Origin: an uncultured candidatus Porisulfidus sp.
GTDB taxonomy: Bacteria > Pseudomonadota > Gammaproteobacteria > Poriferisulfidales > Poriferisulfidaceae
Assembly (NCBI GenBank): GCA_965204575.1
Contig: OZ241993.1
Location: 128,001 to 192,000 of the forward strand
Direction: 5' to 3'
DNA length: 64,000 bases
The notes beneath the pieces were generated by a model that was given only the letters and a program-made list of their open reading frames with translations, was not told where the DNA came from and made no database searches. Both the position numbers and the translations under genes were made by a program. The stretch's first letter is position 1. Each line of letters starts with the position of its first letter. This document shows positions 1-64,000 of this stretch, piece by piece.

Positions 1-4
1 GTCT

Positions 5-379
5 TCATGGTATTACTCCTCTCTCTTTGAGTGTGGCATCGACTTCGGCCCAAAAATCTACAAGCAATGTAGCAGCATCCTGATATTCATAAGGTCGAAT
101 CGTGCGGTGGCGATGCTTATGGTCATACGACTTTTGGCGCCGGCCACTTGGCCCCGACTTAAGGCGGACAGGATGGGCATTGTCAAAGCCGACAAGCCGA
201 GTGCCTTCGTCTCCATGCAGTGTCAGAGAATATTCGATCCCATGCGGCTTTTCCTGAGTTGGAGGCACACGCTTTACGCGAAATCGTACCCAATGCTGTC
301 CTGCTCGGTCAACCACAAAAGTCTCCCCATCCAAATCCAGCAATGCGTCTAAGCTTGGATCGCGTAGTGGTTGCGCCAT
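5..379 (-). CDS. DUF6516 (TumE-like) toxin-antitoxin family protein
   Basis: PHGIEYSLTLH, LVGFDNAH and DHKHR motifs; stop overlaps (ATGA) the start of a following gene (MKT...) that runs off the left edge. Confidence 0.7.
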   Translation of the reverse strand: MAQPLRDPSLDALLDLDGETFVVDRAGQHWVRFRVKRVPPTQEKPHGIEYSLTLHGDEGTRLVGFDNAHPVRLKSGPSGRRQKSYDHKHRHRTIRPYEYQDAATLLVDFWAEVDATLKERGVIP

Positions 380-387
380 CAGTTTAT

Positions 388-406
388 GTTATCACACGGT
401 GATAAC
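388..406. promoter_or_regulatory. Palindromic operator candidate for the DUF6516 module
   Basis: Perfect inverted repeat GTTATCAC-acg-GTGATAAC 8 nt upstream of the start codon. Confidence 0.55.
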
Positions 407-410
407 TATA

Positions 411-1142
411 TCAACTTGCCACCTTTAATGCCTGAATCTCCTTCCCGGACAGCCAGCGGACCTTTCCCGCTGGGTGGCCCCGATCCAATGAAATCGGCCC
501 GTAACCGATCCGAATCAATCGGCTGACCTCCAGACCGACAGCTTGCCATATCCTCCGCACTTCGCGATTGCGTCCTTCGCGCAACGCGACTTCGTACCAG
601 CGATTGCTTCCCTTGCCTCGCTTCTCGCGTATGTACTCGAACTTCGCCATCCCGTCTTCCAAATCCACTCCTGCTGTCAAGCGTTCCAACTGCTCCCGGT
701 TCGGCGTGCCGCGAATCCGCGCCATATAGCGGCGTTGCACCTGCCCGCTCGGATGCATCAGGCGGTTCGCCAACTGTCCATCCGTAGTCAGCAGCAATAA
801 GCCTGAAGTTTGGAAATCCAGCCGTCCGACCGCGATCCAACGCCCGTGCGAGAGTTCCGGCAGGTTATCGAAAACCGTCGGGCGCCCCTGTTCGTCCGAG
901 CGGCTGGTAATCTGCCCCGCGGGCTTGTGATAGGCCACAACCTGACAGACTTCTGCGCTTTCCGGGAGGGGGCGTCCGTCGACCGTGACGACATCGTCCG
1001 GAGCCGCCCGATCCCCAAGCTTGGCGGGTTGGCCATTGACCTGGACCCGCCCCGCCTCGATCCATGTCTCGGCCTGGCGGCGCGAAGCAAGGCCCGCTTG
1101 GGCGATCAGTTTCTGGAGGCGTTGCGGCGTGTCGTCCGCCAT
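411..1142 (-). CDS. rluB: 23S rRNA pseudouridine synthase RluB
   Basis: S4 domain (RLQKLIAQAGLASRR), catalytic GRLD, EGRNREVRR; follows scpB. Confidence 0.9.
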   Translation of the reverse strand: MADDTPQRLQKLIAQAGLASRRQAETWIEAGRVQVNGQPAKLGDRAAPDDVVTVDGRPLPESAEVCQVVAYHKPAGQITSRSDEQGRPTVFDNLPELSHGRWIAVGRLDFQTSGLLLLTTDGQLANRLMHPSGQVQRRYMARIRGTPNREQLERLTAGVDLEDGMAKFEYIREKRGKGSNRWYEVALREGRNREVRRIWQAVGLEVSRLIRIGYGPISLDRGHPAGKVRWLSGKEIQALKVAS

Positions 1143-1802
1143 TCAGACTGCTTCTTCCGGCAAGTCGGGCGGCATCTCTTCTTCTGAAGGCCCGGGGGCC
1201 TCGGCATCGGCGGCCGGCCTCGCAAGCGATTCGGGTTCGGACATGCCTTGGATCTTCAACTGCGGGTCCACTTCTTCCTGGGCGCGCGGTTCGGGAAGCG
1301 GCGGCAATTCCTTCAGGCTCTTCAACCCGAAATAATCCAGGAACTCCTTCGTCGTTCCGTACAGTGCCGGGCGACCCGGGACCTGCTTGTAGCCCAGCAC
1401 GCGCACCCAGTTGCGCTCGGTCAGCGTCTGCATGATGCTGGTACTGGGTGCGACGCCGCGCACCTGTTCGATCTCGCCCCGCGTGATCGGCTGGCGGTAG
1501 ACGATCAATGCCAGTGTCTCCAGCAAAGCCTGAGAATAACGCGGCGGGCGTTGCTCCCAGAGGCGCCCGATGACCGCGGCGTAGTCCTGATCGATCTGGT
1601 AGCGCCAGCCGCTGGCCACCCGGACCAGCGAGAAACTCCTCCCCTCACATTCCTCCGCGAGCCCCGCCAGGATATCCGACACTTCCTTGCGCGACGGACG
1701 GTCACTGGCGCCAAACAGCTTCAACAAGGCATCCACGGACAACGGGTCCTCTGCAGCCATCAACGCGGCCTGAACCGTATCCCGGATTGCATTCTCAGGC
1801 AT
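1143..1802 (-). CDS. scpB: SMC-Scp complex subunit ScpB
   Basis: LETLALIVYRQPITRGEIEQVRGV and GRPALYGTT motifs; start placed at ATG 1802 overlapping the scpA stop. Confidence 0.95.
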   Translation of the reverse strand: MPENAIRDTVQAALMAAEDPLSVDALLKLFGASDRPSRKEVSDILAGLAEECEGRSFSLVRVASGWRYQIDQDYAAVIGRLWEQRPPRYSQALLETLALIVYRQPITRGEIEQVRGVAPSTSIMQTLTERNWVRVLGYKQVPGRPALYGTTKEFLDYFGLKSLKELPPLPEPRAQEEVDPQLKIQGMSEPESLARPAADAEAPGPSEEEMPPDLPEEAV

Positions 1803-2631
1803 GGGCCGGCTCCTCGTCCGTTCCGTGGACACGCCGGAAGATCGTGATCGGGCCGGCGAATTCTTCCTGGCGGCAGTCGATCATGCCGAGTTTGAGCAGC
1901 TCCAGGATGGCCAGCATGGAAACCGCCATGCCCTGGCGCCCTTCCTGTGACGTAAACAAGTCGGTGAACAGGCAGCTCTCCTTGGAGACGATCCGGTCCA
2001 GGATGTCGGACATTCGGTCCTGTACCGACAGCGATTCGGTTTCAATCTCGTGCGCCAGATTGTATTGAGCCCGCAGCAACATGGCCTCCAGGGCCATCAT
2101 GAGATCCTGCATGCCGACCTTGGGCAGCGGGCGGGGCACCGACAGGTCTCGGGTATCCAAGGCGAATTCGAATACATCCCGCTCCAGCCTCGGCAGGCCG
2201 TTGAGATCTTCCGCGGCAACCTTGAAACGTTCGTATTCCTGCAAGCGTCGCACCAGTTCGGCGCGCGGATCCTCCTCATCGCCCTCTTCTTCTTGCGCAG
2301 GAAGAAGCAAACGGGACTTGATCTCGGCCAGCATCGCCGCCATCACCAGGTATTCGGAAGCCAATTCCAGCTGCAACTCCTCCATCAGGGAAATGTGGTG
2401 CAGGTACTGGTTGGTGATCTCCACCAGCGGCAGGTCGAGAATGTCGAGGTTCTGTCGGCGGATCAGGTAGAGCAGCAGGTCCAAGGGGCCTTCGAAGGCA
2501 TCCAGGTAGATTTCCAGGGCCTCGGGGGGGATGTACAGGTCTTCCGGCAAGTCGACCATCGGCTCGCCATGCAGCATGGCCAGCGGCATTTCACGCTGCA
2601 CCGGAGGAGGGGTGCGCCTCGGGTCAGGCAT
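1795..2631 (-). CDS. scpA: Segregation and condensation protein ScpA
   Basis: FEGPLDLLLYLI and EYLVMAAMLAEIKSR kleisin motifs; start approximate. Confidence 0.95.
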   Translation of the reverse strand: MPDPRRTPPPVQREMPLAMLHGEPMVDLPEDLYIPPEALEIYLDAFEGPLDLLLYLIRRQNLDILDLPLVEITNQYLHHISLMEELQLELASEYLVMAAMLAEIKSRLLLPAQEEEGDEEDPRAELVRRLQEYERFKVAAEDLNGLPRLERDVFEFALDTRDLSVPRPLPKVGMQDLMMALEAMLLRAQYNLAHEIETESLSVQDRMSDILDRIVSKESCLFTDLFTSQEGRQGMAVSMLAILELLKLGMIDCRQEEFAGPITIFRRVHGTDEEPAHA

Positions 2632-3838
2632 AGTCGAGCCCCATGGCCTCGCTGACATCTTCCAGCGTGTCGCGGGCGACATCGCGGGCGGCTTCGCAGC
2701 CCTCGTGAATCAGGGCGTTCACTCCCGCCCGGTCCGACAGGTATTCGGCCGCACTGGCACGGACCGGGTCCAGTTCCGCCACCATGGCATCCAGCAGCCG
2801 GCGTTTGCAGTCCGTGCAGCCGATGCCGGCACTCCGGCAACCTTCTTCCACCCATTCGAGCGTTTTGGGGTCGGAATAGATCTTGTGCAGGTCCCAGACC
2901 GGGCATTTTTCGGGGTCGCCCGGGTCGCTGCGCCGCTTGCGGGCCGGATCCGTCATCATGCCCATCAGTTTTTTCTGGATGACGTCCGGCTCCTCGCGCA
3001 AACCCAGAGTGTTGTTGTAGGACTTGGACATCTTGCGCCCGTCCACGCCAGGCACCTTGGGCGCGGTCGTCAGGTATTCCGCCGGTTCCGGGAGGATCAT
3101 GCGCCATTCCCCTTCCAGGTAACCGTCCAAACGCTGCAAATCGCCCAGCGAAATGCTCTGCTGGCCGCGAAGCATCTCGCGCGCCACTTCCAGGGCCTGC
3201 GAGTCGCCCTGCTCCTGAAAGCGGCGGCGGTATTCCCGGTACAGGCGCGCCTCGTTCCGTCCCAAACGGTCGACCAGGCTCTCTGCCCGCTTCGCGAAAC
3301 CTTCCTCTTGTCCGTACAGATGATTGAAGCGGCGGGCAACCTCCCGCGTGAACTCGACGTGCGCCGCCTGGTCCTCGCCCACCGGAACCAGTTGCGCCTT
3401 GTACATCAGGATGTCGGCAGCCTGCAGCAAGGGATAGCCCAGAAAACCGTAGGTTGCCAGATCGCGATCCGTCTGCTCCTGCATCTCCTTGTAACTCGGC
3501 ACCCGCTCAAGCCAACTCAACGGCGTGAACATGGACAGCAGCAGGTGCAACTCCGCATGTTCCGGGACCTGCGACTGCACGAACAGGGTCGAGGCGCCCG
3601 GGCTGACGCCGCAGGCCAGCCAGTCCACCACCATCTCCCAGACATGGTCTTCCAGTCCGTCCGTCTCGCTGTAGTGGGTCGTCAGCGCATGCCAGTCGGC
3701 CACGAAAAAAAAGCATTCCTGGCTGTGCTGGAGTTTCACCCAGTTCTTGATGACGCCGTGGTAGTGACCCAGGTGCAACCGCCCGGTCGGGCGCATGCCG
3801 GACACCACCCGTTGACCGGCGGGTATGTCGCTTTCCAT
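2624..3838 (-). CDS. trpS: Tryptophan--tRNA ligase
   Basis: SGMRPTGRLHLGH (HIGH-like), VPVGEDQ, KMSKS; start at ATG 3838. Confidence 0.96.
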   Translation of the reverse strand: MESDIPAGQRVVSGMRPTGRLHLGHYHGVIKNWVKLQHSQECFFFVADWHALTTHYSETDGLEDHVWEMVVDWLACGVSPGASTLFVQSQVPEHAELHLLLSMFTPLSWLERVPSYKEMQEQTDRDLATYGFLGYPLLQAADILMYKAQLVPVGEDQAAHVEFTREVARRFNHLYGQEEGFAKRAESLVDRLGRNEARLYREYRRRFQEQGDSQALEVAREMLRGQQSISLGDLQRLDGYLEGEWRMILPEPAEYLTTAPKVPGVDGRKMSKSYNNTLGLREEPDVIQKKLMGMMTDPARKRRSDPGDPEKCPVWDLHKIYSDPKTLEWVEEGCRSAGIGCTDCKRRLLDAMVAELDPVRASAAEYLSDRAGVNALIHEGCEAARDVARDTLEDVSEAMGLDYA

Positions 3839-4488
3839 TAAGAGATCGTCCAGGGAAGTCCGAAGAATTGATGCGCGGCGCCGATGAATGCGAGCAGCGG
3901 TATTCCGATTAATCCGTACATGGACCCGAGCAGGAACAAGGCCAAGACCACGATCAGGCCGTAACGTCCGAATTCCATCCATTTCCGGGCTAATTCCGGC
4001 GGCATCCACCGGGCGACCACGACCGATCCGTCCAAGGGAGGGATGGGAAGCAGGTTGAGCAGCATCAGGACCGAGTTGATCACAATTCCGGCCTGTCCCA
4101 CGACAAACAGGATGACGCCGAATTCAGACTCCAGTGCCACGCCCAGTCGGGCAATCAAGGCCCAGGCAACCAGCATCAGCACGTTGGCGGCAGGGCCGGC
4201 CGCCGCTACCCAAGCCATTTGCTCGCGAGGCCGGCGCAACCGGGAAGCATCAACCGGGACCGGCTTGGCCCAGCCCATCGCCACGCCAAGAGAGGCGACC
4301 ATGGCCAAGGGCAACACAAGCGTCCCCAGCCAATCGACATGCGGGAAAGGGTTGAGCGTCAGGCGGCCGGCTTCGGCGGCCGTCGGGTCTCCAAGGCGAT
4401 ACGCAACCCAACCGTGCGCGACTTCATGCACGGTGATGGCCAGCAGGACGGGAACCGCCCAGATTGCTAACGTCTGCGCTAATGACAT
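3838..4488 (-). CDS. Site-2 protease (M50) family membrane Zn-peptidase
   Basis: HEVAH and NLLPIPPLDG motifs, multiple hydrophobic helices. Confidence 0.92.
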   Translation of the reverse strand: MSLAQTLAIWAVPVLLAITVHEVAHGWVAYRLGDPTAAEAGRLTLNPFPHVDWLGTLVLPLAMVASLGVAMGWAKPVPVDASRLRRPREQMAWVAAAGPAANVLMLVAWALIARLGVALESEFGVILFVVGQAGIVINSVLMLLNLLPIPPLDGSVVVARWMPPELARKWMEFGRYGLIVVLALFLLGSMYGLIGIPLLAFIGAAHQFFGLPWTIS

Positions 4489-4545
4489 GGTAGGCAGAAC
4501 AGGCGCCAACCGGCGGGAATCGGGAGGTTGGACACGATGCCCGAA

Positions 4546-5163
4546 TTATAGCAAGGGGAAGCTTCCACCGCCTTGGCGCACCACCTCCGGCACCTCGCCC
4601 ATCAGATCGACCACGGTGGTCGGAATGCTGGGGCAAAACCCGCTGTCGATGATCAGCGAAACCTGGCCCTTCAGGCGGTCGTACAGGTCGCCGGGCTCCA
4701 CCGGCGGGTCTTCCAGATCCGGCAGCATCAGGGTGCAACTCATCAGGGGGGCGTCGTATATTTCCAGCAAAGCCTGGACAACCCGGTGGTCGGGGATGCG
4801 CAACCCGATGGTGCGGCGCTTCGGCTCCATCAGGCGTCGCGGGACTTCGCGGGTCGCCTCCAGGAGGAACGTGTAGGGCCCCGGGGTATGGGCCTTCAGG
4901 ATCCGGTATGCCGTATTGTCGATCCGCGCGTACGAGGCCAGTTCCGAAAGGTCCCGGCACACCAGGGTGAACGGGTGCTTTTCGTCCAGGTCGCGCAGGC
5001 GTCTGATCTGTTCCATCGACGCCTTGTCCCCGACCGCGCAACCGAACGCATAGCAGGAATCGGTCGGGTAGACGAGCAGGCCGCCGGCGTGGAGCATTTC
5101 CGCGGCCTGGCGGACCAGGCGCGGCTGGGGGTTGTCCGGGTGGATCGAAAAACGCTGGGTCAT
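4546..5163 (-). CDS. yciO: Sua5/YciO/YrdC family protein (YciO-type)
   Basis: IHPDNPQPRL, YPTDSCY, TPGPYT, GLRIPD; usual yciO-S2P-trpS-scpAB-rluB synteny. Confidence 0.9.
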   Translation of the reverse strand: MTQRFSIHPDNPQPRLVRQAAEMLHAGGLLVYPTDSCYAFGCAVGDKASMEQIRRLRDLDEKHPFTLVCRDLSELASYARIDNTAYRILKAHTPGPYTFLLEATREVPRRLMEPKRRTIGLRIPDHRVVQALLEIYDAPLMSCTLMLPDLEDPPVEPGDLYDRLKGQVSLIIDSGFCPSIPTTVVDLMGEVPEVVRQGGGSFPLL

Positions 5164-5184
5164 GTCTCTTTATAATTTAACCGC

Positions 5185-5793
5185 ATGAAATTGTTCATTG
5201 AATTGTTGCCCATCACGATCTTCGTGGTGGCGTATTTCTTTTATCCCGACCTGCCCGCCGCATGGGTCGTTGCGTTCTCCGACGCGACCTACCTGGAATT
5301 GACCGCAGGGGAGTCTGGAGACCGAATCTACTTTGCCACATTCGTACTGATTGTGGCCATGGTGATTCAGTGCGGGATTCTGTGGATGATACGGGAACTG
5401 GGCGGCACGCATCTTGCCGCGCTGGCCGTGGTCTTGGTCGCCGGCGGGCTGACCCTGCTCCTGAAGGATCCCCTGTTCATCAAATGGAAGCCGACCGTGT
5501 TTTACTGGGCGTTGGCGATAGCGTTCTTGGGATCCAGCCTGATTGGCTCCCGTACGCTGGTGGAGCGGATGTTCAGCAAGGCCTTCTCCCTGAATGATGC
5601 GCGGCTATGGCGCCAGTTGAACATCGCATGGGTCGGGTTTTTCCTGGTTTGCGGCGCACTTAATCTCTACGTCGCATATGGATTTTCGGAAGAGTTCTGG
5701 GTGCAGTTCAAACTGTTCGGCCTTGCCTTGGGACTGCCTGTTCTGTTCCTGCTGGCCCAGGGAATCTACCTCGCACCCCGGTTGAAAGACTGA
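5185..5793 (+). CDS. yciB: Inner membrane protein YciB (IspZ)
   Basis: FIKWKPTV and WVQFKLFG motifs, about 5 TM segments. Confidence 0.92.
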   Translation: MKLFIELLPITIFVVAYFFYPDLPAAWVVAFSDATYLELTAGESGDRIYFATFVLIVAMVIQCGILWMIRELGGTHLAALAVVLVAGGLTLLLKDPLFIKWKPTVFYWALAIAFLGSSLIGSRTLVERMFSKAFSLNDARLWRQLNIAWVGFFLVCGALNLYVAYGFSEEFWVQFKLFGLALGLPVLFLLAQGIYLAPRLKD

Positions 5794-5917
5794 CCTTCGC
5801 AAGACGAAAAAACCGGATTCTGCCGTCCCGTTGTCGCCCGCTGCCTCTTCGTTGCATCGGGCATAAAAAAATATTTCCTTATTTATCAATGGTATAGACG
5901 GGTGCTAGATTTGGGGC

Positions 5918-5947
5918 TTGACTTATATAAAAATATCCTTATATTAT
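5918..5947 (+). promoter_or_regulatory. Sigma70-like promoter with overlapping AT-rich palindrome
   Basis: TTGACT (5918-5923) with TATATT/TATTAT 16/18 nt downstream; spacer holds the imperfect palindrome ATATAA-AAATATCC-TTATAT. Confidence 0.6.
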
Positions 5948-6001
5948 GAAGTACTGGATGGCTGCGGATTTGGCCGTCGCGAAACACTACCGGAGATACT
6001 C

Positions 6002-6088
6002 ATGGACATTATCGCTCTTGATCTCATTGCCGCCCTGGTGATTTGGACTGCGGTTTTCGCCGTAGCTCGCCTGGGTTACCTGGACTAA
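6002..6088 (+). CDS. 28-aa hydrophobic small protein MDIIALDLIAALVIWTAVFAVARLGYLD
   Basis: GGAG RBS at 5992-5995, ATG...TAA, single TM-like segment; below the ORF track cutoff. Confidence 0.6.
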   Translation: MDIIALDLIAALVIWTAVFAVARLGYLD

Positions 6089-6169
6089 AAATCTTCCTCC
6101 AGTGAGGCTAGTGCCGGGCTGGATGTCCGGCCCAAGGTCGACACGGATGTCGGCCGCTCACACTACAAC

Positions 6170-6206
6170 ACCCGGCCGCACCCCTCCTTCGTGGCCGGGT
6201 TTTTTT
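6170..6206 (+). terminator. Intrinsic terminator
   Basis: CCCGGCCGC...GTGGCCGGG stem followed by T7; loop contains CCCCTCCTT. Confidence 0.8.
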
Positions 6207-7573
6207 CAGAACTCAATTGCCACGATGCTGACGGTGCCGGCCTTTTCGTTGGCCGTCGCCACGTAGCGCGCCCCATCCTGCTCGAACGTCACGACTCCTT
6301 CCGGCGCCAGCTTGCCATCCCCCTCGCGGCGCAGGGGCAATAGCGCCCGCACCTGCGGCGCGCCTGGATCCTCAAGATCGACCAGCACCAACGCATCCGC
6401 GCGCTCCAGCGCCACGACAGCCCAGGCCTTGCCTTCCGCTTCGAACGCGACCACGCCTTCCGGCTCCGAACCCTTGTTGTCGCTTCGCCCGTCCGGGTAG
6501 ATCCCCGCGGCGTGGGCCGCTTCATCCAGCTGGTTGGCCGTATCGCCAATCACTTTCCCGGTTTCCAGATCCACGACGCTGAGCGTGCGGCCGCCACCCG
6601 CCGGGCCGTTCCGGGATTTCGAGGCTTTCGGGTCGGTATCCCCTTCATCTGCCGTCACCAGGTACCGTCCGTCCGGCGTCACCGCGACCTGATCCGGTTC
6701 CCGAAAAGCCAGTAACATGTCAGTAAACGAAACCCGGTCGTCGTCTTCGAGGTCCGCTGCATGCTCGGTTGTCCCGAGGGCAATGATGCCGCGGACGGCC
6801 GCGCTCGCCACGTCGATGACCGCGACTCCATTGTTTTCCTGCAAGCTGACGTAAGCCGTTGTCCCATCCGGGGCGAAAACCGCGTATTCCGGCTCCAAGT
6901 GGATCGGATCGCTGGAATCCAGCGGAATCTCCACTTCCTCGCCATCCACCTCGCGCTCCAGGAATCGGCCTGCCTCCAAGGCGGTCAGCCCGTGCCCCCC
7001 GGGGAGCGCCTCGAGACGGACTTGCCGCACGACGCCCTCCAGCAACCCCGCGGTCAGGTCGACCAGCGTCACGCTGCCTGGATTCGAGCGCCATTGCCCA
7101 TTTTCAACCCAGTACTCTTCAGCCTCGTTCGCTGCCACCAGACGGTCCCCGGACGGGCTGAAATGAACGTCGTCCGGGCCGTATCCGGCCGCATAGTGCG
7201 CCAGCGTCTTCCCGTGCAGATCGATCAGCCGGATCTCACCGGTCTCCCTGGCCGGCCCAGTGACGGCCACCGCCAGCACCTCCCGGTCCGGATGAAAAGC
7301 GATCGAATTGATGGCATGCCCGTCCGGCAGCGCCAGGTCCAGCGTGCGGAGGTTCATCGGGAGGTTCGGCCTTAGCAAAGACACCAGATCGATTTTACCG
7401 GTTTCGCTGTTGCTCACCGCGAGCATGCGGGTGCTGGGTTGGTAGGAAAGGATTTCCGTGCCTTCCGGCTCGCTTGAGACCCAAGTCGCGACTAAAGACA
7501 GTTGCGGCTGGGCTGCATGGGCAGCAGTGGATATTGCGAGCCATAGAGCCGGAATTAAAATTCGGGAGGTCAT
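6206..7573 (-). CDS. Secreted choice-of-anchor I family beta-propeller (alkaline phosphatase-associated domain)
   Basis: Signal peptide (AAHA), LEPEY, LQENN, TADEGD, DGRSDNKGSEPEG, LAPEG motifs. Confidence 0.8.
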   Translation of the reverse strand: MTSRILIPALWLAISTAAHAAQPQLSLVATWVSSEPEGTEILSYQPSTRMLAVSNSETGKIDLVSLLRPNLPMNLRTLDLALPDGHAINSIAFHPDREVLAVAVTGPARETGEIRLIDLHGKTLAHYAAGYGPDDVHFSPSGDRLVAANEAEEYWVENGQWRSNPGSVTLVDLTAGLLEGVVRQVRLEALPGGHGLTALEAGRFLEREVDGEEVEIPLDSSDPIHLEPEYAVFAPDGTTAYVSLQENNGVAVIDVASAAVRGIIALGTTEHAADLEDDDRVSFTDMLLAFREPDQVAVTPDGRYLVTADEGDTDPKASKSRNGPAGGGRTLSVVDLETGKVIGDTANQLDEAAHAAGIYPDGRSDNKGSEPEGVVAFEAEGKAWAVVALERADALVLVDLEDPGAPQVRALLPLRREGDGKLAPEGVVTFEQDGARYVATANEKAGTVSIVAIEF

Positions 7574-7685
7574 GGTGGAAAAATATAATGGAGCGTTAGG
7601 GACAAGCTAACAATATTGTCCTTTTTTGTAGGAATTATGAATTACGCTTAAAATTCTTCACATAAGTTGACCGAAGAAGGCAGAC

Positions 7686-7893
7686 ATGGAAAAACCCCTG
7701 ATTATCCGAAGAGGTCAGTCCATTGCCGACCGGGTCCCCCGCACTGTTGACAAGTCGGGCAATCCCGACTGGGCAGCAGGCTACCAGAAAATGATGGACC
7801 GATTGGAGAAAGGTGCTTCGCTTGGGGGTCTGAGAATCAAACGAGAAGAACTCTATGACGGGTAAAAACCGTTTTCCACTTGATGGCAATTAA
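7686..7893 (+). pseudogene. Remnant Phd/YefM-type antitoxin (59 aa) plus a 12-codon stub of a PIN/VapC toxin
   Basis: 7686-7865 MEKPLIIRRGQSIADRVP...LGGLRIKREELYDG; overlapping 7855-7893 MTGKNRFPLDGN-stop resembles the PIN N-terminal FxLDTN strand. Confidence 0.55.
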
Positions 7894-8981
7894 AACGAAA
7901 GAGTGCCGCGAAGGGTCAGGCCGCCGTCATTGAGCGCCCGAAAGTCTTCCCCGTTGCCTTCCACGTAATCCAGTTCCAGAGCCAGCGTGGAATCCGCACG
8001 CCAGTGGATTCCGAGCAGCATGGAATCCGAACTCTTCGCCAGGCTTTCGGCCCGGTTGTCGAGGTTCGCGTAGCGCACCACCAACTCCCAGATCCCTTCC
8101 TCGTCGCGCGGTTCGATGTGTGCCAGCAATCCGGGCGCGTAACGGCTTTGCGTCTGTTCGCCCGTAATTCTCCAGGCCCCGCGAATGTGGAAGCCATCCA
8201 CGTTCGACTTGGCGCGGTCATGAAATGCCTGACTTTCCCTCCGGTCTCTGGATTTCAGGTATTGGGCCTGGATCGCGTAGGACTCCTGCGAATAGCCGAT
8301 GTCGAAGGCCAGATACCGGCCGGAACCCTGCGATTCCCTCTCCTCGCCTGCCAGCATGTCGAGGCCCGCATCCTCTCCCCAATTGCTGAACGACTGGAAC
8401 GACAGTCCGACGTGCAGGAAGCTCCCGTCCTCGAAGCGCGGCGCCACCATCAACTTCGCCTGCACTTCCGTAGAATCCGCCAAGGCTGCATTTTCATCGT
8501 ATCCCCGGACTTGAAATGAGCCATACCAGGGAATTTCCTCTCCGTGCACGAATCCGACCACCACGGGGATTTGGGCATCCGAGTCGTCTCCATTCGGAGA
8601 TGTGGCAAAACGGCCCAATACGCCTTGTTCAATGGTCCGGAACCAGCGCTCGCGCAATGAGCCGCCCAGCATGGCCGAGGTCGAGGCCCATGAAGAAGGA
8701 TTGGCCAAACCACCACCGCTGCTTTGACCTGGAGTTTCTGATACGCCGCTTTCCGGCAACCCGGACTGATGCAGCTGGCTCTGCATGCGCATCATCAGTT
8801 CCTTCATGCGCGACCCTTCGTCCACCAGGCTGTCGATCTCGTTCTCCGACAATGCCTGCGCCGGAGCGGCCAACAGCAAACTCAGGCTCACGCAAGTGAG
8901 CTGAAAGGCAAAGCGCGGGGAAAGGCAAGCGGGCCAGCGGCTTTCCTTGGCCAAGCAACCCGGCGAGACTGGGGAATGCAA
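7890..8981 (-). CDS. Divergent, shortened OprO/OprP-family porin paralog
   Basis: SFLHVG, DGFHIRGAWRITGE, GIWELVVRY, LGIHW, C-terminal Phe; similar to the neighbouring porin; start uncertain. Confidence 0.7.
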   Translation of the reverse strand: MHSPVSPGCLAKESRWPACLSPRFAFQLTCVSLSLLLAAPAQALSENEIDSLVDEGSRMKELMMRMQSQLHQSGLPESGVSETPGQSSGGGLANPSSWASTSAMLGGSLRERWFRTIEQGVLGRFATSPNGDDSDAQIPVVVGFVHGEEIPWYGSFQVRGYDENAALADSTEVQAKLMVAPRFEDGSFLHVGLSFQSFSNWGEDAGLDMLAGEERESQGSGRYLAFDIGYSQESYAIQAQYLKSRDRRESQAFHDRAKSNVDGFHIRGAWRITGEQTQSRYAPGLLAHIEPRDEEGIWELVVRYANLDNRAESLAKSSDSMLLGIHWRADSTLALELDYVEGNGEDFRALNDGGLTLRGTLSF

Positions 8982-9114
8982 TTTGTCCAGAACCCACCTC
9001 CTGATCTGGAGTCCGTCCGAAAACGGATGCTTCTCGCGATGGATTCGAGTTTATCACACAAAACTGATTTGGCGACAGGATCTGGATCGTTTTGACAACA
9101 GAAGACAAGCCCAT

Positions 9115-9151
9115 AAAAAATCCGCCGCCCGGTTTCCCAGGCGGCGGATTT
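9115..9151 (-). terminator. Intrinsic terminator of the large porin gene
   Basis: Minus strand AAATCCGCCGCC-loop-GGCGGCGGA followed by T6. Confidence 0.85.
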
Positions 9152-9197
9152 CAAGGAGTCCCGTCAGGATTCTAGGAACCCTAACATCGGAGACTGA

Positions 9198-11063
9198 TCA
9201 GAACACGTACTGGCCTCGCAGCGAGAATGCCTGACCATCGTCTTCTTTGCACGCCCCACCGTCACTGAAGCTGTACGTGCCATCCTGCACTGTCGTCTCC
9301 CCGTCCGTGTATTCCTTGGGCGCTCCAGAGCAACCATCGATTTCCGAATCCACGTAGTTCAGCATGAACTTGACGTTCTTGTTGACGTACCAGTTCACAC
9401 CTAGAACCATGCGTTCCAGATCGGCACTCAGGCTTCTGCCGGGAATTTCCACTTCCGCGTCTTCGTAACGCGCAACCACTTCCCAGGCACCGCCTTCGTT
9501 TTTCGGCTTGATCGCGGCAAATGCGCCAGAGCCGGCCTTGTAACCGCGGGTCTCGCCCGTGAGGGTGTATGCAGCCTGCACGTAGAAGCCGTCCATCTCA
9601 ATATCGCAAGTATCCGAGAATTCATCTTCAAATGCTTCTTTCACTGCATCTTTTGCTGCAATCACCCGCGTGATTTCTCGCTCCCGGACAATGAAGTCTC
9701 CTTCAACAGTCGAATCCACAGTCGAACCAGCATCTACGGTTCCATCATTGTCAGTATCAGTAACAGCGCCAAATGACTGCCCGGCCTCATAACCGGCCAG
9801 ATCTTCCTGCGATACCCCTAAGTCAACTTCCACTTCCATGACAGACTGATCTGTGGCTGTTTCGTCTTCATCCGTAGCGGGATCGTCTGTCTCGATATTC
9901 GGATTACCCGTAGCGACCTCCATCACCAAGTATTTCTCCATTCCGAGGGGATCGCCATCCTCGCCCACCGTCACTGTCTGTTCTGGAACTGCAGCCTTAC
10001 TAGGCGTATACTCACCAGTTGCACTACAAGCAGCGTTGTCGGTCCCGTCAGACTCCACGTTCATGAATTCGCCCTGAAGCGAGAACGGACCATTGACGTA
10101 TGCAAGCTCAACACCAAACTGGTCGACGTCGTCGGACGCATGACTGTCGGAATTGAACGGACGTCCCGTAGTATGTACGCCCATGCGGGTGCGCATGCGA
10201 TGGTTGTTACCCTTGTAGTCTACGGTGTAGAACGAAGCACCTGCGTGTATGAAAGAGTTGTCGCCTAACTTCGGCATGATGGAGAAGCGGGCACCGATGC
10301 CATAGACATCACCGCCGTCATCTTCCTCAACCTCGTCATCGTAGACGCCAATCGCACCACTCATCGGCATGTCGCCCTTGGTCGCAAAACCGACCGAGAT
10401 ACCGCCGAAATCAGGTTTGCCGATAACAGCACCCGACAGTTCATTGACGATTGACCGCTCAATCGTTGAGATCCACTTGGAACTGGTGCGCTCTTCGAGC
10501 ATGCCCGGACGCTTGTATTTACCCAGCATCGCGTACATCGGCTTGCTGGAGTATTTCAGATAGCCGGTATCAACGTTCGCCTCGGAATCCTCGTGGTCGA
10601 TGTTGGTCGTGAACTTGTAGGACCAGTGCTTGCCGGACTTACCGCTCAAGGTGATGCGCGACCGACGAATCTCGTTTTCTTCCGCGTCTTCGCCATCCCA
10701 GAATTCATCATAGGAATCAAAGTCATACATCAGCCGGCCACCAATCTTGAACTGGTTGCCTTTGCTGGACTTGACCTTGATACCCCCACCGGTCGTGGAA
10801 ATAGTAATGTCTTCCTTCTTGGACTTGACCATGCCGCCTTTTTTCTGGTCGGCGCCTTCAGCCGCCTTTCTGGCCTGCTGCTCCATGGCATTGATCTTCA
10901 TCATGACTTCCTGCAACTGCTCCTGCATCTGCATCAGCATCTGCTTCATCTCGGCATTCTCCTGTTTGAGGTGGTTGATTTCCCCATCCGATGCCAAAAC
11001 AGATGCCGGCAATGCAATGGCCAGCGTTAGCGCAGCAGGAACTGCGAATTTTGATTTCCACAT
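9198..11063 (-). CDS. OprO/OprP family phosphate-selective porin with large loop insertion
   Basis: Signal peptide, IGGRLMYD, EIRRSRI, LEERTSSKWISTIERS, GFYVQAAYTLTGETRGY, GAWEVVARY, LGVNWY, terminal QYVF. Confidence 0.88.
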   Translation of the reverse strand: MWKSKFAVPAALTLAIALPASVLASDGEINHLKQENAEMKQMLMQMQEQLQEVMMKINAMEQQARKAAEGADQKKGGMVKSKKEDITISTTGGGIKVKSSKGNQFKIGGRLMYDFDSYDEFWDGEDAEENEIRRSRITLSGKSGKHWSYKFTTNIDHEDSEANVDTGYLKYSSKPMYAMLGKYKRPGMLEERTSSKWISTIERSIVNELSGAVIGKPDFGGISVGFATKGDMPMSGAIGVYDDEVEEDDGGDVYGIGARFSIMPKLGDNSFIHAGASFYTVDYKGNNHRMRTRMGVHTTGRPFNSDSHASDDVDQFGVELAYVNGPFSLQGEFMNVESDGTDNAACSATGEYTPSKAAVPEQTVTVGEDGDPLGMEKYLVMEVATGNPNIETDDPATDEDETATDQSVMEVEVDLGVSQEDLAGYEAGQSFGAVTDTDNDGTVDAGSTVDSTVEGDFIVREREITRVIAAKDAVKEAFEDEFSDTCDIEMDGFYVQAAYTLTGETRGYKAGSGAFAAIKPKNEGGAWEVVARYEDAEVEIPGRSLSADLERMVLGVNWYVNKNVKFMLNYVDSEIDGCSGAPKEYTDGETTVQDGTYSFSDGGACKEDDGQAFSLRGQYVF

Positions 11064-11285
11064 AACGTGGGAGCCTCCTGAGTGTTAAGGTTTGGGCAAA
11101 CCTCGCAATTACGTTGATGCGTACTCTAGGCAAAAAATATGACAAAAATATTGGCGAAAAACCCACAGTTTGTTGTTTTTCCTTGCCAAACCGCCCCTGC
11201 CTTCGCTCATGTCCGTGGTGCCCGCCACTGCAGAAATTCAGCGCAAGGATTAACGTGTAACCTGACAAATCAACTACTTATACAT

Positions 11286-11975
11286 TTACTCCGGCTCGCT
11301 GTTTTCCTGGTCCGTCGCCGATGTCCGGCTCCCCCAGCCATGCTCGACCGCAAGCACCGCCGCCGCGACCCGGGAAGTCACCCCCAGTTTTCGCAGAATC
11401 GCCTTGACATGGACCTTGACCGTGCCCTCGGAAATGCCCAGGTTGTCTCCAATTCCACGATTGCTCAGGCCTTCGGCAAGCAAGGCCAGAATCTCTTTCT
11501 CCCGAGGAGTCAAGACATCAAACGGACTCTCATCGCTTTCCGGGGGTTCCGGCTCCCGGCCCTGGACCACGCGGGCCAGCGCCGGTGTCAGGCTCGGCGC
11601 CACCACGGTCTCGCCCGCCTCGATGGAGCGCAATGCCACCACCAAGGCGTCCGGCTCCATGTCTTTCAGCAAATACCCGCTGGCTCCGGAACGTAGCGCT
11701 TCGACCAGATCCTTCTCCTCGTCACTCGTGGTCAGCATCACCACCGGCGGGCATTCCTCGCTTTCACGCAACTTCCGGAGGATTTCGAGCCCGTCGGTCT
11801 GCGGCAAGCGCAAGTCCAGCAACACGATGTCCGGACGGCGCCTGGCGATCGCCGCATAACCGGACTCGGCATCCCCCACCGAATCCAACACTTTCAACCC
11901 GTGACGCTCCAGCAAGCCCTGCAGGCCTTCCCGAAACAGGGTATGGTCATCGATGACGGTAACAGTTAACGTCAT
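11286..11975 (-). CDS. NarL/LuxR family response regulator
   Basis: REC domain (DDH, LLDLRLP, GYLLK) plus LuxR HTH (LTPREKEIL...TVKVHV). Confidence 0.93.
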   Translation of the reverse strand: MTLTVTVIDDHTLFREGLQGLLERHGLKVLDSVGDAESGYAAIARRRPDIVLLDLRLPQTDGLEILRKLRESEECPPVVMLTTSDEEKDLVEALRSGASGYLLKDMEPDALVVALRSIEAGETVVAPSLTPALARVVQGREPEPPESDESPFDVLTPREKEILALLAEGLSNRGIGDNLGISEGTVKVHVKAILRKLGVTSRVAAAVLAVEHGWGSRTSATDQENSEPE

Positions 11976-12892
11976 GCCGCCTTGGCCCTCTCCGGCATCG
12001 CCTTGAACTCAAGCAATATTCGCACACCCTCCTCCGGCTCGCTCTCCACCCGCAGCCTTCCTCCCAGGCGCATCGCCCGGTCCTGCAACAGGCTCAACCC
12101 GATATGGGTTCCCTGCCCTTCCCGCGGCGGGTCCGCGAACCCCACCCCGTCGTCTTCCACCAACACCCGGCAGTTCCCGCCCTCCGCATCGCCTGAAATC
12201 AGGACGCGCACCGTGCTGGCCTGCGCATGCTTGCGCGCATTGGCCAGGGCTTCCTGCACAATGCGCACGATTTGCAACTCGTGCTCGGCCGGCAGTTTCA
12301 AATCCTCCCACCGAGTCTGCAGCAGCACGCGAACGTCTGGACAATCCCGCCGAAAGCGCTCCACCGTCCTCTCAATGGCCGGCAACAGCCCCGCTTCGCT
12401 GATCGGCACACGGAAATGCGCGATCAGTTCTCGCAACTCGATGTTGGCTTCCTCCAGGCTCTCCTCGATCCTTTCGAGTTCCTCCCAGGTTCGTTCTTCG
12501 TCTCCTTGATGCAAGGTTTCGTCCAGCACTCGCACTTGCATCTTGATTCCGGCCAGAGTCTGCGCCAAGGAATCATGCAACTCCCCGGACAACCGGGTGC
12601 GTTCCTTCATGGCGGTATAGTTGCTGAATTCCTGCAACTGCTCTTCCGTGTCCCGCGACAGGGTCTGAACCATTTCGGCAAGCACGTTCAGGTCGGTCGC
12701 AAGTTCTGCGAAATCGCCTTTCGGCGGCACCGGTACTCTCGCCGACAGTTCACCCCCGCGCATGCGGAATACCCATTGCCGGATGGCTTCGTAAGGAGCC
12801 ATCCTTTGCCGGTACACCCAAATCAAGAATGCGGCGGCGGCTCCCAGAAGCAGACCGAATACGATAAATCCTGGCGTACCCAATCCAAGCAT
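11972..12892 (-). CDS. NarX/NarQ-like HisKA_3 histidine kinase, single TM plus HAMP, no extracytoplasmic sensor
   Basis: ELHDSLAQ H-box, EALANARKH N-box, DDGVGF, HIGL. Confidence 0.9.
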   Translation of the reverse strand: MLGLGTPGFIVFGLLLGAAAAFLIWVYRQRMAPYEAIRQWVFRMRGGELSARVPVPPKGDFAELATDLNVLAEMVQTLSRDTEEQLQEFSNYTAMKERTRLSGELHDSLAQTLAGIKMQVRVLDETLHQGDEERTWEELERIEESLEEANIELRELIAHFRVPISEAGLLPAIERTVERFRRDCPDVRVLLQTRWEDLKLPAEHELQIVRIVQEALANARKHAQASTVRVLISGDAEGGNCRVLVEDDGVGFADPPREGQGTHIGLSLLQDRAMRLGGRLRVESEPEEGVRILLEFKAMPERAKAA

Positions 12893-13227
12893 TACTCTTT
12901 CGGCGGCACGTAAGCGGGATCATTCGGGTTGAGAAAGATGAACTGCTTCTGGCCCGGCTCAAGTTCCACGAAATCCACGGTCAGCCCCCGCGTCAAGGCC
13001 AGACTGTCGGCTCCAACCACCACCGGGATCTTGCGCAGGCTGAACCTTTGATCACCCTCGTGGCTCTCCACGTCAAACCCCATCGCATACTGGAAACTGC
13101 CGTCTTCAAGCTTGCGCACGGCCAAACGCAAGGCCACGCCTTCCTCGTTTTCCGGCAATTGCTCACGGATTTGGTCTGCCGCCGGTTCCGTCAAGGTCAA
13201 AAAGTCGGGCACATCGCTCTCCAGCAC
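12892..13227 (-). CDS. dsrR: Cys-less IscA/HesB-fold protein, DsrR-like
   Basis: LTEPAADQI, LRLA, YAMGFD, DFVELEPGQKQFIFLNPNDPAYVPP match my recollection of Allochromatium DsrR; no cysteines. Confidence 0.75.
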   Translation of the reverse strand: MLESDVPDFLTLTEPAADQIREQLPENEEGVALRLAVRKLEDGSFQYAMGFDVESHEGDQRFSLRKIPVVVGADSLALTRGLTVDFVELEPGQKQFIFLNPNDPAYVPPKE

Positions 13228-13447
13228 CTATATAGAGCCTTCATGATACAAGGGAATCGCTTTCCTAATCCAACCGCATCGCATCACTACTTGTTTCCAG
13301 CACCCGGGCAACTGGCAATTCGGGAAGTTGACTCTACAAACTTGACGCACGGCAGGATTCGTCCATAATTGGAGTCGGCGATTGAGGCGGCCGCTGTCTA
13401 GGTGTGGCGGCGTGGTCCTGATGGCCAGCGAATATAACTAAAAATCC

Positions 13448-14803
13448 ATGAGGAAACTTATGAGAAAAACTACTTTTTGCACGGGGCTGGCAATGGCAGC
13501 TGCGATGGCGTGGACCGTTCCGGCACTTGCGGATGAAACCTGCATGTCGCCGTACATTGCCAAGATTCAAGGCCAGGAAGATTACGTCTATGTCTGGACC
13601 TTGGGCGTGGAAGGCATGGGGGACGAGCAGGACAAGCTGGTCACCATCGACACCAACCCCGAATCCAAAACCTATGGCCAAGTGGTCAGCGTACTGTCCG
13701 TCGGTGGGCGCAACGAAGCGCACCATTCCGGACTGTCTGACGATCGCCATTACCTGTGGGCCGGCGGACTGGACTCCAGCAAGGTCTTCGTGTTCGACAT
13801 CCACAGCAACCCGCGGCAGCCTAAACTGCACAAGGTCATCACCGACTTCGTCGAGAAGTCCGGCGGACTGGTTGGCCCGCACACCTTCTATGCCCTACCC
13901 GGGCGGATGATGATTACGGCGCTGTCCAACAACGCCGATCACGGCGGACGCACCGGCGTGGCTGAATACAACAACGATGGCGAATTCGTGGCGTCCCACT
14001 GGATGCCGACGGACGAAGACCTTCGCGGCGCGGTCAAGACCGGCCAGCACGCCGACGGCTACGGCTACGACCTTCGGGTCAAGGCTGAAAGCAACGTGAT
14101 GCTGACCTCGTCCTTCACCGGCTGGTCCAACTACATGATGGACTTCGGCCAGATGCTGCAGGACAGTGCTGCCATGCAGCGCTTCGGCAACACCATGGTG
14201 GTGTGGGACATGCATGCCCGCAAGCCGCTCAAGGTGCTGGACGTGCCGGGGGCTCCACTGGAGATCCGCTGCGCCTGGGACCCGGATCACCGCTACTGCT
14301 TCACCACGACGGCGCTGACCTCCCAGGTCTGGCTCCTGTACGAGGATGAAGCCGGCGAATGGCACGGCAAGGCCGTCGCCGATGTCGGGGTTCCTTCCGA
14401 AATCCCCCTGCCGGTGGACATTTCCATCACGGCCGACGACACGGGATTGTGGATCAACACCTTCATGGACGGCAAGACCCGCTACTTCGACATTTCCGAC
14501 CCGAATGCGCCCAAGCAGGTCTTCGAGGAAGTGATCGGAAGCCAGGTCAACATGGTCTCCCAGAGCTGGGACGGCGACCGCGTTTACTTCTCCAGTTCCC
14601 TGCTGAACAACTGGGACAAGACGGGTGAAGCAGACGAGCAGTACGTCAAGCTCTACCACTGGGATGGCGAAGCACTCGCACACCAGTGGACGGTTGATTT
14701 CTATGCCGAGCAGTTGGGCCGTTCGCACCAGATGCGTTTCGGCGCCTATGCCCTGTACGGCAAGCGCCCAGATGCTGACACCCGGACCGCGATGGCCGAA
14801 TAA
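13448..14803 (+). CDS. mtoX: Methanethiol oxidase (SBP56 family), periplasmic
   Basis: Signal peptide then DETCMSPY; EAHH, GPHT, SSFTGW, SLLNNWDK (candidate TTQ Trp pair); SCO and mauG downstream. Confidence 0.9.
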   Translation: MRKLMRKTTFCTGLAMAAAMAWTVPALADETCMSPYIAKIQGQEDYVYVWTLGVEGMGDEQDKLVTIDTNPESKTYGQVVSVLSVGGRNEAHHSGLSDDRHYLWAGGLDSSKVFVFDIHSNPRQPKLHKVITDFVEKSGGLVGPHTFYALPGRMMITALSNNADHGGRTGVAEYNNDGEFVASHWMPTDEDLRGAVKTGQHADGYGYDLRVKAESNVMLTSSFTGWSNYMMDFGQMLQDSAAMQRFGNTMVVWDMHARKPLKVLDVPGAPLEIRCAWDPDHRYCFTTTALTSQVWLLYEDEAGEWHGKAVADVGVPSEIPLPVDISITADDTGLWINTFMDGKTRYFDISDPNAPKQVFEEVIGSQVNMVSQSWDGDRVYFSSSLLNNWDKTGEADEQYVKLYHWDGEALAHQWTVDFYAEQLGRSHQMRFGAYALYGKRPDADTRTAMAE

Positions 14804-14836
14804 CCTGTCACGGCCTTCGGGCCAAGCGCAAGTGGA

Positions 14837-14867
14837 AAGCCGCCCTGCCTGTCAGGGCGGTTTTTTT
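14837..14867 (+). terminator. Intrinsic terminator between mtoX and its maturation genes
   Basis: GCCGCCCTG-cctgt-CAGGGCGGT stem with T7 tail. Confidence 0.85.
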
Positions 14868-14919
14868 AGCAGAAAAGCCGAACTTTTGAACTTTAGAACA
14901 CTCTTATAGAATACCGATT

Positions 14920-15612
14920 ATGAATCGTTTGAACCGTATCCGTACCCTAGCCGGGTTGGCTGCCCTGAGCCTGATCTCAGGGGGATTCGAGGCTGTCGCA
15001 GAAGATGAAATTCTCGCGCCCGGATGGAAAAACCTGAGCTACGAACCGCCTGCTGTAGGCAGTTACCAACTGCCTCCCATCACCCACGCCTCCGACGGGG
15101 CCGTACTCCTCGAAGACGGCCAGGAGTCTCAGCTGTTCGACCTGATGGGTGACCGTCTCGTGCTGTTCAGCTTCATCTACACTCGATGCAACGACATCAA
15201 CGGCTGCCCTCTCGCCAACGCGGTCTTTCACAAGCTCCAGGCGAAACTGCAGGAGCGCCCGGATGTCGCCCAGGCCACACGGCTTCTATCGATATCGTTC
15301 GACCCGGAGCGCGACACCCCCGAAGTCATGCGGGAATTCGGGCAGGGGCTTGGCGGCGACGGAGTGGACTGGCAGTTCCTCACCACGCAGGACCGCGGAA
15401 CCCTGGAGCCGATCCTCGACGATTACGGCCAGTACACCATACGCGAATACGATGAAAGCGGAGAATACACCGGCGATTTCGCTCATATGCTGCGGGTGTT
15501 CCTGATCGACCGAGAGTTGCGCGTCCGCAACATCTACAGCGTCGCATTCCTGCATGCCGACATCCTGATCAACGACCTGGAGACTCTCCTCCTGGAGTCT
15601 CCCCCTAGCTGA
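14920..15612 (+). CDS. SCO1/SenC family copper chaperone
   Basis: FIYTRCNDINGCP, SISFDPERDTP, conserved His (FAHML), signal peptide. Confidence 0.9.
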   Translation: MNRLNRIRTLAGLAALSLISGGFEAVAEDEILAPGWKNLSYEPPAVGSYQLPPITHASDGAVLLEDGQESQLFDLMGDRLVLFSFIYTRCNDINGCPLANAVFHKLQAKLQERPDVAQATRLLSISFDPERDTPEVMREFGQGLGGDGVDWQFLTTQDRGTLEPILDDYGQYTIREYDESGEYTGDFAHMLRVFLIDRELRVRNIYSVAFLHADILINDLETLLLESPPS

Positions 15613-15620
15613 TTCCCGTC

Positions 15621-16985
15621 ATGTACAACCCGGCACGGATGCGTTTTCGCACCCTTGCCGTAGCCCTTGCCGTTACGAGTCTTTGCGTTGCGGCCTTTGC
15701 CGAGACCAGCGGCGAACTGGATGCCCCGGAGAAGTTCGACACCAGCCAAACGCAAGGACCCGGAGACGTCAAGGAAGGCTATGAAAGCAGGGACTACGAG
15801 ACTCGCTCGCGAAGCCTGCTGAAGCGCCGTGGCGTCAAGAAAGACCTGATTCGTTTCGCGCAAAACCCGCCGTTGGGCCTGCCGCCCGTACCCATCCCGG
15901 CTGAAAACCCGCTGACCCGCGCCAAGATCGATCTCGGCCGAAAACTGTTCTTCGACCGTCGCCTGTCGATCAACGACACCTTCGCCTGCGCGACTTGCCA
16001 CATCCCGGAACAGGGCTTCACCAACAACGAAATGCGCACCGCAGTCGGCGTGGAGGGCCGCTCGGTACTGCGCAACTCCCCCACCCTCTACAACGTTGCC
16101 TACCTGGCACGGCTGTTCTTGGACGGCCGCGAAATCAGCCTGGAAAACCAGATCTGGCAGCCGATGACCGCACACAACGAGATGGCGGCACCCTCGATCG
16201 GCTGGATCATCAACAAGATCCGCCGCATGCGCGACTACGACGGGTTGTTCGAGAAGGCCTTCGGCGGCTCAGGCCCGGACATCCTCACGGTCGGCCAGGC
16301 GCTGGCCAGCTATCAACGCACCCTGCTGGCGGCCAACTCGCCATTCGACCGATGGTATTTCGGGAATCAGACCGATGCGGTCGATGAGTCCGTCAAGCGG
16401 GGCTTCGGGGTCTTCTCCGGAAAGGGCCAGTGCATCGTGTGCCACACCATGCAGAAGGAACACGCCCTGTTCACCGACCAGAAATTCCACAACACGGGAC
16501 TGGGCTACATGATCTCGTTCAGCAAGGGCTCCAAGGACGCACCCAAGACCACCCGCGTCCAACTCGCGCCTGGCGTGTTCGTGGACGTGTCGAACGAGAA
16601 AATCGAAGCGGTCTCGCAACAGAAACTGCCAAACGATCTCGGCCTCTACCGGGTCACCGAAAACCCGAACGACCGCTGGCGGTTCCGGACCCAGAGCCTG
16701 CGCAATGTCGAGTTGACCGCGCCCTACATGCACAACGGCAAATTCGACACCCTTCGCGAAGTGATCGACTTCTACGACCAGGGCGGCATCCCAAATGAGC
16801 TGTTGTCCCCCTTTATCTCTCCCCTCAACCTCAGCGAACAGGAAAAACAGGACTTGGAAGCGTTCCTGCTTTCCTTGACCGGCAGCACCATCCCGGAAAT
16901 CGTGGCCGATGCCTTTGCCGCACCGATCGGCGACCTGAGCCTGGAAGACCCCAACTGGGCACACGAAGAAACGCTGGGATACTGA
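15621..16985 (+). CDS. mauG: MauG-like di-heme cytochrome c peroxidase (TTQ maturation)
   Basis: Two CXXCH (CATCH, CIVCH), LGRKLFFDRRLS, RNSPTL, LRNVELTAPYMHNG. Confidence 0.85.
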   Translation: MYNPARMRFRTLAVALAVTSLCVAAFAETSGELDAPEKFDTSQTQGPGDVKEGYESRDYETRSRSLLKRRGVKKDLIRFAQNPPLGLPPVPIPAENPLTRAKIDLGRKLFFDRRLSINDTFACATCHIPEQGFTNNEMRTAVGVEGRSVLRNSPTLYNVAYLARLFLDGREISLENQIWQPMTAHNEMAAPSIGWIINKIRRMRDYDGLFEKAFGGSGPDILTVGQALASYQRTLLAANSPFDRWYFGNQTDAVDESVKRGFGVFSGKGQCIVCHTMQKEHALFTDQKFHNTGLGYMISFSKGSKDAPKTTRVQLAPGVFVDVSNEKIEAVSQQKLPNDLGLYRVTENPNDRWRFRTQSLRNVELTAPYMHNGKFDTLREVIDFYDQGGIPNELLSPFISPLNLSEQEKQDLEAFLLSLTGSTIPEIVADAFAAPIGDLSLEDPNWAHEETLGY

Positions 16986-16986
16986 C

Positions 16987-17490
16987 ATGAGCCGTTTCAT
17001 CGCCCTGCTGCTCGGCGGCGCGCTTGCCCTGGGCACGATCAGTTGCAGCGACGAACCCGAATTGATGGAGCAGGCATCCGGGAAGCAAGCCCCCGACTTC
17101 GTGCTTCCAGATCTGGACGGCCAATCCTGGCAACTGAGCCAGGCTCGCGGCCAGACCCTGCTAATCAACTTCTGGGCCACCTGGTGTGAACCATGCCGGC
17201 TCGAGATGCCCGCGTTGAGCCGACTCCATGAGGCCATGGCCGGCAAAGACTTCCAGGTCATCGGCATCCATGTCGGCCCCAGCAAGGAAATCGACCGTTT
17301 CCTCGAAGAAGCCCCCGTCGGTTTTCCGATCCTGATCGATGCGGAGCTGGCTCTGGCGGACTGGAACGTTCCGGTGCTGCCCGCAACCTTCCTGATTGAT
17401 GCAGAAGGATATGCCCGCTACTGGGCGTTTGGAGAACGAGAATGGGATTCGCCGGAAGCTGTGGAATTCTTCACCGCGGTTCTGGACTGA
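16987..17490 (+). CDS. TlpA family thiol-disulfide oxidoreductase lipoprotein
   Basis: NFWATWCEPC, lipobox-like TISC. Confidence 0.9.
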   Translation: MSRFIALLLGGALALGTISCSDEPELMEQASGKQAPDFVLPDLDGQSWQLSQARGQTLLINFWATWCEPCRLEMPALSRLHEAMAGKDFQVIGIHVGPSKEIDRFLEEAPVGFPILIDAELALADWNVPVLPATFLIDAEGYARYWAFGEREWDSPEAVEFFTAVLD

Positions 17491-17522
17491 ACCGCAATAC
17501 TGCCTGCAAATCCACGCGACGG

Positions 17523-18350
17523 TCAGTCGCCCTCTTCTGCCAACAAGGCCTGCGTCAGATCCAAAGCCTGCCGGTTCTGCCACACGTCGTGTACCCGGAA
17601 GATGCGCGCTCCCGCGCAGAGCCCCCAGCCCGTCGTCACCACGGTCGCCGGGACCCTCTGGCCCGGATCGGAAGCACCGGAGATTTCGCCCATGAACCGC
17701 TTGCGTGAAGTGCCGAGCAGCACCGGGTAACCCAACTCGACGATCTTGTCCAACTGCGCGATCAGTTGCAGGTTGTGTTCCGTCCGCTTCCCGAACCCGA
17801 TGCCCGGGTCGACGATGATCTTTCCGGATTCCACGCCCGCCTGTTGCGCCGCCTCGGCTCGTTCCGCCAAAAATTCCCGCACTTCCTTGACGACATCGGA
17901 GTACTGGGGATCATCCTGCATCGTCTTGGGCGTCCCCTGCATGTGCATCAGGCAGTACGGCACGCCCCGCTCGGCCACCAGCGAAAGTATTTCCGGGTCG
18001 TCGCGCCCAGCGGAGACATCGTTGACCATGCCGGCCCCCGCATCAAGCGCTGCACCGGCGACTTCACTCAGCGTGGTATCCACGCTGACGAGCACTTCCT
18101 CCGAAACCGCCTTGCCCACCTGCTCCACGACATCCAGAATGCGTCGCTTCTGTTCGGCTGCATCCACTCGGTCTGCGCCCGGCCGGGTGGACTCGCCACC
18201 GATATCGATCAGCGTCGCGCCCTCCTCCACCATCTCCAGCGCCCGCGCCAAGGCCCGGTCGGTGGAAGGATAGGCCCCGCCATCGGAGAAACTGTCCGGC
18301 GTCACGTTGAGAATCCCCATGATTCGGGGGGTCTGAAAGAAATCACTCAT
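17523..18350 (-). CDS. folP: Dihydropteroate synthase
   Basis: MGILNVTPDSFSDGG, GGESTRPG, DPGIGFGK, SRKRF, RVHDV. Confidence 0.97.
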   Translation of the reverse strand: MSDFFQTPRIMGILNVTPDSFSDGGAYPSTDRALARALEMVEEGATLIDIGGESTRPGADRVDAAEQKRRILDVVEQVGKAVSEEVLVSVDTTLSEVAGAALDAGAGMVNDVSAGRDDPEILSLVAERGVPYCLMHMQGTPKTMQDDPQYSDVVKEVREFLAERAEAAQQAGVESGKIIVDPGIGFGKRTEHNLQLIAQLDKIVELGYPVLLGTSRKRFMGEISGASDPGQRVPATVVTTGWGLCAGARIFRVHDVWQNRQALDLTQALLAEEGD

Positions 18351-18413
18351 CAGTCGATATTACCGTTCGCGTGCGTGTGGCGTAGTATCGCAAAACATCT
18401 CACTCGCAGGAAA

Positions 18414-18818
18414 TCAACCCTCAATCTCTATGCGCGACCGAAACCAACTGGCCAGTTCGCTTTCGCTGATTCCGCCTCCCACAACCTCTTCCATAGTCCT
18501 GACAGCGTCGAAAGGATCGAATTCGAGGTTCTGGTCATTGTCAGCCAGAAACACGCACGCCGTAACCCAGGCCGTGCGCTTTTTCCCGTCGGCAACGCCA
18601 TGATTCCGGGCCAAGCCGAAAGCGTAAGCCGCAGCCAGTTCGGCAATGTCGGGATCACCATTTGCGGAAAGATTCGTCGGATGCGCTAACGCGGATTTGA
18701 GCATACCCAAGTCGCGGACATCGGATGTGCCGCCATGCTCCGCGACTTGGCGGTCATGGACCGCGAGAACGACGGGCAGGGCAACCCAACGCCATGGACT
18801 GGAAATCTCTGCGCTCAC
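18414..18818 (-). CDS. Doc (death-on-curing, Fic) toxin with degenerate active site
   Basis: HDRQVAEHGG, AAAYAFGLARNH; motif HGVADGKKRT versus consensus HxFxDGNKRT. Confidence 0.8.
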   Translation of the reverse strand: MSAEISSPWRWVALPVVLAVHDRQVAEHGGTSDVRDLGMLKSALAHPTNLSANGDPDIAELAAAYAFGLARNHGVADGKKRTAWVTACVFLADNDQNLEFDPFDAVRTMEEVVGGGISESELASWFRSRIEIEG

Positions 18819-19042
18819 TTGGCCAAAGCCCGCAATACCTCTCGGTCATCATGCATCACTTTCTCCGCATGAACCATCTGGCGTTCAAACTCAGGGTCGT
18901 ACGGAGTCAACCGATAGCTGCCATCCGGCGCCTCGGTCATGTATAGCGTGTCACCCTTCTCGACCCCGAGACGTGCCATCGCCTCTTTGGTCAAAATGAT
19001 ACCGGCGGAAGAACCCACCGTGGTTACTTTGAAAGACAGCAT
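18815..19042 (-). CDS. AbrB/MazE family antitoxin
   Basis: KVTTVGSSAGIIL, LTPYDPEF, REVLRALAK; GTGA overlap with doc. Confidence 0.85.
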   Translation of the reverse strand: MLSFKVTTVGSSAGIILTKEAMARLGVEKGDTLYMTEAPDGSYRLTPYDPEFERQMVHAEKVMHDDREVLRALAK

Positions 19043-19297
19043 AATAAAACCCCCGATCTTTATTATAATGAATATTATATAGAAAAAGCAGGCTTATTTT
19101 GTGCTATTGTGAGCAAGTAGGCTAATTGTTTTGCGGGGGCGGTTGCGTGTCCGAGTTTTATCCTCCCTAAATCGGTATCTTCCGTCCCCGCCTACTACAC
19201 ACCTGAAACACATGACCGGGATCACGGCATCGCAGGCGTGCCGGTGCCCGCAATGCTCATACGATATTGTTGATCCCCCGCTTTTCCGGTCGGGCGG

Positions 19298-19373
19298 TGG
19301 TGGGCCATCAGGGACTCGAACCCCGAACCTGCTGATTAAGAGTCAGTTGCTCTACCAATTGAGCTAATGGCCC
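19298..19373 (-). tRNA. tRNA-Lys(CTT)
   Basis: GGGCCATTAGCTCAATTGGTAGAGC...CTCTTAA...GGTTCGAGTCC...ACCA cloverleaf. Confidence 0.97.
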
Positions 19374-19382
19374 ATCCTAGGA

Positions 19383-19459
19383 TGGGGTGAGCGACGGGAT
19401 TTGAACCCGCGACCTCAGGAGCCACAATCCTGTGCTCTACCGACTGAGCTACGCTCACC
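19383..19459 (-). tRNA. tRNA-His(GTG)
   Basis: G-1 present, anticodon loop TTGTGGC, GGTTCAAATCC, CCA. Confidence 0.97.
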
Positions 19460-19469
19460 GCCGATCGAC

Positions 19470-19546
19470 TGGCGCGCCCGGCAGGACTCGAACCTGCGAC
19501 CCTCGGTTTAGAAGACCGATGCTCTAATCCACTGAGCTACGGGCGC
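19470..19546 (-). tRNA. tRNA-Arg(TCT)
   Basis: GCGCCCGTAGCTCAGTGGATTAGAGC, loop CTTCTAA, GGTTCGAGTCC, CCA. Confidence 0.97.
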
Positions 19547-19583
19547 GATTCATCCTTGAGTCGAGACTCCGGACACCGTCTGC

Positions 19584-19660
<77 letters not shown>

Positions 19661-19763
19661 CCGTGCGCAGTTTATCAGATGGAGGCCCCGTGCAGCACCT
19701 AAAAGAGTGGCAAGATTTCCTCGGCACAGGCACCACGTTTGTTGGTCAAGTTGCTTGGGAGGA

Positions 19764-20154
19764 CTATAGCCAATTATCGACAACGAGGTCGGGTACGCGC
19801 GAGAATTCGCGTACGTTGTTGGTCACGAGGGGCAGCCCCAAGGCGAAGAATGTGCGGCGACCCAAGTGTCGTGATGCCTTATTCTCTGCCGCTGGTTTTC
19901 AGGTGCGCACGCACATGGGCATAAGTCTCTACGATGTGCTCGTCAATGGGGGCGACCCGCACCATACTCAAAAAATCGACCAAAGCTTGTCGGTTCCGGT
20001 CGCGGTTCGATTCATGAGACTTGGCCACGCCAGTGTGCAATTCGCCCGCGACTATCGCAGAGATCATGCAGTCGTTCATGGGTGCCTTGGGGACGACTTG
20101 CGACGAGCCCTTGATGAGGTACACGCAGTGGTCCGTGTCGAGCATGCACTGCAT
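19764..20154 (-). pseudogene. vapC: VapC PIN-domain toxin, frameshifted
   Basis: MLDTD...ELHTG N-terminus stops at 19879; HDTWVAAH and ALGLPLVTNNVREFSRVPDLVVDNWL continue after two successive frameshifts. Confidence 0.85.
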
Positions 20155-20422
20155 CAGTCAAAACTTTCGCGCTCTTCAACGGGCAGGTCATTGGCGCGAA
20201 GTGCCAGCACCGTCTCCGCAAAATCCTTTTCAGGCCGGGCCGAGTTCGCCCAGTAGTCTCCCAATCGGCGAAACGAGGACTCAAAATCAAATGCCGCCCC
20301 ACCTAGCGAATCGCCACCTCATCGCATCCTTCGGGAAAGCGAAACCTTTTGGGTAACCGTACGGCTTGGGAGCGCCCGGACATGAAAACCTTTGCGCTGT
20401 CTTGTTGCGTTGATGCGGCCAT
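20154..20422 (-). pseudogene. vapB: VapB (AbrB-fold) antitoxin with internal stop and frameshift
   Basis: AKVFMSGRSQAVRLPKRFRF...EVAIR-TAG-VGRHLILSP...; tail PVEERESFD in another frame with TGATG coupling to vapC. Confidence 0.8.
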
Positions 20423-20662
20423 GACAGGGCCTCCAGAATCTGAATGACCTTATTATGCCGTAAAGATATATCAAAAAGATATTCTTAGTGGCGGTGCCGG
20501 CTTGGGACACACGGGAGCCCGTTGATTCCGGTCACGCCTTTCTCAAGCGCCAGCCGTACATCGCCCGCCCGTAAAGGTTGGACACGAGGGAACAAAAGGG
20601 TGACAATGCTGTCAATAGTCCAAGGGATTTATCCCCCCTCTGTTAATCAACCTAAGGCAAAC

Positions 20663-20947
20663 ATGAAAAAATCACACTCTCTGGCATCCAGCCTGATCGT
20701 GCTGGCACTCGGCTCCGGCCTGGCTTCTACTTCCGCGCTGGCGGTTCCCGATGCCCCCAAGAACTGGGAGAAATGCACGGGCATCTCCAAGGCCGGAATG
20801 AACGACTGCGGCGCGACGGATGGCGCGCACCGATGTGCTGGCGCAGCTCCGGAAGACGGCATGGAAACCGAATGGATCTATGTTCCGGAAGGCACCTGCG
20901 AGAAGATCGTGGGCGGGGCCATATACGCAGTCAAGCCGGCAAAATAA
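20663..20947 (+). CDS. bufA1: DUF2282 / BufA1 bufferin precursor
   Basis: Signal peptide; [14 protein letters not shown]...HRCAG...[15 protein letters not shown] four-Cys pattern. Confidence 0.88.
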
Positions 20948-20954
20948 CCCTTCG

Positions 20955-21791
20955 ATGCCTGCCGCCGATACGGCGACTCCACTCACGGGAATGGGGGTCG
21001 GTTTACGCGGCCCCCACGTCCCGGACATCCTGCAGCAGAGCCCTGCGGTTCCCTGGTTCGAGCTTCTGACCGACAACCATTTGTGCGCAGGAGGCGCCCT
21101 CAGGTTCCAGGCCGAAGCCATCGCCGAGCAATATCCGGTGGCCCTGCACGGCGTCAACCTTTCTCTCGGCGGCGTTGACCCGCTGGATCGCGAATATCTT
21201 GGCCGGGTTCGGGCTCTCGCCAAAAACACCGCAGCCCGCCATGTCTCGGAACATCTTGCTTTCACGGCCTGCAACGGCATCCACAGCCATGACCTCCTTC
21301 CATTGCCATGGACCGAGGAAGCCCTGCGACACGTCGCCGGCCGGATCTCCGAGGTCCAGGATTTTCTCGGCCATGACATCCTGGTCGAGAACATTTCCAC
21401 TTACCTGGAATACGAACATTCCACTCTGAGCGAAGGCGATTTCCTGCTGGAACTCTGCACACGGACCGGTTGCAAACTTCTCCTGGACATCAACAATGTC
21501 TACGTCAACTCGGTCAACCACAGCCACGATCCACACGACCTGTTGGACGCCATGCCCTGGGCACATGTGCGCGAGGTTCATCTGGCGGGTCACGAGGAAC
21601 GCGATGGGCTTTTGATCGATACGCACGGGGGATGCGTCTGTGATGAGGTTCTGAACCTTTTCCTGGACGTGGTGCCACGCATCCCGGAGGTTCCGGTCCT
21701 GTTCGAGTGGGACACTTCGCTGCCTCCATGGCCTGTCGTCTGGCAGGAAACCCAGCGGCTTGACAAGGCCTATCAGGCCGCGTGCGCATGA
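20955..21791 (+). CDS. bufB: DUF692 multinuclear non-heme iron oxidase (MNIO, BufB)
   Basis: GVGLR, LHGVNLSLG, SEHL, VENIS, LLDINNVYVN, EVHLAGH, IDTH, EWD. Confidence 0.92.
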   Translation: MPAADTATPLTGMGVGLRGPHVPDILQQSPAVPWFELLTDNHLCAGGALRFQAEAIAEQYPVALHGVNLSLGGVDPLDREYLGRVRALAKNTAARHVSEHLAFTACNGIHSHDLLPLPWTEEALRHVAGRISEVQDFLGHDILVENISTYLEYEHSTLSEGDFLLELCTRTGCKLLLDINNVYVNSVNHSHDPHDLLDAMPWAHVREVHLAGHEERDGLLIDTHGGCVCDEVLNLFLDVVPRIPEVPVLFEWDTSLPPWPVVWQETQRLDKAYQAACA

Positions 21792-22570
21792 ATCTTTCGG
21801 AACTCCAGACCAAGATGCTGGAAGCGGTAACCCGAACGGGAAGCGCAGACCCCGGGCTCGACTCCTTGATCCCCCCGGCCCGCGGCATCCGCCCGGAAAT
21901 GCGGCTGGACGCCTACCGGACCAACGTCAGAGGAGCGCACTTGGAAGCACTGGATGCCGCTTATCCGGTGACCCGGGAGGTCTTGGGGCCCCGGTACTGG
22001 CGGCAACTTCTAACGCAGGAAATCCCGGCATTCGGATCCCGGTCTCCCGATCTGCATGAATACGGCGATTTCCTACCCGAACTGCTCGGCCGGGTGCAGG
22101 AAAGTCGCAAGGAATTGGCCGATCTCGATTATCTCGGTGAACTCGCGCAACTCGAATGGCAAGTCCACCTGGCACAATTCAAGGCACCGGATCCGGATTT
22201 TGACTGGGTCGCCTTTCAAGCCCTGGAATCGGATCACCAGATGCGGGTTCAGTTCACTCTGAGCCATGCATTGCACTTGATGCGGTTCTCCCAGCCCGTC
22301 GACGCGCTCTGGCATTCTCATCAGGAAAACGGCCTGGTTCTCCCACCCCAGTCTCCGGTAACCTGCTGCGTGCACAGGCAAAAATCGTTCGATGTGACCG
22401 TCACCCGGCTATCCGACAGCGATCAAAAGTTGCTGGAAGCGCTGGGCGAAGGTCAGTGTCTCGAAGCCTTGCCTGCCGGCGATTCGCAAACAACAGTCCA
22501 GGTATTGTTCGACTGGATTCAACTCGGGTGGATCAGCGGCTTCTCGCAGGGGCCGGGTCACCTGTCGTAA
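21788..22570 (+). CDS. bufC: DUF2063 MNIO partner protein (BufC/HvfC)
   Basis: RLDAYRTNV, ALDAAYPV, DLHEYG, ELAQLEW; ATGA coupling to DUF692. Confidence 0.85.
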   Translation: MNLSELQTKMLEAVTRTGSADPGLDSLIPPARGIRPEMRLDAYRTNVRGAHLEALDAAYPVTREVLGPRYWRQLLTQEIPAFGSRSPDLHEYGDFLPELLGRVQESRKELADLDYLGELAQLEWQVHLAQFKAPDPDFDWVAFQALESDHQMRVQFTLSHALHLMRFSQPVDALWHSHQENGLVLPPQSPVTCCVHRQKSFDVTVTRLSDSDQKLLEALGEGQCLEALPAGDSQTTVQVLFDWIQLGWISGFSQGPGHLS

Positions 22571-22576
22571 CGCGAC

Positions 22577-22840
22577 TCAAGACGCCAATTTCTTGTAGAG
22601 CGAGCCAAACCGAGCGTGACTCGTCCGATAGGCGCGCACTGCCTGAGGCCGCACTTTCCCCTGATGCCGGTCTTCAAGAAGATGCTCAAAGGCTTCTTCG
22701 GTAATCGCCTGGATCTGACGCCCTTCCCCTTTCGCCAAAGCACGCACTTTGTCGAGCAGCTTGCGATCTATTTGCGTTGTGAAATTGACGCGAGAGGGCG
22801 ACAGGGGTTTCTCCGGAACTTTCGTTTGGATTCGTGTCAT
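22577..22840 (-). CDS. Ribbon-helix-helix antitoxin-like protein
   Basis: FTTQIDRKLLDKVRALAKGEGRQIQAITEEAF RHH pattern; ATGA overlap with the zeta-like gene. Confidence 0.7.
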   Translation of the reverse strand: MTRIQTKVPEKPLSPSRVNFTTQIDRKLLDKVRALAKGEGRQIQAITEEAFEHLLEDRHQGKVRPQAVRAYRTSHARFGSLYKKLAS

Positions 22841-23472
22841 TTTCCTCTGTAGGTTTCGATCTGGGGCCGGTACATCCTGGATGCCCAGTCGGGGATGGGG
22901 TCCGCCAGTCGGGTGATCCTTCCCTTGGCCAGAGTCATCACGGACTGGTACGTTATACCTGAGTGGCAGGATTGGCGGGAGTTGTCCCAAACATAGGTGA
23001 AATCAGCGACCATGCTCGCTTTTTGGATGTGGGTCACGGTGCGGCTGTAACGCGAGAGGATCTTGTCTTTGTGCACGTCGTGGCCACCGGAGCCGACTCG
23101 ATCCCGAACCCGCTTGTAAGCCAGTTCTGCGGGATAGACATGGATGTGGTTCAGCACGACTTCGAACCCGGCGTGTTGGGCATCTTCAACCAGCTGGTTC
23201 TTCGACTCATGCGAGAAAACCGTTTCAGTGACGAAAGACTGTCTCACCTTTATATACTGGGCACGAATTCCAGCAGCCAGCTTGCCCATTTCGAGACTAT
23301 GTTTTCCGACCTCGTTGGGAAATCTGGCTTGCTCCATTTCGTCAGCATTGACGAATGGGTACTCGCACCCGGACTTGTCCAGGAGGGGCTTGGCCCGTTG
23401 ATAGTAAAACGTGGTTTTTCCAGCGCCATTGATGCCGCAGATAAGGATTAAGACGGGCTTCTCAATCGCCAT
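22837..23472 (-). CDS. Zeta toxin / AAA_33 family P-loop kinase
   Basis: GINGAGKTT Walker A, VNADE, ETVFS, RVRDRVGSGGHDV, WDNS. Confidence 0.85.
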   Translation of the reverse strand: MAIEKPVLILICGINGAGKTTFYYQRAKPLLDKSGCEYPFVNADEMEQARFPNEVGKHSLEMGKLAAGIRAQYIKVRQSFVTETVFSHESKNQLVEDAQHAGFEVVLNHIHVYPAELAYKRVRDRVGSGGHDVHKDKILSRYSRTVTHIQKASMVADFTYVWDNSRQSCHSGITYQSVMTLAKGRITRLADPIPDWASRMYRPQIETYRGK

Positions 23473-23548
23473 GATTGGTTGGCTGTCCCGAGCACGGCCA
23501 GCAATTACGACCGGCCGTAGCCGCAGAGATGTGTTGCGCCCGGAAAAG

Positions 23549-23902
23549 TCATGGTTTACTCAAGACGTTGCCATCAACATCGCAGCGGGTACCATCGGCC
23601 AGTACGCCGATAATCTTGCCGCCTTCTTCGCCCCAGCTAATGCGGCCGGCGGCAGAGAATTCTTTCGCGTCCTGAATCGCAGTCTCCGTGACAATTCCAG
23701 CTTCCGCATCTTCGACAAGGGTATCCATGACATTGCCGACAAGTTCCTGATCCATCAGTTTCGCCGGGTTTGCTCGAAACACAGCATCGATCAAAACGCC
23801 CAGTTGGGCAGGCTGGCTGCGCTTCTCCCGGTCCGCAAGCATTCGGAGCTTGGCGAGAGAGTCACGGTCGATTTTGACTGTCGTCATGTTGGTCGAAGCC
23901 AT
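23549..23902 (-). CDS. Putative RHH (ParD-like) antitoxin upstream of the zeta-like kinase
   Basis: N-terminal TTVKIDRDSLAKLRMLADREKRSQPAQL RHH-like pattern; CAGGAG RBS. Confidence 0.55.
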   Translation of the reverse strand: MASTNMTTVKIDRDSLAKLRMLADREKRSQPAQLGVLIDAVFRANPAKLMDQELVGNVMDTLVEDAEAGIVTETAIQDAKEFSAAGRISWGEEGGKIIGVLADGTRCDVDGNVLSKP

Positions 23903-24143
23903 AGAAAAATCTCCTGAATGATCCAGAATCCATCCGTGAGTATACCAAAGGTAGACAGGAGTGTCTACGAAAGGTAGCCGAAAGGCTGGGATTATTCAAT
24001 GGCCCATGAGAAAAACAACCTGAAACCGGGCTGCCGAACGTTAATCCGGCTTGGAAAACGCCTGGAAACGCGACGCTTACCCAGAGTGGCATGTAATGGA
24101 GGGAGTTGCCACTTGAAGTAACAAGTCTTAGAAACTTACCGGG

Positions 24144-25337
24144 CTAACTTTTAGTCAAGCTCACCCGCGCCACGCGTCGGCGTCCGACCTGCAATACAAC
24201 CGGGTCGTCAAAAGGCAACTCGCATTTGGGATCACTGATTTTCTCCCCATCCATCCGAACCGCACCCGCCTCCATCATTCGCCGCGCATCCGAAGTCGAG
24301 GGGCACAGCCCTGCCTGTTGAAGGGCATTCGGCAGCGGCAGCGCCTCTTTCGCCTTCAGCTTGATCTCTTCCATGTCTTCCGGCAACTGGTGGTCGCGGA
24401 AGCGCGCCGTAAAATCTTCCTGCGCCCGTTCGGCCGTCGCCTCGTCATGGAATCGGGCAACGAGTTCCCGCGCCAATTCCAGTTTTGCATCGCGCGGATT
24501 CGCGCCATCCTCGACCTGTTGCCGCAAATCTTCGAGTTCCGAATCCGGCCGCAAACTCAGCAGATCGAAATACCGCCACATCATCGGATCCGACAGCGAC
24601 ATCAACTTGCCGAACATCTGTTCGGGCTCTTCCTGAATCCCGATGGCATTGTCGTAGGTCTTGGACATTTTCCTCACCCCGTCGGTCCCTTCCAGAAGCG
24701 GCAGGGTCATCACAACCTGCGGCGGTTGTCCTCGCCGTTTCTGCAATTCCCGCCCGACCAGCAGGTTGAACGTCTGGTCCGTCCCGCCCAGCTCCACATC
24801 CGCCTCCAGCATGACCGAGTCATAGCCCTGGATCAGGGGATACAGGAATTCGTGGATCGAAATCGGCTGGTTCTCGCCGTGACGCTTGGCGAAATCGTCC
24901 CGCTCCAACATGCGCGCCACCGTGTGTTCGGAAGCCAGACGGATCAGGTCGTCCGGCGTCATCTGGTCCATCCACTCCGAATTGAAGCGCACCTCGGTCT
25001 TCTCGCGGTCCAGTACCTTGAACGCCTGCTCCAGATAGGTCTTCTGGTTGTCCTGCAACTCCTTCGCGGTCAGGATCGGGCGCGTGGCATTGCGGCCGGA
25101 CGGATCCCCGATGCGCCCCGTGAAGTCCCCGACCAGGAAAATCACCTGGTGCCCAAGATCTTGAAACTGCCGCATTTTATGCATCAGCACCGTGTGGCCC
25201 AGATGCAGGTCCGGTGCGGTGGGGTCAAACCCGACCTTGACCCGGAGCGGCCGTCCGCCTTCCAGACGTTCAGCCAAATCCTCCTTGTGGAGAACCTGTT
25301 CAGTTCCACGGAGAAGTGCGGTGAGTTCGGTGTTCAA
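24144..25337 (-). CDS. tyrS: Tyrosine--tRNA ligase
   Basis: [34 protein letters not shown]-terminal S4. Confidence 0.97.
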
Positions 25338-25537
25338 AAGCGGAGAAAACAGGTGGATAATTTGGGGAATGGAACGGCTGGCCTAACCTGAACGCCGCCT
25401 CCAAAACCTTCCAGGACAAAGCTTCGCATGCAGCAAACGGGCTTCACGCATTATAAATGTTCGTCTCGACATTCCCATGCCTTATATACTGACACTTCTC
25501 GGTCAGGCTCAAACACGAAATCCCGGTTTTCGGAAGG

Positions 25538-25566
25538 TTGACGAAATACAATAAATTCGATAGAGT
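25538..25566 (+). promoter_or_regulatory. Sigma70 promoter for the M23 peptidase-anmK operon
   Basis: TTGACG-17 nt-TAGAGT about 35 nt upstream of ATG 25602. Confidence 0.6.
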
Positions 25567-25601
25567 TCCTGCTAACTTTCCCAATACTTGCCTGTTTCGG
25601 C

Positions 25602-26975
25602 ATGTTTTCACTGTCATTTTTCTGGGCCAGTTTTTCGCCAAGGCCAAGTTGGCGGCATGCGTGGGCGATCTTTATCTCCCTGGGCCTGCTCGCGGTCGTT
25701 CTATCCTTTGTCCCGAAGCCCAACGCAACCCACGCCTCCATCACGGCGGCGCCACAGCAACCACCTCCGCATGCGGTCGCTCAACCCGCCTCACACGCCA
25801 AACAAACCAGCCTGCCCGCCGCTTCCCTAAGACAAGACATCAAGATCCCGAATTCTCTCCCCGCCCCACGTAAATGGGATGCGGAAGTCACGATCCGTTC
25901 CGGCGATACCTTGAGCGGGATCTTCAAGCGACTGGGCTTGAGCCGCTCTATCCCCGCCCTGCTGCGGCTCAACAACGCTGGCAAGTCACTGCATCGGCTG
26001 CGTCCCGGCCAAACCCTGCATCTCAACCAGGACGACCAGGGACTGCGCCGTCTGATGTACCGGACAGCCCTCAACAAAGAAGCCCACTATTGGCGCATGC
26101 CGGGCGGCACTTACACCGTGGGCGAGATCAGCCTGCCGATGAAACTCAAGCGCCGAACGGTCAGCGGCATGATCGACCGCACCCTGTTCGATGCTGGAAA
26201 CGATGCGGGCCTCAGCCACGCCATGATCCTGGAACTTGCATACATCTTCGGCTGGGATATCGATTTCGCCCTGGAAATCCGAAAAGGCGACCGGTTCAAG
26301 TTGGTCTGGGACGAACACTGGATTGAAGGTCAACATGCTAAAGACGGCCCGATCCTTGCTGCTGAATTCGTCAACCAAGGCCGAACGTATCGGGCACTGC
26401 GCTACATCGGGAAGGATGGTCGCGCCGATTACTACACGCCGGACGGGAAGTACCTGCGCAAGCAGTTCTTGCGCACCCCCGTGGACTTCACCCGCATCAG
26501 TTCCCATTTCAACCCGCGCCGATTGCATCCGATACTCAAACGAGTCCGGCCACACCGCGGCGTCGACTACGCCGCACCCACAGGGACTCCCGTTTATGCG
26601 GCCGGCGACGGAAAGGTCATACACCGCGGCTGGAAAGGCGGCTACGGCCGAGCAATCTTCATTCGGCACGGCACCCGTTACACCACCGTCTATGCGCACC
26701 TCTCAAGGTATGCCCGCGGTCTCCGGGTCGGCAGCAAGGTAACCCAGGGACAGATCATCGGCCGGGTCGGAAGATCCGGCATGGCCACCGGCCCCCACCT
26801 GCATTATGAATTCCGGGTCGACGGCGTTCACCGCAACCCCGTCAAGGTCAAACTTCCTCCTCTCAGACCTCTGCTGTATGTTGAACAGGCCGACTTCCGC
26901 CAGCAGACATGGCCCATGCTGGTTGCCCTGAGGGTGCCTGACGATCTCCAGACGGCCGACATCCATGCCCGATGA
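25602..26975 (+). CDS. M23 peptidoglycan DD-endopeptidase (MepM/OapA type)
   Basis: LysM-like GDTLSGIF, HRGVDY, YAHLS, TGPHLHYE. Confidence 0.92.
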   Translation: MFSLSFFWASFSPRPSWRHAWAIFISLGLLAVVLSFVPKPNATHASITAAPQQPPPHAVAQPASHAKQTSLPAASLRQDIKIPNSLPAPRKWDAEVTIRSGDTLSGIFKRLGLSRSIPALLRLNNAGKSLHRLRPGQTLHLNQDDQGLRRLMYRTALNKEAHYWRMPGGTYTVGEISLPMKLKRRTVSGMIDRTLFDAGNDAGLSHAMILELAYIFGWDIDFALEIRKGDRFKLVWDEHWIEGQHAKDGPILAAEFVNQGRTYRALRYIGKDGRADYYTPDGKYLRKQFLRTPVDFTRISSHFNPRRLHPILKRVRPHRGVDYAAPTGTPVYAAGDGKVIHRGWKGGYGRAIFIRHGTRYTTVYAHLSRYARGLRVGSKVTQGQIIGRVGRSGMATGPHLHYEFRVDGVHRNPVKVKLPPLRPLLYVEQADFRQQTWPMLVALRVPDDLQTADIHAR

Positions 26976-28066
26976 GTACGCTGTATCTGGGTGCCTTGTC
27001 CGGCACCAGCATGAATTCCATTGACGCCGCACTCTTTGACTTCGCCTCCGAACAGCCAAAACCTCTCGCCCGTCACGCCGCGTCTTTCCCCGACCTCCTC
27101 CGGGAAAAACTGCAACACCTGATCCTCAACCCGCACTCCCTTCAAGAGTACGCGTTGGCCGAATATGCGCTCAGCCAGAGTTTCGCCCAATGTATCCAGG
27201 CCCTGCTCGAAAGCAGCAACGTAACGCCAGACCAAATCGCGGCAGCCGGCATCCATGGTCAGACCCTTCTCCACCAGTCCGGCGCCGAACCTCTGCTGAC
27301 CCTGCAACTCCTCAATCCAAACCAGATCAGCGCGCAATGCGGAATTCCGGTCATCAGCGACTTTCGCCGGCGTGACCAGGCCGAAGGCGGGGAAGGGGCC
27401 CCTCTTGCGCCACTCGCTCATCAGCGCCTGTTTCATTCCGTGACCGAAAACCGGGCCGTCGTCAACATTGGTGGCATCGCCAACATCACTTGGCTGCCGG
27501 CCGATGGGACGGCGCAGGGTCATGACAGCGGACCGGGAGGCGGCCTGCTGGATGAATGGAGCCAGTTGCACCTGAGCGAAGACTACGATCAGGATGGCCA
27601 GTGGGGAAGAACCGGAACGGTACAGGAAGAACTGCTGGAGACGATGTTGCGCGACCCTTACTTTGCGCAACCTCCACCCAAGAGCACGAGCCGCGAGTAT
27701 TTCTGCCGTTCTTGGCTTGAGGGTCTGATTACGGACCATCCGGCCAGCCCCGAAGATGTCCAAGCCACTCTGACTGAACTCACCGCCCGCAGCATTGCCA
27801 TGGCGCTACAAGCCGGCTCGCCGGCGGCGCAGAGAATCCTGCTATGCGGCGGCGGGGCTCGGAACACCTATCTCAGGGAACGCCTCGCGACCCTATTGCC
27901 CGTGCCCGTCGAACTCACCGACGAATACGGCCTGGAAGCCGAATGGGTGGAATGCTTTCTGTTCGCGCTGCTCGCTTGCCTGCACGATCGCAAGGAGGCC
28001 GTCGACCTGACGGCAATTACGGGCAGCCGAAAAGCTGCCGTGCTGGGTGCGGCCTGGCCGGCCTAA
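26972..28066 (+). CDS. anmK: Anhydro-N-acetylmuramic acid kinase
   Basis: SGTSM, HGQT, DFRRRD, GGEGAPL, NIGGIAN, CGGG. Confidence 0.95.
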   Translation: MSTLYLGALSGTSMNSIDAALFDFASEQPKPLARHAASFPDLLREKLQHLILNPHSLQEYALAEYALSQSFAQCIQALLESSNVTPDQIAAAGIHGQTLLHQSGAEPLLTLQLLNPNQISAQCGIPVISDFRRRDQAEGGEGAPLAPLAHQRLFHSVTENRAVVNIGGIANITWLPADGTAQGHDSGPGGGLLDEWSQLHLSEDYDQDGQWGRTGTVQEELLETMLRDPYFAQPPPKSTSREYFCRSWLEGLITDHPASPEDVQATLTELTARSIAMALQAGSPAAQRILLCGGGARNTYLRERLATLLPVPVELTDEYGLEAEWVECFLFALLACLHDRKEAVDLTAITGSRKAAVLGAAWPA

Positions 28067-28075
28067 GGATCCGTT

Positions 28076-28441
28076 TTACGGGGAAAACGAGGAACCGCAG
28101 CCACAGGTGGTCGTGGCGTTGGGATTCCGGATTACGAACTGCGCACCTTCCAGGCCCTCGGTGTAGTCGATCTCAGACCCAACCAGGTACTGGAAACTCA
28201 TCGGATCAATCAGAAGGGTCACCCCGTCATTCTCGACCTGGGTGTCGCCGTCCTGGATCTCCTCATCGAACGTGAATCCATACTGAAACCCGGAACAACC
28301 GCCGCCACTGACGAAGACACGCAGCTTCAGCGCGTCGTTCCTCTCTTCCTCGATCAACTGCTTCACTTTCTGCGCAGCCGAATCGGTAAAAATCAAGGGC
28401 GCAGCCGAATCCATCTCGGGGGCGGGCATTGCTTCGCTCAT
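28076..28441 (-). CDS. erpA: Fe-S cluster insertion protein ErpA
   Basis: [25 protein letters not shown]. Confidence 0.95.
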
Positions 28442-28552
28442 GCAACTGTCCTCGAAGTCCGTTGTCAGCCTTTAATCATAGCATAAAATTCAGACTCGGC
28501 CTAGCCCAAATCAAGATAACTGATTGTCTTTGCTAGGAATTTTATGCATCTC

Positions 28553-29248
28553 TCAGCCGGGATTCGACATCGCCCCGCGCCAGCTGAAGCTTTTGTTGAT
28601 CGCCCCCAGTTTTTTGTCGTTCGGAGACACCTCGACCTCAACCCGTTCGACTTCAAACCTTTCGGGCAGTTGGAACTCCCCGTTCAGGGCGACGAAGTGG
28701 CGGAACGAGAAAGACTGCTGATCCCCGTTCTCACCAAGTTTCGAGAGCCGGTACTGCCCCGGGCTTCCCTCCACGTGGCCATGCAGGACAAGGTCGTAAC
28801 GGCCTTCCGCGATTTTGGAGAAATCGCCCTGGTAAAGAACCAACCGGTAGCCCCAGTGCCCGCCTTCACCGACGATAAACATCTTGAGCGTATGAATGGA
28901 GAGTTTTTCCTCCCGGTTCGGCCCCGTGATCTTGCGGAACAACTCAAGCTCTTCGCCCGTCTTCCTCAATTCGGCCTCGCTGGTCTGCAGCATGTCCCGA
29001 AGATAGTCCAGCGTCTGGTTGCTGACTTTCAGGCGCCGCTCTGCCATGGTCCGGTCCACCATCAGCACCTCGTTGCGCCGCATTAATTCCTGGATCTCTG
29101 CTTCTTGCCGTGCATTCACGATTTCCAGTTCTTGTGCGGATGTCCCCAAGACATAGACGCCAACGAAATAGGTCAAGGCGCCGGACAGCACCATCAGGAG
29201 AACGATCAGCGGCCAAGCGTCTGTTGACGGCAAACGAAAAAACTTCAT
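28553..29248 (-). CDS. DUF6776 family membrane-anchored coiled-coil protein
   Basis: TM, coiled coil, YRLVLYQ, FSFRHF...GEFQLPERF; between argC and erpA; ATGA-coupled to argC. Confidence 0.7.
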
Positions 29249-30273
29249 GCCGGCAGTGCGATCTGCGGCAGGCCGGCCTGCTCCGACAAACCGAACATCA
29301 GGTTCATGTTCTGGATCGCCTGCCCCGCTGCCCCCTTGATCAGGTTGTCGATAGCGGAAAGAACGACCAGCGGCTCCCCCTCGCCGGGATGCAGGGCGAT
29401 CCGGCAAACATTCGATCCGCGCACGTTCTTGGTCTGCGGCAGGCTTTCCGGCGGCATCACGTCCACGAAGGGCTCGGCGTCATAGCGTTGTTCATACAGT
29501 TCTTGAATCGCCTCCCCGGACAGTTCGGTCCATGCGTACAGGGTCGCCAGGATCCCCCGAATCATCGGTGCCACGTGCGGCGTGAACGTCAACCGCACCG
29601 CTTCTCCGGCCATCTGGCCCAAGGCTTGGGCAATCTCCGGTCCATGCCGATGCCGATGGACGCCGTATGCCCGGAAGTTCTCCATCGCCTCGCTCATCAG
29701 CAGGGGCGTACTGGCTTGACGCCCGGCTCCGCTGATGCCGGACTTGGCATCCGCGACCAGGTGATCCAAGTCGACGGCAGCCGACTCCAACAGCGGCAGG
29801 AGCCCCAGAACCACCGCTGTCGGGTAGCAACCCGGGTTCGCCACCAGCCGCGCTTGACTCACCTGCGCCCGGTTCAGTTCCGGCAACCCGTAAACCGCTT
29901 CCTCCAGCAGTTCCGGGCAAGCATGCGGCATCTGGTAGTACGACTCCCAGACCTGAGGATCCCGCAGCCGGAAATCCGCCGCGAGATCAATCACCCGCCG
30001 ACCCTGCTCCAGGAGTGCCGGGACCTGCTGCATCGCGGTACCGTTCGGCGCCGCGAAGAACACCACCGCACATTCGGTTTCGTACAGCTGCTGATGGGGA
30101 ATGTAGGCAAGATCCACCCCGGCCCGCAGGTGCGGGTGCACGTCGGCCACGGGCCGGCCGGCCTCGGAATCCGAACTGACCGCGACCACCTCGACTTCGG
30201 GATGGCCGCTGAGCAAGCGCAGCAATTCCACGCCGGTATAGCCGGTCGCCCCTACGATGCCTGCCTGGATCAT
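29245..30273 (-). CDS. argC: N-acetyl-gamma-glutamyl-phosphate reductase
   Basis: [26 protein letters not shown]. Confidence 0.97.
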
Positions 30274-30337
30274 TTGTACGCCTCTATCATGCGAGCGTTC
30301 ATCATATCTGATTGGCGGCCTGTTCTATACTTGCGCC

Positions 30338-30763
30338 ATGCTCTGGCTCAAGGCCCTGCACCTGATTTTCATGGTGACCTGGTTCGCCGGCCTGTTCTAT
30401 CTGCCCCGCCTGTTCGTCTATCACGCGATGAGCGACGACGAGATCAGCCGCCAGCGTTTTTGCGTCATGGAGCGAAAACTGCTGTGGGGCATCGCCACCC
30501 CGGGCGGCGTATTGACTCTCTTGTTCGGGTTCTGGCTCCTAGCCTACCGGCCCGACCTGCTCTTCGTCGGCTGGATGCAACTCAAACTGGCCTTGATCGG
30601 CATCCTGATCGGCTACCACGCATGGTGCATCGTCCTGCAACGCCGGTTCGCGTGCGGAGACAACCGCCACGGTCATGTCTGGTACCGGTGGTTCAACGAA
30701 GCCCCTGTCGTGATCCTGATCGCTGTCGTCGTTCTGGCCGTGTTGCGCCCGGAGGTGTTCTAG
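30338..30763 (+). CDS. hemJ: Protoporphyrinogen oxidase HemJ (CopD-like)
   Basis: WLKALH, WFAGLFYLPRLFVYH, MERKL, RWFNE. Confidence 0.9.
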   Translation: MLWLKALHLIFMVTWFAGLFYLPRLFVYHAMSDDEISRQRFCVMERKLLWGIATPGGVLTLLFGFWLLAYRPDLLFVGWMQLKLALIGILIGYHAWCIVLQRRFACGDNRHGHVWYRWFNEAPVVILIAVVVLAVLRPEVF

Positions 30764-30769
30764 GCCCGC

Positions 30770-31096
30770 TCATTCCCCGCTTTTTCCGGCGAGTTTCATG
30801 TAGTACGGGTGGTTCCGCAGGAAATGGGCAAATTCGTAATATCCGACCCTTCCGTCGCCGTTCTGATCAACCTGGTGAAAGACTTTGTGCAACCCCTTTG
30901 CCGTGGGCGCCTTCGCTTCCTTCTCGGAAATGAACTCGTTGCGATCCAGGTCCGTCCCCCAGAAAGCCCCTGCCAGATAGCCTTTTCCGGCTCCACCTCC
31001 GCCGTCCAGCGCCAGAGCCGCGCCCCCCATCCAGAAGACGGCACCAATCAGGCATAATGTTCGCGCCATCCGGATGCGAAATCGTCTCCTCATCAT
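30770..31096 (-). CDS. Small secreted EF-hand protein
   Basis: Signal-like N-terminus; loops DLDRNEFISEKE and DQNGDGRVGYYE. Confidence 0.65.
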   Translation of the reverse strand: MMRRRFRIRMARTLCLIGAVFWMGGAALALDGGGGAGKGYLAGAFWGTDLDRNEFISEKEAKAPTAKGLHKVFHQVDQNGDGRVGYYEFAHFLRNHPYYMKLAGKSGE

Positions 31097-31144
31097 TCTC
31101 GCAACCTCCCGGCTCCCATCCTATCGCATCCCACCGCCCGCCAC

Positions 31145-31819
31145 ATGAACGCGACCGTTCTCTACGATCTGGATCATACGCTGATCGGCTGTGACAGCGA
31201 CTACGAATGGGGCCAATTCCTGGCGGACTCGGGGGACATCGACGGCGACGCCTACCGTGCCCGCAACCAAGCTTTCTATGACGACTACCGCCATGGGAGA
31301 TTGGACCCGGTCGCGTACCTGGAGTTCGTCTTGGCCCCTCTCGGGCAAATCAACGGGCAGAGGCTGGAAGAACTTCGCGCGCAGTTCCTGGAGACCCGGA
31401 TCCTTCCGGTCCTGCGCCCCCGCGCCCGGCAATTGATCTCGGAACACCGGCAGCGCGGGCTGCGGCAGGTGGTCGTGACCTCGACCAATGCCTTTATCGC
31501 CGAACCCATCGTGCAGGCATTGGGAATCCCCACCCTGATCGCGCCCCGGCCCGAGATGCAGGCGGGACGGTACACCGGAAAACTGCTGGATTCCTCCTGT
31601 TTCGCCGCCGACAAGCCGGAGCGAGTCCGAGCCTGGGCAGAACAGGAAGGAATACGGCTCGGCGAGACCTGGGGGTACTCCGATTCGTTCAACGACATTC
31701 CGCTTCTGGAATTCGTCGATCACCCGGTGGCGGTAGACCCGGACCCGGCCCTGCGCGCCCATGCGCAGGAACGAGGCTGGGAAATCATCAGCTTGTGCGA
31801 GGACTACTCCGGGGAATAG
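31145..31819 (+). CDS. HAD-IB family hydrolase (SerB1/histidinol-phosphatase-like)
   Basis: DLDHTL, YSDSFNDIPLL motifs. Confidence 0.9.
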   Translation: MNATVLYDLDHTLIGCDSDYEWGQFLADSGDIDGDAYRARNQAFYDDYRHGRLDPVAYLEFVLAPLGQINGQRLEELRAQFLETRILPVLRPRARQLISEHRQRGLRQVVVTSTNAFIAEPIVQALGIPTLIAPRPEMQAGRYTGKLLDSSCFAADKPERVRAWAEQEGIRLGETWGYSDSFNDIPLLEFVDHPVAVDPDPALRAHAQERGWEIISLCEDYSGE

Positions 31820-32739
31820 CCAAACTCTTCCCTGAAACGTTCCGTCAGTTCGGCCAGGGTCATGGTGTGGTTTTGCGCACCCTGATGCTTGATCTTGCAG
31901 GCCCCCATCAGCGAGCCGAGACGCCCACAGGTCTCCCAATCCATGTCGTTCAGGATGCCGTACAGAAGCCCGGCCCGATAAGCGTCGCCGCATCCGGTCG
32001 GGTCCACGTCCTCCTCCACCGGCACCGCCGGGATCTCCAGCATTGCACGGCCTTTGGGATAGATGCAGGATCCTCGCTCGGAATGCGTCACGACCACGGC
32101 TTCGAGCCGTTCCGCCAACTGTTCGATCGTCAGTTCACTTTTTTTCTGCATCAGCTCCGCCTCGAAACCGTTGAATGCCGCCCAGGTCGCCTGCTCCACA
32201 AAACGCAGGAAGTCCTCTTTCTGGAACATCGGCATCCCTTGCCCCGGGTCGAACAGGAACGGGGTCCCGGCCTCCGCCATCTGTTGCGCGTGTTCGATCA
32301 TGCCGGTCCGGCCTTCGGGGGAAATCAGACCCAGGCGGATATCAGTCGGATCCACTTCCTGCTCATGACAGAGGTCCATTGCGCCCGGGTGGAAGAGCGT
32401 GATCTGGTTGTCGTCGAGGTCGGTCGAAATGAACGCCTGGGAAGTGAACCGGTCTCCCAGTTCCTTGACCCGGCTGCGCGAAATCCCCTTTTCATCCATC
32501 CACGCGGCATAATCCTGAAAATCGCGGCCGACCGTCGCCATCGGATACCCGGTCACGTCCAATAAGCCCAGGTTGTAGGCGATGTTTCCGGCGCATCCCC
32601 CGAATTCCCGGCGCATGTGTGAGGCCAGGAATGAAACGTTCAGATGGTCGGCTGCGTCCGGGAGAATGTTCTCCCTGAAACGGCCGTCGAACCGCATGAT
32701 GACGTCGTAGGCCAAGGAGCCGCAAATCAGTACCGACAT
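31804..32739 (-). CDS. PfkB family carbohydrate kinase (adenosine kinase-like)
   Basis: GSLAYD, GGCAGNIAY, FDPGQ, DPTGCGDAYRAG. Confidence 0.92.
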   Translation of the reverse strand: MSVLICGSLAYDVIMRFDGRFRENILPDAADHLNVSFLASHMRREFGGCAGNIAYNLGLLDVTGYPMATVGRDFQDYAAWMDEKGISRSRVKELGDRFTSQAFISTDLDDNQITLFHPGAMDLCHEQEVDPTDIRLGLISPEGRTGMIEHAQQMAEAGTPFLFDPGQGMPMFQKEDFLRFVEQATWAAFNGFEAELMQKKSELTIEQLAERLEAVVVTHSERGSCIYPKGRAMLEIPAVPVEEDVDPTGCGDAYRAGLLYGILNDMDWETCGRLGSLMGACKIKHQGAQNHTMTLAELTERFREEFGYSPE

Positions 32740-32774
32740 GGGAAGAGAGAGCTTCGAGGAACTTGAGGATGTCC

Positions 32775-33887
32775 TTATAGTTTATCGGTTCCGTTCCCGT
32801 CCGCGCCGAAGGTGGGCCGGCTTTCGTTGGGCAGCAGCGGCAATCCAGCCTTCTGCTTCCCCTCGACTTCCTCGATGGCTTCTTCCATGGCGAGGAAACG
32901 CTTGGCCGTCGACGGATGAGTCGTCCCCTCCAGGTTGATCGCTCGGGGATTCTCGGCAGCCATGCGCCGCCAGAACTTCATGGCGTTCCGGACATCGTAG
33001 CCTGCGCGGGCGGCATGATAGACCCCGACATAGTCCGCTTCGGCCTCGAACTCCTGGCTGTATGCCTGGGCACCGATGGCGCGGCCCGTCTCCGCCATGT
33101 CGACCCCGATGGCCACTCCCACGAGGGCTCCTAGAAGAATTCCGATGAATTCATTGCCCCGCTTGGATTCGATGTGCCCGCGGGTATTGTGCGCCAGCTC
33201 GTGTCCGATCACGGCAGCCAGTTCATCGTCGTCCTCGACGAAACGCAGGAACCCCGTGGTCACGTAGATGCTGCTGCCATCGGCAAAGGCGTTGACTTCG
33301 TCGCTGAGCCCCCAATGGACCGGGAATGCGCAGACTCGGTCCGGCCGCACGGCCACCGTACGTGCCCGGCCGTCCCGAATAATGCCAAGCCGGACCTCCT
33401 TTCCGCCCGATTCATCCAGTATTTCAACCAAGTCCTCCATGGCATCCTCGCCGTCGTCCAAGGTCTCTTCGTCCACCGCAGCGATCTTGTCTCCGACCCG
33501 GATGTCCGCACGCTCACCCGAGGAACCCGGCGTCACGTTGACGACGGTCAGGGCATTCCCGATTCCGAATTCCTCTTTCGCGATGTCGCGGTATTCCTCA
33601 TCCATCTGTTCCGTCGTCCAGCCGCTGATGCCGAGACTGTAGGTGATATCGGTGCCGCATAGTGCGGCATTGTGGAACAGAACGGGATAGGCGACCCGGG
33701 CGACGCGCGCTTCGGTATCGAGGGCATTCTGTATGACCGCAACGCGCTGCTTTCGGGCTTCCTCCGCAGCGGCCTTGTCATCGATCTCCGGGAAGTCCGC
33801 CGTCGGGGCACAAGCGGCCAGGAAAAAAACGGCCGCAATGCCAGCAACCGCGTGTCTCGATGCAATCATCAAGGAAACCACATACAA
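32775..33887 (-). CDS. M48 metallopeptidase lipoprotein with PDZ domain
   Basis: Lipobox LAAC, PDZ (GDKIAAVD), NAFA, HELAH, EAEAD, THP. Confidence 0.88.
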   Translation of the reverse strand: MYVVSLMIASRHAVAGIAAVFFLAACAPTADFPEIDDKAAAEEARKQRVAVIQNALDTEARVARVAYPVLFHNAALCGTDITYSLGISGWTTEQMDEEYRDIAKEEFGIGNALTVVNVTPGSSGERADIRVGDKIAAVDEETLDDGEDAMEDLVEILDESGGKEVRLGIIRDGRARTVAVRPDRVCAFPVHWGLSDEVNAFADGSSIYVTTGFLRFVEDDDELAAVIGHELAHNTRGHIESKRGNEFIGILLGALVGVAIGVDMAETGRAIGAQAYSQEFEAEADYVGVYHAARAGYDVRNAMKFWRRMAAENPRAINLEGTTHPSTAKRFLAMEEAIEEVEGKQKAGLPLLPNESRPTFGADGNGTDKL

Positions 33888-33947
33888 GATGATTTTGAGG
33901 CTACCATCGGCCCTAGGCTATCGTGCCTTATGTGCGAGGTCGGTCGA

Positions 33948-34124
33948 TTAGGTCTGTGGTTCCTGCGGGCGACCCAAAAAGCCTTGCAGTAAGCCCTCCA
34001 CTCGGCCTACGCGCTCGCGCAGGTCGGCTATTTCTTTACGTAGGCCGCCAATTTCCCGGTGCAAGCTCCAGAGGAAACCGATAATCGCGACAACTGAAAC
34101 AATCTGAATTGTCGTGCTATCCAT
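33948..34124 (-). CDS. 58-aa single-TM plus coiled-coil small protein
   Basis: MDSTTIQIVSVVAIIGFLWSLHREIGGLRKEIADLRERVGRVEGLLQGFLGRPQEPQT; GGAG RBS; below the ORF track cutoff. Confidence 0.7.
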   Translation of the reverse strand: MDSTTIQIVSVVAIIGFLWSLHREIGGLRKEIADLRERVGRVEGLLQGFLGRPQEPQT

Positions 34125-34271
34125 AATGACTCCGTGTCTCGGCCGGGCAGCCTTTTATATTCCGGCCTTCAATGTGATTGAAGCCTCTCGTCAATTCCAT
34201 TTTCAGAGAGGGCAGAATGCTCCGAGTATAGCACGGGGATTCTCCTCAAAACGGGGTGCGATAAGCCCTCT

Positions 34272-35627
34272 TCAATAGCTCGGCAAACCTCTTGGAACAA
34301 ACCCTCCGCCATGCTCGATCCGCCAGCTGTAATACCCGAGCGTCAGGCTGCGCGCGATCATAAAACCGGTCAGCGCGAGCCACAGCCCATGGTTTCCCAG
34401 GCTCTCCGTGACAAACCAAATTGCCAGGTAGGCCCCGATCGACAGGACCATGCTGTTGCGCATCTCGCGGGTGCGAGTCGTGCCGATGAACAACCCGTCC
34501 ATCAGGAAAGGCAGCAAGCAGAACACGGGCAACGCGATAAGCCAGGGCAGGTAGGTCGATGCCGCGCCCTGGACCTCGGGCAGCGAAGTAAGCCAGCCGA
34601 TGATGAGAGTCCCGACCCCCGCGAAGAAGGCGATCAGCAAAATCCCGATCAGCATGCACCAGAAAAGCGCGGAGGCGACGACGCGCTCGAACAGTTGCCG
34701 GTCCCGCATTCCGACCGCCCGCCCGCACAGCACTTCCAGGCCATGGGCAAAACCGTCCATGCCATAGGCCGTGATGTAGAAGAAATTGATCAGCACGGCA
34801 TTGGCAGCCAATACGACCGCCCCAAAATCCGCACCCTGCGCCATGAAGAAGGCAAACGAAAACAGCAACAGGATCGTGCGCACGAACAGATGGTGGTTGA
34901 CCGCGAACAGGTTCTTCCACGCCGGTGCGTCCCACAGTCCATGCACCGTCATCCGCGGCATGGGCCGGAGCATGCGCCGCAGAATCCAGACTCCCAGCAG
35001 GAGGCCGCTGTAGTTCGCCACTAGGAAGGCGTACGCCACTCCCCGTGTCTGCAGGCCGAAGTAGAACACCAGCACGACGTCCAGCACCATGTTGACCACG
35101 TTGATCCAAAGCGCCAGGTACAAGGGAGTCCGGGCGTTCTGCATGCCCAGGCACCACCCCCAGATCACCATGTTCAGCAATACGGCCGGCATGCTCCAGA
35201 TGCAGATCTCGAAATACAACTGGGAGTGCAGGTTGATTTCCTGCTCCAAGGCCAGAAGTGTGTAGCTGATGTGCTGCAGCGGTTCTCTCAGAAGCACCAC
35301 CACCGTCGAAATTAATACGGCGGACACCAGGCTGCGCAGTAAGACCAGCCGAGTCTTGTTGGAATCATGGGATGCCTGCGCAGCCAATGCGGTCGTACTC
35401 ATGCGCAGGAACCCGACGCCCCAGAACAAAAACTGGATCAATGTCGATCCAACCGCCACCGCGCCCAGGTAGTACGCTGCTTCCAGGTGCCCCATCACGA
35501 ACGTATCGACCATTCCCAACAGAGGTGTGGCCAGACCGGTCAGCGTCATCGGCCCGGCGATCCGCCACAGGCGCCGATGATCCTCCCATGTCGGCAGGCG
35601 ACTTCGAAGCGATGCCAGAGGATTCAT
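34272..35627 (-). CDS. dinF: MATE family efflux transporter (DinF-like)
   Basis: PLLGMVDT, GFLRMSTT, YGMDGFAH, about 12 TM. Confidence 0.88.
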   Translation of the reverse strand: MNPLASLRSRLPTWEDHRRLWRIAGPMTLTGLATPLLGMVDTFVMGHLEAAYYLGAVAVGSTLIQFLFWGVGFLRMSTTALAAQASHDSNKTRLVLLRSLVSAVLISTVVVLLREPLQHISYTLLALEQEINLHSQLYFEICIWSMPAVLLNMVIWGWCLGMQNARTPLYLALWINVVNMVLDVVLVFYFGLQTRGVAYAFLVANYSGLLLGVWILRRMLRPMPRMTVHGLWDAPAWKNLFAVNHHLFVRTILLLFSFAFFMAQGADFGAVVLAANAVLINFFYITAYGMDGFAHGLEVLCGRAVGMRDRQLFERVVASALFWCMLIGILLIAFFAGVGTLIIGWLTSLPEVQGAASTYLPWLIALPVFCLLPFLMDGLFIGTTRTREMRNSMVLSIGAYLAIWFVTESLGNHGLWLALTGFMIARSLTLGYYSWRIEHGGGFVPRGLPSY

Positions 35628-35672
35628 GACATTCGGCTACCTTAGCTGCTTCTAAAGGGGCTCCGAGGTTTT

Positions 35673-37099
35673 GTGTGGAAAGCCGTGATAGAGTACACGA
35701 TCATGCACCGAGCCTCCCGCTACCGTCTGTATCCGAACCAGACGCAGGAGCGGCAGTTCGCTCGGCTGTGCGGGGCCGGGCGGTTCGTCTACAACGAGTT
35801 GCTGGCTGACCAGATCCGGGAATACGAGCGTTTCGAGGCCGGCGAGAGAGACAGGCCGGGTGCCTCCGAGTTTGATTTCGGGAGGCGGTATGCGCGCCTG
35901 AAAACACAGGAAGGCTACGAGTGGCTGCGGGAGTTGTCGGCTGTGGTCGTCCGCGGCACGGGCGCCTTTCCCCTGGGATCAGCCTTCGCGCATTTCTCCC
36001 GTCGGATCCGGGAGGGCCAGTGCGGCAAGCCGACCGGGTTCCCCCGTTTCAAGGTCAAGGGCGTCAGCCGGGAGTCGTTCACGATCCCGGAGGCCGTGAA
36101 GATCCGGAGCAAGCGATTTTGGGTGCCGAAGATCGGCTGGGTCCGGATGAACCGCAAGGCGCAATCGCGCGCGCGGGGGGCCGACCCCTGGGACGGCGGC
36201 GAAGCCAAGACCGCGGTGGTGTACCGGGAACTGGGCAAGTGGTATGTGTCGGTGCTTTGGGAGGTGGAAGATCCGGACTGGCGCTGGCATGGCGGGGTCT
36301 GCGGCATCGACCGCAACTCGGAAAACCTCGCGGGGGCCTGGAGCGGAGGGCGGAGGCTGATCGAGATTCCGTACGAGCGGATCGGGAAGTACGAGGCGCG
36401 AGCCCGGCACTACCAGTGGTGGGCGAGCCGCCGGGAGCGGATCGAGCTGAAGGACTCCGACGGGGAGCCGGTGCGCACGAAGTCGGGCAAGAAGATCAAG
36501 GTGGCCTCGAACCGGCGCCAGCGGTTGCAGTTGCGCGCGGCGAAGGCGAAGCGCAAGGCGGCGGAGATCCGCCGGGACTTCAGTCACCAGGCCTCGGCGG
36601 ACCTGGCTCGGAACTTCCAGCACATCGTGCTGGAGGAGCTGGACGTACAGGCGATGCGGCGCTCGGCGCGGGGGACAAGGGAGAGACCGGGGAGAAACGT
36701 CAAGGCGAAGTCCGCGCTGAACCGGAAGATGGCGCAGTCCTCCTGCATGGGGATGGTGGACCGTTTTCTGAAGTACAAGGCTTGGGACCTGATCCGGGTG
36801 CCAGCACGAAACACCAGTCGGGCGTGCGCGGAATGCGGGCACACCGAACAGGACAACCGAAAGGAGCAGGCGCACTTCCAGTGTCGGGCCTGCGGGCACA
36901 CGGACCATGCGGACCTCAATGCCGCGCGAAATATTCTGAATTTGGGCTTGGAAAAGCTCTTGGCCGGAGGCGCTCCGGTGACGGGACGGGGAGGGGACAA
37001 CGAAGCGGGGGCATTCTTCTTTGAGTGCCTAGTGGAGACCGCCGACGATCCGTCAACGATGCAGTGGAATTACCGGGGCTCGCCCCCTGATTTCCACAC
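35673..37099 (+). mobile_element. Non-autonomous tnpB-only (IS1341-like, IS200/IS605 superfamily) element; ends inferred
   Basis: Only tnpB between divergent dinF and thiE; bounded by GTGTGGAAA (35673-35681) and TTTCCACAC (37091-37099); G-rich coding strand unlike neighbours. Confidence 0.7.
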
Positions 37100-37103
37100 T
37101 TAA
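35703..37103 (+). CDS. tnpB: RNA-guided endonuclease TnpB
   Basis: YRLYPN HTH_OrfB start, GFPRFK, RuvC D (GIDRN), E (VLEEL), D (ADLNAARNI), Zn finger CAECG/CRACG. Confidence 0.95.
   Translation: MHRASRYRLYPNQTQERQFARLCGAGRFVYNELLADQIREYERFEAGERDRPGASEFDFGRRYARLKTQEGYEWLRELSAVVVRGTGAFPLGSAFAHFSRRIREGQCGKPTGFPRFKVKGVSRESFTIPEAVKIRSKRFWVPKIGWVRMNRKAQSRARGADPWDGGEAKTAVVYRELGKWYVSVLWEVEDPDWRWHGGVCGIDRNSENLAGAWSGGRRLIEIPYERIGKYEARARHYQWWASRRERIELKDSDGEPVRTKSGKKIKVASNRRQRLQLRAAKAKRKAAEIRRDFSHQASADLARNFQHIVLEELDVQAMRRSARGTRERPGRNVKAKSALNRKMAQSSCMGMVDRFLKYKAWDLIRVPARNTSRACAECGHTEQDNRKEQAHFQCRACGHTDHADLNAARNILNLGLEKLLAGGAPVTGRGGDNEAGAFFFECLVETADDPSTMQWNYRGSPPDFHT
36960..37099 (+). ncRNA. Putative TnpB omega/reRNA scaffold overlapping the tnpB 3' end
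   Basis: Nested stems TGACGGGA/TCCGTCA, GGCATTC/GAGTGCC and terminal hairpin GTGGAA..GGGG-CTCG-CCCC..TTCCAC; position expected for TnpB guide RNAs. Confidence 0.55.
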
Positions 37104-37186
37104 TCGCGAAGCGCCCTTCTAAAATACGGGGTCATGTGTTCACCGGCACCCCATCCCTGGCCTGTCCCCCGAAGTTCATCGAATTC

Positions 37187-37807
37187 ATGGCTTTCCATCT
37201 GCACGGATTGTACGCGCTGACCCCGGACGATTGCTCTTCCCTGGCGGATGCCGTGGAAGCGGCCATCGCGGGCGGTGCCCGCATGATCCAGTACCGGGAC
37301 AAGACCGCCAGCACGACGAAACGCGAAGCGCGCGCAAAAACTCTGCTCGCACTGTGCCGATCGCAGGGTGTCCCGCTGATCATCAACGACGATCTTGACT
37401 TGGCGTTGGCCCTTGGCGCCGACGGCGTGCACCTGGGCGAAGACGACTGCTCCATCGCCAAAGCCCGGGAACGGTTTCCAGAAGGATTGATCGGTGCCTC
37501 TTGCTACAATGATTTTGCACGTGCCCAAGCCGCCATTCGCTCAGGCGCCTCCTACGTGGCTTTCGGAAGTTTCTACGCCAGCCCCACCCGGCCCGACACC
37601 GTCACCGCCCAACCCGACCTCCTGATGCGCGCACGTCGCGAACTGTCTGTCCCGGTCTGCGCCATCGGTGGGATCAACGCGGATAATGCGGCACCCCTGA
37701 TCCAGGCCGGAGCCAACCTGCTGGCGGTCTGCAGTGGAATCTTCGCGCAGCCGGACATCACTTCCTCCACCCGGGCAATCACTCGCCAGTTCCAAGAAAA
37801 TGGCTGA
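37187..37807 (+). CDS. thiE: Thiamine phosphate synthase
   Basis: GLYALT, QYRDK, LIINDD, GVHLG, AIGGI. Confidence 0.93.
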
Positions 37808-39092
37808 TTCCAACTGGTTTGACGCGGCCTGCCGCAGGATTCCCGGGGGCGTCAACTCTCCGGTTCGCGCTTTCGGGGCGGTTGGTGGGACCCCGGTATT
37901 CATGCAGCGCGGCGAAGGAGCCTATCTCCATGATGTGGAGGGGCGCTCCTATATCGACTATGTCGGCGCCTGGGGACCGATGGTTGTCGGACATGCCCAC
38001 CCTGCCGTGCTTGAAAGAATCAAAAGCACGGTGGATCAAGGCATCTGTTTCGGCACGCCGCATCCGCTGGAGACCGAGATGGCGGAAAAACTGTGCCAGC
38101 GGGTCCCATCGCTCGAAAAAGTGCGCCTGGTCAACTCCGGGACGGAAGCGGCCATGAGTGTCATCCGGCTTGCACGCGGCGTCACTGCCCGCGACCGGAT
38201 CATCAAGTTCGCGGGCTGCTACCACGGCCACGCCGACGCCCTGCTGGTACAGGCCGGTTCCGGGGCCTTGACCCATGGCGTCCCCTCCTCGCCCGGCGTT
38301 CCCGCGGGCACCGTCGAACACACCGAGATCGCGCAGTACAACGATGCCGAGGAGGTACGGACAATCTTCGCCGACTGCGGCGATCAGATCGCCGCGGTCA
38401 TCGTCGAACCCATCGCCGGGAATATGGGTTGCGTACTGCCGGAACCGGGCTTTCTCGAAACCTTGCGCGATTGTTGCGACCGCTACGGCAGCCTGCTGAT
38501 TTTCGACGAGGTCATGACCGGGTTCCGGGTCGGACCCGGCGGCGCACAGCAGCGCCTCGACATCCGGACTGACCTGACCGTGCTGGGCAAAGTCATCGGT
38601 GGCGGCCTACCAGTCGGGGCTTTCGGGGGCCGTGCTGAACTGATGGATCAACTGGCTCCGCTCGGACCGGTGTACCAAGCCGGAACCCTGTCCGGAAATC
38701 CAGTCACCATGGCGGCAGGCCTGGCGACACTGGAACTGACAGAGCAAGAAGGCTTCTACGAAGCACTCGGCGATTGCGCGGCACATCTGGTGCAGGGTCT
38801 GCGCGAACAGGCGAGCACATGCGGAATTCCGTTCGAGGCGGTCGAAGCGACTGGCATGTTCGGCATTTTCTTCACGTCCGGCGGACCGGTCCGATGCTAT
38901 GCCGACGTCCAATCCTGCCAGGCCGAAAACTATCGACGCTTTTTCCACCACATGCTGAAACAGGGCATCTATCTCGCGCCTTCCAGTTACGAGGCAGGAT
39001 TTCTGTCCAGCGCGCATACCCAAGGGGACATCGACCGAACCATAGAGGCCGCCGGAGTCGCATTCGACGCCATGCGCCGGGAAGACCCCTGA
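37800..39092 (+). CDS. hemL: Glutamate-1-semialdehyde 2,1-aminomutase
   Basis: [43 protein letters not shown]. Confidence 0.97.
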
Positions 39093-39131
39093 AAACGCAG
39101 GAATTCCGGCCGGCCGACGATAACTGCGTAT

Positions 39132-39162
39132 TGAATACTAACTTAATATATGTTAGTATTCA
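39132..39162. promoter_or_regulatory. 11-bp inverted repeat operator candidate
   Basis: TGAATACTAAC-ttaatatat-GTTAGTATTCA 5 nt upstream of ATG 39168. Confidence 0.65.
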
Positions 39163-39167
39163 TAACT

Positions 39168-40163
39168 ATGTTCAAATCACAGTTGGAGCAATATGCGCAC
39201 CTCAAGGACTACCTTGAGGCAGCTCTCCACATCCATGTCGAACTCCGGGATTGGCAAAACGCGAAGGACCTTCCGCTGTTCCTCTCCAAAAATTTTTGTT
39301 GCCGAACAGGCCGTGTCTTTGGACAGGACATCCTCTTCGCTTTCGCCGACCCGAGCGGCAAACACACTCCGCTTGAGTTCGCCGAACAGTCCCGGAGTAT
39401 CGCCGAGCGCTACGGCGGTGTCGTCGTCCTCGTCCTGGACAGACTCTCCTCGCACAATCGTTCACGCCTGATTCATCGTGCCGTGCCTTTCGTCGTCCCG
39501 GGCAACCAGCTTTACATGCCGAATCTGGCGCTGGACCTGCGGGAAAATTTCCGTTCGCGCCTGCCTGCGCCTGTGAAACACCTTACCCCTTCCGCCCAAA
39601 CCGTCATCTTCTACTGCCTTCTCGACCCGAATTTTGAAAAAGCGACCCCTACGGACCTCGCGAAAGTGCTCGGATATTCCACCATGAGCATCGGGCGAGC
39701 TTTCGAGCAACTTTGGTCTTTAGGCGTCGCTGAGTTGAAACCGCGCGGGCGGAAGAAGTTTCTATCCCTCGGCATGAGCCGGCGCGAAACCCTGAAACGC
39801 ATCGAACCGGTCATGCGGCCACCCGTGAGAAAATCCCACTTCGTTCAGGGAAAACCGCCGGAAGATTCCTTGCTGGCTGGCGGAGAAACCGCACTTTCGG
39901 CCCTGACTTCGCTCGCTCCGCCGCGCCTAAGATGCTTCGCGGCCAGCGATGCCGAATGGAAGACCTTGTCTCGAACCTGCGGCGAGATCGTCGATGAGAA
40001 AATCGAAGCCGACTTCCAAATCGACGTCTGGAGTTACGACCCGAAACGATTGTCCCAGGGAACCCTTGTGGATCCGCTGTCGCTCCGTGCGCAATTCCTC
40101 AACCATCCGGACGAGCGCGTGACCCGGTCGACGGAAGACTTGTTGGAACAACTGACATGGTAG
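39168..40163 (+). CDS. Winged-HTH protein, putative AbiEi-like (type IV TA) antitoxin/regulator
   Basis: RSRLIHRAVPFVVPGNQLYMP, central HTH (TPTDLAKVLGYSTMSIGRA), AGGETALS, VDPLSL, DERV. Confidence 0.6.
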   Translation: MFKSQLEQYAHLKDYLEAALHIHVELRDWQNAKDLPLFLSKNFCCRTGRVFGQDILFAFADPSGKHTPLEFAEQSRSIAERYGGVVVLVLDRLSSHNRSRLIHRAVPFVVPGNQLYMPNLALDLRENFRSRLPAPVKHLTPSAQTVIFYCLLDPNFEKATPTDLAKVLGYSTMSIGRAFEQLWSLGVAELKPRGRKKFLSLGMSRRETLKRIEPVMRPPVRKSHFVQGKPPEDSLLAGGETALSALTSLAPPRLRCFAASDAEWKTLSRTCGEIVDEKIEADFQIDVWSYDPKRLSQGTLVDPLSLRAQFLNHPDERVTRSTEDLLEQLTW

Positions 40164-40563
40164 CCGGGCTGGACCGGTTCCGGAAACATTTTTCCGGGCA
40201 TGAAGACCACTACGCCCTGATCGGCGGTGCCGCATCGTTGAAGGAATTCACGTGCTTGACGAACGGCTCCTGATCCCATTCAAGGCGAGGGCATTTCTGG
40301 ATTTGTCCCGGCAACATCGAGAGGGAGATGCGCATGTCAAAAAGAGCGATATCCGGAAACACCGAAACGACGTTTTCCGCCTGCTCCAACTTCTGCCCGC
40401 CGGAACACGAGTGGATATCTCTGATCCCATGTGCCAAGACATCATGGCATATATCGACGCAGTTCGTTCGACAGAGGGTTTTGACCCTCGTGCCTTCCAA
40501 GTGGACATTGGGAAAACAGAAGGGTTGGACCTGCTTGCCCGGATTTACGACATCACATCTTGA
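40157..40563 (+). pseudogene. Internally deleted nucleotidyltransferase (AbiEii-like) partner gene
   Basis: MVAGLDRFRKHFSGHEDHYALIGGAA joined out of frame at ~40232-40237 to IVEGIHVLDERLLIPFKARAFLDL...IRKHRNDVFRL; central DxD region absent. Confidence 0.7.
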
Positions 40564-40658
40564 ATTTTTTGGGACTTTCGCTCGCCGGGCGTCCTTCCGG
40601 CCTCGCGGCAACGCCAGCCCCGCGACGCATTCGGCTGCGTGTCAACGCGCCACGGCTG

Positions 40659-42473
40659 CTAGCGATGCTGCCCCGCGTACAACTTGGAGTACAGGCCGTC
40701 CTGATCCATCAGCTGCTGCGGGCCGCCTTGCTCGATGATCTTCCCGTCCTCCATCACGTAAACATGGTCGGCATGCCGCACGGCGCTTAATCGGTGCGCC
40801 ACGATCAGCGTCGTGCGTCCTTCGAAGCGGGCAAACAGCTCACGATGCAGACGGTCTTCAATCTGGGTATCCAGCATGGATGTGGCCTCGTCCAGGATCA
40901 GGATCTCCGGATCCATCAGCACGGTCCGGGCAATCGAGAGGCGTTGCCTCTGGCCTCCCGAAAGCCGAACCCCGTCCACTCCGAGCTGGGTCTCCAGTTT
41001 CTGCGGCAAGGCCTGCGCCCATTCCCCAAGCTGGGAAACCCGCAGGGCTTCCCACAGCGCATCGTCGGACAGGGATTGCCCCAGCGTCAGGTTCGATCGA
41101 AGCGTATCGTTGAACAGGGTCGGGTGCTGGAGCACGATCGCGACATTTTCCCGCACCATCTCGAAGCCGACCTCCCGTACGGACCGCCCCCCGAACCGGA
41201 TCTCGCCCGAATCGGCCGGATACAGGCCGAGCAGGACCTGCATGAGGGTCGATTTCCCGGCTCCGCTGGCTCCCACGAACGCCACCCTCTCTCCCGCCGC
41301 CACCCGCAGGGTAATACCGTTCAATGTCGGCTGCTCGGGGGTGAAAGAAAAATGCACGTCTTCAAGTTCCAGGGACGTGGTGGGAACGGCGTCGAACGGG
41401 TCGTGAACATGAGGATATTGAGGCTCTTCCTGGAACTTCAGAATCCGGTTGACCCGGCTCAACGCGGCAGACGCCGCGTAGTAGGCGTACTGCACGCCGA
41501 GCAATTCCTGCACGGGTGCGATCATGAACCACAGGTAGCCGAACACCGCCATCATCTCCCCGATGCTGAGATCGGAAAACACCACCATCAGCATGCTGAC
41601 CGCACGGAAGATATCGAAACCGAGCAGGAACACGGTGCCCGAGGCCCGATTCGCCATCTCGCTCTTCCAGAAGTAGGCCGTGGACCAGTCGCGGACGCCC
41701 CGCGCCTCATCCATCACGCGAAGAATGTAATGGCGTTCCCGGTTGTGTGCCCGGATCTGGTGGATTCCATCCAAAGTTTCGGTCAGGGACTGCTGGAAGT
41801 GTTCAATTGCAGAATTCTCTCGTTTTTTCAACTCCTTGACTCGCCGCCCCAGTACAATCGTGAAATAGATCACCAACGGGTTCATGCACAGAATGAACAG
41901 TGCCAGGCCCCAGTGCAGCCACAGCAGTACGGCCGCCGTCCCCACGATGGTGAGGCCGGCCACCACGAACTTGCCCACGGTGATGGCCACGAAGTCGTCG
42001 ATGGTCTGCAGGTCCGTGACCAAGTGGGCCGAGACCGTGCCGCTGCCCAGGGTTTCGTATTCGGACAGGCTGGTCCGCTCAAGCCGTTGCAGCAACTGGC
42101 AACGCAACCGGTACACCATGTCCTTGGAGATGGTCGCCAGTTCCCGCACCTGGAACGCATGCAACAGGATCGATGTGAGCCGCAGAAAGATTGCCACGAG
42201 CAGGATCACGCCGACGTACAGGATCGGGCCGTGCCATGACTCGGGCGACCACGCCTGGATCAAGGGGACCAGGAATGCCGGCTGCTCCAGCAGAACCTCG
42301 TCCACCAGTAAGGGCATAAGCAACGGCAGCGGGACACTTGCGGCCGTCGCGGCGATCGCCACCAAGTGCGCATCAATCAACTGCCGGCGATGGTGCCGGA
42401 TCAGGTAGACCAGATAGCGAAGGGTGTATTCCTTAGGTGGCTTGCCTTCGACAACCTGCGCCGTTGCGGTCAT
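40659..42473 (-). CDS. ABC transporter, fused permease/ATPase (exporter)
   Basis: TM domain, GASGAGKS, LSGGQRQR, ILDEAT, AHRLS. Confidence 0.93.
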   Translation of the reverse strand: MTATAQVVEGKPPKEYTLRYLVYLIRHHRRQLIDAHLVAIAATAASVPLPLLMPLLVDEVLLEQPAFLVPLIQAWSPESWHGPILYVGVILLVAIFLRLTSILLHAFQVRELATISKDMVYRLRCQLLQRLERTSLSEYETLGSGTVSAHLVTDLQTIDDFVAITVGKFVVAGLTIVGTAAVLLWLHWGLALFILCMNPLVIYFTIVLGRRVKELKKRENSAIEHFQQSLTETLDGIHQIRAHNRERHYILRVMDEARGVRDWSTAYFWKSEMANRASGTVFLLGFDIFRAVSMLMVVFSDLSIGEMMAVFGYLWFMIAPVQELLGVQYAYYAASAALSRVNRILKFQEEPQYPHVHDPFDAVPTTSLELEDVHFSFTPEQPTLNGITLRVAAGERVAFVGASGAGKSTLMQVLLGLYPADSGEIRFGGRSVREVGFEMVRENVAIVLQHPTLFNDTLRSNLTLGQSLSDDALWEALRVSQLGEWAQALPQKLETQLGVDGVRLSGGQRQRLSIARTVLMDPEILILDEATSMLDTQIEDRLHRELFARFEGRTTLIVAHRLSAVRHADHVYVMEDGKIIEQGGPQQLMDQDGLYSKLYAGQHR

Positions 42474-42835
42474 GAAGCGGAACGTTCTCTGATTTGATCG
42501 TGAATCGGTTTCATATCCAGTGCTTTCGCCTTCTGCACCAAGTCTTCCAGTTGGGCGATGGACAGCGCGCCCGGCTGCGCAAACAGTTGAATCTGCTCGC
42601 GGAACAGCATCAAGGTGGGAATCGAGCGAATCTGAAACGCCTGGGCCAATTCCGCCTGCTCTTCGGTATCGATCTTGCCAAAAACAATGTCCGGGTGATT
42701 CCCCGACACCGTTTCGAACACGGGCGCGAAACTCTTGCACGGCCCGCACCATTCGGCCCAGAAATCCACCACCACGATGTCGTTGTTGTCGACGGTATCG
42801 TTGAAATTCTCCTTGGTCAGTTCAATGACGCTCAT
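42470..42835 (-). CDS. Thioredoxin
   Basis: DFWAEWCGPC, IRSIPT. Confidence 0.95.
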   Translation of the reverse strand: MSVIELTKENFNDTVDNNDIVVVDFWAEWCGPCKSFAPVFETVSGNHPDIVFGKIDTEEQAELAQAFQIRSIPTLMLFREQIQLFAQPGALSIAQLEDLVQKAKALDMKPIHDQIRERSAS

Positions 42836-42861
42836 TTGAGTCTCCTATGCTCCAAGCGCCA

Positions 42862-44208
42862 TCACAGACGCGATTCCAGATGTTGACAAATGTCCGACCC
42901 TGCACGATTGCTCATGACCAGGACGACACCGCCGGATACGAGTTGCTCACGAATCTGCGCCTCCAGAGTGGCCAGATCGGTCGTGACGCTAACCTGCCCG
43001 TGAGCCTGCCCCCATTCCGCGGCATCCCACTGCATCTCCTGCGACACGTGCAACCAGTTCCGGTCCGCCTCCTGCAAGGCTTCGGCAAGGGAATCCCGGT
43101 GTACGCCCAGCCGCATACTGTTCGAGGCCGGCTCGACCACCGCAAGAATTGGCTGATCCGGATGTCGTTCTCTCACGGCTTCGATGCTCGCACGTATTTC
43201 GGTCGGATGATGGGCAAAATCATCATACAGGTAGACTCCCCCGTTGCGGGTAGGGCGCTGTGTCAGCCGACGCAGAACACCTTCGAAAGATGCCAGCGCA
43301 TCGGCTGCCGTCTGCACCGGGATGCCGGCATGTACCGCCGCCGCCACGGCGGCCGTGGCATTCAATGCATTGTGCCTCCCCAAAGGTTGATGACCTCGCG
43401 CCACGTAGGTCGCTCCGTCATACTGGACCGCCAACTCCTGCCCGGGTTGCCACTGGCAGCCCCAGTCACTGTCTTCCTCGAAACCGAACGTCTCCACCGG
43501 AGTCCAGCATCCCATGTCCAAGACTTTCTGCAAGTTCGGGTCGCCTGCCCGACACAGGATGCGGCCTTCGCTCGGGACCGTGCGCAGCAGATGATGAAAC
43601 TGGCGCTGGATGGCCTCGAGGTCGTCAAAAATGTCCGCGTGGTCGTATTCCAGGTTGGTCAGGACCAGCGTCCGCGGACGGTAGTGGACAAATTTCGACC
43701 GCTTGTCGAAAAATGCCGTGTCGTATTCATCGGCCTCGATCACAAAATGCGGCGGTTGCCCGGCCTGGGCGCTCTTCTGCGTCCGTGCCGCCACCCCTCC
43801 GATCAGGTATCCCGGAGACCCGCCCGCTTCGATCAGGATGTGCGCCAGCATCGCGCTGGTCGTGGTCTTGCCGTGCGTGCCCGCGACCGCCAGCACCCAG
43901 CGCTCACGCAGCAGGTGATCCCGAAGCCATTGGGGACCCGAGACGTACGGGATCGAACTGTTCAACAACTGCTCGACGATCGCATGGCCCCGGCTCATCA
44001 CGTTGCCCACGACCACGCAATCCGGAGGCGGTTCCAGGTGCGACCACTCGTAACCGACACGGCACTCCACCCCGGCCTGTTCCAGCTGGGTGCTCATGGG
44101 AGGATAAAGCGCCGCGTCGGATCCGGTGACCCGATGCCCACACTCGGAGGCGATCCGGGCAATACCGGCCATGAAGCTTCCGGCTACGCCCAAGATGTGG
44201 AGATGCAC
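42862..44208 (-). CDS. mpl: Murein peptide ligase Mpl
   Basis: HILGVAGSFMAG, GTHGKTTT, EADEYDTAFFDKRSKF, DDFAHHPT; GTG start. Confidence 0.95.
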   Translation of the reverse strand: MHLHILGVAGSFMAGIARIASECGHRVTGSDAALYPPMSTQLEQAGVECRVGYEWSHLEPPPDCVVVGNVMSRGHAIVEQLLNSSIPYVSGPQWLRDHLLRERWVLAVAGTHGKTTTSAMLAHILIEAGGSPGYLIGGVAARTQKSAQAGQPPHFVIEADEYDTAFFDKRSKFVHYRPRTLVLTNLEYDHADIFDDLEAIQRQFHHLLRTVPSEGRILCRAGDPNLQKVLDMGCWTPVETFGFEEDSDWGCQWQPGQELAVQYDGATYVARGHQPLGRHNALNATAAVAAAVHAGIPVQTAADALASFEGVLRRLTQRPTRNGGVYLYDDFAHHPTEIRASIEAVRERHPDQPILAVVEPASNSMRLGVHRDSLAEALQEADRNWLHVSQEMQWDAAEWGQAHGQVSVTTDLATLEAQIREQLVSGGVVLVMSNRAGSDICQHLESRL

Positions 44209-44227
44209 GCCGACTGGATTGCGCCGC

Positions 44228-44992
44228 CTATCTGGCGAACACCCACTCCGTTTCCGTCGACATCTCCGGAGAATACCGGTAACCCCCGTCGGTGAATCCG
44301 GTAATCGCATCCACCTTGGTCAGGCGGTTCTTGATGATGTGGCGGGTCATCATGCCCCGCGCCTTCTTGGCAAATAATCCGATAACTCGGTACTGGCGGC
44401 CTTTTCGCTCCTTGAACACCGGAGTGATGACCGGCACATCGAGCCCTTCCGGATGAACCGCCTTGAAATACTCCTGGGAAGCCAAGTTGACCAGCACCGG
44501 GCCCTTCTGGCCGGACAGTGCCTCGCAGAGACCCTCGGTGATCCGGTTGCCCCAGAATTGATACAGGTTGTCGCCGCGCGAAGTCCCCAGCCGGGTGCCC
44601 ATTTCCAGCCGATACGGCTGGATCAGATCAAGCGGACGCAGCAGGCCGTAAAGGCCGGACAGGATGCGCAAGTGCTTCTGCGCGAAATTCAGGTCGTGCC
44701 GGGTGAAGTCCCCCGCGCCCAATCCCGTGTAGACGTCTCCTTTGAACGTCAATGCGGCCGGACGGGCGTTGTCCGAGGTAAACGGGGTCTTCCATTGATG
44801 GTAGCGGTCGAAGTTCAGGTTGGCGATCTTCATGCTCACGCGCATCAGTTCCGCGATGTCGTCCGGCGACAACTCGCGAAGGCAGCGTATCAACTGGCGG
44901 GATTCCTTCAGGTAATCCGGTTGCGTGCAGATCGCGGCATCCGCGCACGCCTCGGAATCCAATGTCTTGGAGGGAGAAAGGACAACTAGCAT
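44228..44992 (-). CDS. yaaA: Peroxide stress protein YaaA
   Basis: LSPSKTLD, SGLYGLLRPLD, YRLEMG, NLASQEY, AKKARG. Confidence 0.95.
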   Translation of the reverse strand: MLVVLSPSKTLDSEACADAAICTQPDYLKESRQLIRCLRELSPDDIAELMRVSMKIANLNFDRYHQWKTPFTSDNARPAALTFKGDVYTGLGAGDFTRHDLNFAQKHLRILSGLYGLLRPLDLIQPYRLEMGTRLGTSRGDNLYQFWGNRITEGLCEALSGQKGPVLVNLASQEYFKAVHPEGLDVPVITPVFKERKGRQYRVIGLFAKKARGMMTRHIIKNRLTKVDAITGFTDGGYRYSPEMSTETEWVFAR

Positions 44993-45024
44993 GGTTGGGT
45001 GATGGGTAGTCCCGAAACCTAGGA

Positions 45025-49126
<4,102 letters not shown>

Positions 49127-49134
<8 letters not shown>

Positions 49135-52100
49135 GGCCGACCTCCGCCTGCTCGACCATTTCCATCGCCTGGGCCACGTTCACGGTGACCAGCCGGGATA
49201 CGCCGGGCTCGTTCATCGTCACTCCGATCAACTGGTCGACATGCTCCATGGTGATCTTGTTGTGCGTGACGATGATGAACTGAACCTGTTCGCCCATCTC
49301 GTTCAGAATCTGGCAGAAGCGCATCAGGTTGTCATCGGACAGGGGGGCGTCCACCTCGTCCAGGATGCAGAACGGCGCCGGGTTCAGCATGAACAGCGAC
49401 AGCACCAGCGCCACGGCGACCATCGCCTGCTCCCCGCCGGACAGCATGTGCATGTTGCGGTAGCGTTTCCCGGGAGGCCGCGCACGGACTTCGATGCCGG
49501 TGCTGAGGAGATTCTGCTCGGTCATCACCAGGTTGGCCTCGCCACCCTCACCGATGATGCGCGGGAACATCTGCTTCAGGTTTTCATTGACCTGGCTGAA
49601 CGTCCGGCGAAAACGCTCGCGTGTCTCACGATCAATTCTCTCCATGGCATGGTTCAGTTTTTCAAGTGCCGCCTGAATGTCGTTCATCCGCTCTTCTTCC
49701 TTGTTCTTCTGCTCCAGCAACTCATCGTATTCCCGCGCTGCCGCCATGTTGACCGGCGGCATTCTCTCCAGTCGGCGAAGAACCCGGGACGCCTTCTCTT
49801 CCCACTGGTCCGCATCGGCGTCCTCCGGCAGGGCCTGCAGAATCTGCTCGGGTTCGCATTCGTGCTCGCGCAGCAGGCTGAGCAACTGCTCGCAGGCGTT
49901 CTCAATTTCCTGCCGCTTCAAGTCCTTGTCGTGCAGGTCCTTCCCCAGTTCCGTATATCTTTGGTTGGACTCCCAGCGCTTGCGATCCAACTCGTTCGAC
50001 TCCGAGTTCAACTGGTCGGATGCGGCCCGTTCCCGGCGCAAGTGTTCTTCCGCTTCCCGCTCCTTTTCCCGCTTTTCCTTCAACCGCCGCTCCAGGTCTT
50101 CGTCTTCCTGAACCGCAGCCAGACCCTGCGACAGTTGATCCCGGCGTATGCGATGCCGCTGCAGCGTGTTCTGTTCCCGGGACCATTGCTGCTGCCGGGT
50201 CTCGATCCTCATCTGCGCCGTATTGACCTCTAATTGAAACCGGTTCAGTTCTTCGGACTGTCGCCGGACCGCCTCGTCGCTTTTGCGCAGGACTTCCTCC
50301 GCATCGGCATGGGCCACATTCGCGCGGACGCTGTCTTGATCCAAGTCCTCGATCTGCTGCTCGCATCGCTGCAGCCTGTTTTGGGATTGCCGGATATCCC
50401 GTTGCAGCTTTTCCAGCCGCTGAGCCTGGTTTTCGAGCCCCTGCAGTTGAGCCTTGCTGGCGGCGAACCCCTCGAATGCCTGATCGTATTCGGCCTGCAG
50501 GGCGGAACGACGCTCTTCCTGCTGCCTCAATTCCTGTTCCGCGGCCTGCTTGCATTGTCCCGTTTCCCCGGATTCGGATTCCAACTGCTTCAGTTTTTCT
50601 CCCAGCGCCTCGATTTCACGCCGCCGTTCCAGCGCCCCTTCCGCCTGGCCTTCCGCGGCCGGCAGACGGATCCAGCCCGGGCCCAGCCAAACCCCGCTCT
50701 GAGTGATGATCGACTGATGCGGCAGCAATGAATCACGCACGGCGCAAGCCTGCTCCAGAGTCTCCGCAGCCAGCACGCCGCCCAGCTGGGACTCCAGCGA
50801 GAACGGGCTCTTGACCCGGCTTGCCAGCGACATGCGGTCAGGCTCGCGCGCCCCGGACGACCGGCGATCCAGCAACATCAGCGGGCTGGTCCCCGGCACC
50901 CGCGTTTCGTCGACCGTCTCTGGCAGCCCTTCCACGCAAAACGCTTCCAGGTTTTCCGCCAACACGGTTTCCACTGCGAATTCCCAACCGCTTTCCACTT
51001 CGATGTGGTTCATCAAGCGTTCTCCCTGCAGGCGCATCTCCTGCAAGGCCTTCGCATGCGCTTCCGAATCACTCGTCAGGCCTGCTTGTTGCAGGGCTTC
51101 CAGCGAAGCCAGACGCCCCTGTGCCTGGGTCTTCTGCTCCTGCGCCGCCGCCAGTGCTTTCTCGTGCTGCTTCAGGTCCAGACGGGCCTGCTGAATCTGA
51201 TCCCAGTTCTGCTCCAGCTGCTCCTTGCACTGCTGCCAGGAAAGCCTCGCCGCATCGCATTTCTCTTTCAACGCGGTCCGCGGGTCTCCGCTTGCTTCCA
51301 CCGCTCCCCCCGTCTCCCGCAGATGCTGCAATTCGTTCTTGTATTGCTGTAATTGCGTCTGCTCCCGGGTTCGTTCTTCGCGGATGGAGCCGCCCTGCTC
51401 GCGGATCGTGTCGATTTTTTCCTGGCACTGCCGGAGAGCCTCGGCCTGCTCCGTTCTCAAGGTTTCCGTCTTTTCCTGTTCGGCCTGAATTCTGGCCAGT
51501 TCCTGGCTATTCTGGTCATGCTGCTGACCAAGGCGCTGCAAATCCTCCTGAACTTTCCCTCCGCTCTCCTCCAATTCCGCGATCTCCACATCCAGCCGCT
51601 CGATTTCCTGGATCGCCTGCCCTTTCCGTTCGCGTTGCAGGCGGATCCGCTGATCGATGGAGCCCGCATCCGCCAGGAGTTGCTGGTGGAGCGCCACCGC
51701 TTCATCCATTGACCGTCGGTTCAGATCGCATTCGCTGCGTTTCTTCTCGAAATCCTCGTTCAGGGTCTGAAGTTTGTTCCCTTCCTGAATACGTTTTTTC
51801 TCGACGCCTGCGTATTCCTTCTCCCGGTCTCCCAAGATCTTGCGCCGCTCCCGGAGTTGCAGGCTGACCCATTCGTTTTCACGTGCACGATGTTCTTTCT
51901 GCAGGGATTCAAGCTTGCTCGCCTGCCCTTTTTGCTGTTTCAGATGGCGCAAGCGTTGCTCGTGCTCTTGCAGTATGTCCTGCAATCGGTCGAGATTCTC
52001 TTCGGTGCGGCGTATCCGGTTCTCGGTGTCCCGGCGACGTTCCCGGTACAGGGAAATCCCGGCGGCTTCCTCGATGTATTTGCGCATCTCGTCAGGTTTC

Positions 52101-52567
52101 GCCTCGATCAGCCCCTGCACCATGCCCTGGGCGATGATGGCGTAATTGCCCCGGCCGAGTCCGGTGCCCTGGAACAGGTCGGAGACATCCTTGCGGCGGA
52201 CGTGAGTGCCGTTGATGTAGTAGCGGGACTGGTGCTCCGCTTCGCGGGAGACTTCGCGGCGGATCCTGATTTCGCTGAAATTCGCGTATTCGCCCCCGAT
52301 CCGCCCGAGGCTGTTGTCGATGACGACTTCGATCGAAGCCTGATCCAACCGCTTCCGGGCCTCCGAGCCGTCGAAGATGATGTCGTCGAGGGTTTCGCCG
52401 CGGATGTTGCGGGCGCTTTCGCCGAGAACCCAGCGGATGGCATCGATGATATTGGACTTGCCGCAACCGTTGGGACCGACCACGCCGGTCAGCGGCAGAT
52501 CGAAGATAACCCGGGTCGGCTCCACAAAAGACTTGAAGCCGGACATCTGGATGCTGGTCAAGCGCAT
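49127..52567 (-). CDS. smc: Chromosome segregation protein SMC
   Basis: GFKSF, GPNGCGKSN, coiled coils with hinge, LSGGE, LDEVDAPL. Confidence 0.97.
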
Positions 52568-52639
52568 GTCAGGTCGCCCTGTATTAGAATGGCGGCATCG
52601 TCAACCGGGGCAGAAAACTGACCTGAAAGCGGCTACTCC

Positions 52640-53038
52640 ATGACTGCCCAGCCATCCAAAACACTTGAGACGTTTGATAATCCTGAACCTGCACGGGATT
52701 ATACTATTCGCCTGGAAATTCCGGAGTTCACTTGCCTGTGTCCGTTGACCGGACAGCCTGATTTTGCGGCATTAACTCTCGAATATGTCCCGGACGCCCT
52801 GTGCGTCGAACTCAAGTCCCTCAAGCTGTATATCGGGTCCTTCCGGGACGAAGGGGCGTTCCATGAGGCCGTCAGCAACCAGATTCTCAATGATCTCGTG
52901 AAGCTTTTGGCTCCCCGCTTCATGCGGCTGACCGCAGCATTCCGGGTGCGGGGCGGCATCGCCACCACGGTTACGGTCGAACGCCGGAAAGAAGGCTGGG
53001 TCTCGCCCGAGTCCGTCGCCCTCCCCCCGGCGCGTTGA
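52640..53038 (+). CDS. queF: preQ1 synthase QueF
   Basis: [30 protein letters not shown]. Confidence 0.96.
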
Positions 53039-53778
53039 AAGACTTCCTGATCGGCTTCGGGTATCCCTGGCGTGGACTGGGCGTCCTGTTCCAGCCGCGC
53101 CTGCGCGCGTTGGCGTGGTGGCCCATCATCATCAATGTCGTACTGTTCTCCGTTGGCTTTTATCTCCTGATCGTAGAAATCAACAATTGGATATCCGGTC
53201 TCTTGCCCGATTGGCTGGCATGGCTGGAGTGGCTGCTGTGGCCGCTGTTCATGCTGATCGCGCTGGCCGCCACGCTGTTCAGCTTCGCCCGTATTGCCAA
53301 TTTGATCGCCGTGCCGTTCAATGCCCGGCTCTGCCGGGCGCTGATGCGGATGCGACCGGACGATCCGCTGACGCAGGCCGCGGAAAAACAGACGTGGCGC
53401 AATGATTTGCGCCTGATCGGCCACGAGGTCCTGAAACTTGCCGTCTATCTCGCGTGGTTTCTCCCTTTGCTTGCCATGTCTTTCATCCCTTTTATCGGTT
53501 TCCTTGCCCAGATCGTGCTCCTGTACTACGGAATGTACTGGTGCGCCCTGGAGTACCTGGACTACCCGCTCAGCGAGGCAGGGACCCCGATGCGACAGAT
53601 CCGGACCCGGCTTCGCGAACAGAGGTTCCTGACCCTGGGGTTCGGGGCGGGCCAGCTTTTGCTGTCCCTGACCCCGGTGTTCAACCTGATGTCCGTCCCT
53701 GCCGGGGTCGTTGCCGCCACTCGGCTGTGTCAGGAAAAGCCGGTTGATTTTCCGCTTCCTGGCCGGAACCTCGAATGA
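53035..53778 (+). CDS. cysZ: CysZ/EI24 family membrane protein
   Basis: [31 protein letters not shown]; TTG start overlapping the queF stop. Confidence 0.75.
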
Positions 53779-53891
53779 GAACCCCAAAACTATCGGCATT
53801 TGCTTTGCCAAAGTGACCCCGTCCGATCAGCGAGGCAGGTTGACGTGCTTCACCGCCGCAGGAATGGCCGCAACGTCTTGGTGTGGGGTTA

Positions 53892-55667
53892 CTATCTCGG
53901 CACGAGCCGGGCTTCGTATTCCGCTCTTCCGAGGTCTATCAGGAAATCCCTGATCTCTTTGGGATTCCGCGACTGGATGTAGTGCCTTGCTTCCGATGTG
54001 CTTGGGCAATTCCGGCGCGTGACGTTGAGCGCGCCGCTCCCGAAATCTTCGCCATCCCCGAGAATAACAACCGTGACTTCAATGTCACCTTCTTCCCGCG
54101 GTGACGAGAGTGACTCTCCCTTCATGTACTGGCAGAACCTCGCGATATTCGAGACACTGTTGTGGGCGCTTGGAGAAGTGGGGCTGGACGCGAAATACCC
54201 CTCGTTGGAGAAGCCGTCCGAAAAGTATATGAACTTCTTTCGGACCTCGGAGCTGAAATCCGCCGGCACACCCTCGGTTATCCCCCTGCCGTCGCTCGCC
54301 GAATGCCACACATCCCTCCAATTGGGATGCAGGGCCCGGTAGCCCCATGCGAAGCCCTCATCCGCGGCGGTCTGATAGATGCCGCTGTATCCACCGATAT
54401 GGCGAAGCAGTTCCCGTCTGGAGTTCGAGGCCACCAGCATCGGCTGGCCGCATCCGGGATATGCGCTGACCGCATAGTCCCAGTCACCCGGATAATCCTT
54501 CGCAAACTGGACCGTGTACACGGATCGATCCAGACGCAAATAATCAATCGCCCGAATGTCCGCCGGCGCAAGACCCCTTTCTCCCTGACCTTGGGACAAC
54601 TTCAGGTCCTTCGGCGGGTTCCTGCCACGTGTTTTGCAGGGGCATTGTCCATATACTCTTTCGTCACTTTCACAGGTTGTGCGTCTTTCGCATGACGCAT
54701 CGCCCTCTCCCATGAGCAGATCAAATCCCCTCCGTTGCGACCGGGGCGGGTTCTCCAGAAGATCCGCGTACGCCGCAGACAACCCCTCTCCCGCCGCCAT
54801 GGGCAGCCAGTCCGTGTTGCCGGCATTCGACTTGCGGGCGACGCAGGCGCCTCCCCGCGCCGCCTCCGGCCCCCTGGAGTCAAGAAAGTTGGAATAGCCC
54901 TTCTCTCTGGCGACCAGGCTGGCGACCCGGTTGCCCCCGCGGGTCGCCTGTCTTCCCCGGTAGCGCGGGATCGTCTGCGATTCCGGGGTAATCAGTTCGT
55001 CCGCATAACGGGCCCCGATATTGACGTTATCGCTGAACTCCACGATACTGACCCAGACGTCAGAACTGGTCTCGTCCGAACCGAAAAGGTTGTTCACGAA
55101 CCCCCGCAAGCCGTCCCGGACATTCTCGATCGAGTTGTAATTCTGCATCGAGGCGGATGCGTCCAGAACCAGCGCATATTCGGTCTTGATGCGCCGCCGT
55201 TCGGCCCTGAATCTATTTTCCGCGGTAATTGCGGTGTCTTCGACTTCGGTAATCTTCGCCTTCAACAATGGCGCATAGATTGCTTCGTACGGCAGGGTTG
55301 CGGATGCATTGGAGAACGACGTTTCCTCATCGCCGGAACCTTCTCCATCGTCGGCGTCGGATCCGAGCACGATTTTTTCCGGCTCCCCGGACCCGAGCAC
55401 GCTCCCGGTATTGAAACGGACAAGCCTCTCCTGAACGGACTGCAATTCCCCCGCTGCCGCGGCGGGCCCTTCTTTCGCGCCAAAGACGGCATTGACGGCC
55501 ACGGCCCGGCCGAGGCGGAGGTCAACCGAGTGGTAGTGGATCGCCTCGAAGGCGAGCAGTCCGGACCCGAGCATGGGAATGACCAGCAGGGCTCCGGTGA
55601 GAGCGATGGCCCCCTTCCCCGACAGCAGGAAACCACGCGCCTCGACATTTGTCCGCAACAGTTTCAT
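53892..55667 (-). CDS. tadG: TadG-like pilus tip protein with vWA domain
   Basis: Pilin-like N-terminal helix (GAIALTGALL), MIDAS LVLDASAS, FSDG; last gene of the tad operon. Confidence 0.75.
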   Translation of the reverse strand: MKLLRTNVEARGFLLSGKGAIALTGALLVIPMLGSGLLAFEAIHYHSVDLRLGRAVAVNAVFGAKEGPAAAAGELQSVQERLVRFNTGSVLGSGEPEKIVLGSDADDGEGSGDEETSFSNASATLPYEAIYAPLLKAKITEVEDTAITAENRFRAERRRIKTEYALVLDASASMQNYNSIENVRDGLRGFVNNLFGSDETSSDVWVSIVEFSDNVNIGARYADELITPESQTIPRYRGRQATRGGNRVASLVAREKGYSNFLDSRGPEAARGGACVARKSNAGNTDWLPMAAGEGLSAAYADLLENPPRSQRRGFDLLMGEGDASCERRTTCESDERVYGQCPCKTRGRNPPKDLKLSQGQGERGLAPADIRAIDYLRLDRSVYTVQFAKDYPGDWDYAVSAYPGCGQPMLVASNSRRELLRHIGGYSGIYQTAADEGFAWGYRALHPNWRDVWHSASDGRGITEGVPADFSSEVRKKFIYFSDGFSNEGYFASSPTSPSAHNSVSNIARFCQYMKGESLSSPREEGDIEVTVVILGDGEDFGSGALNVTRRNCPSTSEARHYIQSRNPKEIRDFLIDLGRAEYEARLVPR

Positions 55668-56293
55668 CGGTTCAAGTCCCTCCTCAAGGCAACGAAACGG
55701 CTTTCGACCCATTCGGGCAATACGAAAGTGGACAGGCTCGGATGGGGTGCCCGGTACCGGTAGCAGACGCGGACCACCAGGTAGATCGGCCTCGCGAAGT
55801 TGCGAGCCGTCACGACACCTGGAGCTGGAAAGAGTTCTTCGGTGAACGCGGAGACCACGTCCACATCGCCGGGGCATTCCTCGCCGACCTCCCACGGCAG
55901 ATAGAACCTGCCTCGTCCACGATCGACGGAATACCAGACCGCTTCGATGCCGATTCCGCCAACGTCTCCGTCATTGTCCACCATCATATCGACCAACCGC
56001 AACCAATGCTCCTGGCTCAGATCGATGGCGTTGTAGACCGCGCCCAATAGGGCCGCAACCCGGTTGTCTGGGTCGGGCACCACGGGACGCTCATCGACCA
56101 CGACTTCGGCGAACGAAGCGGTCGCCCTGTGGACGGCGGCGCGGACAAGCAGGTATCGACCGACATCGAATGCACCGTAGAGCAGGATCAGCAGGACGGG
56201 AATGATCAGGGCGGTCTCGACCGCGACGTCGCCGCGCGAACCGGCGCCCGGCCGGTCACGTCGCCTGCCCGCCTCACCGGAAAGCGGGCTCAT
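55664..56293 (-). CDS. TadE/TadF-like pseudopilin
   Basis: RGDVAVETALIIPVLL prepilin motif. Confidence 0.8.
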   Translation of the reverse strand: MSPLSGEAGRRRDRPGAGSRGDVAVETALIIPVLLILLYGAFDVGRYLLVRAAVHRATASFAEVVVDERPVVPDPDNRVAALLGAVYNAIDLSQEHWLRLVDMMVDNDGDVGGIGIEAVWYSVDRGRGRFYLPWEVGEECPGDVDVVSAFTEELFPAPGVVTARNFARPIYLVVRVCYRYRAPHPSLSTFVLPEWVESRFVALRRDLNR

Positions 56294-56717
56294 TCCGTCT
56301 AATCTCCACGAATTCGAGATCCACCGGCTCCCACGCCCGTTCGCCGAGGTTGCCAAAGAACGAATAGGCGTAACGCATCTCGTAGCGGACGACGTCGCCC
56401 GCGCCTCCGAGACCGGCCGTCGTGCTGTCGGCGATGCCAGAAACCCCGCTCGATGAGAATGCCTCGACCTCCAGTTCTTCCGGATCGATCAGCTGGACTT
56501 CGAATGCCTCCGCAAGCGCTTTCGCGTTCGCCTCAAGGTCGCGGTTTTCACCGAGCTTCGCCTGCCAAATCACCTGCTCGAGGACATCCTGCAACTGAAT
56601 ATTGACGTAGAAAAACCTGGTGACCTCGAAAACGAAAAGCGCCAGCGTGAGAAACGCCGGAAACACAAGCGCGAACTGGACGGACGTGAAACCCCGCTCC
56701 GATTTCACGGACATCAC
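56274..56717 (-). CDS. tadE: TadE-like pseudopilin
   Basis: RGFTSVQFALVFP, GLGGAGDVVRY, C-terminal RNEP. Confidence 0.8.
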   Translation of the reverse strand: MMSVKSERGFTSVQFALVFPAFLTLALFVFEVTRFFYVNIQLQDVLEQVIWQAKLGENRDLEANAKALAEAFEVQLIDPEELEVEAFSSSGVSGIADSTTAGLGGAGDVVRYEMRYAYSFFGNLGERAWEPVDLEFVEIRRNEPAFR

Positions 56718-57469
56718 TTCACCCGGGAGAGCAGCCGCTCGGCTTCGCCGTCCGAGACCACCGACGACAACAATGCCTTCGCCTCGCTTCTCCGGCCGCC
56801 CTTGGCCAGACCCAGAGCCTCCAGAATGATGATCGACCGCTCCGATATGTCGTCATCAACGGCATCCGCCCGGATTCCCTCGAGAATCTCGAGGCTCTGG
56901 TCGGTCTGCCCGGACAGTAGCAACGAGAGCGCAAGATTGTAGGAGACTTTCTGGCTGGGCTGGACCGACAGCGCCTTCCGGTAGGCCGACTGCGCCCCGG
57001 GGCGGTCGCCGAGATTGTCCAGAGCGACCCCCTGCATATTGAGCATTTCGACATCGTCCGGATGCTGCTCTTCGTGACGCCGGGCAAGACCGAGCACCTT
57101 GTCGAATTTCCGACATTGGAGGTAGCTTTTGGCCAACAACCTGGTATGCTCGTTGCCTCCTCCCTCTCCCTGCGCCAAGCTTGCGCTCCGACGCAGGACC
57201 GGGATCGCTTTTCCACACTCGCGCAATTCGACGAGCAGCCTGCCATAGGCGACATGCGCGGAGAAATCGTCCGGATTCTCTTCGACATGCCGCTGGGCGA
57301 TCAGCACCGCAAACCCGGGATTGCCGCTCTTGCGCGCCGCATCAATCAGCCGCGCCCGTTCATCGACGGCGGGGGTGAGCGACGGCGCCACGCATGCGGC
57401 GAGGACAGGAGCGAAAGCAAAGACATGCAGGCCACCGCGCACAGACTGCCGCACGCGCAAGCCGCTCAT
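56714..57469 (-). CDS. tadD: TadD-like TPR lipoprotein
   Basis: Lipobox LAAC, TPR (LNMQGVALDNLG, NLALSLLLSG). Confidence 0.8.
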   Translation of the reverse strand: MSGLRVRQSVRGGLHVFAFAPVLAACVAPSLTPAVDERARLIDAARKSGNPGFAVLIAQRHVEENPDDFSAHVAYGRLLVELRECGKAIPVLRRSASLAQGEGGGNEHTRLLAKSYLQCRKFDKVLGLARRHEEQHPDDVEMLNMQGVALDNLGDRPGAQSAYRKALSVQPSQKVSYNLALSLLLSGQTDQSLEILEGIRADAVDDDISERSIIILEALGLAKGGRRSEAKALLSSVVSDGEAERLLSRVK

Positions 57470-58371
57470 GCTCCAATGCCCTGCAGGGTGCGGACAAGGT
57501 TCACGATGGCCGGTGCGCCAAGCAATGCAACCACCGGGAACAGGATGAACACGATCAGCGGGACGCTCATCCGCGCGGGTGCCGCGCCGGCGCGTTCCTT
57601 TATGTCGTCGAGTTGCACCAGGCGGCTCTGGTCGGCGGTCGTCCGCAACGCATCGACGAGCGGCGTTCCGTAGCGCATCGACTGCAACAGGGTCTGTGCC
57701 ACCGTTTGCAACTCTTTGACGTCCAGGTGCCGGCTGAACCGTGTGAGCACCGCTTCCCGGTCTTCGTTAATTGTGAGTTCCGAGCACAGCTTGTCGAACT
57801 CAACCGCGAGTTCAGGCGCGACGGGATTGATTTCGTCCGCGACCAGTTTCAGGGCCTTCTCGAAGGTGAGGCCGGAGCCCACGCAGATCGTCAACAGTTC
57901 CAGTGCTTCGGAAATTCGGCGCCGGACTCTGGCGGTGCGGGTCTTGACCCGGTCGTTCAGCCACCACTCGCTCAGGCGCGACGCCAGAAAGGTCGCCACC
58001 ATTTGCGTGAACAGGGCTCCGGGCGTGGCCAGCGCGGCCAGATCTTCCGGTGCGATGAAAAATATGGATGCCAGCCAGAAGACCGCGAGCAATGCGACCC
58101 GGCCGAACAGGAAGAAATCGACCGCCTCGTCCCGGAAAAACCCCGCCCGCTGAAGCCGGGCGGCAATTCGTTCGCGTTCGCTCCTCGTCGACAGGAATCG
58201 CCCGAACGACAGGAAAAAGCGGAACTCTCCGGCGAACCTGCCCCCGCCCTGAAGCGACAGCGTGCGCCGGATGCGCACATTCAGCCGGTTCTGCGCCACC
58301 ACGCCTTCCGCCACCAGATAGGCGAGAAGGCAAATCGCAAGGATTCCGCCAAGAAAGACAGCCTGCTGCAT
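57466..58371 (-). CDS. tadC: TadC (T2SS F family)
   Basis: ALELLTICVGSGL, QSMRYGTP, MSVPLIVFILFP. Confidence 0.9.
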   Translation of the reverse strand: MQQAVFLGGILAICLLAYLVAEGVVAQNRLNVRIRRTLSLQGGGRFAGEFRFFLSFGRFLSTRSERERIAARLQRAGFFRDEAVDFFLFGRVALLAVFWLASIFFIAPEDLAALATPGALFTQMVATFLASRLSEWWLNDRVKTRTARVRRRISEALELLTICVGSGLTFEKALKLVADEINPVAPELAVEFDKLCSELTINEDREAVLTRFSRHLDVKELQTVAQTLLQSMRYGTPLVDALRTTADQSRLVQLDDIKERAGAAPARMSVPLIVFILFPVVALLGAPAIVNLVRTLQGIGA

Positions 58372-58379
58372 CCCGGCTC

Positions 58380-59267
58380 CTATTCGAACCGCGTCATGCG
58401 CCTGACGATCGCCAGGCCGAGCACGATGCTCACCACCGCATAGGCCAGCACCATCCTGCCGTCGGGATCGTTGAACAGGAAATGAAACCCGGCCGGATTG
58501 ACGGCTGCCTGTATGCCGATCAGGGCCAGCGGGATGACCGCGACCACCTTCGCGCTTGTGCGCGGCTCCGCCGTCAGAATCTCCAGTTCGCGACTGGCGT
58601 TTGACCGCGCCCTGATGCCGCGACTCAGCTGGGCCAGAACGTCGGAGATGTGGCCGCCGGTCTCGCGGTTGATGACCAGCACGGTGCAGAAGAACTCCAG
58701 TTCAGGGATGTCTATGTCGGCCGAAAGTTTTCTCATGACGGTACCGAATGGCACACCCAACTCCAGCTGATCCTTCATCTCCTCGAAACGCCCCCGGACC
58801 GGCTCGGAGAAATACTGCCCCATCTCGCCCAAGGCCACTTCGACCGACACGCCCACCACGACCAGGCGCGCCAGACCATCCACCGCCTCGGGAAAATCAG
58901 TGAGAAACTGTTTCCTGATCGCCCGTTTCCGCATGATGCCACGGTAATAGACGACCGCGCCTGCCACGACCGCGGCACCCGGCGGGACAAGCCACCACTC
59001 ATGTGTGAATAGCCAGATGGCAGCGGCGGCGGCGAGAAAAACGCCGACAGCGACCCATTTGCTGCTGCGGTCCCGCAGCCAGGCCGGTGTTCGATGGTAA
59101 AGCCAAAAATGGTCGGCGAGACTTGAGAGGATCTTCCGGAGAGACCCATGTTTGGCGTCCGCATGCCGTCGAATCCGCCGATTCAGTGCGGCATTCCGCT
59201 TCTCGACACGGTAGAGCAGCCCCGCGAGGCACAGGATGGCGAAAAAAACCGCCGCATCAGCACCCAT
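58380..59267 (-). CDS. tadB: TadB (T2SS F family)
   Basis: FPEAVD, INRETGG, LTAEPRTSA. Confidence 0.9.
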   Translation of the reverse strand: MGADAAVFFAILCLAGLLYRVEKRNAALNRRIRRHADAKHGSLRKILSSLADHFWLYHRTPAWLRDRSSKWVAVGVFLAAAAAIWLFTHEWWLVPPGAAVVAGAVVYYRGIMRKRAIRKQFLTDFPEAVDGLARLVVVGVSVEVALGEMGQYFSEPVRGRFEEMKDQLELGVPFGTVMRKLSADIDIPELEFFCTVLVINRETGGHISDVLAQLSRGIRARSNASRELEILTAEPRTSAKVVAVIPLALIGIQAAVNPAGFHFLFNDPDGRMVLAYAVVSIVLGLAIVRRMTRFE

Positions 59268-60516
59268 GGTCCAGCAGCTCCGCCAATTGGTCGAACAGTC
59301 CGTATCTCCTGAACTTGTCGAGCGCACGGCTGACCTCGCCGACGCGCACGAACGCGCCGATGCCGTCGTCACCCACCCGGTATCGAAAGACCGGCCGGGT
59401 GACCGCAAAGCCGTTTTCGAAATGAAGTTCGTTGATGTACGACACCCGGCGCTGGCCGTCGATGCCCCGCTCAACCTGAACCACCCAGTCCACCGCGTTT
59501 GCGATCTGGTGTGACGTATGTGCCATGTCGAGACCCGCCGACGCCATCTGAAGCATGTCCTGCAGACGCGCGAGCGCATCGTCCGGGCTGTTGGCATGCA
59601 ATGTCGAAAGCGATCCGTCGTGGCCGGTGTTCATCGCCTGGAGCATGTCGAACGCCTCTTCGCCCCGGACTTCACCGAGAATGATCCGCTCGGGGCGCAT
59701 TCTCAGCGCGTTCCGGACCAGGTCCCTCTGCGTGACCCGGCCTTGTCCCTCGACCCCTTCGGTCCGGACTTCCAGGCTGATGACGTGGGACTGCCATAAT
59801 TCGAGTTCGGCGACATCTTCGATCGTGATGACACGCTCGTCGGCCCCGATATGCGCCGACATCGCATTGAGGAGCGTGGTTTTGCCCGCACCGGTTCCAC
59901 CGGAGATGATCATGTTCATCCGCGCCTCGACCCCGAGTCGAAGCAGGCGCGCCATTTCGTCGCTCATGCTTCCGATCTCGACGAGTTCGTCAAGATGCAG
60001 TTTCCGACGCACGAACCTGCGGATTGAGATGCAGGGCCCGCTGAGGGAGAGCGGCGGAATGACGATATTGACCCGGCTGCCGTCGGGCAGGCGGGCATCG
60101 ACCATCGGCGAGGATACATCCACGCGACGCGACACCGAATTGGCGATTCGCTGCGCCATGTTGAGCACGTGGCCGTCGTCGCGGAACCGCACCCCGCTCA
60201 ACTCCAACTTGCCTTCTCGCTCGATATAGACCTGATCGGCACCATTGACCAGTATGTCCGAAATCTCGGCATCGTCGATCAGCGGCTGCAGCGGTCCCAA
60301 CCGCACCATGTCATTCAGGATTTCCTGGGAAATCGCAAGTTGCTCCTGCCGGTTGAGCAGGTAGGAACTTTCCGACACGGCCTGTTCGACCAACTCGGCG
60401 ATTTCTTTCTCGAGTTCCCGAGGGTTCAGGTCGAGTGCGGCCTGTGCATCAATGTGGGCGGCGACGTAATCCTGGATCCGGTCGAAAACGACCCGGTCGT
60501 CGGCGTGCGGGGTCAT
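59257..60516 (-). CDS. tadA: TadA/CpaF pilus assembly ATPase
   Basis: LGPLQPL, DARLPDGSRVN, GGTGAGKTT, ALRMRPERI, AMNTGHDG. Confidence 0.96.
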   Translation of the reverse strand: MTPHADDRVVFDRIQDYVAAHIDAQAALDLNPRELEKEIAELVEQAVSESSYLLNRQEQLAISQEILNDMVRLGPLQPLIDDAEISDILVNGADQVYIEREGKLELSGVRFRDDGHVLNMAQRIANSVSRRVDVSSPMVDARLPDGSRVNIVIPPLSLSGPCISIRRFVRRKLHLDELVEIGSMSDEMARLLRLGVEARMNMIISGGTGAGKTTLLNAMSAHIGADERVITIEDVAELELWQSHVISLEVRTEGVEGQGRVTQRDLVRNALRMRPERIILGEVRGEEAFDMLQAMNTGHDGSLSTLHANSPDDALARLQDMLQMASAGLDMAHTSHQIANAVDWVVQVERGIDGQRRVSYINELHFENGFAVTRPVFRYRVGDDGIGAFVRVGEVSRALDKFRRYGLFDQLAELLDHGC

Positions 60517-61640
60517 CGCCGGGGCCTCCACCCCCTGGCCGGCCGATGCTGCGGGCCCAGTCGGGCGGCAATCTTTCGGATATGCCGGTGAAGCCTCGAC
60601 CGTCGGCTGCCGGGCGGAATCCCGTCGAGAAGCTGGGCCTTCAGGCGCCTGACCTTCGGGATGGCGATCACGTCTTCGCTCTGCAGCAACGAGCGGAATT
60701 TCGCAACCCGGATGTCGGATTCGGCATAAGGATCGTTGATGACGACGGTCGGCCGCTGGCCGCTCTCGCTGCACGACGCGATCATGTCGTTGACCGCCCG
60801 CAAGGACGGCAGGCCGCGATCCGACACCAGAACCACATGATCGGCGTGACGCAGCACATGGCTGCTGAACTCCGGGTTCCCCTTGTCGGTCTTCCAGATC
60901 GTGCAGGCATCGTTCGCGCTGATTACATCAAAAAACTTCGCCGCATCGGCCGGGACGAACCGGCTGCCTCCCGTAATGTCGTAGCCGCCGTAATAGCGGA
61001 TCTCCTTGTTGAGCCGGAGTGCGATCTGGTTCGTCATCAGTTCGTCAATCCGGTCGCCGTGACCGCACAGCCGGTGCAACTCGCCGGTCCGGTCCTCGCC
61101 CAGCCAGTAATTGACCGTCGGGTGGGTCCAGTTCATGTCGACGATCTCGACGCTTCGCGTGCCGGAGAGGAACTGCGCCAAGCCGGCCGATATGAGTGAA
61201 GCACCGATCCCCAGCTTGACGCCGTGGACCACGATATCGCCCGGCCGGTCCGCCTTGTCCTGGCCGACGATGTAGTCGACCGCCATGGGCAGTTCCTGGT
61301 CGATAACGAAATATTCGTCACAGCCGGCCCGTTTTGCGCGCCGGTAGAATTCGAGGGTCGAATCGTCGCCGAGCCCGATGATTCGCGTCCCGTTCGCCCG
61401 ACCGCGCAACGCACGCAGTTCGGCTTCGACGGAGGCGTCGCGCAAATCCACGACGATCTCGCCGATTCGCGAAAGGTTGGCCTCCCGGTCGATGCCCCCA
61501 AGCGCCGACAGCGGCTTGGTCAAGGTCGTGCCCGCCCGGGATTCGAGCCGGGACATCAGTGCATGCGGCAGAGTGCTGCTATCCGTGTAGACGACGATAT
61601 CGTGCGCAGTCTCGTCCGCAGGATGCCGCCAGGGTGTCAT
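60513..61640 (-). CDS. TadZ/CpaE-like localisation ATPase (degenerate)
   Basis: Receiver-like N-terminus, deviant Walker A GVKLGIGAS, position upstream of tadA. Confidence 0.7.
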   Translation of the reverse strand: MTPWRHPADETAHDIVVYTDSSTLPHALMSRLESRAGTTLTKPLSALGGIDREANLSRIGEIVVDLRDASVEAELRALRGRANGTRIIGLGDDSTLEFYRRAKRAGCDEYFVIDQELPMAVDYIVGQDKADRPGDIVVHGVKLGIGASLISAGLAQFLSGTRSVEIVDMNWTHPTVNYWLGEDRTGELHRLCGHGDRIDELMTNQIALRLNKEIRYYGGYDITGGSRFVPADAAKFFDVISANDACTIWKTDKGNPEFSSHVLRHADHVVLVSDRGLPSLRAVNDMIASCSESGQRPTVVINDPYAESDIRVAKFRSLLQSEDVIAIPKVRRLKAQLLDGIPPGSRRSRLHRHIRKIAARLGPQHRPARGWRPRR

Positions 61641-61641
61641 C

Positions 61642-62028
61642 TTACCTCCCCCCTCCCGAAGCGCCGACCTCGACCGAAGGCTCACGCAAGGGCTCGACTT
61701 CTCCCTTGCGGTAGCGCAGGACCCCGCTCACCGCGATGATGCTGTCCGTCCCCGCCACAGCAGCGGGTTCATGCGACGTGTTCTGCACCGCGGCATTGTG
61801 CGCGGTCGCGCAGCCGAAATGAAGGCCCACGGCTCCATCCCGCCACCACATCGGCCGGCGGCTGATGGGGACTGCGCAACGATGCGCCATACCGGACCGT
61901 CCAGCGGACGCTTCCGGCATCTCGACCTGTGCGGACATTCCCACCTGCCGATCAATGGGCTGATTCAGGGAAGTGTGGCACGCCGAAAGGACAAGGATCG
62001 ACAGTACTATCAGGCTGTGTTCTTTCAT
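61642..62028 (-). CDS. CpaD-like small lipoprotein
   Basis: Lipobox LSAC, FGCATAHNAA, LRYRKG; follows the secretin. Confidence 0.6.
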   Translation of the reverse strand: MKEHSLIVLSILVLSACHTSLNQPIDRQVGMSAQVEMPEASAGRSGMAHRCAVPISRRPMWWRDGAVGLHFGCATAHNAAVQNTSHEPAAVAGTDSIIAVSGVLRYRKGEVEPLREPSVEVGASGGGR

Positions 62029-62038
62029 GCTTGAATCC

Positions 62039-63472
62039 TCAGTACATAAAGCCTTGGGGAACCGCGCTCTTCGGCACGTACGTGTGGCCGAGAAAGAGGC
62101 GCGCGATCGGCCCCTCCAACTCAATGTTTTCATTGGGGATAGCCAAAATCTCGTTCGTCGGCCCGGCGATCGACGCGGTGGCGATGATCACGAGTTCGGA
62201 ATCGCCGCGCTTGAATTCGGACGACCTCACCAGAGCACCGATGAGCGGGATATCGCCGAGAAACGGAAACTTGGACACCGTGTCCGTCAAATCCGCCTTC
62301 AGAAGGCCGGCAAGCGCGAAGGATTGTCCGGAGGCGAGCTCCACGGTCGTGTCCGCACGGCGGATCGAGAGCCCGGGATAGGTTAAACCGCCGATCGTGA
62401 CTCCGTTGGCGGCCGAGGGTTCGCTGACTTCCGGCCGGATGCGGAGGCTGATCCGGTTGTCCGCCAGCACGGTCGGCGTCACATCAAGCAACACGCCGAA
62501 GGGTCTGAATTCGATATTGGGGGACCCGTCCGCATAAGTGGGGAATGGTATTTCGCCGCCCGAGAGAAAGCTTGCCGTTTCTCCAGAAGCAACCGACAGG
62601 TTCGGCTCGGCCAGAACGGAGACGAAGTTCTCCTGCGCCAATACGTCAATCAGGCCCGCGAGGTCGCTCGGACTGGTCGGCTTATTCGCCTTCCCCGGTA
62701 GCAAATCAGCGGGTACCGTGCCGAAAATCGGAGATTGCTGGAAGCCGAACTCGGTGGAGTCGACGCTGAACCGGAGGTTCTGCCACTGTAGGCCGAGTCT
62801 TTCGATGATTTCGCGTTTGACTTCGGCGAACCGCACCTTGATGCTGACCTGTCCGCCGCCGGTTACGACCAGCCGGTTCACGACCCGGCCAAACCTCTCG
62901 CCGACGACACCCTCGCCCTCGCCTGCGCTACGCTCGTCCCCGCCTGCCTGCTGACTCCCATCCGCGCCCTGCTGGTCTCCGTCTGCACCTGCGTCCGTTT
63001 GCCGCTGCTCACGAGCGAGGAACGCCTCGACCAGTCCGATGACGTCGGTCGCCGTCACCGCGTCCGGCACGGAACCACTCAGGACGACGTTGCCGTTCGC
63101 CGCCGCCTCGACCGCAATATCGAACTCGGGGTATTCGTCCTCCAGGGCGCGCTTCACCTTCGACAGGTCCGGGACGACTTCGAGCTTCGCGCTCCAGATC
63201 GTCTTGCCGAAGTCGTCCATGACGAAAACTGCCGTCCTGCCCAGCTTCTGGCCGAAGACGATCATTTCCCGTTCTGTGATGACCTGGTACCCGGCCACTT
63301 TCGGCGAAGAGATGAACGCCGTCTTCATGGGCGACGCGAGTTTGACCTTGACGGCGGCACCGATCTTCAGTTCCAGCACTTCATCCGCGTCCTCGATCGT
63401 GGCCCGCGGCTGGGCGTCGGACAACAACCCCAACCACAAACCGGCCGCCAGAAGAAAGAGGAATGCCCTCAT
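62039..63472 (-). CDS. rcpA: RcpA/CpaC secretin
   Basis: BON-like region, QVSIKVRFAEV, LAEPNL, FLSGGEIP, VELASGQSFALAGL, PFLGDIPLIGAL. Confidence 0.95.
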   Translation of the reverse strand: MRAFLFLLAAGLWLGLLSDAQPRATIEDADEVLELKIGAAVKVKLASPMKTAFISSPKVAGYQVITEREMIVFGQKLGRTAVFVMDDFGKTIWSAKLEVVPDLSKVKRALEDEYPEFDIAVEAAANGNVVLSGSVPDAVTATDVIGLVEAFLAREQRQTDAGADGDQQGADGSQQAGGDERSAGEGEGVVGERFGRVVNRLVVTGGGQVSIKVRFAEVKREIIERLGLQWQNLRFSVDSTEFGFQQSPIFGTVPADLLPGKANKPTSPSDLAGLIDVLAQENFVSVLAEPNLSVASGETASFLSGGEIPFPTYADGSPNIEFRPFGVLLDVTPTVLADNRISLRIRPEVSEPSAANGVTIGGLTYPGLSIRRADTTVELASGQSFALAGLLKADLTDTVSKFPFLGDIPLIGALVRSSEFKRGDSELVIIATASIAGPTNEILAIPNENIELEGPIARLFLGHTYVPKSAVPQGFMY

Positions 63473-64000
63473 TGCGCATACCGGTCGTAGTACCGGTCGT
63501 CCGCCTCGGCGATCTTCCGTCTTTGCTCGGTCCCGATGAATTCGACAATTTCGACATTCTTCTTCGGTGCGGGAAATTCCCGGACGACGTCATGCGACCG
63601 CACGGCCCTTCCGGCCGTGGACGGCGAAGTCTCGCGGGCCGCCCGCTCGAAATTGCTCCTCAGGCTCAGCGAAAGCGTTCCCATTCGCCACGCAACAGTG
63701 ATGATTTCCGCCTGTCGCGGCGTGACCTCCAGCGTGGCCGTGCTTCTTTTCGGCGAGGGCGACTTGGCATCGGGCGACCCCTCTTCCTCCTCGGGGATGA
63801 GATAGGCGATCTTCCGATCTATGGCGATCACGCGCATGTCCTCAAGAATCGTCTTGGCGATGAATCCGCTTTTCCCGTCGGCCCGCACGTCGTCGTTCAG
63901 ATCGGTGAACAGGATCAGATCGACCCGGTCACCCGGCTGGACCAGGCCCGAGTTCCCGGTGACCGCACCAATCTCGATCGAGATCGCGCGTTTTCCGGGT
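63469..64000 (-). CDS. cpaB: RcpC/CpaB pilus assembly protein (5' partial)
   Basis: Frame open to the window edge: PGKRAISIEIGAVTGNSGLVQPGDRVDLIL...TATLEVTP...LSLSLR. Confidence 0.9.
   Translation of the reverse strand, partial: PGKRAISIEIGAVTGNSGLVQPGDRVDLILFTDLNDDVRADGKSGFIAKTILEDMRVIAIDRKIAYLIPEEEEGSPDAKSPSPKRSTATLEVTPRQAEIITVAWRMGTLSLSLRSNFERAARETSPSTAGRAVRSHDVVREFPAPKKNVEIVEFIGTEQRRKIAEADDRYYDRYAQ

Follow-up and report, generated by a model that had tools for sequence, protein, structure and literature searches.

What does a gene for a DsrR-like protein do when it lies directly before genes for a histidine kinase and a response regulator, and faces a methanethiol oxidase gene (mtoX)? 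To our knowledge, little has been learned of how chemolithotrophs and symbionts control reverse-dsr sulfur oxidation. The arrangement occurs in an uncultured bacterium assigned to Candidatus Porisulfidus, which reportedly has a reverse-dsr pathway; the window is the whole stretch of DNA analysed, 64,000 nucleotides of contig OZ241993.1. A sequence-only reading had taken the three genes for a candidate sulfur-sensing three-component system that may link methanethiol degradation to sulfide oxidation. Here, we report evidence that the segment is a Dsr-associated signalling module (DsrR, HisKA_3 kinase, and NarL-family regulator) in which DsrR and the kinase probably act together, a reading that we hold at somewhat better than even odds (about 0.55). 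Its genes are as follows.

11286-11975, minus strand: NarL-family response regulator, receiver plus GerE/LuxR helix-turn-helix (HTH), 229 amino acids (Pfam, NCBIfam)
11972-12892, minus strand: membrane-anchored HisKA_3 histidine kinase, 306 amino acids (Pfam, AF2 model)
12892-13227, minus strand: DsrR-family protein, IscA fold, Cys-free, listed open reading frame (ORF) of 111 amino acids

Identity of the three proteins

By sequence and modeled fold, the small protein is a member of the DsrR family, as had been suggested, and not a generic HesB/IscA protein. The top PDB match (phmmer) was DsrR, 2K4Z (E 3.6e-20, 75.7 bits), against E 4.5e-7 for the second match (AQ_1857) and at most 33.5 bits for IscA-type chains, and the protein scored under the cut-off of every NCBIfam IscA/SufA/ErpA model; it is thus nearer to characterised DsrR than to those families. 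The AF2 model (pLDDT 86.3) agrees, with 2K4Z as top Foldseek match (TM 0.76, 44% identity) ahead of IscA 1R94 (TM 0.72) and SufA 2D2A (TM 0.70); together with Pfam Fe-S_biosyn (29.8 bits), this indicates an IscA/HesB fold. The probable true start is GTG 13212, which gives 106 amino acids, the length of the homologs. Cysteine is absent, including the three cluster-binding residues of IscA, and no conserved Cys was found in 48 aligned relatives; the ErpA of the window (28076-28441, minus strand) carries its C...CGC motif, so the pairing of a Cys-free IscA-fold protein with a normal erpA at 28 kb stands.

Like Allochromatium vinosum DsrR (2K4Z), the protein combines the IscA fold with loss of the cluster-binding cysteines and has the C-terminal FIFLNP.DP.Y.PP block (FIFLNPNDP.Y.PP is invariant). 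Unlike that protein, it is encoded outside any dsr operon, with a start/stop overlap with a kinase gene. For Allochromatium DsrR, post-transcriptional control of dsr expression was reportedly proposed by Grimm et al. in 2010. Elsewhere, the function of DsrR is termed "still not resolved" (PMC3368242), and the protein is said to take part in "regulation of sulfur oxidation" (PMC11406059). The absence of other dsr genes from the 64-kb window held up: no dsr or sox family was found by Pfam/NCBIfam among 56 ORFs scanned (9 + 47, the 47 at E<=1e-8, 15 of them without any match). No DsrN was assigned to a Porisulfidus-type chromosome among the best 120 of 8000 matches, all above ~48% identity.

By Pfam, the kinase combines HisKA_3 at 56.3 bits with HATPase_c at 54.5 bits; its dimerization and histidine phosphotransfer domain (DHp) has the invariant His106, and an ELHDSLAQ block is likewise invariant. 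A single hydrophobic stretch (approximately residues 8 to 27), also seen in the 95%-identical kinase of locus L001, forms one predicted transmembrane (TM) helix, leaving about 5 residues on the outer side. Neither PAS nor GAF was found by Pfam, there is no periplasmic domain, and the AF2 model contains helix 6-45, a loop, long helix 60-129, helix 132-160, the ATPase domain, and nothing more, which bears out the earlier description of one TM helix without periplasmic, PAS, or GAF input. For the HAMP domain of that description the signs are mixed: the model has a HAMP-like helix-loop-helix at residues 28-76, but both Pfam scores are under cut-off (HAMP, 18.0 bits against 25; HAMP_2, 17.2 bits against 24.3). 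Relatives score 28.6 to 40.6 bits for HAMP and have a motif in this region in common with the window kinase.

This family is narrow (215 representatives at E<=1e-30 versus 186,800 at E<=1e-3), and among the matches listed, 82 of the 103 representatives of >=430 amino acids align to dsrR-linked kinases. Related kinases carry two TM helices (loop of ~10 to 15 residues), HAMP, and then a stretch of about 200 residues before the DHp, in which Pfam detects GAF in five of the eight long kinases scanned. Because the relatives have these parts, the "sensor-less" state is a secondary loss; one TM helix has gone from the kinase of the window's clade, and so has the ~200-residue stretch that links HAMP to DHp.

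The regulator (Response_reg, 97.9 bits; GerE, 77.7 bits) has the receiver and GerE/LuxR HTH of the NarL family, and its nearest solved structure is Escherichia coli NarL (1A04, E 4e-43). The nitrate/nitrite two-component systems NarX/NarQ-NarL are one comparison: the kinase likewise pairs a HisKA_3 DHp bearing the conserved His with HATPase_c, and has a HAMP-like region. In NarX/NarQ, GAF is located between HAMP and DHp, and relatives of the window kinase have it in the same place. The differences are that no trio kinase examined has a periplasmic sensor domain, that the window kinase, with its one TM helix, has no ligand-binding domain in the periplasm flanked by a TM helix on either side, and that the context is sulfur oxidation. 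Scores are also far under the NCBIfam equivalog cut-offs (NarQ, 153 bits against 553; NarX, 125 against 578; NarL, 201.8 against 250). Some kinases depend on accessory proteins, LiaF-LiaS and BceAB-BceS being examples. These resemble the trio in their minimal or absent extracytoplasmic domain and in the small non-kinase protein and regulator of the same operon, and LiaS is among the NCBIfam matches of the window kinase; they differ in that the candidate accessory of the trio is soluble, has the IscA fold, and is neither a membrane protein nor a transporter.

The trio at DsrR loci

In the window the three genes overlap as previously described: plus-strand CATTA at 12890-12894 reads TAATG on the gene strand, where the dsrR-like stop meets the kinase start, and ATGA (11975-11972, gene strand) joins the kinase stop to the regulator start. 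Conservation of this order was surveyed at 80 genome loci, those that scored highest among 411 relatives of the protein encoded in the window. A same-strand kinase of the family lies within 500 bp downstream of dsrR in 65 of the 75 loci with >=900 bp of downstream sequence (67 of 75 within 2 kb), a share that may overstate its frequency among all DsrR genes because only best-scoring relatives were sampled; a NarL-type regulator usually follows. The dsrR gene comes after dsrN in a dsr operon at 54 of 74 related loci assessable upstream, though not in the window. Among 70 loci assessable on both sides, 45 have dsrN-dsrR-kinase, 16 have only the kinase, 6 have only dsrN, and 3 have neither. Most loci with this kinase have the order dsrMKLJOPN-dsrR-kinase-regulator, often followed by a rhodanese or ferredoxin-reductase-like gene. 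Thus, dsrR, kinase, and regulator are a unit conserved in gammaproteobacterial sulfur oxidisers, normally at the 3' terminus of a reverse-dsr operon, and the window holds a detached form of it. The expectation that the trio would recur beyond this genome was therefore correct; the trio is not an invention specific to methanethiol.

Adjacency also has a reading other than partnership: a regulator gene may simply have settled last in the operon under its control.

Detached trios, 17 in all, comprise 14 Porisulfidus-type loci plus L026, L048, and L072, which adjoin pyruvate dehydrogenase, porin, or isc genes. A DsrN homolog was tentatively assigned to the L026 chromosome (DsrN search, among the best 120 of 8000 matches). 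The window and L001-L014 form one clade in both the DsrR tree (100/99) and the kinase tree (100), consisting of metagenome-assembled genomes titled Candidatus Porisulfidus or Chromatiales. Mapping of the detachment label requires two changes for L026, L048, and L072, plus the Porisulfidus-type clade, hence at least two separate origins. In the window's clade, separation from the dsr genes goes together with coupling by start/stop overlaps: dsrR and kinase overlap by 1 or 4 nucleotides in 13 of 14 Porisulfidus-type loci and in L072, against gaps of 3 to 130 bp and no overlap in dsr-linked loci. In the kinase tree, the ~200-residue stretch was lost at least twice with dsrR retained; the placement of the window's clade among kinases that keep it depends on an unstarred branch (75) and an imperfect outgroup.

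These observations bear on the possible but rather doubtful account that DsrR and the two-component system are neighbours and not partners, moved together through contiguity alone. DsrR would then have its own job (reportedly post-transcriptional dsr control, or maturation next to DsrN), and kinase and regulator would be an ordinary dsr-regulating system at the operon end. Consistent with this, the kinase is missing from 8 of the 75 loci (and more than 1 kb away in 2 more), and at L039 the order is dsrN-dsrR-dsrS, with dsrS in place of the kinase. We take this to be the order of Allochromatium, where dsrS is presumably the next gene after dsrR. Given such loci, DsrR must also act independently of the kinase or have other partners. 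No fused DsrR-kinase turned up among proteins of 196 to 2000 amino acids searched for a DsrR-like part (in itself weak evidence), nor a DsrR domain in any of the 150 best kinase representatives. Most kinase relatives, moreover, keep the ~200-residue stretch, a possible self-sufficient input. What speaks against mere contiguity is that the trio stays intact away from dsrN in those 17 loci of at least two origins, that its junction tightened where the kinase lost its candidate input domain, and that dsrR survived each loss of the stretch. Distance matrices for 32 loci, in which DsrR and kinase correlate as strongly as kinase and regulator (r 0.91 each; partial r, 0.64 versus 0.46), speak weakly for partnership, because all pairs inside one operon correlate.

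Flanking mtoX and porin genes

Partnership within the trio leaves the question of its targets in this clade, for which the flanking genes are candidates.

7890-8981, minus strand: OprO/P-family porin gene (Pfam Porin_O_P)
9198-11063, minus strand: OprO/P-family porin gene (Pfam Porin_O_P)
13243-13248, minus strand: -10-like element TATCAT in a conserved block, ~30 nucleotides upstream of the DsrR-like start
13342-13369, plus strand: sigma-70-like mtoX promoter, TTGACG-16-CATAAT (consensus scan, 10/12)
13448-14803, plus strand: methanethiol oxidase MtoX, SBP56 family, 451 amino acids (NCBIfam, Pfam SBP56)
14920-15612, plus strand: SCO1/SenC (Pfam/NCBIfam)
15621-16985, plus strand: MauG-like di-haem peroxidase, CCP_MauG (Pfam/NCBIfam)
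16987-17490, plus strand: TlpA/ResA-like thioredoxin (Pfam/NCBIfam)

MtoX exceeds the cut-off of the NCBIfam MthilOxMtoX equivalog (747.2 bits against 650), probably starts at the second ATG (13460), and is followed by the SCO1 and MauG genes. The same enzyme and maturation genes, in identical order, are published for Ruegeria pomeroyi (PMC5739008), where the mtoX regulator, the only one characterised, is of IclR type; the window has no IclR gene, the DsrR trio adjoins instead, and a TlpA-like gene follows mauG. The spacer shared by trio and mtoX (13228-13447) measures 220 bp, as first described, or 247 bp with the probable true starts. TATCAT is probably the promoter of the trio, since a TAT(C/T)AT-type block is kept upstream of dsrR across Porisulfidus-type loci even where insertions part it from mtoX. 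The mtoX promoter block is invariant or nearly so in all 12 aligned sequences.

On the sequence-only reading, sulfide or some other product of methanethiol oxidation would be the signal for the trio, which would control the divergent mtoX operon and so couple organosulfur degradation to sulfide oxidation. Control of mtoX by the trio is possible, yet we regard this full account as unlikely. In its favor, 11 of 13 assessable Porisulfidus-type loci have the mtoX operon upstream in divergent orientation, no more than 3.3 kb away, no other regulator gene adjoins mtoX in the window, and H2S is a product of MtoX (PMC5739008; bioRxiv 10.64898/2025.12.05.692484). The association arose only once, however: MtoX matches occur at L001-L013 and at none of the 66 other DsrR loci. 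The adjacency carries no independent weight because it sits inside an otherwise conserved synteny block running from folP to the porins. In 7 of the 11 loci, insertions of unrelated genes (0.6 to 3.3 kb) part mtoX from the trio, each side keeping its own conserved promoter, and the short common spacer is kept in 4 of 13 assessable relatives. The near-consensus mtoX promoter does not suggest activator dependence, and the single characterised regulator being of IclR type also counts against the account. No operator common to the conserved upstream blocks of dsrR, mtoX, and porin A was found; only the 6-mer ACGCAC occurs in two of them (mtoX and porin A). The three promoter regions have no conserved motif in common, and the proposed trio-mtoX link was not borne out.

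Several candidate elements were set aside. A covarying hairpin at the conserved block upstream of dsrR was better explained, across 14 sequences, by the -10-like element. An RNA element in the conserved mtoX 5' untranslated region was dropped, with no Rfam match at E<=1 and a weak consensus fold (-4.18 kcal/mol, covariation term +0.88; ranges of L006 and L012 misplaced). No regulator site is named in the spacers, where, besides the single shared 6-mer, the repeat search returned short matches of chance size only.

Alternatively, the module might in this clade mainly control the two anion porins (Porin_O_P, 156.1 and 32.2 bits) whose genes directly follow that of the regulator on its strand, for instance, to take up sulfur oxyanions or polysulfide. 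We consider this improbable as well. The order regulator-porin A-porin B on one strand recurs in 11 of 14 Porisulfidus-type loci (porin A within ~0.7 kb), porin A is preceded by a strongly conserved block (11064-11285), and in L048 the detached trio has a porin gene as its immediate upstream neighbor; against this, the synteny comes from one clade only, and no motif is common with the trio's own promoter.

Proposed working of the module

In the Dsr-associated signalling module that we favor, cytoplasmic DsrR would be an accessory subunit able to modulate kinase activity, the kinase would phosphorylate the regulator, and the regulator would control transcription of sulfur-oxidation genes, in trans if there is a dsr operon elsewhere in the genome; its targets in the window's clade may extend to the mtoX operon or the two porin genes. 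Direct persulfide chemistry on DsrR or the kinase is unlikely, because DsrR has no Cys and the kinase no conserved one; binding of a partner protein or a small ligand is more plausible as the signal. More tentatively, DsrR could itself be the input subunit of a dedicated kinase: an IscA-fold protein, no longer binding Fe-S clusters, would have turned into a cytoplasmic co-sensor through which the HAMP-containing HisKA_3 kinase learns how the Dsr sulfur relay stands or detects a sulfur metabolite. In kinases without the stretch between HAMP and DHp it might be the only input, and rewiring of the module to methanethiol oxidase and anion porins may have taken place in the sponge-associated clade.

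Our literature search found no description of a dsrR-kinase-regulator linkage, and subscription journals or supplementary files may hold one. The kinase-regulator pair that travels with dsrR provides concrete candidates for the regulation of reverse-dsr sulfur oxidation, and the trio gives the long-unexplained "regulatory" DsrR a concrete candidate partner. If DsrR is the kinase input, the "regulatory" phenotype of dsrR mutants would be explained, and a new class of accessory sensors for two-component systems would be at hand. If the rewiring beside mtoX is functional, it would tie the turnover of organosulfur compounds (methanethiol, DMSP-derived) to sulfide oxidation in sponge symbionts.

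A dsrR-like gene, a kinase and a regulator opposite mtoX

Four transcription units come together in the window between 7.9 and 17.5 kb. The genes and elements concerned are as follows (the three proteins are ORF calls).

7890-8981, minus strand, OprO/P-family porin gene, 3' of the regulator
9198-11063, minus strand, OprO/P-family porin gene (porin A), 3' of the regulator
11286-11975, minus strand, response regulator (229 aa)
11972-12892, minus strand, histidine kinase (306 aa)
12892-13227, minus strand, DsrR-like small protein (111 aa)
~30 nt 5' of the dsrR start, conserved promoter-like element, TATCAT-type -10
13342-13369, promoter-like element of mtoX, TTGACG-16-CATAAT (consensus match at 10/12 positions)
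13448-14803, divergent from the trio at 220 bp, mtoX (NCBIfam equivalog, 747 bits; cut-off, 650)

On the gene strand, the small-protein gene and the kinase gene overlap at TAATG (12890-12894), and the kinase and regulator genes overlap at ATGA (11972-11975). These overlaps and the 220-bp divergent spacer are as the sequence-only reading gave them, and every other checkable detail of that reading was correct, with only two small corrections to start sites: GTG 13212 is the probable start of the small protein, giving 106 aa, the same as its homologs, and the second ATG (13460) is that of mtoX. Cys is absent from the small protein, a normal ErpA with a C...CGC motif is encoded at 28076-28441, and a scan of 56 ORFs in the window found no recognizable dsr or sox gene. 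Downstream of mtoX lie genes for SCO1/SenC, a MauG-like di-haem peroxidase, and a TlpA/ResA-like thioredoxin; mtoX-SCO1-mauG is a published gene order (PMC5739008).

Elsewhere in the window, at 20820-22570, genes of the MbnB/TglH/ChrH (DUF692) and DUF2063 families overlap; this pairing typifies peptide-modifying clusters. A Fic/DOC-domain ORF (18414-19042) overlaps a 75-aa ORF just upstream, a probable toxin-antitoxin pair, and a Zeta-toxin-domain ORF lies at 22837-23472. A TnpB/IS605 OrfB-like ORF (35673-37103) has a Cas12f1-like TNB domain and HTH_OrfB_IS605, and Tad/Flp-type pilus genes (TadE-like, TPR protein, T2SSE ATPase, and secretin) occupy 56274-63472.

The small protein is DsrR. Its best PDB sequence match was Allochromatium vinosum DsrR (2K4Z; E value, 3.6e-20; 75.7 bits), followed by an IscA-type protein (E value, 4.5e-7; 33.5 bits), and it fell below the cut-off of every NCBIfam IscA, SufA, and ErpA model. 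The C-terminal block ELEPGQ..FIFLNP.DP.Y.PP, within the 2K4Z alignment, was invariant or nearly so among 48 relatives. An AlphaFold2 model (pLDDT, 86.3) superposed best on 2K4Z (TM score, 0.76; 44% identity), with IscA and SufA next. Closest in both sequence and fold to 2K4Z, the protein is thus DsrR, as first suggested, rather than a generic HesB protein.

A module from the dsr operon's 3' end

One genome per species was scanned, yielding 411 stretches that encode relatives of the small protein; the best 80 (L001 to L080) were taken with up to 8 kb per side, and their ORFs were called, matched to the window's proteins, and clustered, with clusters named by NCBIfam and Pfam. In these best 80 of 411 loci, the commonest order was dsrM-K-L-J-O-P-N, dsrR, a kinase of ~520 to 560 aa, and a NarL-type regulator. 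Among the 75 loci in which dsrR is followed by ≥900 bp of sequence, a gene for a kinase of this family lay on the same strand within 500 bp of dsrR in 65 and within 2 kb in 67; because the 80 loci were selected by their similarity to the window's protein, the frequency over all DsrR genes may be lower. Where both sides could be assessed (70 loci), dsrN and kinase were both present in 45, kinase without dsrN in 16, dsrN without kinase in 6, and neither in 3, with L078 scored as dsrN adjacent owing to dsrN fragments around a duplicated inserted cassette. The module of dsrR, kinase, and regulator is conserved in sulfur oxidizers and stems from the 3' end of the dsr operon.

Two further genes, seen among L015 to L080, may be part of the same module: a rhodanese gene after the regulator (21/80 loci; e.g., L045:4828-5295) and, downstream of dsrR, a gene whose ~485-aa product contains a 2Fe-2S ferredoxin domain and resembles ferredoxin reductases (18/80 loci), in most cases between kinase and regulator (e.g., L052:10051-11505). 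At L039, dsrN-dsrR is followed by a DsrS-family gene (L039:2894-4066; Atlas automatic name, score 0.98) and no kinase is present; dsrN-dsrR-dsrS is the Allochromatium gene order. The dsr operon may end either in dsrS or in the kinase-regulator pair. A DsrS-family gene was also seen at L051:11452-12564.

At L078:2184-7760, a cassette that joins a glucose/sorbosone-dehydrogenase-cytochrome c gene to a 3' fragment of dsrN occurs twice between dsrN and dsrR and looks like a segmental duplication within a dsr operon. A separate DsrR clade (L036, L040, L065, and L066; support 100, starred), at ~8001-8327 in full-length loci, is flanked by guanylate kinase and peptidase S24-like genes, with neither dsr genes nor a kinase nearby; two of the records are titled Porisulfidus.

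Detached trios and the reduced kinase

The window's DsrR groups with L001 to L014 (support 100/99, careful tree), which are metagenome-assembled genomes titled Candidatus Porisulfidus, Chromatiales, or Gammaproteobacteria. All 14 of these Porisulfidus-type loci carry dsrR, a kinase of 303 to 308 aa, and the regulator, no dsr genes were found in their fetched flanks (up to 8 kb per side), and in 13 the dsrR and kinase genes overlap by 1 or 4 nt. L026, L048, and L072 also have a detached trio, beside pyruvate dehydrogenase, porin, or isc genes. A DsrN homolog is encoded on a contig that matches the L026 chromosome in length (1,846,438 bp), and the L026 genome probably keeps its dsr genes elsewhere. 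Complete chromosomes with a detached trio include OZ243950.1, OY288106.1, OZ220694.1, OZ220480.1, OZ244883.1, OZ251520.1, and OY764335.1.

DsrR and the kinase might not be strict partners, given that DsrR occurs without the kinase in 8/75 loci, that no DsrR-kinase fusion turned up among proteins of 196 to 2,000 aa or the 150 best kinase representatives, and that in loci other than the detached ones short spacers, with no overlap, separate the two genes. The only dsr gene that stays with kinase and regulator outside the operon is dsrR, and this happened more than once; this repeated joint movement is the chief argument for a functional tie between DsrR and the two-component system. Mirror-tree correlations over 32 loci (DsrR-kinase r, 0.91, and partial r, 0.64, with DsrN and DsrP controlled; kinase-regulator r, 0.91, and partial r, 0.46) agree weakly with such a partnership, because all pairs within one operon correlate.

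A full-library search with the window's kinase gave 186,800 matches at E values of ≤1e-3 and only 215 at ≤1e-30. Among the 150 best representatives, those of ≥430 aa numbered 103; 82 of these 103 aligned (≥35% identity, with ≥80% of the shorter sequence covered) to kinases linked to dsrR in loci that do not belong to the window's clade. Such relatives have two transmembrane helices (joined by a loop of ~10 to 15 residues), HAMP, a ~200-residue stretch, HisKA_3, and HATPase_c. Pfam identified the ~200-residue stretch as GAF in five of eight long kinases scanned (L016, L019, L045, L055, and L060 [Thiohalophilus thiocyanatoxydans DSM 16326]) and assigned no family in the other three (L030, L048, and L053). 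The window's kinase has a single transmembrane helix, and its HAMP-like region leads straight into the DHp domain. This sensor-less state is a secondary reduction, since the kinase keeps the family's HAMP-region motif (W..MRGG.LSARVP ... LSRDTE.QLQ) and its relatives have the second helix and the long stretch. In a tree of DHp and ATPase domains, the window's clade was monophyletic (100) and was placed among long-stretch kinases, on a branch with support of 75 (unstarred) and with an imperfect outgroup. A second reduced clade (L026, L072, and L078; 359 to 378 aa) has a separate origin.

Neighboring operons and a proposed mechanism

The proposed link between the trio and mtoX stood as an adjacency in this window, but MtoX matches were confined to one clade (L001 to L013, with none at L014 or in the 66 other loci). 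A divergent mtoX operon lies within 3.3 kb in 11 of the 13 Porisulfidus-type loci assessable upstream. The short spacer is kept only in L001, L005, L008, and L011, with 0.6 to 3.3 kb of other DNA intervening in L006, L009, L004, L012, L003, L010, and L002 (in L002, a CoiA-like gene and a MauJ-domain gene); the match in L013 is weaker and 6.4 kb away. As synteny spans the entire folP-to-porin block, the adjacency counts as one evolutionary event, with no independent replication.

The TTGACG-16-CATAAT element was invariant or nearly so in 12/12 aligned sequences, and the DNA between the mtoX and dsrR promoter-like elements was conserved only among closest relatives. Conserved blocks 5' of dsrR, mtoX, and porin A shared no common word beyond one 6-mer. 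Porins follow the regulator in 11/14 Porisulfidus-type loci. From its position, the module could control mtoX and, likewise, the downstream porins; the sole characterized mtoX regulator is of the IclR type (PMC5739008). Of the whole proposal, the methanethiol connection has the least support.

The ~70-nt mtoX leader (13377-13447) was almost invariant in 12/12 aligned Porisulfidus-type sequences and better conserved than the sequence 5' of the -35 element; it had no Rfam match and a weak consensus fold. In porin A (621 aa), a long acidic insertion rich in Asp, Glu, and Thr interrupts the OprO/P-type barrel midway, and the Pfam match falls into two stretches.

We suggest that DsrR modulates the kinase, possibly by touching its HAMP/DHp region, and that kinases that have lost the ~200-residue stretch may receive their main input from it. 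No Cys is conserved in DsrR (48 relatives) or in the kinase alignment, which makes a thiol-based switch on either protein unlikely. The kinase would phosphorylate the NarL-like regulator (closest solved relative, Escherichia coli NarL; E value, 4e-43), which in turn would control sulfur-oxidation genes. The open-access literature searched yielded no description of a dsrR-linked kinase-regulator pair. The module is a two-component system whose candidate accessory protein has an unexpected fold.
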